Below, piece after piece: positions 1 through 37,259 of a stretch of DNA of 37,259 nt. Numbering within the stretch: position 1 is the first letter of the stretch; every line of letters begins with the position of its first letter. This DNA comes from Gammaproteobacteria bacterium. GTDB taxonomy: Bacteria > Pseudomonadota > Gammaproteobacteria > QNFN01. The notes under the pieces are model-generated. The model had not been told where the DNA came from. It saw nothing but the letters and a program-made list of their open reading frames with translations, and searched no databases. The stretch is from contig JAWVZO010000003.1 in NCBI GenBank assembly GCA_033722135.1, positions 1-37,259 on the forward strand, given 5' to 3'. Made by a program: the position numbers and the translations under genes.

Positions 1-198
1 CTCCATCGCGTCGCGCGAGGCCTTGGACTCCCAACGGGCGATGGCCAGGAGCACGCCATCCTCGCCGATCTTGCGGTGCAGCTCGGTGCCGAGCGCCCCC
101 GGCGCCTGCTGGATCAGCCGGCTGGCGCGCACCCAGGCGTCAGCGTATTCCTCGACGGTGTGACCCTCGCGGATACGGACCTCGAAGACGAATTTCAT
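1..198 (-). CDS. Antibiotic biosynthesis monooxygenase (ABM)-family protein, 3' end outside window
   Basis: Not in ORF track. Manual translation from ATG 198: MKFVFEVRIREGHTVEEYADAWVRASRLIQQAPGALGTELHRKIGEDGVLLAIARWESKASRDAME. The 'PG..G.ELHR...W.S' pattern is typical of ABM dimeric alpha/beta barrels; AGGGGG RBS upstream. Confidence 0.75.
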   Translation of the reverse strand, partial: MKFVFEVRIREGHTVEEYADAWVRASRLIQQAPGALGTELHRKIGEDGVLLAIARWESKASRDAME

Positions 199-404
199 GG
201 AGCCCCCTGTTCTGGCCGCCCGGTGCACGGAGCGGGGCCCCGCGAGGAGGACGGCAGGTCGGCGTGTCCGCTGCGCAGCGCCCGGCATTACGACGGCGGC
301 ATCGTACCATCGGGCCGCCGAGGGATGGGGACGGTGTCGGCTCGCGTGGGGCGAGGCGCAGAGCCAGACCTCCGGACACCATCCGGGGTCAGTCGCGTGG
401 GGCG

Positions 405-857
405 TCATCGCTCCATCGCCGCGATCAGTTGCGCGGGAATCATCTCGATCAACTCACGCCTCGACGCCCCGTCGGAGCCGGTGTAGTCGAGCGTGGCTAG
501 GGGGGCGATCCCGTCCCCGGACCGCCCGATGTCCTGCGCGGGCGCGGACAGCTGTCCGGCCAGGAACAGCTCGTGCCCGTCGGCCAGGGTGAGGGATGGG
601 AACCGGCCGTAGACGGTTCTGGGCGGGATGAGGTCCATGATCGAGAGCGTGCCGTCGGCCACGTCCTCGCCGCTGTAGTTGAACAGACGAAGCGAGAAGA
701 GGACCTCTACCTGGCCGTCGCGCTCGGCGACCGGCTTGGCATGGAAATGGCCGACGAACAGGAGCTTGGCCGTGCCCACGGGTTTCGGGTCATCATCCAG
801 ACGCGCGGGCCGGGCAAACCACGCGGCGACCGAAGACAGCCTGCCCAGCCGCATCAT
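405..857 (-). CDS. Hypothetical protein (~150 aa; alternative start 887)
   Basis: Protein-like composition after M38 of the 405..968 ORF; RBS-like AAGGGA before ATG 857 and AGGGAG before ATG 887; no recognisable family. Confidence 0.6.
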   Translation of the reverse strand: MMRLGRLSSVAAWFARPARLDDDPKPVGTAKLLFVGHFHAKPVAERDGQVEVLFSLRLFNYSGEDVADGTLSIMDLIPPRTVYGRFPSLTLADGHELFLAGQLSAPAQDIGRSGDGIAPLATLDYTGSDGASRRELIEMIPAQLIAAMER

Positions 858-996
858 CGGCGATCCCTTGGTGTCACAACGACGCATGGGGTCTCTCCCT
901 CGCGGACACGCGATTCCCGACGGGTCGGCGCGCTGACTGGGCGGCGCGGTCCGTCGTCCTGGGCCCAATCTCTACAGCGTGCGGGAGGTCATCGCA

Positions 997-1012
997 TCCC
1001 CCGGATGGGGGA
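997..1012. promoter_or_regulatory. Palindrome TCCCCC-GGAT-GGGGGA, candidate operator of the adjacent LuxR-type regulator
   Basis: Perfect 6-bp inverted repeat with 4-nt spacer in the divergent intergenic region. Confidence 0.35.
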
Positions 1013-1164
1013 GGGCCGTCGTCACCCGCTTGTGCCGTCCTGCTTTGCATAATCGGCATTCCGAAAAGATAATCCGTGTCGATCATGTGGTTACGGTCCC
1101 GATGTGCATCCGCCCTTCCGAGGGGCCGTCCATCGCGCCCATGCACGACCTGCGGAGCGAATCG

Positions 1165-2346
1165 ATGCAGTCCACCTCGCACCTGCTGGAACTGGTCGGT
1201 GAGCTCTACGACACCGCGACGGACATCGACGGCTGGCCGAGGTTCCTCGAGCGACTGACCCGGTTCTTCGCCGCCGACGGCGCGCAGTTCCGGCACACGG
1301 ATGTCGCCGAAGACTGCTACACGGTCACCTTCACCCACGGTTTCGACTCCTCGCGCGGGCTGAGCCTCGAGGAGGCCAACGCACGTTACGAACCGTTGAC
1401 CCTCGAAGACCCGCGAACCCTCGCCGGGATGCGTTACCCGGGCAAGCCGATCTCCTGCCGGTTGCACGTCGGGGAGGCGGCGCTACACGCCACCGAGGTG
1501 TACCGGCGCGTGCTGAAACCGATCGGTGCCGAGTATTCGATGGCCGTCTGGCTGCCGGACGAGGAGGCACGAACCTTCACCGCGGTGGGGCTTTGGCGTG
1601 GTCCCGAGTCGAGTCTCTTCACGCAGGAGGAGGCCGACCTTTTCGGACAGATCGTGCCGCACATGAACAAGGCGTTGAAGATTTACAAGCGGCTCACCGA
1701 ATCCGACCTCACGGCCCGGGTCAGCGAGTCGCTGCTCGACGATATCGGCCTGGGCATTCTGCTGGTCGACGCGTCGTTGCGGGTCCGCCTCGCGAACCGG
1801 AGCGCACGGGAACTCGCCGCGCGGCAGGAGGGATTCGCTCTCCTCAGTGATCGCCTCGTGCCGTCGACCGTCGAGGACAGTCGCGTGCTCAGGTCGGCCG
1901 TCCAGCGGCTCCTGGATGACGCCTCGTCGGAGCATGCCTCCCCGGGCGAGGCGCTGTCGCTTCGGCGTCCCTCGGGTGCCGCGCCGCTCTACGTGACCGT
2001 CAGCCGGCTCGACAACGGGCCGGCGAAAGAATCCGTACCGTCCCGGCAGGAGTCCCTGGCGGTGCTGTTCGTCGCCGACCCGGAGCGCTCGCTGGAGTGC
2101 CCGGCGGAGGTCCTGCAGCGGCTGTTCGGCCTGACTCCCAGGGAAGCCGAACTGCTCGGCCTGCTGGTCGGGGGCGAGCCCTTAAGGCAAGTGTCAGGCC
2201 AGCTCGGTATCGGCCTGGAGACGGCCCGTAGCCACCTCAAGAGCGTATTCATGAAAACCGGGACCCAGCGGCAGGGGGACCTGATCCGACTGGTCATGTC
2301 CACGCCAGCGTGGCTGCGGGCGCGTGAGGAAGCGCGCGAGGTGTGA
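1165..2346 (+). CDS. LuxR-family HTH transcriptional regulator with N-terminal sensor and PAS-like domain
   Basis: C-terminal 'FGLTPREAELLGLLVGG...VSGQLGIGLETARSHLKSVFMKTGTQRQGDL' LuxR HTH; 'GILLVDASLRVRLANRSA' PAS-like segment; GGAG RBS before ATG 1165. Confidence 0.85.
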   Translation: MQSTSHLLELVGELYDTATDIDGWPRFLERLTRFFAADGAQFRHTDVAEDCYTVTFTHGFDSSRGLSLEEANARYEPLTLEDPRTLAGMRYPGKPISCRLHVGEAALHATEVYRRVLKPIGAEYSMAVWLPDEEARTFTAVGLWRGPESSLFTQEEADLFGQIVPHMNKALKIYKRLTESDLTARVSESLLDDIGLGILLVDASLRVRLANRSARELAARQEGFALLSDRLVPSTVEDSRVLRSAVQRLLDDASSEHASPGEALSLRRPSGAAPLYVTVSRLDNGPAKESVPSRQESLAVLFVADPERSLECPAEVLQRLFGLTPREAELLGLLVGGEPLRQVSGQLGIGLETARSHLKSVFMKTGTQRQGDLIRLVMSTPAWLRAREEAREV

Positions 2347-2393
2347 CGGTCCGCGGACAGGCCGTTCCGGTAGCGGGTCCAGGCCCCGCCGCG

Positions 2394-3293
2394 TCAGGCG
2401 GGCGTAACGTAGTGGTCGACCAGCAGTAGCGCGAAGAGCAGCCCGATGTAGAGGATCGAGTAGGAGAAGACGCGCAGGGCCTGGCGGTCGTCGTCGGTCC
2501 GGTAGAGGCGCCAGGCCTGCAGCACGAAGATCGCGCCGAGCACGACCGCGCCCGCGAGGTAGAGCCCGCCGCTCATGCCAGCGCCGAACGGGAACAGCGA
2601 CACGGCGAGCAGCATCACCGCGTAGAGCAGCACCTGCAGCTTGGTGAACGCGACGCCGTGGGTGACCGGCAGCATCGGGATCCCGGCGCGCCGGTAATCC
2701 TCGCGGCGATGGATCGCCAGCGGCCAGAAGTGGGGCGGCGTCCAGGTGAAGACGATCAGGAACAGCAGCACCGCGTGGAGGTGGACCTCGCCGGTCATCG
2801 CCGCCCAGCCGAGCACCGGCGGCATGGCGCCGGCGGCACCGCCCCAGACGATGTTCTGCGGCGTGCTGCGTTTGAGCAGCACGGTGTAGACCACGCCGTA
2901 GCCGATCAGCGAGGCGAAGCTGAGAATCGCCGTGAGCGGGTTGACCAGGGTCGCCAGCAGGATCACCGAGAAGAAGCCGAGGCCGATCGCGAGCGCCAGC
3001 GCGTGGCTCGCCGGTACGCTGCCGGTCGGCAGCGGGCGGCGCCGGGTGCGCTGCATGTGCCCATCGCTCTCGCGCTCGATCAGGTGGTTGAGCGCGGCAC
3101 CGCTGGCCGCGGCGGCCGCGATGCCCAGGGTGCCGAAGAGCAGGGGCGCCCAAGGTGCGGGGCCCTCGACCGCCAGCAGCATGCCCACGATCGCGGTGAA
3201 GACGATCATCAGCACCACCTTCGGCTTGGTCAGCTCGAGGTAGCAAGCGAGCGTCGGTCGGGCGGCGGCGGAAAGGGTCTCGGTCCGGTACAT
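2394..3293 (-). CDS. ctaB: Protoheme IX farnesyltransferase (heme O synthase)
   Basis: 'YLELTKPKVV', 'N..IERESDGHMQRTRRRPLPTG', 'WTPPHFWPLA', 'EDYRRAGIPMLPV' motifs of CtaB/CyoE. Confidence 0.95.
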   Translation of the reverse strand: MYRTETLSAAARPTLACYLELTKPKVVLMIVFTAIVGMLLAVEGPAPWAPLLFGTLGIAAAAASGAALNHLIERESDGHMQRTRRRPLPTGSVPASHALALAIGLGFFSVILLATLVNPLTAILSFASLIGYGVVYTVLLKRSTPQNIVWGGAAGAMPPVLGWAAMTGEVHLHAVLLFLIVFTWTPPHFWPLAIHRREDYRRAGIPMLPVTHGVAFTKLQVLLYAVMLLAVSLFPFGAGMSGGLYLAGAVVLGAIFVLQAWRLYRTDDDRQALRVFSYSILYIGLLFALLLVDHYVTPA

Positions 3294-3300
3294 CGTTCAC

Positions 3301-3894
3301 TCACCAGCTGCGCGACAGGCGCAGCAGCCGTTTCAGATCCTTGAGGACGTCGCCCGGCGCGATCTCGGAGACATCGTAACGCAGCACGAGATCGCCTCGC
3401 GGGTCGCCCAGCAGCAACGTCGGCGACCCGCGGGCGATCCTGGCCAGCACAGGGCTGGCCAGGGCCAAGCGGAGATCGGGGGAGTCCTCGAGCAGGCGCT
3501 CCCGGACCGCCGCCGCGGGCGGGACCTCGAAGGCGACGATCCGCGTGACCCGCTGCATGTCCATGCCCGCCGCGCGGCGCGCCTGGCGCAGCGTGACGTG
3601 GCGGCTCCGGCACGCCTCGGCGCACGGTCCCGGCTCTACGGCGAGCAGGAGCCAGTCGTTCGGGTCCGGCGTGACGGCGAACGGACGGCCGTCGAGATCG
3701 CGGAGCGCCAGCGCGCCGAACGGCACCGGCGGCTCGAGCAGCGTGCCGCGGGCGCCCGGATCGGGAAGCCACTGCGGGTTCAGGTAGAGGAGCCACGCGC
3801 CGACGAACGGGAACGCGGCGATCGCCGCGAGGAGCAGCAGCACCCGCCGGTTGTGGCGGCGCCGCGCCTCGAGCGGCTGCGCGGCGGCGTTCAT
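3301..3894 (-). CDS. Cox-cluster membrane-anchored protein (thioredoxin/SCO-like fold)
   Basis: N-terminal TM helix, 'GTLLEPPVP', CxxxC 'CAEAC', 'DPRGDLVLRY...KDLKRLLRLS'; ATGA overlap with surf1; usual position downstream of surf1. Confidence 0.75.
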   Translation of the reverse strand: MNAAAQPLEARRRHNRRVLLLLAAIAAFPFVGAWLLYLNPQWLPDPGARGTLLEPPVPFGALALRDLDGRPFAVTPDPNDWLLLAVEPGPCAEACRSRHVTLRQARRAAGMDMQRVTRIVAFEVPPAAAVRERLLEDSPDLRLALASPVLARIARGSPTLLLGDPRGDLVLRYDVSEIAPGDVLKDLKRLLRLSRSW

Positions 3895-4613
3895 GCCGGG
3901 GCGCCCGTCCGGCGTCCGAACGCATGGCGCACCCAGAGCACCAGCGCGATTGCGGCGAAGGCGAACCACTGCACCGCGTAGCCGACGTGCAGGGACGGGG
4001 CCAGCCCGCCGGTCGGTCGGCGCCAGTCGCGGACGAAGCCGTGGGGCGCGTCGGGGTCGAGGAGCAGGGCCGCCGGGAGCGGGACCACCCCGGCCACGTC
4101 GGCGTAGGCGGCTGGGTCGAGGCGCGACCAGGGCGCCCGCCACGGCGCCTCGGCCGGGGCAGCCGGGCCGAGCTCGAGCGCGGGTGGCTGGGGATGCACC
4201 AGGCGGCCGGTGAGGACGACGCCGCCGTCGGGGGGCGGCGTTGCGCGGCCCGCGTCGGCTACCCACCCCCGGTTGACGAGCAGCTCGGCGCCGCCGTCCA
4301 GGCGCAGCGGAGTGATCACGTGGACGCCGCGTCGGCCGGCGTGGAGGCGGTCGCCGACCACGAACTGGTGCGCGGCGACGAACTCGCCGCGGGCCTCGAC
4401 CCGGGCGAACTCCAGCGCCTCCCAGTCCGGGCGCGCGGGCAGCGGCGTGGCCACGGGGGCATCCCAGCGCGCGTCGAGCCGGGCGCGCAGGACCCGCTTG
4501 GTCTCGGCGCGGTCGAGCTGCCAGAGGCCGAGCGAGCAGAACAGCGGCACGGCGATCAGCATGGCGAGCGTCGGGACCGGTCCCGGGCGGAAGGTGAGTT
4601 GTCCAAGGCGCAT
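3891..4613 (-). CDS. surf1: SURF1-family cytochrome oxidase biogenesis protein
   Basis: 'LGLWQLDRAETK', 'VITPLRL', 'LLVNRGWV', 'H.GYAVQWFAFA'. Confidence 0.92.
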   Translation of the reverse strand: MRLGQLTFRPGPVPTLAMLIAVPLFCSLGLWQLDRAETKRVLRARLDARWDAPVATPLPARPDWEALEFARVEARGEFVAAHQFVVGDRLHAGRRGVHVITPLRLDGGAELLVNRGWVADAGRATPPPDGGVVLTGRLVHPQPPALELGPAAPAEAPWRAPWSRLDPAAYADVAGVVPLPAALLLDPDAPHGFVRDWRRPTGGLAPSLHVGYAVQWFAFAAIALVLWVRHAFGRRTGAPA

Positions 4614-4726
4614 CGCACTGCTATACCTTTGCCATTACGCAAAGAGGTGTCGGGTCCGCGGACGCGCGGACGATCGATCCGGCGGCGGGCCTCGAGGCGG
4701 CGCCCCGCAGGCACCCGGAGGTTTCC

Positions 4727-4942
4727 ATGGACATGATCATCAAGGTCCCGATGTTCATCCTGTTGGGGCTGATCATCTTCTCTCTCGGCCAGGCGATGTT
4801 CTTCCTGGGGCGTGACGACGGCGAGACCGACCGCACGCGGATGGTCCGCGCGCTCACGGTCCGCATCACCCTCTCGCTGATCCTGTTCGGGCTGCTGATG
4901 GTGGGCTACTACTTCGGGATGGTCGAGCCGCACGCCAGGTAG
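4727..4942 (+). CDS. Twin-transmembrane-helix small protein (DUF2909-like)
   Basis: 'IIFSLGQAMFFL...RMVRALTVRITLSLILF...G...PH'; GGAGG RBS; typical antisense position between coxC and surf1. Confidence 0.85.
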   Translation: MDMIIKVPMFILLGLIIFSLGQAMFFLGRDDGETDRTRMVRALTVRITLSLILFGLLMVGYYFGMVEPHAR

Positions 4943-4966
4943 CGGCGGCGGACGGGACTGGCCGCG

Positions 4967-5842
4967 TCAGAGCCAGTAGACGAAGACGAACAGGCCGAGC
5001 CAGACCACGTCGACGAAGTGCCAGTACCAGGCCACCGCCTCGAAGGCGAAGTGGTTGTGCGGCGAGAAGTGGCCCTTCCTCGCGCGAACGAGGATCGCCA
5101 TCAGCATGATCGCGCCGATGGTCACGTGCATGCCGTGGAAGCCGGTCAGGATGTAGAAGGTCGATCCGTAGACCCCCGAGGCGAGGGTCAGGTTGAGGTC
5201 CACGTAGGCGTGCCGGTACTCGTAGGCCTGGAAGCCGACGAACAGCACGCCGAGTGCGATGGTCGCGACCAGACCGCGGATCAGGGTCTTCTGGTCGTTG
5301 AGCTTCAGCCCCCAGTGGGCCCAGGTGATCGTCGCGCCGCTGGTCAGCAGGATCAGGGTGTTGAGCGCCGGGATGCCCCAGGCACCCATCACGGTGTACT
5401 CGCCGCCCAGCGCGCCGGGACCGGCGGTCGGCCAGTCGGCCGCGAACTGGCTGTAGAGGATCTCCGAACTGCCCAGGTACCCGGCACCGCCGAGCCACGG
5501 CACCGCGATGTTGCGGATGTAGTACAGCGCGCCGAAGAAGCTGGCGAAGAAGAACACCTCCGAGGCGATGAACCAGTACATCCCCTGGCGGAACGAGCGG
5601 TCGACCTGGTGGTTGTAGGCGCCCGAGAGGTTCTCCGTGACCACGTCCCGGAACCAGCCGTAGAAGACGTAGCCGATCAGCAGCGCTCCGAGGCCGACGA
5701 CGATTCCGCCAATGGCGACGTCGTTGATCATCAGCGTCGCGCCGAACAGCAGTGCGAACACCGCGAACATCGAGATGAACGGCCACGGGCTCGGTTCCGG
5801 GACGAAGTAGTGGCTACCCGGCGTGTCGCTTGGCTGGCTCAT
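4967..5842 (-). CDS. coxC: Cytochrome c oxidase subunit III
   Basis: 'PSPWP', 'WFIASEVFFF', 'NTLILLTSG', 'TGFHGMHV', 'WYWHFVDVVW'. Confidence 0.96.
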   Translation of the reverse strand: MSQPSDTPGSHYFVPEPSPWPFISMFAVFALLFGATLMINDVAIGGIVVGLGALLIGYVFYGWFRDVVTENLSGAYNHQVDRSFRQGMYWFIASEVFFFASFFGALYYIRNIAVPWLGGAGYLGSSEILYSQFAADWPTAGPGALGGEYTVMGAWGIPALNTLILLTSGATITWAHWGLKLNDQKTLIRGLVATIALGVLFVGFQAYEYRHAYVDLNLTLASGVYGSTFYILTGFHGMHVTIGAIMLMAILVRARKGHFSPHNHFAFEAVAWYWHFVDVVWLGLFVFVYWL

Positions 5843-6461
5843 GGGCGGTCTCGTGGGCCTGGTCTTGGGTGTGATCGTGACCGTCGTCGTGGGCGTGCGG
5901 GCGCGCCACGGCGTCGGGGTCGGTGTTCATGAACGTGTAGGAGACGGTCAGGTGGTTGAACTCGCGGGGCAGGTCGGGCAGCACCGCGAAACGCAGCGGC
6001 ATCTCGACCTCGGCGCCGGCCTCGAGCGTCTGCTCCTGGAAACAGAAGCACTCCACCTTGTCGACATAGGGCGTCGCCTGCCAGGGCGTGACGTTGACCA
6101 CGGCGCGCCCGGTGATCGTCCGCGCCGCGTTGTTGCGTGCGGTGTAGCTCGCCGTGTGCAGGCGACCGGTCTCGATCTCCATCTTGCGCGTGACCGGGGC
6201 GAAGTCCCACGGCAGGTCGGCGTGGACGTTGGCGTCGAAGCGCACCGTCACCGGCCGCGCCACCGGCTCCGCGGCGGGCGGGCCGGGCGTGACGATCTCG
6301 ACAGCGCGCTGGCGTGGTGCGTCGGCGACCTGGATGCCGAGCGCCGCGCAGATCTGGCCGTAGAACGGCGCGAGCCCGAAGCCGAGGCCGAACATGGCCA
6401 GCGCGATGCCGCCGATCCACAGGGCGGTCCTGCCGTGGTTCCGGTGCGCCGTGCCCGTCAT
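5814..6461 (-). CDS. ctaG: Cytochrome c oxidase assembly protein CtaG/Cox11 (CuB insertion), His-rich C-tail
   Basis: N-terminal TM helix followed by Cys, 'VRFDANV...LPWDFAP', 'KVECFCFQEQTL', 'TVSYTF'. Confidence 0.92.
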   Translation of the reverse strand: MTGTAHRNHGRTALWIGGIALAMFGLGFGLAPFYGQICAALGIQVADAPRQRAVEIVTPGPPAAEPVARPVTVRFDANVHADLPWDFAPVTRKMEIETGRLHTASYTARNNAARTITGRAVVNVTPWQATPYVDKVECFCFQEQTLEAGAEVEMPLRFAVLPDLPREFNHLTVSYTFMNTDPDAVARPHAHDDGHDHTQDQAHETAHEPAKRHAG

Positions 6462-6604
6462 CGCGCGGCGTTGAGCGCCGTCTGGATCAGGTTCTTCCAG
6501 AACGGCACCGAGGAGAAGAACACGACGATCGCGAACGCGCCGAGGAGCAGCGCGGTGCGGCGGTTCCTGCGCCGGGTGGCGTCGTCTACCGGGGGCGTGG
6601 CCAT
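6458..6604 (-). CDS. Small single-TM protein between coxA and ctaG (48 aa; possible GTG start 6613)
   Basis: MATPPVDDATRRRNRRTALLLGAFAIVVFFSSVPFWKNLIQTALNAAR; stop overlaps ctaG ATG (ATGA); GTG 6613 overlaps the coxA stop. Confidence 0.7.
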   Translation of the reverse strand: MATPPVDDATRRRNRRTALLLGAFAIVVFFSSVPFWKNLIQTALNAAR

Positions 6605-6609
6605 CGCGT

Positions 6610-8202
6610 TCACTTGACGCGCGGGGCCGTTTCCCAGGAGTGGAACGGCGGCGGCGACGGCAGCTCCCACTCGAGTCCGGTCGCGCCCTCCCACGCCTTG
6701 TTGTCGGCCTTCTTGCCGCCGCGGATGCACTTGATGACGATGTACAGGAACAGCAGGTGGCTGAGGCCGTAGATCAGGCCGGCGACGCTCGAGATGAAGT
6801 TGAACTCGGCGAAGATCACGTTGTAGTCGATGATCCGCCGCGGCATCCCGGCCAGTCCCAGGAAGTGCTGGACGAAGAAGGTCAGGTTGAAGCTGATCAT
6901 GTTGACCCAGAAGAAGATCTTGGCCAGCCGCTCGTCGTACATGTGGCCGGTCCACTTCGGCAGCCAGTAGAAGACCGCCGCGAACAGCCCGTAGATCGCG
7001 CCCGGGATCAGCACGTAGTGGAAGTGGGCGACGACGAACATCGAGTCGTGGTACTGGATGTCGGCCGGGATGACCGCGAGCATCACCCCGGTCAGGCCAC
7101 CGAAGCTGAACAGCAGCACCATCGCCGTGGCGAAAAGCATCGGCGTCTCGAAGGTCATCGCGCCGCGCCACATGGTGGCGATGAAGTTGAACAGGATCAG
7201 GCCGACCGGGATCGAGATCAGGATCGTGCCGATCATGAAGTAGTTCACCGCCGCGAACGACATACCGATGGTGTACTGGTGGTGGGCCCAGACCACCATG
7301 CCGAGGGTCGCTATGACCAGCATCGCACCGACCGTCGAGTGGTAGCCGAACAGCGGCTTGCGCGAGAAGGCCGGGATCACCTGGGCCAGCGCGCCGATCG
7401 CCGGCAGGATCAGGATGTAGACCTCGGGGTGACCGAAGAACCAGAACAGGTGCTGGAACAGCACCGGGTCGCCGCCGCCGGCGGCGTTGAAGAAGCTGGT
7501 GCCGAAGTGGCGGTCGAAGAGCAGCATGGTGACTCCGCCGGCGATGATCGGCACCACCAGGATCAGCAGGAACGCGGTGACGAACCAGGCCCAGCAGAAG
7601 ACCGGCATCTTGAACAGGGTCATGCCGGGGGCGCGCATGTTGAGGATCGTGACGATGATGTTGATCGAGGCCAGCACCGAGGAGATGCCGAGCAGGTGGA
7701 TGGCGAAGATCAGGAAGTCCATCGACATGCCGACCTGCACCGAAAGCGGCGGATAGAGCGTCCAGCCGGTGTTGATCTGGGTGCCGCCGCCGGGGAAGAA
7801 CGGCACGATGAACGACAGGATCAGCATCATCGCCGCGGCCGGGAGGATCCAGAAGCTCAGGTTGTTGAGCCGTGGCAGGGCCATGTCGGGCGCGCCGATC
7901 ATCAGCGGGATCATCCAGTTGGCGATACCCGCGCCGGCCGGCATCACCGCGCCGAAGATCATGATCAGCGCGTGGTTGGTCAGGATGTTGTTGTAGAGAT
8001 CCGGGTCGAGGAACTGCAGGCCGGGGAACAGCAGCTCGGCGCGGATCGCCATGGCGGAAAGGCCGCCGAGGAAGAACATGGTCAGCGCGAACAGCAGGTA
8101 GAGCGTGCCGATGTCCTTGTGGTTGGTGCTGTACAGCCAGCGCCGCCAGCCGTACGGATGATGTTCGTGTTCGCTGTGCAGTGTGTCTGCGGTCGTACTC
8201 AT
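6610..8202 (-). CDS. coxA: Cytochrome c oxidase subunit I, A1 type (K-channel residues substituted)
   Basis: 'TNHKDIG', 'PDMALPRLNN', 'GWTLYPPL', 'FGHPEVY', 'WAHH', 'AHFHYV', 'GMPRR'. Confidence 0.98.
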   Translation of the reverse strand: MSTTADTLHSEHEHHPYGWRRWLYSTNHKDIGTLYLLFALTMFFLGGLSAMAIRAELLFPGLQFLDPDLYNNILTNHALIMIFGAVMPAGAGIANWMIPLMIGAPDMALPRLNNLSFWILPAAAMMLILSFIVPFFPGGGTQINTGWTLYPPLSVQVGMSMDFLIFAIHLLGISSVLASINIIVTILNMRAPGMTLFKMPVFCWAWFVTAFLLILVVPIIAGGVTMLLFDRHFGTSFFNAAGGGDPVLFQHLFWFFGHPEVYILILPAIGALAQVIPAFSRKPLFGYHSTVGAMLVIATLGMVVWAHHQYTIGMSFAAVNYFMIGTILISIPVGLILFNFIATMWRGAMTFETPMLFATAMVLLFSFGGLTGVMLAVIPADIQYHDSMFVVAHFHYVLIPGAIYGLFAAVFYWLPKWTGHMYDERLAKIFFWVNMISFNLTFFVQHFLGLAGMPRRIIDYNVIFAEFNFISSVAGLIYGLSHLLFLYIVIKCIRGGKKADNKAWEGATGLEWELPSPPPFHSWETAPRVK

Positions 8203-8257
8203 GGGTCCGTATCCTTGCCGTGTCCGGCCCCGCGGGCCGTAACGGTCACTTCGCGCT

Positions 8258-9376
8258 TCAGCGCGCTGCCTTGACGTCGCGTGGTTGCACGAGGTCGCCG
8301 GTGTCGTTGCCCCAGGCGTTGCGCTCGTAGGTGACGATCGCCGCGATCTCTAGGTCGTTGAGCTGCCCTTTCCAGGGCGGCATCGCGGAGCCCGGCTTGC
8401 CGTGCAGCACGATGTCGATGTGCGGGCCGGTCGGGCCGGTGGCGATCGCGCTGCCCTTGAGCGGCGGGAAGGCGGGCTGCAGCCCCTCGCCGTTGATCTG
8501 GTGGCAGCTGGCGCACTTGGTGTTATAGAGGCCCTTGCCCTTCTCCATCAGGTCGGGCATGGACCACTCGATGTCGGCCGCCGCCTCGGCCTCGGCAGCC
8601 ACCTCGGCGGCCTTCGCCTCGGCGAGCCAGGTCTCGAACTCGGACTCGCTGACCGCCTCGACGACGATCGGCATCTTGGCGTGCCAGGTGCCGCAGAGCT
8701 CGGCGCACTGGCCGCGGTAGACGCCCTCGGTGTCGATCGTCGCCCAGGTCTCGGTGATGTAGCCGGGAATCGCGTCCTTCTTGAAGCCGAGCGCCGGGAC
8801 CCACATGGCGTGGTTGACGTCGGCGGAGGTGTGCAGGAAGCGCACCGGCCGATGGGTCGGCAGCACCAGACGGTTGTCGACGTCGCGCAGGTAGAGCCCG
8901 TCGTCGGCCTGGTCCTCCGGTAGCGCGCGGCTCTCGATGCGGATGCCGGAGTCCATGTACTCGTATTCCCAGTACCACTGGTGACCGGTCACCTTGACGT
9001 CGAGCATGCCCTCCTGCTTCGGCACGATCCACATCTCCTGGAGCACCTTCTGCGCCGAGCCGGCGATGGTCAGGTCGACGCCGAGCACCATCGCCGGGAC
9101 GATGATCCACGACCAGGTGCCGAACCAGGTCTTGTGAAAGTTCTGGTCGGGCTGGTAGCCGCGGCTCTTGCGGAACTTCCAGATCGCGAAGAAGACCACC
9201 CCGAACACGCCGATCAGCAGGATCGTCGAGATGCCCATGGTCAGCATGTGGAGGTCGTAGATGTCACGCGCGATCGGGGTCGCCGGCGGCGGGAAGTTCA
9301 GGCCGTACTCGGCCCGCGCGGGGGCGGCCGAAACCAGCAGGAGAGGCAAAAACCACAACGATCGGATTGTTTTCAT
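8258..9376 (-). CDS. coxB: Cytochrome c oxidase subunit II with C-terminal cytochrome c (caa3-like); alternative start 9388
   Basis: Signal peptide, two TM helices, 'GHQWYWEY', CuA 'DVNH...CAELCGTWHAKM', C-terminal 'CASCH...M' heme c domain. Confidence 0.96.
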   Translation of the reverse strand: MKTIRSLWFLPLLLVSAAPARAEYGLNFPPPATPIARDIYDLHMLTMGISTILLIGVFGVVFFAIWKFRKSRGYQPDQNFHKTWFGTWSWIIVPAMVLGVDLTIAGSAQKVLQEMWIVPKQEGMLDVKVTGHQWYWEYEYMDSGIRIESRALPEDQADDGLYLRDVDNRLVLPTHRPVRFLHTSADVNHAMWVPALGFKKDAIPGYITETWATIDTEGVYRGQCAELCGTWHAKMPIVVEAVSESEFETWLAEAKAAEVAAEAEAAADIEWSMPDLMEKGKGLYNTKCASCHQINGEGLQPAFPPLKGSAIATGPTGPHIDIVLHGKPGSAMPPWKGQLNDLEIAAIVTYERNAWGNDTGDLVQPRDVKAAR

Positions 9377-9410
9377 GCGCGCAAGCATAGCAGGCTCGGA
9401 GCCGTGGAAA

Positions 9411-9953
9411 TCAGGTGATCGCGGAGCGGGTCCGCACGGGCACGACGGGCAGCGGATCGGCCTCGGCGAGGCGCGGTTTCGGCGCGGCGAGCGAGGCGAG
9501 TGCCTCGGCCAGTTCCTGCCGCTCCTCCTCGACCAGCCGGGCACCGACCTCCAGGCTGCGCCCGTGGGATCGGAGCAGCAGCCGGCTCGGGTACCAGCCC
9601 GTCGGGTCGCGGGCCAGGATCACGCGCACCCAGGCTCGCTGGAAGCGGTGTTCCTCCTCGGGCCGCGAACGGCCACGTTGCACGACCAGGCTGTCCGGTC
9701 CGACGCGGATCACCTCGACCTGGCGGCTCCAGCGGCAGGCGAGGTAGAGCGCGGCGCCGAGCAGCAGCATCTCGGCGCCGGCGAATGGCAGCACCAGCCA
9801 GGCGCCGCGCAGCGCGAACCACCCGGCGATCGCCGAAGTGAGCAGCAGCATCGCCGCGCAGCACCACTTGGCCGCGCGCCACGGCAGCGAGCCGTTCGGG
9901 CGGAGTGTCAGGACGAGGCCGTCGCCGTCGTCGTGGGCGGTGCGGATGATCAT
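9411..9953 (-). CDS. DUF2244-family membrane protein
   Basis: 'LRPNGSL', 'GAWLVLPFAGAE', 'G..VEVG..L.EEER..LA..L'; usual position upstream of coxB. Start 9953 preferred over 10013 because of the promoter geometry. Confidence 0.85.
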   Translation of the reverse strand: MIIRTAHDDGDGLVLTLRPNGSLPWRAAKWCCAAMLLLTSAIAGWFALRGAWLVLPFAGAEMLLLGAALYLACRWSRQVEVIRVGPDSLVVQRGRSRPEEEHRFQRAWVRVILARDPTGWYPSRLLLRSHGRSLEVGARLVEEERQELAEALASLAAPKPRLAEADPLPVVPVRTRSAIT

Positions 9954-9985
9954 GATGGACCGGTCCGGCGGACTGTATTGGCCCG

Positions 9986-10027
9986 ATTGTCCCGCATGAG
10001 GCGCGACGGCCATTTGACTTACCGCAA
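9986..10027 (-). promoter_or_regulatory. Candidate class II FNR/ANR-dependent promoter of the cox operon
   Basis: TTGAC-ttac-CGCAA at 10014-10027 (7/10 to TTGAT-N4-ATCAA). With -10 GACAAT (minus strand, 9991-9986) the box is centred at -41.5. Confidence 0.45.
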
Positions 10028-10044
10028 CAATCTGGCGTCCCGGG

Positions 10045-10734
10045 TCAGGTCGGGCGCACCTCCGGCGGCGGTCGCAGGGCCTCCGCGCTCTCTTCCGGCG
10101 TCGCCGACGGCAGGTGGGGCAGGATGCCGAGGCACGGTGCGTGGAGCCGTCCGCGGAGCGTATCGATCTGCGCGTCGAGGCGCTCCGTGCCGGGCTCGAT
10201 GCAGTTCGCCACCCAGCCGGCGAGGCGCAGGCCGCGCGCGGCGATGCTCTCCGCCGTGAGCAGCGCGTGGTTCAGGCAGCCGAGGCGCATCCCGACCACC
10301 AGCACCGCGTCGAGGTCGAGCACGCCGGCCAGGTCGGCGAGCGTGTGCCGGTCGTCGAGCGGGACCAGCCAACCGCCCGCCCCCTCGACCACGACCACGT
10401 CGGCCCCCTCGGCCAGCACGCGGTAGGCCGCGGCCAGCCGGGCGAGGTCCAGCGCGACCCCGGCCTCGGCGGCGGCGATGTGCGGCGCGATCGGCGGGGC
10501 GAGCGCGTAGGGGTTGATCTCTTCATAGGGCCGCTCCCGGGACGCGCAGGCCATCAGCCGCAGCGCGTCGTCGTTGCGCAGGCCGTGCCCGAGGTCCTCG
10601 CAACCGGCCGCGACCGGCTTCATACCGGCCACCTCCAGGCCCGCCGCGCGCAACCGCAGCATCAGCGCGGCGGCGACGCGCGTCTTGCCGACCCCGGTGT
10701 CGGTGCCGGTGACGAACAGGCCTCGCGCGGTCAC
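10045..10734 (-). CDS. bioD: Dethiobiotin synthase
   Basis: 'FVTGTDTGVGKT', 'MKPVAAG', 'VVEGAGGW', 'LGCLNHALLT'. Confidence 0.96.
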   Translation of the reverse strand: MTARGLFVTGTDTGVGKTRVAAALMLRLRAAGLEVAGMKPVAAGCEDLGHGLRNDDALRLMACASRERPYEEINPYALAPPIAPHIAAAEAGVALDLARLAAAYRVLAEGADVVVVEGAGGWLVPLDDRHTLADLAGVLDLDAVLVVGMRLGCLNHALLTAESIAARGLRLAGWVANCIEPGTERLDAQIDTLRGRLHAPCLGILPHLPSATPEESAEALRPPPEVRPT

Positions 10735-11588
10735 GGCGCGCGGCGCAGGGCGCCCACCGGCACGGCACGTTCGCCGGTGTCGGCGGGGGCCCGCCAGGCG
10801 TGGCCGTAGACCACCTCGTAGGTGGCCGGGAGGGTGCCGTCTTCGCGCCGGAAGGTAGCGTAGGCGTCGGCCAGTGTGGCCAGCGCGCGCCGCCCGGTAA
10901 GCCCGCGCGGACGGCCGGCGGTGACGTTGTGGGCACCGATCGCCTTCAGGTCGCGCATCAGCCCGAGGACGTCCGGGTAGGTGAGCGTGATGTGCTCGCA
11001 GTCCATGACCGGGTCGGCGAAGCGCGCGCCGAGCAGGGCGTCTCCGAGGTCGTGCAGGTCGAAGAAGGCGTTGACGTGGTTGCGGTCGTCGACCTCGGCC
11101 CAGCTAGCACGCAGCTCTCCGAGGGTGTCGGGCCCGAAGGTCGTGAACAGCAGCAGGCCGCCCGGGCGCAGCACCCGGTGCAGCTCCGCGAAGACCGCGG
11201 CGGGGTCGAGACACCACTGCAGCGCGAGGTTGGAGAACAGCAGGTCGACGCTGCGTTCGGCCAGCGGCAGCGTGCCGAGGTCGCCGCAGATCCAATGGGG
11301 TCCGGGCCCGACCCGGCGCCGGGCCTCGGCGAGCATGGCCGGCGCCAGGTCGAGCCCGACCAGCCGTGTTTCGGGGAACCGCTCCGACAGGCCCGCGCTC
11401 TGACGGCCGGTGCCGCAGCCCAGGTCGACCGCCACCCGCGGTTCGAGGCGCATCCACTCCAGCCGCTCGAGCAGCCGCCGGCCGACCTCGTGCTGCAGCA
11501 CGGCCGCGGCGTCGTAGCTCGACGCCGCGCGGTCGAACGAGTCGCGCACGTCGCGGCGGTCGTGGCTCCAGGGTTGCGGTTCAGGCAT
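10731..11588 (-). CDS. bioC: Malonyl-ACP O-methyltransferase
   Basis: 'FDRAASSYDAAAVLQHEV', SAM motif 'VDLGCGTG', 'SNLALQW', 'TFGPDTLGELR'; ATG 11588 overlaps the bioH 3' end. Confidence 0.93.
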   Translation of the reverse strand: MPEPQPWSHDRRDVRDSFDRAASSYDAAAVLQHEVGRRLLERLEWMRLEPRVAVDLGCGTGRQSAGLSERFPETRLVGLDLAPAMLAEARRRVGPGPHWICGDLGTLPLAERSVDLLFSNLALQWCLDPAAVFAELHRVLRPGGLLLFTTFGPDTLGELRASWAEVDDRNHVNAFFDLHDLGDALLGARFADPVMDCEHITLTYPDVLGLMRDLKAIGAHNVTAGRPRGLTGRRALATLADAYATFRREDGTLPATYEVVYGHAWRAPADTGERAVPVGALRRAP

Positions 11589-12348
11589 CGAGAAACGCCT
11601 CGACGGCCTTGGTGCAAGGGGCCAGCGCGGACAGGAACGGCGCGTGGCAGGCGCCGTCGAGCACCTCGACCCGCGCCTGCGGCCACGAGGCGAGCCGCCC
11701 GGCGACACCCGCGGGGACGAGCGTGTCCCGCGCGCCGAGGAGCCACAGGGACGGCACCCGCAGGGCCGCCGAGACGGAGGTGAGATCGCTCCGCGCCAGG
11801 AGTTCGAGCCCGGTCGCCAGGGCGTCGGGATCGGGCTGACCCCCGGCGGCGAGGACGGTGCGCAGCACACGCCGCACCGAGCGCTCGGCGTCGTCGCCGT
11901 GGGCCACCAGCCCGGCGAACCGGTTCAGCGTGGTCGCGACATCTCGCGCCAGGTCGTGCCTGAAGGCGTCGAGCGTGTCGGGCGGCAGGGCGTCGGGCCA
12001 CGCTTCGGTCGCGGTGAAGCGCGGCGTCGTCGCCAGCAGCACGAGACGCCCGAAGCGCTCCGGCCTGGCCAGCGCGAGCTGCAGGCAGGCGAGGCCGCCG
12101 AGCGACCAGCCGAGCCAGTCGCGCGTGTCGGGCAGCGTCGCGTCGAGCTGGGCGGCGAGGCCCTGCAGGTGGTCGGGCATCGGCAGGCCGCGGCTGCCGC
12201 CGTGGCCCGGGAGCTCGACCAGCTCCACCGTGCGCCGGCGGGCCAGCGACTCGGCCAGCGAGCGCAGCGTCGCGGCGCCGAAGCCCCAGCCGTGGACGAT
12301 GGCCAGCGGCGGCCCCTCGCCGAAGCGGATCACCTGCAGCGGGGTCAC
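11581..12348 (-). CDS. bioH: Pimeloyl-ACP methyl ester carboxylesterase
   Basis: GTG start overlapping the bioF stop; 'VHGWG', 'ELPGHG', nucleophile 'GWSLGG', 'D.LVP', 'HAPFLS'. Confidence 0.92.
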   Translation of the reverse strand: MTPLQVIRFGEGPPLAIVHGWGFGAATLRSLAESLARRRTVELVELPGHGGSRGLPMPDHLQGLAAQLDATLPDTRDWLGWSLGGLACLQLALARPERFGRLVLLATTPRFTATEAWPDALPPDTLDAFRHDLARDVATTLNRFAGLVAHGDDAERSVRRVLRTVLAAGGQPDPDALATGLELLARSDLTSVSAALRVPSLWLLGARDTLVPAGVAGRLASWPQARVEVLDGACHAPFLSALAPCTKAVEAFLDA

Positions 12349-13493
12349 GCGGGCAGTTCCGCGAGGCCGTCGAGCAGGCGGTCGACCTGCGCCTCGTCGT
12401 GGGCGGCGGAGAAGGTGATGCGCAGCCGGGCGGTGCCGTCGGGAACGGTCGGGGGTCGGATCGCGGTGACCAGCAACCCCCGGGCCTCGAGCGCGCGGCT
12501 GGCGTCCAGGGCGCGTGCCGCGTCGCCGAGCACCAGGGCCTGGATCGGAGACTGCGACGGCAGCAGCTCGAGGCCGAGTGCCCCGGCGCCGGCCCGGAAA
12601 CGGGCGACCAGCTCGGCGAGCCGATCGCGACGCCACTCTTCGTCGATCGCCAGGCGCAGGCTGGCGCGGGTCGCTGCGGCGACCGCCGGCGGCAACGCGG
12701 TGGTGTAGATGTACGGCCGGGCGTGCTGGATCAGCGTCTCGATCATGGGCTCGTCCCCGGCCACGAAGGCTCCGAAGGTGCCGAACGCCTTGCCCAGCGT
12801 GCCGACCAGCAGCGGCACCTGCCCGGCGTCGAGCCCGGCCAGCGCGAGGCTGCCGCGTCCGCCGGGACCGGTGGCGCCGAGGCCGTGGGCATCGTCGACC
12901 AGCAGCCGGGCATCGTGTTCGCGACAGGTCGCGGCGAGTTCGGCGAGCGGCGCGACGTCGCCGTCCATGCTGAACACTCCGTCGGTCGCGACCAGCGCCC
13001 GGCCCGGCGCGCGTTTCAGCTGCTCGGCGAGCGAATCGGGGTCGGCGTGGCGATAGCGCAGCCGCCGCGCGCCGCTGAGGCGCGCGCCGTCGATCAGCGA
13101 GGCGTGGTTGAGGCGGTCCCCGATCACGCTGTCGCCGCGCCCGGCCAGCGCGGCGATGGTGCCGAGATTGGCCATGTAGCCGGTCGAGAAGAGCAGCGCA
13201 CGCGCGCGCCCGGTGAACGCGGCGAGCTCCTCCTCGAGGGCATGGTGCTCGGCGTGGTGGCCGTTGACCAGGTGGGCCGCGCCGCTGCCGCTGCCGAAAC
13301 GGCGTGCCGCGCTCGCGAACGCCTCGGCGACCCGCGGGTCGCCGGCGAGGCCGAGGTAATCGTTGCTGCAGAAGGCGAGCAGACGACGCCCGTCGACCAC
13401 CGCCTCCGGCCCGACCGGGCCGGAAACGACGCGTCGCTCGCGGTAGAGCCCCTCGGACCGCCTGCGATCGAGCGCCGCGGCCAGCGCCCTCAT
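12345..13493 (-). CDS. bioF: 8-amino-7-oxononanoate synthase
   Basis: '[10 protein letters not shown]', 'NHASLIDG', 'DGVFSMDGD', 'DDAHG', PLP lysine 'GTLGKAFG', 'IRPPTVP'; ATGA overlap with bioB. Confidence 0.96.
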
Positions 13494-14527
13494 ACCGTGC
13501 CAGGCGCGGCGCGTCCGCTGGCGCAGGCGTTGCCGTAGAGCAGAGGGCCCCGGTCGGTGCCGCCGCTGTGCGCATGCTCGTGCTCGGCCTGCGCGTGCAG
13601 GTCGAGACGGGCGAACAGCGCCGCGTCGCGGTCGGGCGAGGCGTTGGGCGTGGTCAACAGCCGCTCGCCGTGGAACACCGAGTTGGCACCGGCGAGGAAG
13701 CAGAGCGCCTGCAGCTCGTCGCTCATCTGCTCGCGTCCGGCCGAGAGGCGGACCACCGAGTCCGGCATCAGGATGCGGGCGACGGCGACGGTGCGCACGA
13801 GCTCGAAGGGGTCGAGATCCGGGGCGTCGGCCAGCGGCGTGCCGGGCACCTTGACCAGGTGGTTGATCGGCACGCTCTCGGGGTGGCTCGGCAGGTTGGC
13901 GAGCTGCTGGAGCAGGCCGGCCCGGTCGGCGCGCGACTCGCCCATGCCGACGATGCCGCCGCAGCAGACGGCGAGGCCGGCCTCGCGCACCGCCGTGAGG
14001 GTCTGCAGGCGGTCGTCGTAGCCGCGCGTGGTGATCACCTCCGGGTAGTACTCCGGCGAGGTGTCGAGGTTGTGGTTGTAGTAGTCGAGGCCCGCGTCGC
14101 GCAGCGCGCGCGCCTGGGCGTCGCTGAGCATGCCGAGGGTCAGGCAGGTCTCGAGGCCCAGCTCCTTGACCTCGCGCACCATGTCGGCGACCAGCGCGAT
14201 GTCGCCGTCGCGCGGGCTGCGCCAGGCGGCCCCCATGCAGAAACGCGTCGCCCCCGCGTCCCGCGCCTTGCGCGCGGCGGCGAGCACCTCGTCGACCGCC
14301 AGCAGCCGCTCGCGCTCGAGTTCGGTGTCGTGGTGTGCGCTCTGCGGGCAATAGCCGCAGTCCTCGGGGCAGGCGCCGGTCTTGATGCTGAGCAGCGCGC
14401 TGACCTGGATCGCGCCGGACTCGTGGTGGGCGCGGTGCGTCTGCTGGGCGGCGAAGAGCAGGTCGTGGAACGGCTGCTCGAAGAGGGCGAGGACCTCGTC
14501 GCGGGTCCAGTCGTGGCGCTTGGTCAT
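13490..14527 (-). CDS. bioB: Biotin synthase
   Basis: Radical SAM '[11 protein letters not shown]', 'YNHNLDTS', 'ESVPIN', 'RLSAGR'. Confidence 0.98.
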
Positions 14528-14578
14528 GGTCGTTCTGCCTGCTATGTTGGCCGGGCCCGGGACGGCGACGGGCGCCTC

Positions 14579-14606
14579 ATGGTAGGCGGCAGGAGGCCGC
14601 TGTCAA
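14579..14606 (-). promoter_or_regulatory. Sigma70 promoter of bioBFHCD (-35 TTGACA, 16 nt, -10 TACCAT)
   Basis: Minus strand: TTGACA 14606-14601, TACCAT 14584-14579, about 50 nt upstream of the bioB ATG. Confidence 0.7.
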
Positions 14607-14631
14607 CCGCGAAGGAACGCTATGGTTGACC
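14601..14631. promoter_or_regulatory. BirA biotin operator
   Basis: TGTCAACC-N15-GGTTGAC, matching the gammaproteobacterial BirA box TGTaAACC-N14..16-GGTTtACA and overlapping the bioB -35. Confidence 0.8.
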
Positions 14632-15329
14632 GATGGTTAAATAATATACAATTTGCCCTCTTTCCCCCGCACTGCCTGCTTTGCGGGGGACCCGGCGACG
14701 CCCCGCGCGACCTCTGCCGCCACTGCCACGACGCCCTGCCGCGCCTGACGGCCTGCTGCCCGGTCTGCGCCCTGCCGCTGGCGGAGGAGGCCGCGGGCCG
14801 CCCGTGCGGGCGCTGCCGGCGTCCGCCGCCCTTCGCCGCGACGCGCGCCGCCTTCCGCTACGCTCCACCGCTCGACCGCCTGGTGCTGGACATGAAATTC
14901 GCCGGTCGGCTGGCGCCGGCACGCCTGCTCGGTGGTCTGCTGGCCGAACACCTGGCGCGCGGCTCGGGACCGGGGCCCGAGATGCTGCTGCCGGTCCCGC
15001 TGCACCCGCGACGCCTGCGCGCGCGCGGCTTCAACCAGGCCGTGGAGCTGGCCCGGCCGGTCGCCGCGCGGCTGGGCCTCCCGCTCCACACCCGTGGTTG
15101 CCGCCGCGTGCGCGACACCCCCGCACAGAGCGGGCTCGGGGCCGGCGCCCGGCGGCGCAACGTCCGCGGCGCGTTCGCGGTCGACGCGCCGGTCGCTGGC
15201 CGCCGCGTGGCGCTGCTCGACGACGTGGTCACGACCGGCCACACCGTGACCGAACTGGCCCGTGCACTGGTCGCCGCGGGTGCCGAGCGGGTCGAGGTGT
15301 GGTGCCTGGCGCGTGCGCCGCGACCCTGA
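14622..15329 (+). CDS. comF: ComF/GntX-family protein (zinc ribbon + PRTase-like domain)
   Basis: Four CxxC pairs, 'PVPLHPRRLRARGFNQA', 'LLDDVVTTGHT'; divergent from bioB as is common in Gammaproteobacteria. Confidence 0.92.
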   Translation: MVDRWLNNIQFALFPPHCLLCGGPGDAPRDLCRHCHDALPRLTACCPVCALPLAEEAAGRPCGRCRRPPPFAATRAAFRYAPPLDRLVLDMKFAGRLAPARLLGGLLAEHLARGSGPGPEMLLPVPLHPRRLRARGFNQAVELARPVAARLGLPLHTRGCRRVRDTPAQSGLGAGARRRNVRGAFAVDAPVAGRRVALLDDVVTTGHTVTELARALVAAGAERVEVWCLARAPRP

Positions 15330-15330
15330 T

Positions 15331-15353
15331 CGGCTGCCGCCACGCGGCATCCG
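15331..15353. terminator. GC hairpin between convergent comF and the 669-aa gene
   Basis: CGGcTGCCGC-cac-GCGGCAtCCG (9 of 10 bp paired); no clear U-tract. Confidence 0.3.
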
Positions 15354-15359
15354 GCCGGT

Positions 15360-17369
15360 TCAGTCTGCGGGCGGGGCGGCCACGAAGGCGGAGTCGTACA
15401 CCGGCAGCCGATCCGCGGCCCAGCTCGCCCGGCCCAGCTCGGTGACCGCGTCGACCTCGGCCTGGGGGACGTTCTCCGGGTCCCAGACCTCGAGCGGATC
15501 GTAGTGGAACAGGTAGAGCCGCGAGGTGAACTGGCTGATCGGCAGCGACGATTCGCCGGCCAGCTCGCCGTGCCCCTCGGTGGAGACCACGACGTCGTGT
15601 CCCCAGTTCTGGCCGCTGTCGTTGTTCGGGTTGTAGAAGTAGGCGCGGGTCTCGCCGGTCTGGTCGAGCGCGACGCGCAGGAGCGTGATGGCGTGCCAGC
15701 CGATGAACCGGGCCATCGCGTCGGTCACCGCCAGGCCGACCGGTTGCGGATGGATGACCGGGTGGCCCCAGCTGTAGGCCGGGTGATAGCAGGCGTAGAA
15801 GAGGCGGACGAAGTCGTCGTAGTCCTTCAGCTTGCCGGAGGCGACGTCGACGGCGATGGCGAAACCGCGCCCCACGCGCCAGCCGTGAAACTCCGGGTTG
15901 ACGTGGATGTGCGGGTCGTTGCCGGCGGTGTCCGCGAGCCGGCTCATCTCGGCATAGACCCGGTCGAGATGCGGAACCAGCACCAGCGAGACCGGGTCGA
16001 GATCGCTGCCGATCTGACCCGCCCCGCCCTCGGGCAGGAACGCCGACGATATCTGCCTGTCGTGGAAGGTCATCAGGATGCCGTCGTCGCGTCCGGCCCA
16101 GGCCAGCAGCTGCAGCAGGTAGTCGGGATCGGAGTAGGCCCACATCGACATCGCCCGTGCCGACTGGCAGGTCGGGTTGTCGCCCTGGCCGATGCCGAGG
16201 GGCTGGCCGAGCACGCTGATGGTCCCGGCCAGCAGATGGACGTCGGGCGGATGGCGCGTGCCGCAGACACTGGCCAGCCGCCCCTTGGCATTTTCGGTCA
16301 GCGGCAGGTTGATCTGGCGCCACAGCGAGGAGGCCACGCCGGGCACGTGCAGCACGGCGCGCTCGAGCAGCGCGGTCAGGCCGTACAGGCACTGGCAGGT
16401 CTCGGGGTGGACGGCCTTGTCGATCAGCGCATGGACGAGCTCGCGGTAGGTCAGGTAGCTGTCGAGTCCGGTGCTGCTCAGGCCGAGCGCGGTGCGCAGC
16501 AGCTCCGGGTTTTCCGTGAGCAGGAAGCGGACCAGGGAGGCGTGGTACGGAGAGACGAGCCCGGTGTCCAGCATGGATCGGGCGCAGGCGTTGGCCTCCT
16601 CCTGCAGTCGGCTCGCGTCCATCGCGGTGAGACTCTCCGCGTAGGCGTCGATCCCGGGGTCGTCGCGCGACGCGGGGCTCGGGCTGTACAGCGAGCTGAT
16701 CAGGCGTTCGGCCCCGACCGGCATTCGCGAGCCGGCATGCTCGGGGTCGTAGCAGATCACCGACAGCTTGGTGACCATCGCGTGGATCGGCGCGACGTGG
16801 ATCGGGCGCTGGCGCAACAGACGCCATATCTCCTCGACGAGCTGTTCGAGGAGGTTGTCGTAGCCGATGCTCTCGGCGATGAACTGCAGGACGTTGCGCG
16901 CGAGTTCCGTCGTGGCGCCCCGCGCACGCGAGGCCTCGGTGTGACGCTCGAAGACGTAGTCGAGGCAGAACGCAAGCACCTCGCGGAGATGGTGACCGGC
17001 CTGTTCCGCGGAGACCCCGGGACGCACGTACCGGCCCTCGGCGATCGCGAGCAGGCGCAACTCGCTCAGGCACTCGAGGGTCGCCGACCAGCGATCGCCT
17101 TCGTTGAGCGTCTGCGGGACGAAGGCGGCCTGGAGCCGTTCGGGCTGGTCCCAGTCACTGCCGGCAAAGACCCCCGCGGCATCGAAGCGGTGGGCGAGCC
17201 CGGTCAGGGCGGCCGGCCCCCTGGGACGACGCAGCACCCGCTCCGCGGTGTCCAGTACCCGCGGTAGGTGGCGCGCCCGAGCGAACCCCGGGGCTTGCTC
17301 GAGTCGTTCCAGCGCCTCGGTGAAGCGCTCCACTGGCTGGTCGAGATCTTCGGCCTGGGATTCGTTCAT
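15360..17369 (-). CDS. 669-aa protein with putative C-terminal papain/calpain-like cysteine peptidase or transpeptidase domain
   Basis: Long ORF with protein-like composition; motifs 'GQGDNPTCQS' (Q395, C401), 'GWHAITLLRV' (H559) and 'YFYNPNNDSGQNWG' (N580). The ORF is secure; the function is inferred. Confidence 0.75.
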   Translation of the reverse strand: MNESQAEDLDQPVERFTEALERLEQAPGFARARHLPRVLDTAERVLRRPRGPAALTGLAHRFDAAGVFAGSDWDQPERLQAAFVPQTLNEGDRWSATLECLSELRLLAIAEGRYVRPGVSAEQAGHHLREVLAFCLDYVFERHTEASRARGATTELARNVLQFIAESIGYDNLLEQLVEEIWRLLRQRPIHVAPIHAMVTKLSVICYDPEHAGSRMPVGAERLISSLYSPSPASRDDPGIDAYAESLTAMDASRLQEEANACARSMLDTGLVSPYHASLVRFLLTENPELLRTALGLSSTGLDSYLTYRELVHALIDKAVHPETCQCLYGLTALLERAVLHVPGVASSLWRQINLPLTENAKGRLASVCGTRHPPDVHLLAGTISVLGQPLGIGQGDNPTCQSARAMSMWAYSDPDYLLQLLAWAGRDDGILMTFHDRQISSAFLPEGGAGQIGSDLDPVSLVLVPHLDRVYAEMSRLADTAGNDPHIHVNPEFHGWRVGRGFAIAVDVASGKLKDYDDFVRLFYACYHPAYSWGHPVIHPQPVGLAVTDAMARFIGWHAITLLRVALDQTGETRAYFYNPNNDSGQNWGHDVVVSTEGHGELAGESSLPISQFTSRLYLFHYDPLEVWDPENVPQAEVDAVTELGRASWAADRLPVYDSAFVAAPPAD

Positions 17370-17447
17370 TGGGAGTCCGCGGAAGGCGCTGGGAGGACAC
17401 GATGGTCCGGCCCGGCCACGGGGGTTGCCCCGCAGCGGGCCGCTGCC

Positions 17448-18671
17448 TCAGAGGTAGTAGTCCAGCCCCTCCTGGTGTTTGAGCAGGTCGCGCAACTTGA
17501 TCGGGTCGTCTCCGAAGAAGAAGACCAGACCCCAGTGGGTGCCGAATGCGGTGCGCTTGGTCACCTTGCCCTCCAGTGGCGCCGGCAGTTCATGATACTC
17601 GAAGTACGGATGGTCCAGCGTCTCCTCGGGGATCTCGAGCTTGTTGACGACGCGGTGCCGCGGGTAGACGCCGAAGCAGCCGGCGTGGCCCTTGGCATCG
17701 ACCACCTCGCGCGGGAAGAAGGCCTCGATCTCCTCCTCGGTGGCCTTCGGGTCGAAGACCAGCATCGACGCCTGGTAGGCGTTGAAGCCGTAGGCGCGCT
17801 CGATGAGCTCGAACGCCTTGAAGCCGGGCGGCCGGTAGGCGACCTCGCCGAAGTAGAGCGTGCCGTCGCTGGTGACGAAGTACTCGGGGTGGATCTGGCC
17901 GAACTTGATGTCGAAGGTCTTGATCAGCTTCTCGACCTCCTCGGTGATCCGTGGCCGCCACTTCTCGAGCTCCGGCGTCGCCGGCACGAACACCGAGTAG
18001 CCGAGGGTGACGTACTCGGAGATGTTCAGGAAGCGGATCTTGCCGTCGTGGACCCACGCCTCGACGGCGAACTCCCAGCCGGAGAGGTGGCTCTCCATCA
18101 GCAGCGGGAACTCCTCGTCCGGGATCTTCTCGACGTCCTCGGCGGTGCGGATCGTCCGGTGGCCGAGGCAGCCGGCCTTGTCGAAGGCCTTGACGTGGAT
18201 CGGGTCGTCCGGATCGCCGTCGAGCTTGAGCAGCGTCTGCCCGACGCGGCGGATGAAGCGGATGATGTCATCGTGGTCGTGGGCTTCCTCGAAGATGCCC
18301 ACGCGGATGCCGCCGAGCTGGGCGCGCCGTTTCATGAGCGCCTTGTCGCGGAACAGGATCGCCTGCCCGTGGAGGCGCGGGTTGCCGGTCAGCACCGAGT
18401 TGATGGCGCCGGCCCATTCCACGGTCTCCTCGAACAGCGGGACGGCGATGTCGACGCCCTCTTCCTTGAGCCGCTCGGCGATCTCCATCGAGCGGTCGTT
18501 GAGCCGCTCGAAGTTCCAGGGTATGAACGGAATGCCGTTCTGCTTCGCGTAGTCCTCGGCCCACTCGGGCGCGACGACGACGTAGCGGCGGTCGAAATTC
18601 TCCGCCGCTTCGATGGCGCCGAGCGCCCAGCCGAGCAGCGCGATGTAGCCTTTCTCGGGGTTCTTCTCCAT
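17448..18671 (-). CDS. ATP-grasp carboxylate-amine ligase (L-amino acid ligase-like)
   Basis: 'FRDKALMKRR', 'HVKAFDKAGCLG', 'LLMESHLSGWEFAVE...DG', 'IHPEYF...G.LYFGEVAYRPPG'; AAGGAG RBS inside the ectC 3' end. Confidence 0.88.
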   Translation of the reverse strand: MEKNPEKGYIALLGWALGAIEAAENFDRRYVVVAPEWAEDYAKQNGIPFIPWNFERLNDRSMEIAERLKEEGVDIAVPLFEETVEWAGAINSVLTGNPRLHGQAILFRDKALMKRRAQLGGIRVGIFEEAHDHDDIIRFIRRVGQTLLKLDGDPDDPIHVKAFDKAGCLGHRTIRTAEDVEKIPDEEFPLLMESHLSGWEFAVEAWVHDGKIRFLNISEYVTLGYSVFVPATPELEKWRPRITEEVEKLIKTFDIKFGQIHPEYFVTSDGTLYFGEVAYRPPGFKAFELIERAYGFNAYQASMLVFDPKATEEEIEAFFPREVVDAKGHAGCFGVYPRHRVVNKLEIPEETLDHPYFEYHELPAPLEGKVTKRTAFGTHWGLVFFFGDDPIKLRDLLKHQEGLDYYL

Positions 18672-18673
18672 GT

Positions 18674-19105
18674 TCAGAGGCTCCTTCCGGGTTCGTTGCC
18701 CTCCGTGTCGTAGTCGGTCTGCGCGGGCGGCGCGTAGGCGCCGTCCTTGTCGTGGATCTCGCGTCCGGTGACCGGGGGGTTGAAGGTGCAGACCAGACGC
18801 ATTTCCGTCTCGGCCTTGAGGATGTGGCGGTCGTGCTTGTCGAGCGCATAGAGCGTGCCGGGCTCGATGGTGTGGACCTCGTCGGTCTCGAGGTCGGTGA
18901 TGGTGCCCTTGCCGGCGTAGCAGTAGACGGCCTCGAGGTGGTACTTGTAGTGCATCTGGAACTCGAGGCCGGCCGGGAACACGGTCTCGTGCATCGAGAA
19001 GCCCATGCCGTCGCCGGCGAGCAGGAAGCGGTAGCTGGTCCAGCCGTCCGGGCTGATCACCTCGCGCTCGGTGCCTTTGAGGTCATCGAGTCTGACGATT
19101 TTCAT
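18674..19105 (-). CDS. ectC: Ectoine synthase (EctC cupin), no ectAB adjacent
   Basis: 'W.S.R.LL..DGMGFS.H.T', 'HY..HLEAVYC', '[13 protein letters not shown]', '[15 protein letters not shown]'; metal ligands E58/Y86/H94; GGAG RBS. Confidence 0.93.
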
Positions 19106-19344
19106 GTTTTCGACTCCATGGTGCGTGGTTGTACCCCGGCGGTCCGGGGCCGTGGTGGCGACACGTTTTCAGCGACGGGTTGAGAGAGCCGTCACGGGTC
19201 CGTAGAGCGCCTGGCGGCGAGGGTCTCGACGGTGAAGATTCGTCGGACGATGCGGGGGCGGGCAGGTCCGGACCCCGGCGGGAGGCGCGGGGGAATCAAG
19301 ACGAGTCAGCGACCAGGTGGCGTCGCCTGTTCAGGGTGCTGTGT

Positions 19345-19384
19345 CAGAATTTTCTTTTCTGCATAATGACATATAAACATAGCA
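19345..19384 (-). promoter_or_regulatory. AT-rich block with extended -10 (TGCTATGTT), candidate promoter of the ectC unit
   Basis: Sharp AT-rich island in high-GC DNA; TG-C-TATGTT on the minus strand at 19384-19376, about 270 nt upstream of ectC. Confidence 0.4.
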
Positions 19385-19417
19385 TGCCCGCCCGATATCC
19401 TCCACTCGGCGGTCGTT

Positions 19418-19460
19418 GAGGGCTTTTGCCGCCTACGTTGCAGGCGCCGCGAAAGCCCTC
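19418..19460. terminator. Long imperfect hairpin right after the ubiA stop
   Basis: GAGGGCTTTtGC...GCgAAAGCCCTC outer stem plus inner GCCT/AGGC; no U-tract, so terminator or RNA-stability element. Confidence 0.4.
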
Positions 19461-19470
19461 CGCGCCGTAT

Positions 19471-20379
19471 TCAGCCGGAGGTACGCAGCGCGTAGTCGGC
19501 GATCACGCCCACGGTCACCGCGAGGCCCAGCCAGTTGTTGTTGAGGAAGGCGCGGAAGCACTGGGCCGGCTCGCGGCCGGCGATCAGGCGCTGGTGGTAG
19601 ACCATGAACCCGACCGCCACCAGCAAACCGGCGACGAAGGGCCAGCCGAGCCCGGCCTGGTGGCCCACCACCGCGAGCGTGACCACGAACAGCCCCTGCA
19701 GCAGGGCGAGGATCGGCAGGTCGGCGTCGCCGAACAGGATCGCCGTCGATTTGACGCCGATCTTCAGGTCTTCGGGCCGGTCGGCCATGGCATACATGGT
19801 GTCGTAGATCGTCGCCCAGAGGATCGCCGCCAGGTAGAGCAGCCATGCGACCGGCGGCAGGCTCCCGGCCTGGGCGGCGAAGGCCATCGGTACGGCCCAG
19901 CCGAAGGCGGCGCCGAGGTGGATCTGGGGCAGGTGGGTGTAGCGCTTGGCGAACGGGTAGGTCGCGGCGAGCAGCACGGCGACCACCGACAGGGCGATGG
20001 TCAGCGGGTTCATCAGCAGCACCAGCAGGAAGGCGAGCAGGCTGAGCCCGGCGGCGACGTAGAGCGCCTCGCGCGGGGTGACCAGCCCCGCGGCCAGGGG
20101 GCGCTCGCTGGTGCGCGCGACGTGGGGGTCGATCTCGCGGTCGGCGAAGTCGTTGATCGCGCAGCCCGCCGAGCGCATCAGGAAGGTGCCGAGCACGAAC
20201 ACCCCCAGCACCAGCGGGTCGGGCACTCCCTCGGCTGCGATCCACAGCGCCCAGAGGCACGGCCAGAGCAGCAGGAACGTGCCGATGGGCCGGTGCAGGC
20301 GCACCAGCAGGGCGTAGCGGCGCAGTCGCTCGCTGAGCGAGGGCGCGGCGGAGGGGGCGGATTCGGTCTCGGTAGCCAT
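19471..20379 (-). CDS. ubiA: 4-hydroxybenzoate polyprenyltransferase (alternative start 20418)
   Basis: '[14 protein letters not shown]', '[24 protein letters not shown]', '[25 protein letters not shown]'. Confidence 0.96.
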
Positions 20380-20419
20380 GGTCCTGAGGGGGTCCGTGGG
20401 TGCCGGGTGGATGCCCATT

Positions 20420-22507
20420 CTAGACGTCGCCGTAGCGGGTGCGCGCCCCGAGCCAGCGCGCGATCAGCGGATCGACGGCCTCGGGGTGGTCGCGGCGCAG
20501 GAGCTCGGCGCACCGCTGGACGTCGGCGAGCAGGTGCTGGTCGCGGACCAGGTCGGCGACGCGCAGTTGCAGCTCGCCGGTCTGGCGCGTGCCGAGGACC
20601 TCGCCGGGGCCGCGGATCTCGAGGTCGCGGCGGGCGATGACGAAGCCGTCCTGGCTCTCGCGCAGGACCTCCAGGCGACGCCGGGCGTTCTGGCTCAGCC
20701 CCTCGCGGTAGAGCAGCACGCAGAAGCTCTGCTCGGCGCCGCGCCCGACGCGGCCGCGCAGCTGGTGGAGCTGGGCCAGGCCGAGCCGCTCGGCGTTGTC
20801 GACGATCATCAGCGTCGCGTTGGGCACGTCGACGCCGACCTCGATCACCGTCGTGGCCACCAACAGGTCGATCTCGCCGGACTCGAAGGCGCGCATCACG
20901 CCCTCCTTGGCGTCGCCCTTGAGGCGGCCGTGCACCAGGCCGACGCGCAGGCACGGCAGCGCCTCGGCGAGCCCGGCCGCGGTGGCCTCGGCGGCCTCCG
21001 CCTCGAGCACCTCGGACTCCTCGATCAGGGTGCAGACCCAGTAGGCCTGGCGTCCCTCGGCGCAGGCGTCACGCACCCGGGTGACGACCTCTTCGCGACG
21101 GCGTGCCGGCAACGCGACGGTGGTGACCGGCTTGCGTCCGGGCGGGAGCGCGTCGATGACCGACACGTCGAGATCGGCGTAGGCGGCCATCGCCAGCGTC
21201 CGCGGGATCGGCGTGGCGGTCATGATCAGCTGGTGTGGACGGCGGTCGCCGTCGGCACCCTTGTCGCGCATCGCCAGTCGCTGGTGGACGCCGAAACGGT
21301 GCTGCTCGTCGACGACCACCAGCCCGAGCCGGTCGAACGCGGGTGCCTCCTGGAACAGCGCGTGGGTGCCTACCGCAACGCGCGCGCTGCCGTCGGCCAG
21401 CGCGGCGAGCGCGGCGCGGCGCGCGGTGCGCGGGCCGCGACCGCCGAGCCAGGCGCTGCGTACGCCGAGCGGATCGAGCCAGTGGCCGAAGTTGCGCGCA
21501 TGTTGCTCCGCCAGCAGCTCGGTGGGGGCCACGACGGCGGCCTGCCAGCCCGCCTCGACCGCCTGCAGAACCGCGGCCGCGGCGACCACCGTCTTGCCCG
21601 AGCCGACGTCACCCTGCAGCAGGCGCAGCATCGGCCGTGGCTGGGCCAGGTCGCCGTGGATCTCGTCGATGACCCGCGCCTGGGCCCCGGTCAGGCTGAA
21701 CGGCAGCGCGGCGCGCAGCGCGTCGAACAGCGCGCCGGGCGGGGCGAGCGGCGGGGCGGCGTAGCGCTGCAGCCGCTCGCGGAGCTGGCGCAGGCTCAGC
21801 TGGTGGGCGAGCAGCTCCTCGAAGGCGAGGCGGCGGTGCAGTGGCTGCCCGCTCTGCGGGACCGGGTCATCCAGCGGCGGCAGGTGGAGTCGGCGCAGCG
21901 CGTCGACCAGCGGGGGGAGGTCGAAGCGGGCGCGGACGTCGGCCGGCAGCCACTCCTGGAGCCGGGCGCGGCCCCGGTCGACCATCGCGAGCGCCTGGCC
22001 GACGAGCTGGCGCAGGGTCGCCTGCCGTACCCCCTCCGTGACCGGGTAGACCGGGGTCAGGGTCGGCGTCCCTGCGGGCGGTTCCCCGGTGTCGAGCCGG
22101 TACTCGGGGTGGACCATCTCCAGGCCCGACGGCCCTGGGCGTGCCTCGCCGAAGCAGTCGATCGGCGTGCCGCGCTGGAAGCCCTCCTGCTGGCGGCGGC
22201 TGAAGTGGAAGAAGCGCAGCGTGACGGTACCGGTGCCGTCGGCGACGCGTACCAGCAGGGCCCGGCGGCGTCCGAAATGGACCTGGGCCAGCTCGACCCG
22301 GCCCTGGACGCGCGCCGACTGCCCCGGCCGCAGCGCCCCCAGCGGGACCCGCGTGGCACGGTCCTCGTAGCGCAGCGGCAGGTGGAACAGCAGGTCCTGG
22401 ACGCTCTCCAGTCCGAGCCGGGCCAGGCGTCCGGCCACGCCCGGGCCGACCCGGTGCAGCGCCGTCAGGGGCAGGCTCTCGACTGGCGGCGGCGTTCTGT
22501 CGTTCAC
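20420..22507 (-). CDS. recG: ATP-dependent DNA helicase RecG
   Basis: 'HLPLRYEDR', '[10 protein letters not shown]', 'DEQHRFGV', '[10 protein letters not shown]', '[12 protein letters not shown]'. Confidence 0.98.
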
Positions 22508-22532
22508 GCGGCTCGCGAGGGGTGCGCCCGGC

Positions 22533-24611
22533 TCAGTGGACCTGCTCGGCGAGCCGTTCGAGCAGCGTGGCCTGGGCGCTCGTGGCCTTCCTGCGGCCCG
22601 GCTCGAGGCGCCGGTAGCCGCCGTCGGACAGCTGCTCCCACGCCTGGACGTTGTCGGCGAGGTAGAGCTCGAGCGACTCGTCGATCACGCGCTTGCGCAG
22701 CGCCGGGTCCTCCACCGGGAAGGCGCTCTCGACGCGGCGGAAGAAGTTGCGGTCCATCCAGTCCGCGCTCGAGCAGTAGACCTGCGGGTCCCCGTCGTTG
22801 TGGAAGCAGAACACCCGGGAGTGCTCCAGGAACCGGCCGACGACCGAGCGGACCCGGATGTTGTCGGAGACCCCGGGGAGCCCGGTGCGCAGGCAGCAGA
22901 TGCCGCGCACCAGGAGGTCGATCTTCACGCCGGCCTGGGAGGCGCGGTACATCGCCCGGATGATCTGCGGCTCGACCAGTGAGTTCATCCGCGCGAGGAC
23001 GCGCGCCGGCCGCCCGGCCTTGGCCGCCTCCGCCTCGCGCTCGATCATCTCCACCATCCGCTGGTGCAGCGTGAACGGCGACTGGAGCAGCTTCTTCAGG
23101 CGGGTGATCCGGCCCAGCCCGGTGAGCTGCTGGAACAGCTTGTGCACGTCCTCGCCGATCGCCTTGTCGCAAGTCAGCAGCCCGTAGTCGGTGTACAGGC
23201 GGGCGGTGCTGGCATGGTAGTTGCCAGTGCCGAGGTGGACGTAGCGGCGCAGCTTGCGCCCCTCGCGGCGGACGATCATCAGAAGCTTGGCGTGGGTCTT
23301 GTAGCCGACCACGCCGTAGACCACGTGCGCGCCGGCCTCCTGGAGCCGGGTCGCCAGGCCGATGTTGGCCTCCTCGTCGAAGCGCGCGCGCAGCTCGACC
23401 ACCGCCGTGACCTCCTTGCCGGCCCGCGCGGCGTCGATCAGCGCGCCGACCAGGGTCGAGTCGGTGTCGGTCCGGTAGATGGTCTGCTTGATCGCCAGCA
23501 CGGCCGGGTCGACCGCCGCCTGGCGCACCAGATCCTGCACCGGCGAGAACGCTTCGTAGGGGTGGTGCAGCAGCAGGTCGCCGTCGGCGAGCGCCTCGAA
23601 CATGTTCTGCTTGTGTGCGAGCCGCGCGGGGCGGCTCGGCGTGAAGGGCGGGAACTTCAGGTCGGGGCGGTCGACCATGTCGGGAATGGCCATCAGCCGG
23701 TTGAGGTTGACCGGGCCGTTGACCTGGTAGAGGTCGTCCTCGGTGAGCTCGAATTTCTCGAGCAGGAAGCGCGCGAGGTGGCGCGGGCAGTTGTCGGCGA
23801 CCTCGAGGCGCACGCCGTCGCCGTAGCGCCGGCCGGGCAGCTCGCCCTGCAGCGCACGCAGCAGATCGTCGACCGCCTCCTCGTCGACGAACAGGTCGCT
23901 GTTGCGGGTCACGCGGAACTGGTGGCAGCCGGTCACCCGCATGCCGGGGAACAGCTCCTCGACGTGGGCGTGGATGATCGACGAGAGGAAGACCAGGCCG
24001 CAGGTGTCGCCGGAGTAACTCTTCGGCACCTCGATCACCCGCGGCAGCGAGCGGGGCGCCTGGAGCACGGCGAGGCCGCTGTCGCGGCCGAAGACGTCCT
24101 TGCCCTCGAGCGCGATGATGAAGTTCAGCGACTTGTTCAGGACCCGCGGGAACGGGTGGGCGAGGTCGAGGCCGATCGGCGTCAGCACCGGCTGCACCTC
24201 GTTGTCGAAGTGGCGCTTGACCCAGCCGGTCAGCCTGCCGTCCCACTGCGAGCGCTTCAGGACGCGGATGCCCTGGTCTGCCATCAGCGGCAGCAGCACG
24301 TCGTTGAGCACGCGGTACTGCTCGGCGACGAGCTCGTGGGCGATCGCGCTGATCCGCGCGAGCTGCTCGTGCGGCGTCAGGCCGTCCGGGCCGCTGGTCA
24401 GGACGCCGAGGTCGATCTGTTGCTTGACGCTGGCGGCGCGCACCTCGAAGAACTCGTCGAGATTGCGGCTCGAGATGCACAGGAAGCGCAGCCGCTCGAG
24501 CAGCGGCGTGGCGTCGTCCTTGGCCTGTTCGAGCACCCGCCGGTTGAATTCGAGCAGGCTGAGCTCGCGGTTGACGAAGAGGTCGGGGTTGCTGAGGTCG
24601 ATGTCTCTCAT
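22533..24611 (-). CDS. ppk1: Polyphosphate kinase 1 (start could be 24641/24647)
   Basis: 'NRELSLLEFNRRVL', 'NLDEFFEVR', 'LLHHPY', 'ARFDEEANI', 'KTHAK', 'GRFLEHSR', 'SADWMDRN'. Confidence 0.98.
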   Translation of the reverse strand: MRDIDLSNPDLFVNRELSLLEFNRRVLEQAKDDATPLLERLRFLCISSRNLDEFFEVRAASVKQQIDLGVLTSGPDGLTPHEQLARISAIAHELVAEQYRVLNDVLLPLMADQGIRVLKRSQWDGRLTGWVKRHFDNEVQPVLTPIGLDLAHPFPRVLNKSLNFIIALEGKDVFGRDSGLAVLQAPRSLPRVIEVPKSYSGDTCGLVFLSSIIHAHVEELFPGMRVTGCHQFRVTRNSDLFVDEEAVDDLLRALQGELPGRRYGDGVRLEVADNCPRHLARFLLEKFELTEDDLYQVNGPVNLNRLMAIPDMVDRPDLKFPPFTPSRPARLAHKQNMFEALADGDLLLHHPYEAFSPVQDLVRQAAVDPAVLAIKQTIYRTDTDSTLVGALIDAARAGKEVTAVVELRARFDEEANIGLATRLQEAGAHVVYGVVGYKTHAKLLMIVRREGRKLRRYVHLGTGNYHASTARLYTDYGLLTCDKAIGEDVHKLFQQLTGLGRITRLKKLLQSPFTLHQRMVEMIEREAEAAKAGRPARVLARMNSLVEPQIIRAMYRASQAGVKIDLLVRGICCLRTGLPGVSDNIRVRSVVGRFLEHSRVFCFHNDGDPQVYCSSADWMDRNFFRRVESAFPVEDPALRKRVIDESLELYLADNVQAWEQLSDGGYRRLEPGRRKATSAQATLLERLAEQVH

Positions 24612-24656
24612 GGTCCGGCGTCCGTTGCCTTTGGGGTCCATGGGCACGCGCCCGGC

Positions 24657-27210
<2,554 letters not shown>

Positions 27211-27229
27211 GGCTTCCGGGGCCCTGCGC

Positions 27230-28603
27230 TCAGAGGAAGGTGACGCCGACCTGGAACAGCCGCTCCACCTCGGAGACCCGGTTCTTGTCGGTCAGGAACA
27301 TGATCACGTGATCCTCGGGCTCGATGACCGTGTCGTGGTGCGCGACGACGACGCGGTCGCCGCGCACGATGGCCCCGATCGTCGCGCCCGGTGGCAGCTT
27401 CAGCTCCTCGATTCGGCGGCCGACCACCTTGGAGCTGCGCGTGTCGCCGTGCGCGACGGCCTCGATCGCCTCGGCGGCTCCCCGGCGCAGCGAGTGGGCG
27501 ACCACGACATCGCCCCGGCGCACGTGGGTCAGCAGCCCGCTGATGGTCGCCTGCTGCGGCGAGATGGCGATGTCGATGGTGCCGCTCTCGACGAGGTCGA
27601 CGTAGGAGAGGCGGTTGATCAGCGCCATGACCCGGCGCGCACCGAGCCGCTTGGCGAGCATCGCCGAGAGGATGTTCGCCTCGTCCTCGTTGGTCAGCGC
27701 GCAGAAGACATCGGTGTTCTCGATGTTCTCGTCGAGCAGCAGGTCCTCGTCGGCGGCGTCGCCGCGCAGCACGATGGTGCGCTCGAGCTCCTCGGAGATC
27801 ATCCGCGCGCGGGTCTCGCTGCGCTCGATGATCTTGACCTGGTAGTGCCGCTCGAGACGTTGCGCGAGCCGCTTGCCGATGTTGCCGCCCCCGGCGAGGA
27901 TGATGCTCTTGATCGGCCGGTCCAGCTTGCGCAGCTCGCCCATCACCGCGCGGATGTGCTGCTTGGCGGCGATGAAGAAGACCTCGTCGTCGGCCTCGAT
28001 GGTGGTGTCGCCCTCGGGCAGCAGCGCCCCGCCCTTGCGGTAGATCGCCGCGACGCGGCTCTCGACCCCGGGCATGTGCCGCCGCAGCTCGGAGAGCTCG
28101 TGGCCGACCAGCTGTCCGCCGTAGTACGCCTTCACGCCGACCAGCGAGACCAGCCCGTTGGCGAACTCCAGCACCTGCAGCGCCCCCGGGTGCTCGATCA
28201 GCCGCTCGATGTACTCGGTGACCAGCTGCTCGGGGCTGATCAGCACGTCGACCGGCAGTGCGTCCTGGGCGAAGATCTCCGGCCGCGAGGAGTACTCCTG
28301 GGAGCGGATCCTGGCGATCTTGGTCGGCGTGCGGAACAGCGTGTAGGCGATCTGGCACGCGACCATGTTGGTCTCGTCGCTGTTGGTGAACGCCAGGACC
28401 ATGTCGGCGTCCTCGGCCCCGGCGCGGGCCAGCGTGCGCGGGTGGGCGGCATGGCCGACGACGGTGCGCAGGTCGAGCCGGTCCTGCAGCTCCTGCAGGA
28501 GCGTGCTGTTGGTGTCGACCACGGTGATGTCGTTGGCCTCGCTGGCGAGGATCTCCGCGACCGACGAGCCGACCTGCCCGACGCCGAGAATGATGATTTT
28601 CAT
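27230..28603 (-). CDS. trkA: Trk K+ uptake NAD-binding regulatory protein
   Basis: Two RCK/Rossmann motifs, '[12 protein letters not shown]' and 'AGGGNIG'; 457 aa. Confidence 0.97.
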
Positions 28604-28622
28604 GCGCGCGGCCTCAGCCGTA

Positions 28623-28637
28623 TGGTGCAGTGCACAA
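28623..28637. promoter_or_regulatory. Near-perfect palindrome TGGTGCA-G-TGCACAA upstream of trkA
   Basis: 6 of 7 bp inverted repeat in the 52-nt ntrX-trkA gap. Confidence 0.4.
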
Positions 28638-28655
28638 TCGTAGGCCTTTCAGTGA

Positions 28656-30029
28656 CTACTTGCCAGCCCGCTTGGTCTCGATGCCGAGCGCGCGGAGTTT
28701 CCGGTAGAGGTGGGTGCGCTCCATGCCGACCCGCTCGGCGAGGCGGCTGACGTTGCCGCCGCACTCGCGCAACTGGTGCTGGAGGTAGACGCGCTCGAAC
28801 TGCTCGCGGGCCTCGCGGAGCGGCAGGTCGAGCGGCAGGCCGACGTCGCTCGGCGCGCTCGCCTGGGTGGCGGCCGTGGTCAGCGTGGCCTCGACCTCGT
28901 CGGCCGTGATCTCCTCCTGGGTGCCGAGGATCAGCAGCCGCTGGACGAGGTTCTTCAGTTCGTGGACGTTGCCCGGCCAGTCGTAGTGGAGCAGCCGGTT
29001 CTGGGCCCCCACCGCGAAGTGGCGGTAGGCCAGCCCCTCGCGCTCGACGAAGTGGTCGACGTAGAAGGTGAGCAGGTCCGGCACGTCCTCGCGGTGCTCG
29101 CGCAGCGGAGGGACGTACACCGGCACCACGTTGAGGTGGTAGAAGAGGTCTTCCCGGAACCGCCCCTCCTTGACCAGTTGCTCGAGGTTGGCCCGGCTGG
29201 CGGCGGCGATCCGCACGTCGATCGGCACCGGTTCGCTGCCGCCGACGCGGGTCACCGCGCGGGTCTCGAAGGCGCTGAGCAGGCGGGTCTGGGTCTCGCT
29301 CGCCATGTCGGCGACCTCGTCGAGGAACAGCGTCCCGCCGTTGGCCTGCTCCAGCCGCCCGTAGTGGACCGTGCCGTCGGTGCCCTCGCTGCCGAACAGT
29401 TCCACCGCGGCGTTTTCGCCGGCGATGGCGCCGACGCCGACGTTGACGAACGCCCGCTCGCGTCGCGGGCTGCAGTCGTGCAGGTAGCGGGCGAAGACCT
29501 CCTTGCCGCTGCCCGCCTCGCCGGTGATCAGGACCCAGCTGTCGTGCGCGGCGATGCGCTTGACCTGTTCGCGCAGGCGCTGCATCACGGGGCTGCGGCC
29601 GATCGGCGCGGGCAGCGCGGGTTCGTGCTTGCGCAGGTCGACGTTCTCGCGCTCCAGCCGGTCGGCCTGAAGCGCGCGGTCCACCGTGACCAGCAGCTTC
29701 GCCATCGACAGCGGTTTCTCGATGAAGTCGTAGGCGCCGAGGCGCGTGGCCTCCACGGCGGTTTCGACCGTGCCGTGCCCCGAGATCATGATCACCGGGC
29801 ACGGCAGGGCACCGTCGCGCGACCACTCCTTGAGCAACGAGATGCCGTCGAGGTCGGGCATCCAGATATCGAGCAGGGCCAGGTCCGGCCGGCGGTTGCG
29901 CATGGCGTGACGGGCGGCGTCGCCGCCTTCCGCGGTGGCCACCTCGTAGCCCTCGTCCGCGAGGATCTCCTCGACCAGTTCGCGGATCGCGGGCTCGTCG
30001 TCGATGACCAGGATGTGGGGTTTCGACAT
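28656..30029 (-). CDS. ntrX: NtrX-type response regulator (REC-AAA+-Fis HTH)
   Basis: 'ILVIDDE', 'LLDIWMP', Walker A 'GEAGSGKE', 'TLFLDEV', 'WPGNV.EL', HTH 'GMERTHLYRKL'; no GAFTGA; located between ntrY and trkA. Confidence 0.88.
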   Translation of the reverse strand: MSKPHILVIDDEPAIRELVEEILADEGYEVATAEGGDAARHAMRNRRPDLALLDIWMPDLDGISLLKEWSRDGALPCPVIMISGHGTVETAVEATRLGAYDFIEKPLSMAKLLVTVDRALQADRLERENVDLRKHEPALPAPIGRSPVMQRLREQVKRIAAHDSWVLITGEAGSGKEVFARYLHDCSPRRERAFVNVGVGAIAGENAAVELFGSEGTDGTVHYGRLEQANGGTLFLDEVADMASETQTRLLSAFETRAVTRVGGSEPVPIDVRIAAASRANLEQLVKEGRFREDLFYHLNVVPVYVPPLREHREDVPDLLTFYVDHFVEREGLAYRHFAVGAQNRLLHYDWPGNVHELKNLVQRLLILGTQEEITADEVEATLTTAATQASAPSDVGLPLDLPLREAREQFERVYLQHQLRECGGNVSRLAERVGMERTHLYRKLRALGIETKRAGK

Positions 30030-30042
30030 GCTCGGTGACAGT

Positions 30043-32271
30043 TCAGGCCTGGTGGGCCCGGGGCGGTGGGGAGGCCGGCCCCCCTTCGGAAACGGCACCC
30101 GTCCTGACGGCCGGCAGGCGCACCGAGATCGATACGCCGCCGCTGCGGGGCTCTTTGAAATCGATCATACCACCGTGTTCCTCGACGATTTTCTTGACGA
30201 TGGCGAGGCCGAGGCCCGTGCCGCGGGGCTTGGTGGTCATGTAGGGCTCGAACAGCCGCTCGCGGACGGCGGCCGGAATCCCGGGACCGTTGTCGCTGAT
30301 GCGGATCTCGGCGAGCGGGGCGCCTGAGCCCTCGCGCGAGCGGGTGCGCACCAGAACGCGGCCGCCGGACTGCCCGGCGAGGGCCTCGATGGCGTTCTTG
30401 AGCAGGTTGTGCAGCAGCTGCCGCATGCGCCCGGCATCGGCCTCGACCGCGGGCAGGTGGGCGTCGAGGTCGGTCTCGAGCAGCACGCCGCCCTCGCTGC
30501 CGCGGTAGAGCTCGACCAGCTCCTCGACCAGCGGATTGAGCTCCAGCGGGGCCCGTTCGAGCCGCGGCGGCCGGGCGTACTCGCTGAACGCGTTGACCAT
30601 GCCCTTCATCAGTTCCACCTGGCGCACGATCGTCTCGGTGTGGCGCTCGAGGAGCGCGCGATCATCCTCGGGCATCGATTTCGTGAACTTGTGGCGCAGC
30701 CGTTCCGCCGAAAGCTGGATCGGGGTCAGGGGGTTCTTGATCTCGTGGGCGAGACGGCGCGCGACCTCGCCCCAGGCCGCGTCGCGCTGGGCCTGGATCA
30801 GGGTCGTGATGTCGTCGAACACCAGCACCAGCCCGGCGTGCCCGGGATCATCGCTGCCTAGCGTCGTGCCACGGCAGATGAGGACCTGGCGCCCGCGGGC
30901 GCCGAACAGTGTGACCTCCGCCTGCCAGGCGAGCTCGACGTCGAGACGGGTGCGTTCGCGGAAGGTCTTGAGCAGCGGTTCGAGGTGCTCGTTCTCGGCG
31001 GTGATCGTCTCGAGCGTCTGGCCGAGGCAGAGCGCGAGCGGCACGTCGAGGATCTGCTCGGCCGCGCGGTTGGCGGTGCGCAGCGTGAAGTCGTGATCGA
31101 AGCTGACCACCCCGCTGGAGAGGTTGCCGAGCACCACCTCGAGGTAGGCCTTCTGCTGCTCGACTTCGCGCTGGCTGCGCTGCGTCTCGTCGCGCGACTG
31201 GGCGAGGCGCCTAGTCATCTCGTTGAACGAGCGCACCAGCATGCCCAGGTCGTCGTTGCCGGGCTGGGGCAGTCGCTGGCTGTAGTCGCCCGCGGCGACC
31301 GCCCGGGTGCCCATGACCAGGTCGCGGATCGGCGCGGTCAGTCGCCGGGCCGAGACGAACGCGAGCCAGAAGGCGGCCAGCAGCGCGAACAGCAGGACCA
31401 GGGAGAGCGTCAGCGTGAAGCTGGTCTTCAGGGGCGTGCGCAGGTAGGCGAGCTCGCGGTACTGGCTGAATGCCTCCTCGACCGAGGTGGCCAGCTCGCG
31501 CATGCTCGCCGGCACCGGGTAGAGCCCCTGCAGCATGCGCAGGCCGGTCTCGCCGGTCAGCGGGATGGGCACCACCACGCGGATGTAGAGACCCAGATCG
31601 CGGATGGTGTCGAGGCCGACGTAGGGCTGGCGCTGGCGCACCAGCAGCAGGATATCCTCGCCGGGCTGGCTCGGCACCAGCGCGGTCGGATCGGTGCTGC
31701 TCGACGCGATGATGTGGCCGTTGGCGCCGAGCAGTGTCATCTCGCTCGCACCGCTGCCCGGCAGCAGCCCGTCGAGGACGAACGCGGCCTGCCCCTCGCT
31801 GGTGTCGACCAGCTCCTCGGCGAGGGACTCCTGCCAGCGCAGGGCCGTCCTCATGTTGAGGTCGAGCGAGGAGCGCCCCAGCTCGAGGGCGTCGGTAAGC
31901 GCCTCCTCGACGCGGACGTCGAACCAGCTGTCGATCCCGCGGTGCAGGAACTGCAGCGAGAAATAGTAGAGCAGGCTGACCGGGGCCACCGCGATCAGGC
32001 CGAAGACCAGGACCAGGCGCAGGCTGAGCCGGGCGCCGGCCGTCTGGTGACGCACCTGCCGCGCGAGCCGTACCAGCTGGAACAGGATCAGGCCGACCAG
32101 GATCACCAGACCGGCCACGTTGAAGCCGAGCAGCCAGACGTAGAGCCGGCCGAACTGCGCCGAGTTCTGGGTCGACTCGCTCATCATGAACAGCGAGACC
32201 AGCAGCAGCGCCACCAGCGTGATCGCCGGCAGCGGACCCGAGGCGAGGCGTTTCAGGGCGTCAGCAGCCAT
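30043..32271 (-). CDS. ntrY: NtrY-type sensor histidine kinase (HAMP-PAS-HisKA-HATPase)
   Basis: 'IDSWFD', HAMP, 'AWGEVARRLAHEIKNPLTPIQLSAERL', 'DNGPG', 'GTGLGL'. Confidence 0.9.
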   Translation of the reverse strand: MAADALKRLASGPLPAITLVALLLVSLFMMSESTQNSAQFGRLYVWLLGFNVAGLVILVGLILFQLVRLARQVRHQTAGARLSLRLVLVFGLIAVAPVSLLYYFSLQFLHRGIDSWFDVRVEEALTDALELGRSSLDLNMRTALRWQESLAEELVDTSEGQAAFVLDGLLPGSGASEMTLLGANGHIIASSSTDPTALVPSQPGEDILLLVRQRQPYVGLDTIRDLGLYIRVVVPIPLTGETGLRMLQGLYPVPASMRELATSVEEAFSQYRELAYLRTPLKTSFTLTLSLVLLFALLAAFWLAFVSARRLTAPIRDLVMGTRAVAAGDYSQRLPQPGNDDLGMLVRSFNEMTRRLAQSRDETQRSQREVEQQKAYLEVVLGNLSSGVVSFDHDFTLRTANRAAEQILDVPLALCLGQTLETITAENEHLEPLLKTFRERTRLDVELAWQAEVTLFGARGRQVLICRGTTLGSDDPGHAGLVLVFDDITTLIQAQRDAAWGEVARRLAHEIKNPLTPIQLSAERLRHKFTKSMPEDDRALLERHTETIVRQVELMKGMVNAFSEYARPPRLERAPLELNPLVEELVELYRGSEGGVLLETDLDAHLPAVEADAGRMRQLLHNLLKNAIEALAGQSGGRVLVRTRSREGSGAPLAEIRISDNGPGIPAAVRERLFEPYMTTKPRGTGLGLAIVKKIVEEHGGMIDFKEPRSGGVSISVRLPAVRTGAVSEGGPASPPPRAHQA

Positions 32272-32864
32272 TCGTGCCATTCGCTGGCGAGGTCCCAGGC
32301 GCTGCTGAGGTAGGCCACCGGGCGCAGTGGCAGCGGCAGCGACTCGATGTCGAGCAGCGCCCGCATGCGCACCCCGTAGCGGACGCCTTTTTCCAGCAGG
32401 CGCCGGTCGAGCATCGGCAGGTTGCGCACCCGGCCGAGCCGGGCGAGCGCCACGTCGAGGCGGGTGTGGCTGCTGCGTTCCCCGCTGTTGAGGTTGGTCA
32501 CCAGGTAGCGGTCGGCCAATGCGCGGTACTCGAGCTGGTGGCGCTGGACGAGCGCGGCGACGGTCCGGTCCCAGAGCAGGTCGCGCGGCTCGAAGACCTG
32601 GATCTGCATCTCGACGACCATCGGCACGCCGCTGTCGAGCGCCTCGGTCGCCTCCGGCGTCAGGTCGAAGTGCACCCGGGCATCGAGCATGTAGACGCCG
32701 TCGACCAGGCGGGTGCTCGCGTCGAGGACCCGGAACTGGGCGGGGGCGACGTGGTCCCCGGCGGAGAGGGGCGGCGCCCAACCGCCGGGCAGCAGCGCGA
32801 CCAGCAGCCCGACCAGGGCCCGCAGACCCCGGCGCGGCGTACGTACGACGGCGTTCGGGTTCAT
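32253..32864 (-). CDS. DUF4390-family periplasmic protein
   Basis: Signal peptide, 'EALDSGVP', 'LDIESLPLPLRP...W.L.S.W..W'; usual position between rsmB and ntrY. Confidence 0.85.
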   Translation of the reverse strand: MNPNAVVRTPRRGLRALVGLLVALLPGGWAPPLSAGDHVAPAQFRVLDASTRLVDGVYMLDARVHFDLTPEATEALDSGVPMVVEMQIQVFEPRDLLWDRTVAALVQRHQLEYRALADRYLVTNLNSGERSSHTRLDVALARLGRVRNLPMLDRRLLEKGVRYGVRMRALLDIESLPLPLRPVAYLSSAWDLASEWHEWLLTP

Positions 32865-32892
32865 GGTTCGCGCCTGGCTGGCCTGCCCGCGG

Positions 32893-34191
32893 TCAGCGGG
32901 TGCGGATCAGCCTGGCGTAGTAGAAACCGTCCATGCCGTCCTCCCCCGGCAGGATCTGCCGGCCGTGGTGACAGGGATGGCCCCACTCCGCGTCGATGAC
33001 GTCCTCGCGGGCATCCGTGTGATTCGCGAGGAAGTGGCTGATCTGCTTGTCGTTCTCGTCCGGGAGCACCGAGCAGGTAGCATACAGCAGGCACCCGCCG
33101 GGCGCGACCAGCGGCCAGAGGGCCGCGAGCAGCCGCGCCTGCTCCCCGGCGAGGCGCGGAAGGTCGTCGGCGCGGCGCAGCAGCTTGATGTCCGGGTGGC
33201 GGCGGATCACTCCGCTGCCGGAGCACGGCGCGTCGAGCAGCACGGCGTCGAACGCCTCGCCATCCCACCACTCCCCGGGGGCGCCGGCGTCCGCGGCGCG
33301 GACCTCCGCCCGGCCACCGATCCGTGCCAGGTTGTCGCGGAGCAGGTCGAGGCGCGCCTCCGACCGGTCGACGGCAAGCAGCCTCCCGGGCGCGGGGCGG
33401 CGCTCGAGGAGGTGGGTGGTCTTGCCGCCAGGCGCGGCGCAGGCGTCGAGCACCCGGGCCCCTTCCGGGGCGTCGAGCAACGGGGCCGCCAGCTGCGCCG
33501 CGGCGTCCTGGACCGACACGTCGCCGTCGTCGAACCCGGGCAGGTCGTGCACGTCGCAGGCGCGCTCGAGGACCAGGCCGGTGGCGACGTGGGGGGCCGG
33601 GGCGGCCGGCAGGCCGGCCGATTCCAGCCGGGTGACGTAGTCAGCGCGGCTGCCGTGGGCGAGGTTGACCCGCAGCGTCATCGGCGCCCGCGCGTTGTTC
33701 GCCTCGGCGATCGCCTCCCAGTCGCCCGGCCATGCCTCCTGCAGCACCTCGAACAGCCAGCGTGGATGGGCGAGGCGGGCATGCGGCTCCGCGTCGACCT
33801 CGCGCTCGAGGGCCTCCCGCTCGCGGAGGTAGCGCCGCAGCGCGGCGTTGACCAGGCGTCCCGCCCACGGCTTGCCGAGGGCGCGCGCGCCGGCCACGGT
33901 CTCGGCGACGGCGGCGTGGCTCGGCACACGCATGGCGCGAAGCTGGTGGAGGCCGACCAGCACCAGCGCGAGGACGTCGAGATCGCGCGCCCGCGGCGGG
34001 CGGTGCAGCAGCCGGGCGGCGAGCGCCGCGAGGCGCGGGTGCCAGCGCAGCGTCCCGTAGCAGAGCTCGCCGACCAGCGCGCGGTCGCCCGGGTCGACCC
34101 CGGCGAGCGCCTCGGGCAGCACGGCGTCGAGCGAAGCCCCCTCCCGCAGCAGGCGGGCCAGCGCGCGCGCCGCCGCGGCCCGGGCCTGCAT
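32893..34191 (-). CDS. rsmB: 16S rRNA m5C967 methyltransferase
   Basis: NusB-like N-terminus, 'SVQDAAAQ', 'LDACAAPGGKT', 'LDAPCSGSGVIRRHPDIK', 'YATCS', 'DGFYYA'. Confidence 0.96.
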   Translation of the reverse strand: MQARAAAARALARLLREGASLDAVLPEALAGVDPGDRALVGELCYGTLRWHPRLAALAARLLHRPPRARDLDVLALVLVGLHQLRAMRVPSHAAVAETVAGARALGKPWAGRLVNAALRRYLREREALEREVDAEPHARLAHPRWLFEVLQEAWPGDWEAIAEANNARAPMTLRVNLAHGSRADYVTRLESAGLPAAPAPHVATGLVLERACDVHDLPGFDDGDVSVQDAAAQLAAPLLDAPEGARVLDACAAPGGKTTHLLERRPAPGRLLAVDRSEARLDLLRDNLARIGGRAEVRAADAGAPGEWWDGEAFDAVLLDAPCSGSGVIRRHPDIKLLRRADDLPRLAGEQARLLAALWPLVAPGGCLLYATCSVLPDENDKQISHFLANHTDAREDVIDAEWGHPCHHGRQILPGEDGMDGFYYARLIRTR

Positions 34192-34195
34192 CACC

Positions 34196-35140
34196 CTAGC
34201 CGAGGACCACGCCCTGCAGCGCCCGGCCGTTGGCGAACGCGCCGGCATCGATCGCCCGTTTTCCGGGCAACTGCAGACGACGGATGCGCAACAGGCCGTC
34301 GCCGCAGGCGACGTCGATTCCCTCGGGTCCGGCGGCGATGATCGTCCCCGGCGGCGATGCCTGGCCGGGGCGCGGGGTCGCCTCCCAGACGCGCAGCGTC
34401 TGGCCGTCGAGGTGGGTCTCGGCGACCGGCCACGGAACGAGGCCACGAACCTGTCGGTCGAGCCGTTCCGCGGGAGCCCGCCAGTCGAGACGCGCCTCGG
34501 CCTTGGTGAGCTTGTCGGCGTAGGTCGCCAGGCGCTCGTCCTGGATCTCCGGCGACGCGTCGCCGCGGGCCAGCGCGGGCAGGGTCTCGACCAGAAGTTC
34601 GGCGCCGAGCGCGGCCAGCGTGTCGTGCAGGGTGCCGGTCGTGTCGTCTGGTCCGATCGGCACCGCCTTGCGCGCCAGTGCCGGGCCGGTGTCGAGGCCG
34701 CGCTCCATCTGCATGATCGTCACCCCGGTCTCGCGGTCGCCGGCCAGCACGGCGCGGTGGATCGGCGCCGCGCCGCGCCAGCGGGGCAGCAGCGAGGCGT
34801 GGACGTTGACGCAGCCGAGCCGGGGCGCGTCGAGGACCGCCTGCGGCAGGAGCAGCCCGTAGGCCACCACGACCATGACGTCGGCGCCGAGTGCGGCCAG
34901 CTCCCGCTGTGCCGACGGGTCGCGGAGGGTCACCGGCTGGCGCACCTGCAGGGCGTGTTCCAGGGCGAACTGCTTGACGGGGCCGGGACGAAGCCGGCGT
35001 CCGCGGCCGGCCGGCCGGTCCGGCTGCGTGTAGACCGCGACGAGGTCGTGACCCGCGGCGTGGAGCGCCTTAAGGGTGGGCACGGCGAATTCCGGCGTGC
35101 CGGCGAAGATCACCTTTAGCGTGTCGTCGGCGGGTGGCAT
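34196..35140 (-). CDS. fmt: Methionyl-tRNA formyltransferase
   Basis: 'IFAGTPEFA', '[10 protein letters not shown]', '[16 protein letters not shown]', 'GLDTG'. Confidence 0.97.
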
Positions 35141-35168
35141 CGGCTTCAGTTCACGCGACCGGCCGGCG

Positions 35169-35672
35169 TCACAGGGTCTGGCGCTCGCGCTTGCGGACCC
35201 GCTTGCGGATACGGCTGCGCTTGAGTTCCGAGAGGTAGTCGATGAACAGCTTGCCCTCGAGGTGGTCCATCTCGTGCTGGATGCAGACGGCCAGAAGGCC
35301 CTCGGCGTCCATGGCGAAGGTGGCACCGTCGCGGTCGAGCGCCTCGACCGTGATCCGCTCCGCCCGCGTGACCCGTTCGTAGATCCCCGGAACGGAGAGG
35401 CAGCCCTCTTCCATCTCCTCCTCGCCCTCGCGGGCGGTGATCACGGGGTTGATCAGGCAGACCGGAGCCTCGCGGGACTCGGAGACGTCGATCACGATCA
35501 CCCGGCGGTGCACGTCGACCTGGGTGGCGGCGAGGCCGATGCCCGGTGCGCTGTACATGGTTTCGAACATGTCGTCGACCAGTCTCCGGACCGTGTCGTC
35601 GACCCGCTCGACCGGCTCGGCCCGGGTGCGCAGGCGCGGGTCGGGAAAGTGGAGTACATTCAGTAGTGCCAT
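35169..35672 (-). CDS. def: Peptide deformylase
   Basis: 'GIGLAATQ', 'EGCLSVP', 'QHEMDHL'. Confidence 0.98.
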
Positions 35673-35728
35673 CAGAGGTTTCGGTGATATCTTGCGGATT
35701 GATCTAGCATTTACCAAACCGTTGCGGG

Positions 35729-35743
35729 ATTATACGCTACACT
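35729..35743. promoter_or_regulatory. Candidate back-to-back -10 elements in the def/tsaP divergent region
   Basis: TATAAT on the minus strand (35734-35729) towards def; TACACT on the plus strand (35738-35743) towards the LysM gene; no good -35 for either. Confidence 0.4.
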
Positions 35744-35802
35744 GGTTGCCGTACCGGGTTTTCCGATAGACTCGCAATAACAACGACCGAGGGAACGCCG
35801 CG

Positions 35803-36885
35803 ATGTTCATTTCCAGGTTGCTCGGAGTGTTGGCGGGGGCCTTGCTCGTCGGCATGGTCGCTGCCCAGGACGTCCTCCTGCGTTCGGATGCTCCGACCGA
35901 GTACGTTGTCAAGAAGGGTGACACCCTCTGGGACATCTCCGCGATGTTCCTCGAAAAGCCGTGGCTCTGGCCCGAGATCTGGTACGTCAATCCCCAGGTC
36001 GAGAACCCGCACCTGATCTACCCGGGCGACAAGCTCTACCTGGTCTGGGTCGACGGGCGCCCGATGCTCCGCCGCGGCGACGGCAAGCTCTCGCCGCAGG
36101 TGCGCGTCGAGCCGATCGACCAGGCGATCCCGGCGATCCCGCTCGAGTACATCCTGCCGTTCCTCAACCGCTCCCGCGCGATCCTGACCCGCGAGGAGAT
36201 CGACGCCGCGCCCTACATCGTCCATTTCCGCGAGGACCGCGTGATCGGCGACGAGGGGACCCTCGCCTACGTCCGCAAGCTCGACGAGACGTCTCCCGAC
36301 GCGTACCTCATCTTCGAGGAGGGCGAGGAGCTGCGCGACTTCGAGACCGACGAGATCCTCGGCTACCACATCCAGCATGTCGGCAACGCGGTCAAGCGGA
36401 CGCCGGGCGACCCGGCGCGGGTCTACATCACCGACAGCCTGCAGGCAATCAGCAAGGGCGACCGCCTGCTCGAGGACACCGACGCCAACCTGCCGCGCGA
36501 GTTCTACCCGAAGGCGCCCGAGACCCAGGTCGACGGCCACATCATCTACGCCCCCGAGACGGTCAAGATGGTCGGCCAGTACCGGACGGTCATCATCGAC
36601 CGGGGCGCCCGCGACGGGCTCGAGCCGGGACACATCCTGCTCGCCTACACCGCGCGCAAGGCGATCGACGACCCGACCCAGAACGTCGGCGACTGCCACA
36701 TCTACATCAGGCGGAAGGAAGGCTGCGTCGACCTCGAGCCCGGACAGAAGCGCGAGAAGGTGATCATCCCGCGCGAGCTCTCGGGGCTGGTCATGGTCTA
36801 CAAGACCTTCGAGCGCGTCAGCTACGCGCTGGTGATGAAGGAAGAGTTCCCGATCGAGGTCTACGACGAGGTCGGCTCGCCGTAG
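35803..36885 (+). CDS. tsaP: LysM peptidoglycan-binding protein, TsaP-like (type IV pilus secretin-associated)
   Basis: Signal peptide, LysM 'YVVKKGDTLWDIS..FL..PWLWPEIW..NPQVENPHLIYPGD'; conserved def-LysM-dprA synteny. Confidence 0.85.
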   Translation: MFISRLLGVLAGALLVGMVAAQDVLLRSDAPTEYVVKKGDTLWDISAMFLEKPWLWPEIWYVNPQVENPHLIYPGDKLYLVWVDGRPMLRRGDGKLSPQVRVEPIDQAIPAIPLEYILPFLNRSRAILTREEIDAAPYIVHFREDRVIGDEGTLAYVRKLDETSPDAYLIFEEGEELRDFETDEILGYHIQHVGNAVKRTPGDPARVYITDSLQAISKGDRLLEDTDANLPREFYPKAPETQVDGHIIYAPETVKMVGQYRTVIIDRGARDGLEPGHILLAYTARKAIDDPTQNVGDCHIYIRRKEGCVDLEPGQKREKVIIPRELSGLVMVYKTFERVSYALVMKEEFPIEVYDEVGSP

Positions 36886-36897
36886 ATCCGTCGAACA

Positions 36898-36918
36898 TCC
36901 CGGCCACGGTGGCCGGGA
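36898..36918. other. 9-bp GC hairpin between tsaP and dprA
   Basis: TCCCGGCCA-cgg-TGGCCGGGA; no U-tract. Confidence 0.4.
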
Positions 36919-36957
36919 CGTCGCTCGCGCACACGGAGGTGCGGAGGTGACCCAAGG

Positions 36958-37259
36958 ATGGACACGTCCCTGCCGGACGATGCCGCGGCCTGGCTGACCC
37001 TGAACCGGGTGCCGGGCCTCGGTTCGCGCACCCTCTGCCGGCTGCTGCACCGCTGCCCCGACCCGGAGGCGCTGCTCTCGGCCTCCGCGGCCCGGCTGCG
37101 TGAGCTCGGCGTGCCGCCCGCCGCGCGTCGGGCGCTGAGCCGGGCCGATCGCGCTGCGGCCCGTGCCGACCTCGCCTGGCTGGAGGCCCCCGGCCGCGGG
37201 CTGCTGACCCTCGCCTGTGCCGATTACCCGCCGGCGCTGCTCGCCACCGCCGACCCGCC
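36958..37259 (+). CDS. dprA: DNA-processing protein DprA, 3' end outside window
   Basis: Manual translation MDTSLPDDAAAWLTLNRVPGLGSRTL...DLAWLEAPGRGLLTLACADYPPALLATADP, a typical DprA N-terminus; follows the LysM gene. Confidence 0.9.
   Translation, partial: MDTSLPDDAAAWLTLNRVPGLGSRTLCRLLHRCPDPEALLSASAARLRELGVPPAARRALSRADRAAARADLAWLEAPGRGLLTLACADYPPALLATADP

Follow-up and report, generated by a model that had tools for sequence, protein, structure and literature searches.

Why A-type cytochrome c oxidases need two proton channels, D and K, is still debated. Engineered K362M enzymes, which are blocked in the K channel, are almost inactive and keep peroxidase activity. Only the O → E → R steps of the cycle are believed to depend on the K channel, and the yeast T316K mutant shows 15% of wild-type turnover (PMC7196763). 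The B and C families of heme-copper oxidases keep a K-type channel and have no D channel, the reverse of the arrangement reported here, and in these families a single proton input channel is apparently enough for O2 reduction (PMC11214002).

A-family oxidases without a K channel (K-less) are already in print for other lineages, e.g. Acidithiobacillus, Acidiferrobacter and Thioclava (Degli Esposti et al., bioRxiv 10.1101/2020.03.01.968255; PMC8239418). Similar to the enzyme reported here, these proteins are described as having a hydrophobic residue at K354 and a non-conservative replacement of E78 of subunit II, with the D channel kept. However, they are A2-type by the HCO classifier and are placed as the deepest-branching A-family group, whereas the present enzyme, compared with them by description only, carries the HPEVY motif of the A1 type and nests by the Pseudomonas-type oxidases with a support of 99. 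The COX of Ferrigenium straubiae (coxBA11C) is of the same operon type as the present locus and its K-channel residues are missing in subunits I and II; the loss is given as a remark, and the authors call the physiological function unclear (bioRxiv 10.64898/2026.01.22.701106). This COX could fall in clade X or in the betaproteobacterial clade Z, both described below. In the open-access literature searched, K-less A-family enzymes are discussed only in the Degli Esposti preprint and paper and in the Ferrigenium preprint. A preliminary description of the locus had warned that novelty must be checked, and the warning is justified by these reports. For clade X itself no mention was found; its taxa are not named as K-less in the open-access main texts searched, most K-less COX1 being listed in supplementary trees of the Degli Esposti work.

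The oxidase operon

The window is the whole stretch of DNA analysed, 37,259 nt of contig JAWVZO010000003.1 from assembly GCA_033722135.1 (Gammaproteobacteria bacterium, QNFN01), and all coordinates refer to it. The genome of the window is in 301 contigs with an estimated contamination of 3.67%. The operon order is coxB-coxA-ctaG-coxC-SURF1-(PA0111-like)-ctaB, all on the minus strand, and is the same as that of canonical A1 aa3/caa3 oxidases of the Pseudomonas coxBA-ctaG-coIII type. Directly upstream of coxB is a gene for a DUF2244 membrane protein (9411..10013, minus strand; Pfam PF10003, E-value = 3.6e-39).

The coxB gene (8258..9397, minus strand, with an alternative start possibly at the ATG at 9376) encodes subunit II, which has two transmembrane helices, the CuA domain and, at the C-terminus, a cytochrome of the c type (Pfam COX2, COX2_TM, Cytochrome_CBB3). 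It scores 171.1 against TIGR02866, above the cut-off of 147.7. The coxA gene (6610..8202, minus strand) encodes a 530 aa subunit I of the A1 type, displaying HPEVY. The Pfam COX1 score of 483 bits is far over the cut-off and the match to PDB 1ar1_A has an E-value = 6.8e-159; against the NCBIfam equivalog TIGR02891 the score, 660.7, is just under the cut-off of 670.75. The AF2 model of CoxA has a pLDDT of 86.7 and a pTM of 0.89. Subunit I shares 61–66% identity with the canonical group and about 50% with a Paracoccus-like representative.

Downstream, also on the minus strand, are genes for the copper chaperone ctaG/cox11 (5814..6461; Pfam PF04442, E-value = 2.9e-41), subunit III, coxC (4967..5842; Pfam COX3, E-value = 2.2e-60), the SURF1 assembly factor (3891..4613; Pfam PF02104, E-value = 3.1e-40) and heme O synthase, ctaB/cyoE (2394..3293; Pfam UbiA, E-value = 1.1e-71). 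Between SURF1 and ctaB lies a gene for a single-transmembrane CxxxC protein (3301..3894, minus strand), which is weakly PA0111-like (56.3 bits for NF058629, whose cut-off is 230) and gave no match in a Pfam search. The 350-base gap from coxC to SURF1 was searched for a small gene and none was found. The sole match to ctaA in the genome is on a different contig, C78. The coxA, coxB and assembly genes are intact, with frames open throughout.

Retained residues and family membership

Apart from the K channel, the features of an A1 oxidase are present, as the preliminary description had listed them. The heme and CuB ligands H77, H258, H307, H308, H393 and H395 are invariant in a 36-row alignment and match those of 1ar1_A. 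The cross-link Tyr is Y262 in the HPEVY motif of helix VI, and Tyr is found at this position in 119 of the 120 best homologues; the covalent link is a prediction. The D-channel residues listed for P. denitrificans are Asp124, Asn199, Asn113, Asn131, Tyr35, Ser134, Ser193 and Glu278 (PMC3084760), and all eight are present in the window sequence (D106, N181, N95, N113, Y35, S116, S175, E260). N121, D132, N139, S200, S201, N207, H284, E286, Y288, H333 and H334 are kept in 119–120 of the best 120 homologues. CoxA also keeps the HD of the Mg site at 385 and PRR at 454. In CoxB, the CuA motif C.E.CG..H..M is present along with the COX2 domain, and residues 284–357 display CASCH and the Pfam Cytochrome_CBB3/Cytochrom_C domains of the caa3 type.

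NORs are characterised by absence of the Tyr, the H-X-Arom-X-E and HH...E motifs and loss of the D channel (PMC3084760), whereas Tyr, D channel and HPEVY are all found here. B-family enzymes show no D channel and an alternative K channel of Thr, Ser and Tyr; in the window enzyme the D channel is complete, with Val at position 359 and Ile/Met at 362 across the clade in place of Ser or Thr. The His ligands, Tyr, D channel and CuA-containing subunit II are those of an A1 enzyme, and the K channel is missing.

The K channel

The register was taken from phmmer alignments against PDB sequences, and helix VIII aligns gap-free to P. denitrificans 1ar1_A. The helix VIII sequence is tilisipvglilfnf in the window and tmtiavptgikvfsw in P. 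denitrificans. V333 (7204-7206, minus strand) replaces the K-channel Thr (R. sphaeroides T359, P. denitrificans T351) and I336 (7195-7197, minus strand) replaces the K-channel Lys (R. sphaeroides K362, P. denitrificans K354). In helix VI, ilpaigalaqv aligns with ilpgfgiishv of P. denitrificans, with A273 (7384-7386, minus strand) in place of the K-channel Ser (R. sphaeroides S299, P. denitrificans S291). These are the three substitutions of subunit I originally proposed, at the same coordinates. Among the best 120 homologues, position 359 is V in 109, I in 10 and T in one, and position 362 is M in 95, I in 20, L in three, V in one and K in one. The single Lys belongs to the canonical sequence P0118, and the other 119 of the 120 carry a bulky hydrophobic residue. 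Met, the commonest, is what the classic K362M knock-out introduces. Position 299, which is fixed in the canonical group, is variable in the same set (G 45, A 41, S 33, T 1). From the K-channel set Lys354, Thr351, Ser291 and Tyr280 (P. denitrificans; PMC3084760), the window keeps Tyr only. A Lys is found in the motif SIPVGLMKFNF of 12 of the 120 homologues, and was considered as a retained K362; however, the alignment puts this Lys at V363 and it was ruled out.

The corresponding segment of CoxB is fhktwfgtwswiivp in the window and fthntpiev-iwtlvp in P. denitrificans. With the one-residue indel, the K-channel entry Glu (R. sphaeroides E101, P. denitrificans E78) lands on G93 by HMMER or on T94 (9116..9118, minus strand) by MAFFT anchored on W..VP. 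The Thr previously assigned to this position is thus recovered by one of the two placements, and the position is non-acidic under either. The entry position is E in 32/32 of the canonical group and Q in 5/5 of clade Z. In clade X the four commonest residues are N (10), R (9), Q (7) and H (7), and the Thr of the window is rarer. The clade X alignment was checked for a new conserved Lys, Glu, Asp or His in helices VI–IX that might compensate, and none was found. That hydrophobic side chains fill the lower K pathway of clade X is strongly supported by these alignments, and the pathway appears plugged and not rebuilt.

Two polar residues are gained and fixed in clade X. S330 (R. sphaeroides A356; 7213..7215, minus strand) adds a hydroxyl one turn above the lost Thr. 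Position 356 is Ser in 44/44 clade X sequences and in 119 of the best 120 homologues, versus Ala in 31/32 of the canonical group, and Ser at this position goes with Lys loss in other lineages too. Q309 (R. sphaeroides M335; 7276..7278, minus strand) lies beside two CuB His ligands and accounts for the change of WAHHM to WAHHQ, which had been noted before. Position 335 is Gln in 44/44 clade X sequences versus Met in 32/32 of the canonical group; in 143 cluster representatives it is M in 129 and Q in two, both of which are without the Lys. However Q335 is not general among K-less enzymes, as clade Z has Met in 87 of 120 rows. Independent pairs comparing S/T356 or M335 with Lys (n = 5) are consistent in direction but not significant (median p = 0.125).

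Distribution and phylogeny of clade X

The preliminary description had looked to alignment and phylogeny for a clade sharing the substitutions. Such a clade, here termed clade X, comprises 44 of 81 aligned CoxA rows, i.e. the window and 43 of 80 genome loci, and is monophyletic with an SH-aLRT of 100. All 44 clade X rows display the K-less pattern, as do 119 of the 120 nearest homologues in the database, and it is thus seen beyond this assembly. When genomes of the class were sampled evenly (n = 400), the clade X type was carried by at least 15. The hosts are mostly sulfur-oxidising Gammaproteobacteria; the described species Sedimenticola thiotaurini, Thioalkalivibrio sulfidiphilus and Inmirania thermothiophila are among the carriers, and Thiothrix is another carrier in culture. 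Clade X is under purifying selection, with dN/dS values of 0.09–0.22 for coxA and 0.13–0.44 for coxB.

When compared with the canonical group, clade X has T359, K362 and E101 of subunit II replaced, S299 variable and S356 and Q335 fixed, and in addition shows W366 → F/Y, F387 → I and H456 → F. The redox ligands, Tyr, D channel with Glu286, Mg site, PRR, CuA and fused cytochrome c are common to the canonical aa3/caa3 enzymes and the window. Many other differences between clade X and the canonical group (P341S, L346T/N, Y318G and others) were set aside, as some of these positions are Ser or otherwise polar in P. denitrificans too.

A second K-less group of A1 enzymes found here, clade Z, comes from the Betaproteobacteria Zoogloea, Dechloromonas, Sulfuricella and Rhodocyclaceae. 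Like clade X it keeps the D channel, has Ser at 356 and hydrophobic side chains at both 359 and 362, and lacks the Glu of subunit II, which is Gln in clade Z. Unlike clade X it displays the motif IS[LV]P[LV]AVLFFCW, with G360 → Ala and M335 mostly kept. A third K-less clade, from Gemmatimonadota, is distant. Clades X and Z and the canonical group form one clade (support 99), within which the trees show a trichotomy. After removal of the trait columns, a tree constrained to unite X and Z survives the AU test (p-AU = 0.535); the unconstrained tree joins X with the canonical group at a support of 12. K loss in X and Z would represent one event or two.

The Lys had been described as near-invariant in the A family, but it is found in the 362 column of only 106 of the 142 cluster representatives scored, among 150 listed. 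The representative set was used only as an outgroup and for family-wide conservation. At the 50% clustering level clade X is absorbed into a canonical cluster, and the best match in the set therefore reaches just 51% identity.

The locus had also been read as an evolved variant and not decay, on the strength of four independent substitutions. The first part holds, because the substitutions are fixed in a monophyletic clade, dN/dS is low, neither coxA and coxB nor the assembly genes are disrupted, and the residues of the catalytic site and the D channel are kept. The independence does not; the substitutions are co-inherited via one or two events and therefore are not four separate pieces of evidence.

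Genomic context and expression

In the window genome coxA represents the only A-type enzyme found, and a cbb3 oxidase and separate NOR-like HCOs are present as well. A single match at E ≤ 1e-60 is seen in 12 of 14 sampled clade X genomes, and in three Thiodiazotropha genomes the clade X type is the only A-type. A genome of the same genus, 96–97% identical, shows the same K-less states. The flanking bio genes are 66–80% identical to those of a sister species of the genus, as expected for a correct bin. This sister species has a canonical Lys-bearing operon beside the same bio genes, and the operon thus acts like a cassette that can be exchanged.

Four RNA libraries, each from a different study, gave contigs that cover most of coxA and coxB at 90–99% likeness, e.g. 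one of 326 bases spanning 7106-7431; the matching RNA runs share at most 0.18 of the words. These contigs represent relatives of the window organism, DNA carry-over is possible, and they give a weak hint that the locus is expressed. Petersen et al. (2016, PMC6872982) report that the oxidase annotated as aa3 in Ca. Thiodiazotropha endoloripes, whose gene may belong to clade X, ranks within the top 30 transcripts by abundance and is present in each of six proteomes.

Discussion

The product of the operon is very probably a functional cytochrome c oxidase of the A1 type, with a cytochrome c fused to its subunit II, and belongs to a conserved K-plugged clade. The sequence would fit each of the functions named in the preliminary description, namely use of the D channel only, another proton route or a changed role. 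The D channel, which is conserved in full, and Glu286 may be the entry for all protons, of chemistry as well as of pumping, a proposal that we put slightly short of an even chance. Since K362M enzymes are almost inactive, such a D-only route would need compensation, which is hypothetical. Ser at A356 and Gln at M335, with internal water, could pass D-channel protons, or charge compensation, to the O → E → R steps that are normally K-dependent. This mechanism is drawn from the sequence and from the presumed placement of residues 335 and 356, which we take to be near the catalytic centre. A D-only oxidase would invert the channel use of the B and C families. Taken as a whole, a working K-less oxidase with a D-only mechanism appears the best explanation, by a little better than an even chance. 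The further proposal that clade X runs at full physiological rate on the D channel alone, with Ser356 and Gln335 compensating, and that chemolithotrophs swap D-only and K-plus-D cassettes according to habitat, is tentative.

A replacement cytoplasmic route is unlikely. Cavities in helices VII/VIII (G292, G301, G325), together with S330 and N339, might hold a water wire around the 333/336 plug. Relative to the canonical sister group, clade X shows Y → G292, S → G301 and A → G325, and polar residues are kept at the top of the old path (S330) and at the bottom (N339, in 98/120). However the Gly changes are relative to the sister group only, P. denitrificans having Leu at G292 and Gly at G301; residue 362 is bulky, and the variable entry site in CoxB suggests relaxed constraint. 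It is improbable that, as in cNOR, the periplasm supplies the chemical protons for the reductive phase, with O2 still reduced but less energy gained per electron. Several polar gains fixed in the clade are located in the periplasmic half, at D68, N72 and N76 (next to H77, a heme a ligand) and S315 and, in CoxB, at D108 and R171; they might fit such a route, but by alignment they are near heme a and not the binuclear centre. Full conservation of the D channel and Glu286 is the expectation for a pump, and NORs that use periplasmic protons have lost the channels and the Tyr (PMC3084760, PMC11214002).

A changed role, in which the enzyme serves mainly H2O2, NO or sulfide-inhibited conditions and not bulk O2 reduction, is just as improbable. 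The peroxidase activity that K362M mutants keep, the cbb3 oxidase of the window genome and hosts that, by locus titles, are mostly sulfide-exposed chemolithotrophs would agree with it. Yet conservation extends to the cross-link Tyr, all three CuB His and the pump channel, NOR-like HCOs are encoded separately, and most carrier genomes have no A-type oxidase besides the clade X enzyme, which occupies the site of the canonical oxidase in the sister species. The probability is negligible that the locus is a pseudogene, that sequencing or binning created the pattern, or that an error of register hides a Lys. The fragmented assembly and its estimated contamination would allow for an artefact, but the frames are open, helices VI–VIII are gap-free against solved structures, the flanking bio genes resemble those of the sister species, and the same states recur in the homologues, from many sources, and in the same-genus genome.

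An intact, conserved oxidase with a blocked K channel is a natural test of the need for the K route. The blocked state is here a conserved wild type, in contrast to the near-abolished turnover of K-blocked model mutants. Ecological papers treat clade X genes as standard aa3 oxidases of low affinity, and in lucinid symbionts an enzyme so annotated as aa3 is among the most expressed genes (PMC6872982); the actual O2 affinity and energy yield may differ. If the enzyme does run at full rate on the D channel only, A-type catalysis would have no mechanistic need of the K pathway, and two second-site changes, S356 and Q335, could suppress the phenotype of K362M.

K-channel substitutions and retained features

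In a phmmer search of all PDB chains, the subunit I sequence of the window (coxA, 6610–8202, minus strand) aligns with that of P. denitrificans (E = 6.8e-159), and helices VI to VIII are free of gaps. V333 is found at T351 (Pd numbering; T359 in R. sphaeroides, Rs), I336 at K354 (Rs K362) and A273 at S291 (Rs S299), and Q309 is in place of the Met after the two CuB histidines (WAHHM to WAHHQ). These four replacements had been proposed in the preliminary description, the coordinates of which are exact, and all are seen in the alignment. The proposal that the K-channel entry Glu of subunit II (Pd E78, Rs E101) aligns to Thr holds in part. The CoxB segment (coxB, 8258–9397, minus strand) reads FHKTWFGTWSWIIVP with a one-residue insertion, and the Glu aligns to G93 or T94 by gap placement; both are non-acidic.

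The features described as retained are all present: the eight A1-defining D-channel residues, the cross-link Tyr, six His ligands, HD and PRR motifs, CuA and the heme c motif CxxCH. By the Pereira/Sousa A1 classification every feature is found except the K channel, where 1/4 residues is kept. The NCBIfam equivalog score is 660.7, just under the cut-off of 670.75. F430 (6913–6915) lies at Rs H456, which belongs to the proposed H channel (PMC7196763); it is Phe in 44/44 clade-X rows, and His in the canonical group and clade Z (see below).

The complete oxidase operon lies at 2394–10013, minus strand, in the order DUF2244 gene, coxB (CuA domain plus a C-terminal c-type cytochrome), coxA (530 aa), ctaG, coxC, SURF1 gene, a gene for a CxxxC protein weakly PA0111-like, and ctaB. 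There is no ctaA in this operon. A gene for a LuxR-type regulator, with weak similarity to PAS, is found 3′ of ctaB on the opposite strand (979–2346, plus strand).

A clade of K-less A1-type oxidases

The K-less pattern is common to 119 of the best 120 homologues among 5.8 billion proteins (59–96% identical to the window CoxA); the exception is one canonical protein, P0118. Position 359 is V in 109, I in 10 and T in 1, and position 362 is M in 95, I in 20, L in 3, V in 1 and K in 1. D-channel and catalytic residues are conserved in 119–120 of the 120.

Alignment of 80 named genome loci with the window gives a clean split into three groups. Clade X, with the window and 43 loci (44 rows, at least 71% identity), shows S-I-P-V-G-L-[MI] in helix VIII and WAHHQY in every row, and its CoxB displays FH..WFG.WSW without Glu in the 38–42 rows that cover each column. 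It is monophyletic (SH-aLRT 100, stem length 0.26). The canonical group of 32 rows (61–66% identity; Pseudomonas, Marinobacter, Methylophilaceae, Methyloversatilis) has IAVPTGVKVFNW, WAHHMF and the subunit II Glu throughout. Clade Z, a second type without the Lys, consists of 5 rows (Zoogloea, Dechloromonas) with ISLPLAVLFFCW and a subunit II Glu to Gln change.

When the window is compared pairwise with other members of the clade, dN/dS is 0.09–0.22 for coxA and 0.13–0.44 for coxB. The substitutions are not unique to this assembly, and the suggestion of an evolved variant and not decay is borne out by the shared pattern, the monophyly and the dN/dS ratios.

Judged by record titles, sulfur oxidisers predominate among the carriers: Ca. 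Thiodiazotropha and other Sedimenticolaceae, Chromatiaceae, Ca. Thiosymbion, Thiohalobacter and Thiothrix, with Lysobacterales and Piscirickettsiaceae MAGs in addition. Named isolates among the homologues are Inmirania thermothiophila, Sedimenticola thiotaurini and Thioalkalivibrio sulfidiphilus. Even sampling of the class (400 genomes) gives an A-type match in 302 of them; four genomes flagged as unpublished enter only this count. Among the best 150 matches, at least 14 of the 400 carry a full-length clade-X gene (70–88% identity), and the next best match is at 66%. In a fifteenth carrier (G027) the gene is divided across two contig ends.

Exchange of the cox module and genome complement

G027 belongs to the genus of the window, and its clade-X enzyme is 96–97% identical to that of the window. 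Another genome of the genus (G387) and one of the same family (G240) carry a canonical enzyme in which Thr, Lys and the Glu of subunit II are all present. The G387 cox cluster adjoins bioBFHCD and ctaB as in the window, but inverted. These bio genes are at 10045–15400 in the window and at L093:100–12800 in G387; ctaB is on opposite sides of the module, which differs in type and orientation. Flanking proteins are 65–80% identical between the two, but cox, ctaG and SURF1 proteins only 37–57%. The cox module as a whole, assembly factors included, has therefore been swapped at nearly the same place in the genome.

G053 has both types (L091, contig C109), a clade-X operon and a canonical one whose coxA match is broken by one in-frame TGA. 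No second match at E ≤ 1e-60 is found in 12 of the 14 sampled clade-X carriers, and the clade-X enzyme is the only A-type in three Thiodiazotropha genomes. Besides the clade-X enzyme, the window's genome encodes a cbb3 oxidase and two heme-copper oxidases (HCOs) that are very divergent. One of these HCOs (499 aa, L003:1432–2931, minus strand, contig C60) reads AHNLME at the A-type GHPEVY site and so has no cross-link Tyr; it looks like a member of one of the NOR-type HCO families, and a 184-aa weakly COX2-like gene lies beside it. The other (465 aa, COX1 53 bits, L085:78–1475, minus strand, contig C78) gives no PDB or NCBIfam match and divergently adjoins a match to ctaA, for heme A synthase, which is the single one in the genome (L085:1054–2475, plus strand).

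Changes accompanying the losses

Clade X was compared with 150 family representatives at positions at least 80% conserved in the family. Besides the K-channel sites four are altered: M335 to Q (44/44), W366 to F/Y, F387 to I, and F135 to L, the last also found in the canonical sister group. A356 to S is fixed in clade X (44/44) relative to that group. The S299 site is G in 45 homologues, A in 41 and S in 33, and CoxB position 94 in clade X is N, R, Q, H or T. Of the V/I/A/T combination, V/I at 359 and M/I at 362 are shared by the clade, but the other two sites vary; the old K-pathway sites look released from constraint.

A compensating Lys or Glu had been considered, but in the alignment helices VI–IX of clade X have gained no conserved Lys, Arg, Asp, Glu or His. 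A Piscirickettsiaceae MAG subclade within it (12 of the best 120 sequences; including L031, L033, L036, L037, P0058, P0069 and P0070) carries Lys one residue off, at 363, and 3 of the 12 again have WAHHMY. The K channel may have been partly re-invented here.

Ser356 is found in 3 of 106 Lys-bearing family representatives; among 21 that lack both Lys and Gln at 362, Ser356 is present in 15 and Thr356 in 3. It is present in 94 of 120 clade-Z homologue rows, and in a distant Gemmatimonadota clade that also shows WAHHQF (120/120). Since this clade sits far from clade X in the tree, WAHHQ and Ser356 arose more than once. A tree of 124 rows shows at least 10 changes of the Lys state. Ser356 recurs in lineages without the Lys, but the association is not significant because there are only five independent pairs (median p 0.125).

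Clade Z is itself large, a second K-less A1 group found in Betaproteobacteria (Zoogloea, Dechloromonas, Sulfuricella, Rhodocyclaceae; L073, L075, L078, L079, L081; P0430–P0549), with helix VIII IS[LV]P[LV]AVLFFCW and M335 mostly kept; 92 of its 120 homologues are without the Lys. The Gemmatimonadota clade (P0187, P0311–P0429, P0268) shows ISVPIAE[LM]xF, in which a Glu immediately precedes the position once taken by the Lys; its helix VI also contains an acidic residue. A regular expression for the D-channel entry motif gives 0/120 matches there.

Possible proton delivery without the K channel

The established view, as given in PMC7196763, credits the K channel with supplying substrate protons solely for the two reductive steps that precede O2 binding, or alternatively with acting as a dielectric well; pumping and all other steps are assigned to the D channel. 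In clade X, bulky hydrophobic side chains block the lower K path and the positions that once formed it are drifting, so we take the path to have been given up and not reconstructed. A cytoplasmic-side bypass filled with water would be another route past this plug, and is unlikely. Proton uptake from the periplasm is more doubtful still; the polar residues gained specifically in this clade are located in loops or close to heme a, in the periplasmic half (D68, N72, N76). A changed substrate is equally improbable. The clade-X enzyme retains every feature required of a pump. Most carriers have no other A-type oxidase, and it sits where a sister species has the canonical enzyme.

The best explanation, put forward tentatively and at somewhat under even chances, is that the clade-X enzyme is an oxidase that uses only the D channel. 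Ser356 and Gln335, which we take from solved structures to lie near Tyr288 and CuB, would help protons from Glu286 serve the reductive phase, or alternatively would help charge compensation do so.

As anticipated in the preliminary description, K-less A-family oxidases are in print for other lineages, in three groups. Those of acidophilic iron oxidisers and Thioclava (bioRxiv 10.1101/2020.03.01.968255; PMC8239418) are described as A2-type and deep-branching, whereas the window enzyme is A1-type. Seven losses are inferred in archaea, and the Ferrigenium straubiae oxidase is mentioned in a remark (bioRxiv 10.64898/2026.01.22.701106). Clade X or its taxa were not found discussed in the mostly open-access main texts covered. 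An enzyme annotated aa3, which may be of clade X, is among the 30 most abundant transcripts of Ca. Thiodiazotropha endoloripes and in all six of its proteomes (PMC6872982). The K-less phenomenon itself is partly anticipated in print; the clade-X variant is real, widespread and conserved, and probably in physiological use.

Follow-up and report, generated by a model that had tools for sequence, protein, structure and literature searches.

The window examined here is a stretch of 37,259 nucleotides of a gammaproteobacterial genome. Between a comF-like gene and ubiA it carries an operon of three genes, all on the reverse strand, whose last member, P0001, is the subject of what follows. The features on which the argument turns are these.

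15334..19478, no strand assigned: inserted cassette of about 4.1 kb (ectC, ligase, P0001) between the comF-like gene and ubiA, delimited by comparison of flanks
19335..19385, reverse strand: AT-rich patch ahead of ectC that may hold the operon's promoter, as read from the sequence
18674..19105, reverse strand: ectC, encoding ectoine synthase (P0003), first of the three genes (PF06339, NF009806)
17448..18671, reverse strand: P0002, an ATP-grasp carboxylate-amine ligase of 407 residues, L-amino-acid-ligase-like (PF13535 below threshold, and PDB matches)
15360..17369, reverse strand: P0001, the gene for a protein of 669 residues of a clan-CA-like family, stop codon included in the coordinates (reading frame and translation)
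16248..17369, reverse strand: N-terminal all-helical domain of P0001, residues 1-374 (AlphaFold2: solely helices from 10 to about 388)
15363..16247, reverse strand: C-terminal papain/calpain-like domain of P0001, residues 375-669, structural core about 362-627 (AlphaFold2 and structure searches)
16185..16187 (CAG), reverse strand: Q395, putative glutamine of the oxyanion hole, six residues before C401; kept in 45 of 45 sequences
16167..16169 (TGC), reverse strand: C401, putative nucleophile, opening the helix 401-413; kept in 45 of 45
15693..15695 (CAC), reverse strand: H559, putative general base, in the motif G-W-H-A within strand 555-568; kept in 43 of 45
15630..15632 (AAC), reverse strand: N580, putative third residue of the triad, in the motif N-P directly after strand 574-579; kept in 43 of 45

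The cassette was acquired horizontally. In two genomes of the same genus and one of the same family the comF-like and ubiA sides adjoin each other at distances of 4, 220 and 41 bp, and ectC, the ligase gene and P0001 were not found there. The GC content of the cassette is 0.66-0.68 as against 0.72-0.75 in the flanks. The insertion has no conspicuous flanking repeats, whether direct or inverted. A scan of the promoter candidate for the sigma-70 consensus returned no sites. A reading of the operon as a RiPP or graspetide cluster was rejected: there is no room in the cassette for a precursor gene, and the leader of 365 bp holds only implausible small ORFs.

There is little doubt about the first gene, whose product matches PF06339 at 183.2 bits (cut-off 27) and NF009806 at 179.3 bits (cut-off 128). 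It is the sole EctC match of this genome, with ectA and ectB located on a different contig. An ectoine review (PMC5924519) calls the role of such 'solitary' ectC genes unresolved; the two genes that follow this one are a possible context for them.

The ectC stop lies 2 nt ahead of the start of the ligase gene. P0002 matches the ATP-grasp family PF13535 at 24.9 bits (E 1.7e-5), below the cut-off of 27, and its best sequence matches in the PDB, 4wd3 (E 6.8e-4) and 3vot (E 0.019), are both L-amino acid ligases. Related clusters in a protein atlas carry LAL_C2, and relatives are named 'carboxylate--amine ligase' in their source records. The family has changed little: its median identity is 82%, and an alignment of 34 sequences from four phyla has a mean column identity of 83%, with about half of the positions invariant. 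This is far more conservation than is typical of a small-molecule enzyme, and a macromolecular substrate fits it at least as well.

P0001 itself looks like a real gene, its GC3 of 0.90 being typical of those in this window. A sequence-only reading had picked out of the 669-residue frame four residues, Q395, C401, H559 and N580, as a hidden papain-like active site; their codons lie exactly where that reading placed them, and the spacings recomputed from them (158 from C401 to H559, 21 from H559 to N580) are the same. It had also taken the protein to lack a signal peptide, which agrees with an acidic N-terminus and the absence of any hydrophobic run.

Sequence searches give the protein no name. 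Against Pfam at E<=1 there is solely a spurious match to PF23537 (E 0.14); NCBIfam gives no match, nor does phmmer against the PDB at E<=10, and a profile of the family finds in the PDB just five rows at chance level (E 0.3-0.73). The protein atlas returns solely unnamed clusters of the family itself. PADLOC gave no match, and a reading of P0001 as part of a defence system was dropped. Yet the family is large. Its homologues fall into 2608 or more clusters when grouped at 90% identity, all of whose records are unnamed or 'hypothetical', and relatives at no fewer than 589 stretches of a collection of species-representative genomes, with hosts that include Marinobacter, Halomonas/Vreelandella, Nocardia, mycobacteria, planctomycetes and others. 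No paper found in a literature search describes the family or a module of ectC, ATP-grasp ligase and cysteine enzyme, and the listed papers that join 'ectoine' with 'ATP-grasp' contain nothing relevant, as judged by titles and abstracts. On the strength of these searches, P0001 founds a family that has had no name so far, one of predicted cytoplasmic cysteine enzymes with a papain fold (clan CA, calpain-like), and the assignment of a papain/calpain-type active site offers a direct experimental handle on it.

The case for that fold comes from predicted structures. AlphaFold2 models both the full-length protein (pLDDT 92.3) and residues 375-669 (pLDDT 93.5, pTM 0.89) with high scores. The helical N-terminal region of about 380 residues foreseen from the sequence is there: the model has nothing except helices from residue 10 to 388. 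This domain finds no consistent structural match, solely short helical segments (about 170-228) laid against unrelated proteins. As for the C-terminal part, the prediction that it would prove papain-like is supported by structural matches that nearly all belong to clan CA. With the domain model, Foldseek gives one match at E<=0.001, the calpain-1 core 7w7o (E 5.4e-4, probability 0.99), and among the ranks listed, to 19, calpain cores throughout, with E up to 1.3e-2; these calpain matches have TM of 0.35-0.42 and rmsd of about 8 Å. With the full-length model there are no matches at E<=0.001.

An unbiased search of 48,161 chains with VIA tells the same story, clan-CA structures making up almost all of the best 50 rows listed. 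The tightest superpositions on the core are those of the C39 peptidase domains (PF03412) of ComA and PCAT1 (Z 7.7-8.3, rmsd 2.8-3.0 Å, 121-124 residues aligned). The longest, counting a second comparison as well, are those of calpain cores (Z 7.0-8.3, 200-215 residues, rmsd 4.3-4.8 Å), among them calpain-1, with 201-202 residues at Z 7.0-7.3, and, in the second comparison, calpain-3, with 206 residues aligned to model positions 363-626 at Z 8.3. The search also lists the phytochelatin-synthase-like Alr0975 (Z 7.1-7.3), staphopain C (Z 6.5-7.5), CtaG (Z 5.1-5.5) and CcbD (Z 5.0-5.3). The weight of this evidence lies in the uniformity of the hit lists, since a match at Z 7-8 is, taken singly, of moderate strength ('middling' on VIA's own scale).

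The layout of the putative active site in the model is that of clan CA: C401 starts a helix, H559 belongs to a strand, and N580 comes directly after the strand that succeeds it. The catalytic cysteines of ComA, PCAT1, staphopain and cathepsin B are C17, C21, C24 and C29, and the start offsets of the structural alignments place them within 0-1 residues of C401, which is weak evidence because an ungapped stretch was assumed. Taken together, the models support the view that the 669-residue P0001 ends in a papain/calpain-type (clan CA) cysteine-enzyme domain, predicted to be catalytic.

The motifs that contain the four residues (Q/C, H and N) begin at residues 392, 557 and 577. P0001 was aligned with 44 full-length representatives that are 33-48% identical to it. 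The expectation that all four residues would be invariant among homologues holds for Q395 and C401, and falls short for H559 and N580, each missing from two of the 45 sequences. In P0169 the C-terminus looks frameshifted; in P0178 leucine and serine replace H559 and N580, both lost together. C401 is the only one of nine cysteines of P0001 conserved at 95% or more, and H559 is one of three such histidines out of 26. In all, 54 positions reach that level, 41 in the C-domain and 13 in the N-domain, and many of those in the C-domain are charged (R405, D458, D485, R565, R575, E602, E606). W73, L79 and R105 are invariant residues of the N-domain. Among 118 closer homologues the four residues are 100% conserved, a result uninformative by itself because 119 positions in all are equally so. 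As judged from the distant sequences, the set of Q, C, H and N exceeds chance. Since H622 and H487 are conserved equally, the choice of H559 as base is a matter of topology, and N582, conserved as well as N580 (43 of 45), is an alternative candidate for the third residue of the triad.

What P0001 might act on is suggested by the company it keeps. Of 80 P0001 loci, 72 have an orthologue of the ATP-grasp ligase, in 69 of them directly upstream on the same strand. Where the two are not adjacent, the ligase was found elsewhere in the genome in all five cases tested, once next to a further P0001 paralogue. Of 401 genomes sampled from the class, 12 have both genes, and no genome has either one alone. 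Pairwise identities of P0001 and of the ligase rise and fall together (r=0.83, 2346 pairs from 69 loci). No third gene belongs to the arrangement: among ORFs of at least 70 aa, conservation over the 80 loci is limited to these two families, and the other neighbours examined are unrelated housekeeping genes. P0001 and the ligase are a two-gene module, an obligate genetic pair. A predicted complex of the ligase with P0001 residues 81-669 scored 0.00 in two runs without controls, which neither supports nor opposes contact between them.

The pair also keeps company with ectoine synthesis. EctC is present in all 12 pair-positive genomes of the 401, spanning 9 genera, as against 38 of the 388 scored negatives, and in four of five pair-positive genomes of other phyla; Phormidium willei has the pair, and EctC was not found there. 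At the level of the locus the link is loose, ectC adjoining the pair at just 4 of 80 other loci. The association may reflect merely common salty habitats and common ancestry. At other loci, the neighbours of the pair include an MscS-like gene (L021) and a gene for a TrkA-like K+ channel (L032). The pair probably serves osmoadaptation. Its ties to the ligase and to ectoine synthase point to an unrecognised part of osmoadaptation or nitrogen-solute metabolism in ectoine producers that are used industrially.

How close is P0001 to enzymes already known? With the calpain core (MEROPS C2, PF00648) it shares the motifs Q-G-x4-C, H-A and N-P, and it is the calpain core that gives the best Foldseek matches and the longest alignments, covering both subdomains. 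The spacings of Cys, His and Asn in calpain-2 are 157 and 24, nearly those of P0001. Superposition on the calpain core gives a resemblance that falls short of a close match. Neither Pfam at E<=1, nor phmmer against the PDB, nor the profile search connects the protein to Peptidase_C2, and identity in the structural alignments is 7-14%. P0001 has no Trp after the Cys nor after N-P, and in place of calpain's C2-like or EF-hand domains it has the helical N-domain; unlike calpain, it is encoded by a bacterial gene tied genetically to an ATP-grasp ligase. The C39 domains share with it a pattern Q-x5-C ... H ... [D/N]-P, invariant in the 14 of them that were aligned, but in P0001 some 125 inserted residues separate the helix of the Cys from the strand of the His. 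An hhalign comparison of the family alignment with those 14 domains gave a probability of 1%, and there is no Pfam match either. Nor is there an ABC transporter or leader-peptide gene near P0001, or an ABC transporter among the conserved neighbours. Phytochelatin synthase (C83, PF05023) has no Pfam match to P0001 at E<=1; its link to the protein is solely structural similarity to Alr0975.

I propose, giving the idea about an even chance, that P0001 is a cytoplasmic papain-fold cysteine enzyme that hydrolyses the small amide made by its partner. Spending ATP, the ligase would couple a carboxylate to an amine and so make a small metabolite of the amide or dipeptide type. C401 of P0001, the nucleophile at the N-terminus of its helix, would attack this amide, and the resulting thioester would then be hydrolysed. 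H559 would be the base and N580 its orienting partner, both on the neighbouring beta-hairpin, and Q395 would contribute to the oxyanion hole. With one enzyme making the amide and the other breaking it, the two would adjust the amount of a nitrogenous solute under osmotic shifts. I infer in this proposal that P0001 is catalytic, that its substrate is a small molecule, which way the reaction runs (hydrolysis or transfer) and that the pair has an osmotic role.

A pair of this kind would have precedents. Glutathionylspermidine synthetase/amidase combines an ATP-dependent amide ligase with a Cys-His amidase of the papain superfamily, a CHAP domain, that hydrolyses the same bond, both activities being fused in one protein. 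The functional logic of a ligase coupled to an amidase is the one proposed here; the differences are that P0001 and the ligase are two genes and that the thiol enzyme is calpain/C39-like, not CHAP. The NAGGN osmolyte system, which includes a peptidase, is another analogue.

The chemistry could run the other way. P0001 may be a biosynthetic transacylase or transpeptidase, in which C401 would accept an acyl or aminoacyl group as a thioester, either from the ligase product or straight from the acyl-phosphate, and pass the group to an amine acceptor, yielding an oligomer or a conjugate. Phytochelatin synthase, CtaG, BtrH and CcbD work by such acyl transfer, three papain-fold amide formers (Alr0975, CtaG and CcbD) are among the structural matches noted above, and the strict pairing with a ligase fits as well. 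In the closthioamide (CtaD/CtaG) and butirosin (BtrJ/BtrH) systems (PMC7183216), an ATP-grasp enzyme and a papain-fold enzyme with Cys-His-Asp/Asn carry out amide chemistry independent of the ribosome, thiotemplated on carrier proteins. There lies the difficulty. Those systems are large biosynthetic clusters that need their carriers, whereas the module of P0001 is two genes: no carrier protein (PCP or ACP) of the kind found in BtrH and CtaG clusters is among the conserved neighbours at the 80 loci, and the 4.1-kb cassette is too tight for one. The amide formers, moreover, score no better in the structure searches than do peptidases. I consider transfer somewhat unlikely.

It is harder still to make P0001 a calpain-like regulatory protease, or a remover of peptide tags, where the ligase, acting like RimK or tubulin-tyrosine ligase, would add amino acids to a protein and the N-domain would recognise the target. 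The length of the calpain alignments, the large additional helical domain and the extreme conservation of the ligase, more usual with macromolecular partners, all speak for such a role, but the ligase's nearest relatives of solved structure, by sequence, are ligases of free L-amino acids, not of the RimK type, no candidate target gene is conserved near P0001 loci, and the many invariant charged residues of the C-domain suggest a small polar substrate. This makes protein as the target improbable. Finally, the C-domain might be a papain fold that is catalytically dead and serves the ligase as scaffold or regulator. P0178 has lost H559 and N580, and therefore non-catalytic members may exist. Pseudoenzymes, however, normally lose catalytic residues, and the full set is present in 43 of 45 distant homologues and 118 of 118 close ones, so that a dead enzyme is very improbable indeed.

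A bolder form of the transfer idea dispenses with the carrier, and is a long shot. In such a two-enzyme route to amides the ligase would activate the carboxylate, and C401 would bind it as a self-templated thioester before handing it on to an amine. This would yield either a nitrogenous compatible solute not described before or an altered intermediate of the ectoine pathway, by way of diaminobutyrate or N-acetyl-diaminobutyrate chemistry. If this were true, it would explain both the link of the pair to genomes with ectoine synthase and its occasional place in an operon with a solitary ectC.

The sequence-only reading had proposed that a 669-residue hypothetical protein, P0001, hides a papain- or calpain-like set of catalytic residues: Q395, C401, H559 and N580. 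The three motifs and the four codons lie exactly where that reading placed them, and the spacings of 158 and 21 match as well. The open reading frame has a GC3 of 0.90 in a window of 70% G+C and is therefore a real gene. It lies head to tail with two others, an ATP-grasp ligase gene and ectC (ectoine synthase):

15360-17369, minus strand, P0001, 669 residues (open reading frame and translation)
17448-18671, minus strand, ATP-grasp ligase, 407 aa, starting 2 nt past the ectC stop
18674-19105, minus strand, ectC, score exceeding the curated cut-offs

The gap between ligase and P0001 is 78 nt. The N-terminus of P0001 is acidic and, on inspection, has no hydrophobic stretch, so the protein is cytoplasmic without a signal peptide, as had been claimed, as far as sequence can tell.

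Searches by sequence give P0001 no name. Pfam at E<=1 returned a single spurious match of 13 bits, NCBIfam and PADLOC returned no match, phmmer against all PDB chains returned nothing at E<=10, and a profile of 73 family sequences drew five PDB rows, all at chance level. Of 8000 scored candidates, at least 2608 match the family at E<=0.001, and those with any name are all called "hypothetical protein". Representatives at 50% identity, 1.84 billion of them, yield 255 matches, 97 at E<=1e-30. The full-length homologues amongst these are all about 590-750 aa, a uniformity of length that implies a two-domain architecture constant across the family.

The AF2 model of full-length P0001, made from the family alignment, has a pLDDT of 92.3 and a pTM of 0.88 (pLDDT 93.5 for residues 375-669 modelled separately). 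Residues 10-388 form helices only, in keeping with the predicted helical N-terminal region of about 380 residues. Helix 401-413 begins with C401, H559 lies within strand 555-568, and N580 comes just after strand 574-579. Foldseek against the PDB found no match at E<=0.001 for the full model, where calpain cores head the list (E 0.045, probability 0.99). For the domain model it found a calpain-1 core at E 5.4e-4, and every row listed as far as rank 19 is a calpain core (E up to 1.3e-2), with TM scores of just 0.35-0.42. A second look with VIA aligned 206 residues of a calpain-3 core to model residues 363-626 (Z 8.3, rmsd 4.5 Å). A wide VIA search of 48,161 chains, with no Foldseek pre-filter, returned the C39 domains of PCAT1 and ComA (Z 7.7-8.3, rmsd 2.8-3.0 Å, 121-124 residues aligned), calpain-1 (Z 7.0-7.3, about 200 aligned) and the phytochelatin-synthase-like Alr0975 (Z 7.1-7.3), with staphopain C among the leading matches and SpeB, AvrPphB, UfSP, bleomycin hydrolase, cathepsin B, CtaG and CcbD lower down. 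Such Z values are moderate singly, best values of 7-8 being common with VIA. Nearly every row in four independent lists of matches is nonetheless a clan-CA enzyme, all over the same region of P0001, and I take the assignment of the modelled C-terminal domain to the clan-CA (papain-like) fold as sound. The expected papain-like fold thus emerges from the AF2 models through calpain, C39, staphopain and Alr0975. The matching families are those placed in "cluster I" of the papain-like proteins by PMC10318531.

The parallel with C39 extends to the residues themselves: Q-x5-C ... H ... D-P is common to 14 C39 domains taken from genomes, and P0001 has Q395-x5-C401 ... H559 ... N580-P581. Even so, hhalign of the P0001 family against those 14 domains found no profile similarity (probability 1%). 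The kinship of P0001 to known families shows in three dimensions only.

Conservation was judged from P0001 and 44 representatives (580-760 aa, 33-48% identical to P0001). Of 54 positions conserved at 95% or more, 41 are at residue 387 or beyond. C401 is the only conserved cysteine of nine in P0001, and H487, H559 and H622 are the conserved histidines of 26. Invariance of the whole putative catalytic set had been expected; Q395 and C401 are indeed invariant (45/45), while H559 and N580 are each kept in 43/45. N582 is as well conserved as N580. One exception, P0169, has an Arg-rich C-terminus that looks frameshifted. The other, P0178 (611 aa), retains Q and C, and in it H559 and N580 are replaced together, by Leu and Ser.

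P0001 does not travel alone. A scan of genome contigs matched 596 stretches, at least 589 of them confirmed, and the best 80 loci were analysed. An ATP-grasp orthologue (73-81% identity) is present in 72/80, directly upstream on the same strand in 69 and on the opposite strand in 3; one further locus has a 31% match only, and seven have none. Five of those seven genomes were checked, and all five hold an orthologue elsewhere (77-80% identity), in one case next to a second P0001 paralogue, 50% identical to the window protein. That paralogue (L085:2729-4753, minus strand) is oriented divergently to the ATP-grasp gene, and the copy first found in that genome, L028, has no adjoining ligase. No third gene family is conserved around the 80 loci; the genes otherwise found there (mqo, pyruvate kinase, a TPP enzyme, an integrase, a TlyA-like methyltransferase) are unrelated. 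Across 401 genomes sampled evenly from the same class, the identical 12 hold both P0001 and ligase and none holds just one. Pairwise identities of the two proteins correlate across 69 loci (r=0.83). The pairing of P0001 with a Lal-type ligase is obligate. In one genome of the sample (G193:C3:152398-153619) the ATP-grasp orthologue, with a P0001 orthologue directly downstream, is broken into two frames that overlap, pointing to a frameshift or an error in sequencing.

Database sources name the ligase only "carboxylate--amine ligase". By sequence it is nearest to free L-amino-acid ligases (4wd3, E 6.8e-4; 3vot, E 0.019), and it also resembles LAL_C2-bearing clusters. It is much more conserved than P0001 over the 69 loci (median 82% vs 67%, minimum 69% vs 48%). 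An alignment of 34 sequences, drawn from Pseudomonadota, Actinomycetota, Cyanobacteria and Planctomycetota, has a mean column identity of 83%; relatives are 74-87% identical to the window copy, and about half of the positions are invariant. Such conservation is unusual for a small-molecule ligase.

The analysis establishes the class of fold, conservation of the Q/C/H/N set, obligate pairing with the ligase, cassette-like transfer and EctC-positive hosts. For the mechanism I propose that the ligase forms a small amide, which P0001 would attack through a C401 thioester. If this ends in hydrolysis, the favoured outcome, ligase and P0001 would control the pool of a solute as a make-and-break pair, for which the NAGGN-system peptidase and glutathionylspermidine synthetase/amidase are precedents. 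The data do not discriminate hydrolysis from transfer, by which P0001 would be a transacylase or transpeptidase that needs no carrier; CtaG, BtrH and phytochelatin synthase are the precedents here (PMC7183216). The extreme conservation of the ligase favours a different view, in which P0001 would be a calpain-like protease directed at proteins and partnered with a protein-modifying ligase. P0001 might also be a pseudoenzyme; the divergent P0178 may belong to a subgroup that is non-catalytic or wired differently.

The sequence-only observation is thus confirmed and its interpretation, a papain-fold enzyme, supported. The papain-like fold and the coupling of an ATP-grasp enzyme with a papain-fold enzyme are already known. 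What appears new is the P0001 family with its architecture, along with the strict two-gene module and its distribution in ectoine producers; a literature search found no paper describing the family or an ectC/ATP-grasp/cysteine-enzyme module.

EctC scores above the cut-off in all 12 module-positive genomes of the same-class sample, against 38/388 module-negative genomes (50/400 scored overall). Among five module-positive genomes of other phyla, it is present in Gimesia, Nocardia carnea, Mycolicibacter sinensis and a Desulfobacteraceae MAG, and was not found in Phormidium willei. An EctC-like gene adjoins the P0001 homologue in just 4 of the best 80 other loci. Because the 12 genomes, from 9 genera, share salty habitats, ecology rather than biochemistry may explain the association. 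Genes for osmotic stress occur nearby in two loci: an MscS-type mechanosensitive channel gene with ectC ahead of the P0001 homologue in Methylophaga (L021:5420-7640), and a TrkA-like K+ channel gene near ectC and ligase in Pseudomonadales (L032:2754-4703).

In the window, ectC is the sole EctC match of the genome; ectA and ectB lie on another, short contig and are not followed there by an ectC gene. An ectoine review (PMC5924519) calls the function of solitary ectC genes unresolved. Housekeeping genes surround the three: ubiA, recG and ppk lie to one side, comF-like, bioBFHCD and cox genes to the other. Three related genomes, two from the same genus and one from the same family, yielded none of the three genes, and in them the ubiA and comF flanks adjoin, with gaps of 4, 220 and 41 bp. 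This, with a G+C of 0.66-0.68 against 0.72-0.75 alongside, identifies about 15334-19478 as a 4.1-kb acquired cassette between the comF-like gene and ubiA. Neither flanking repeats nor an integrase is seen at the window locus.

An AT-rich stretch at 19335-19385, conspicuous in a 70% G+C genome, lies in the 365-bp leader upstream of ectC and is a candidate promoter or operator, though a scan of the region for a sigma-70 consensus found no site. An inverted repeat at 19418-19460 (15 nt, 13-nt loop) lies at the insertion's edge, just beyond the stop codon of ubiA, for which it may be the terminator. The stretch 4967-14527 holds ordinary housekeeping genes: a cytochrome c oxidase cluster (cox genes, ctaG, DUF2244) and then a biotin operon with bioB, a bioF-like gene, a bioH-like hydrolase, a bioC-like methyltransferase and bioD.
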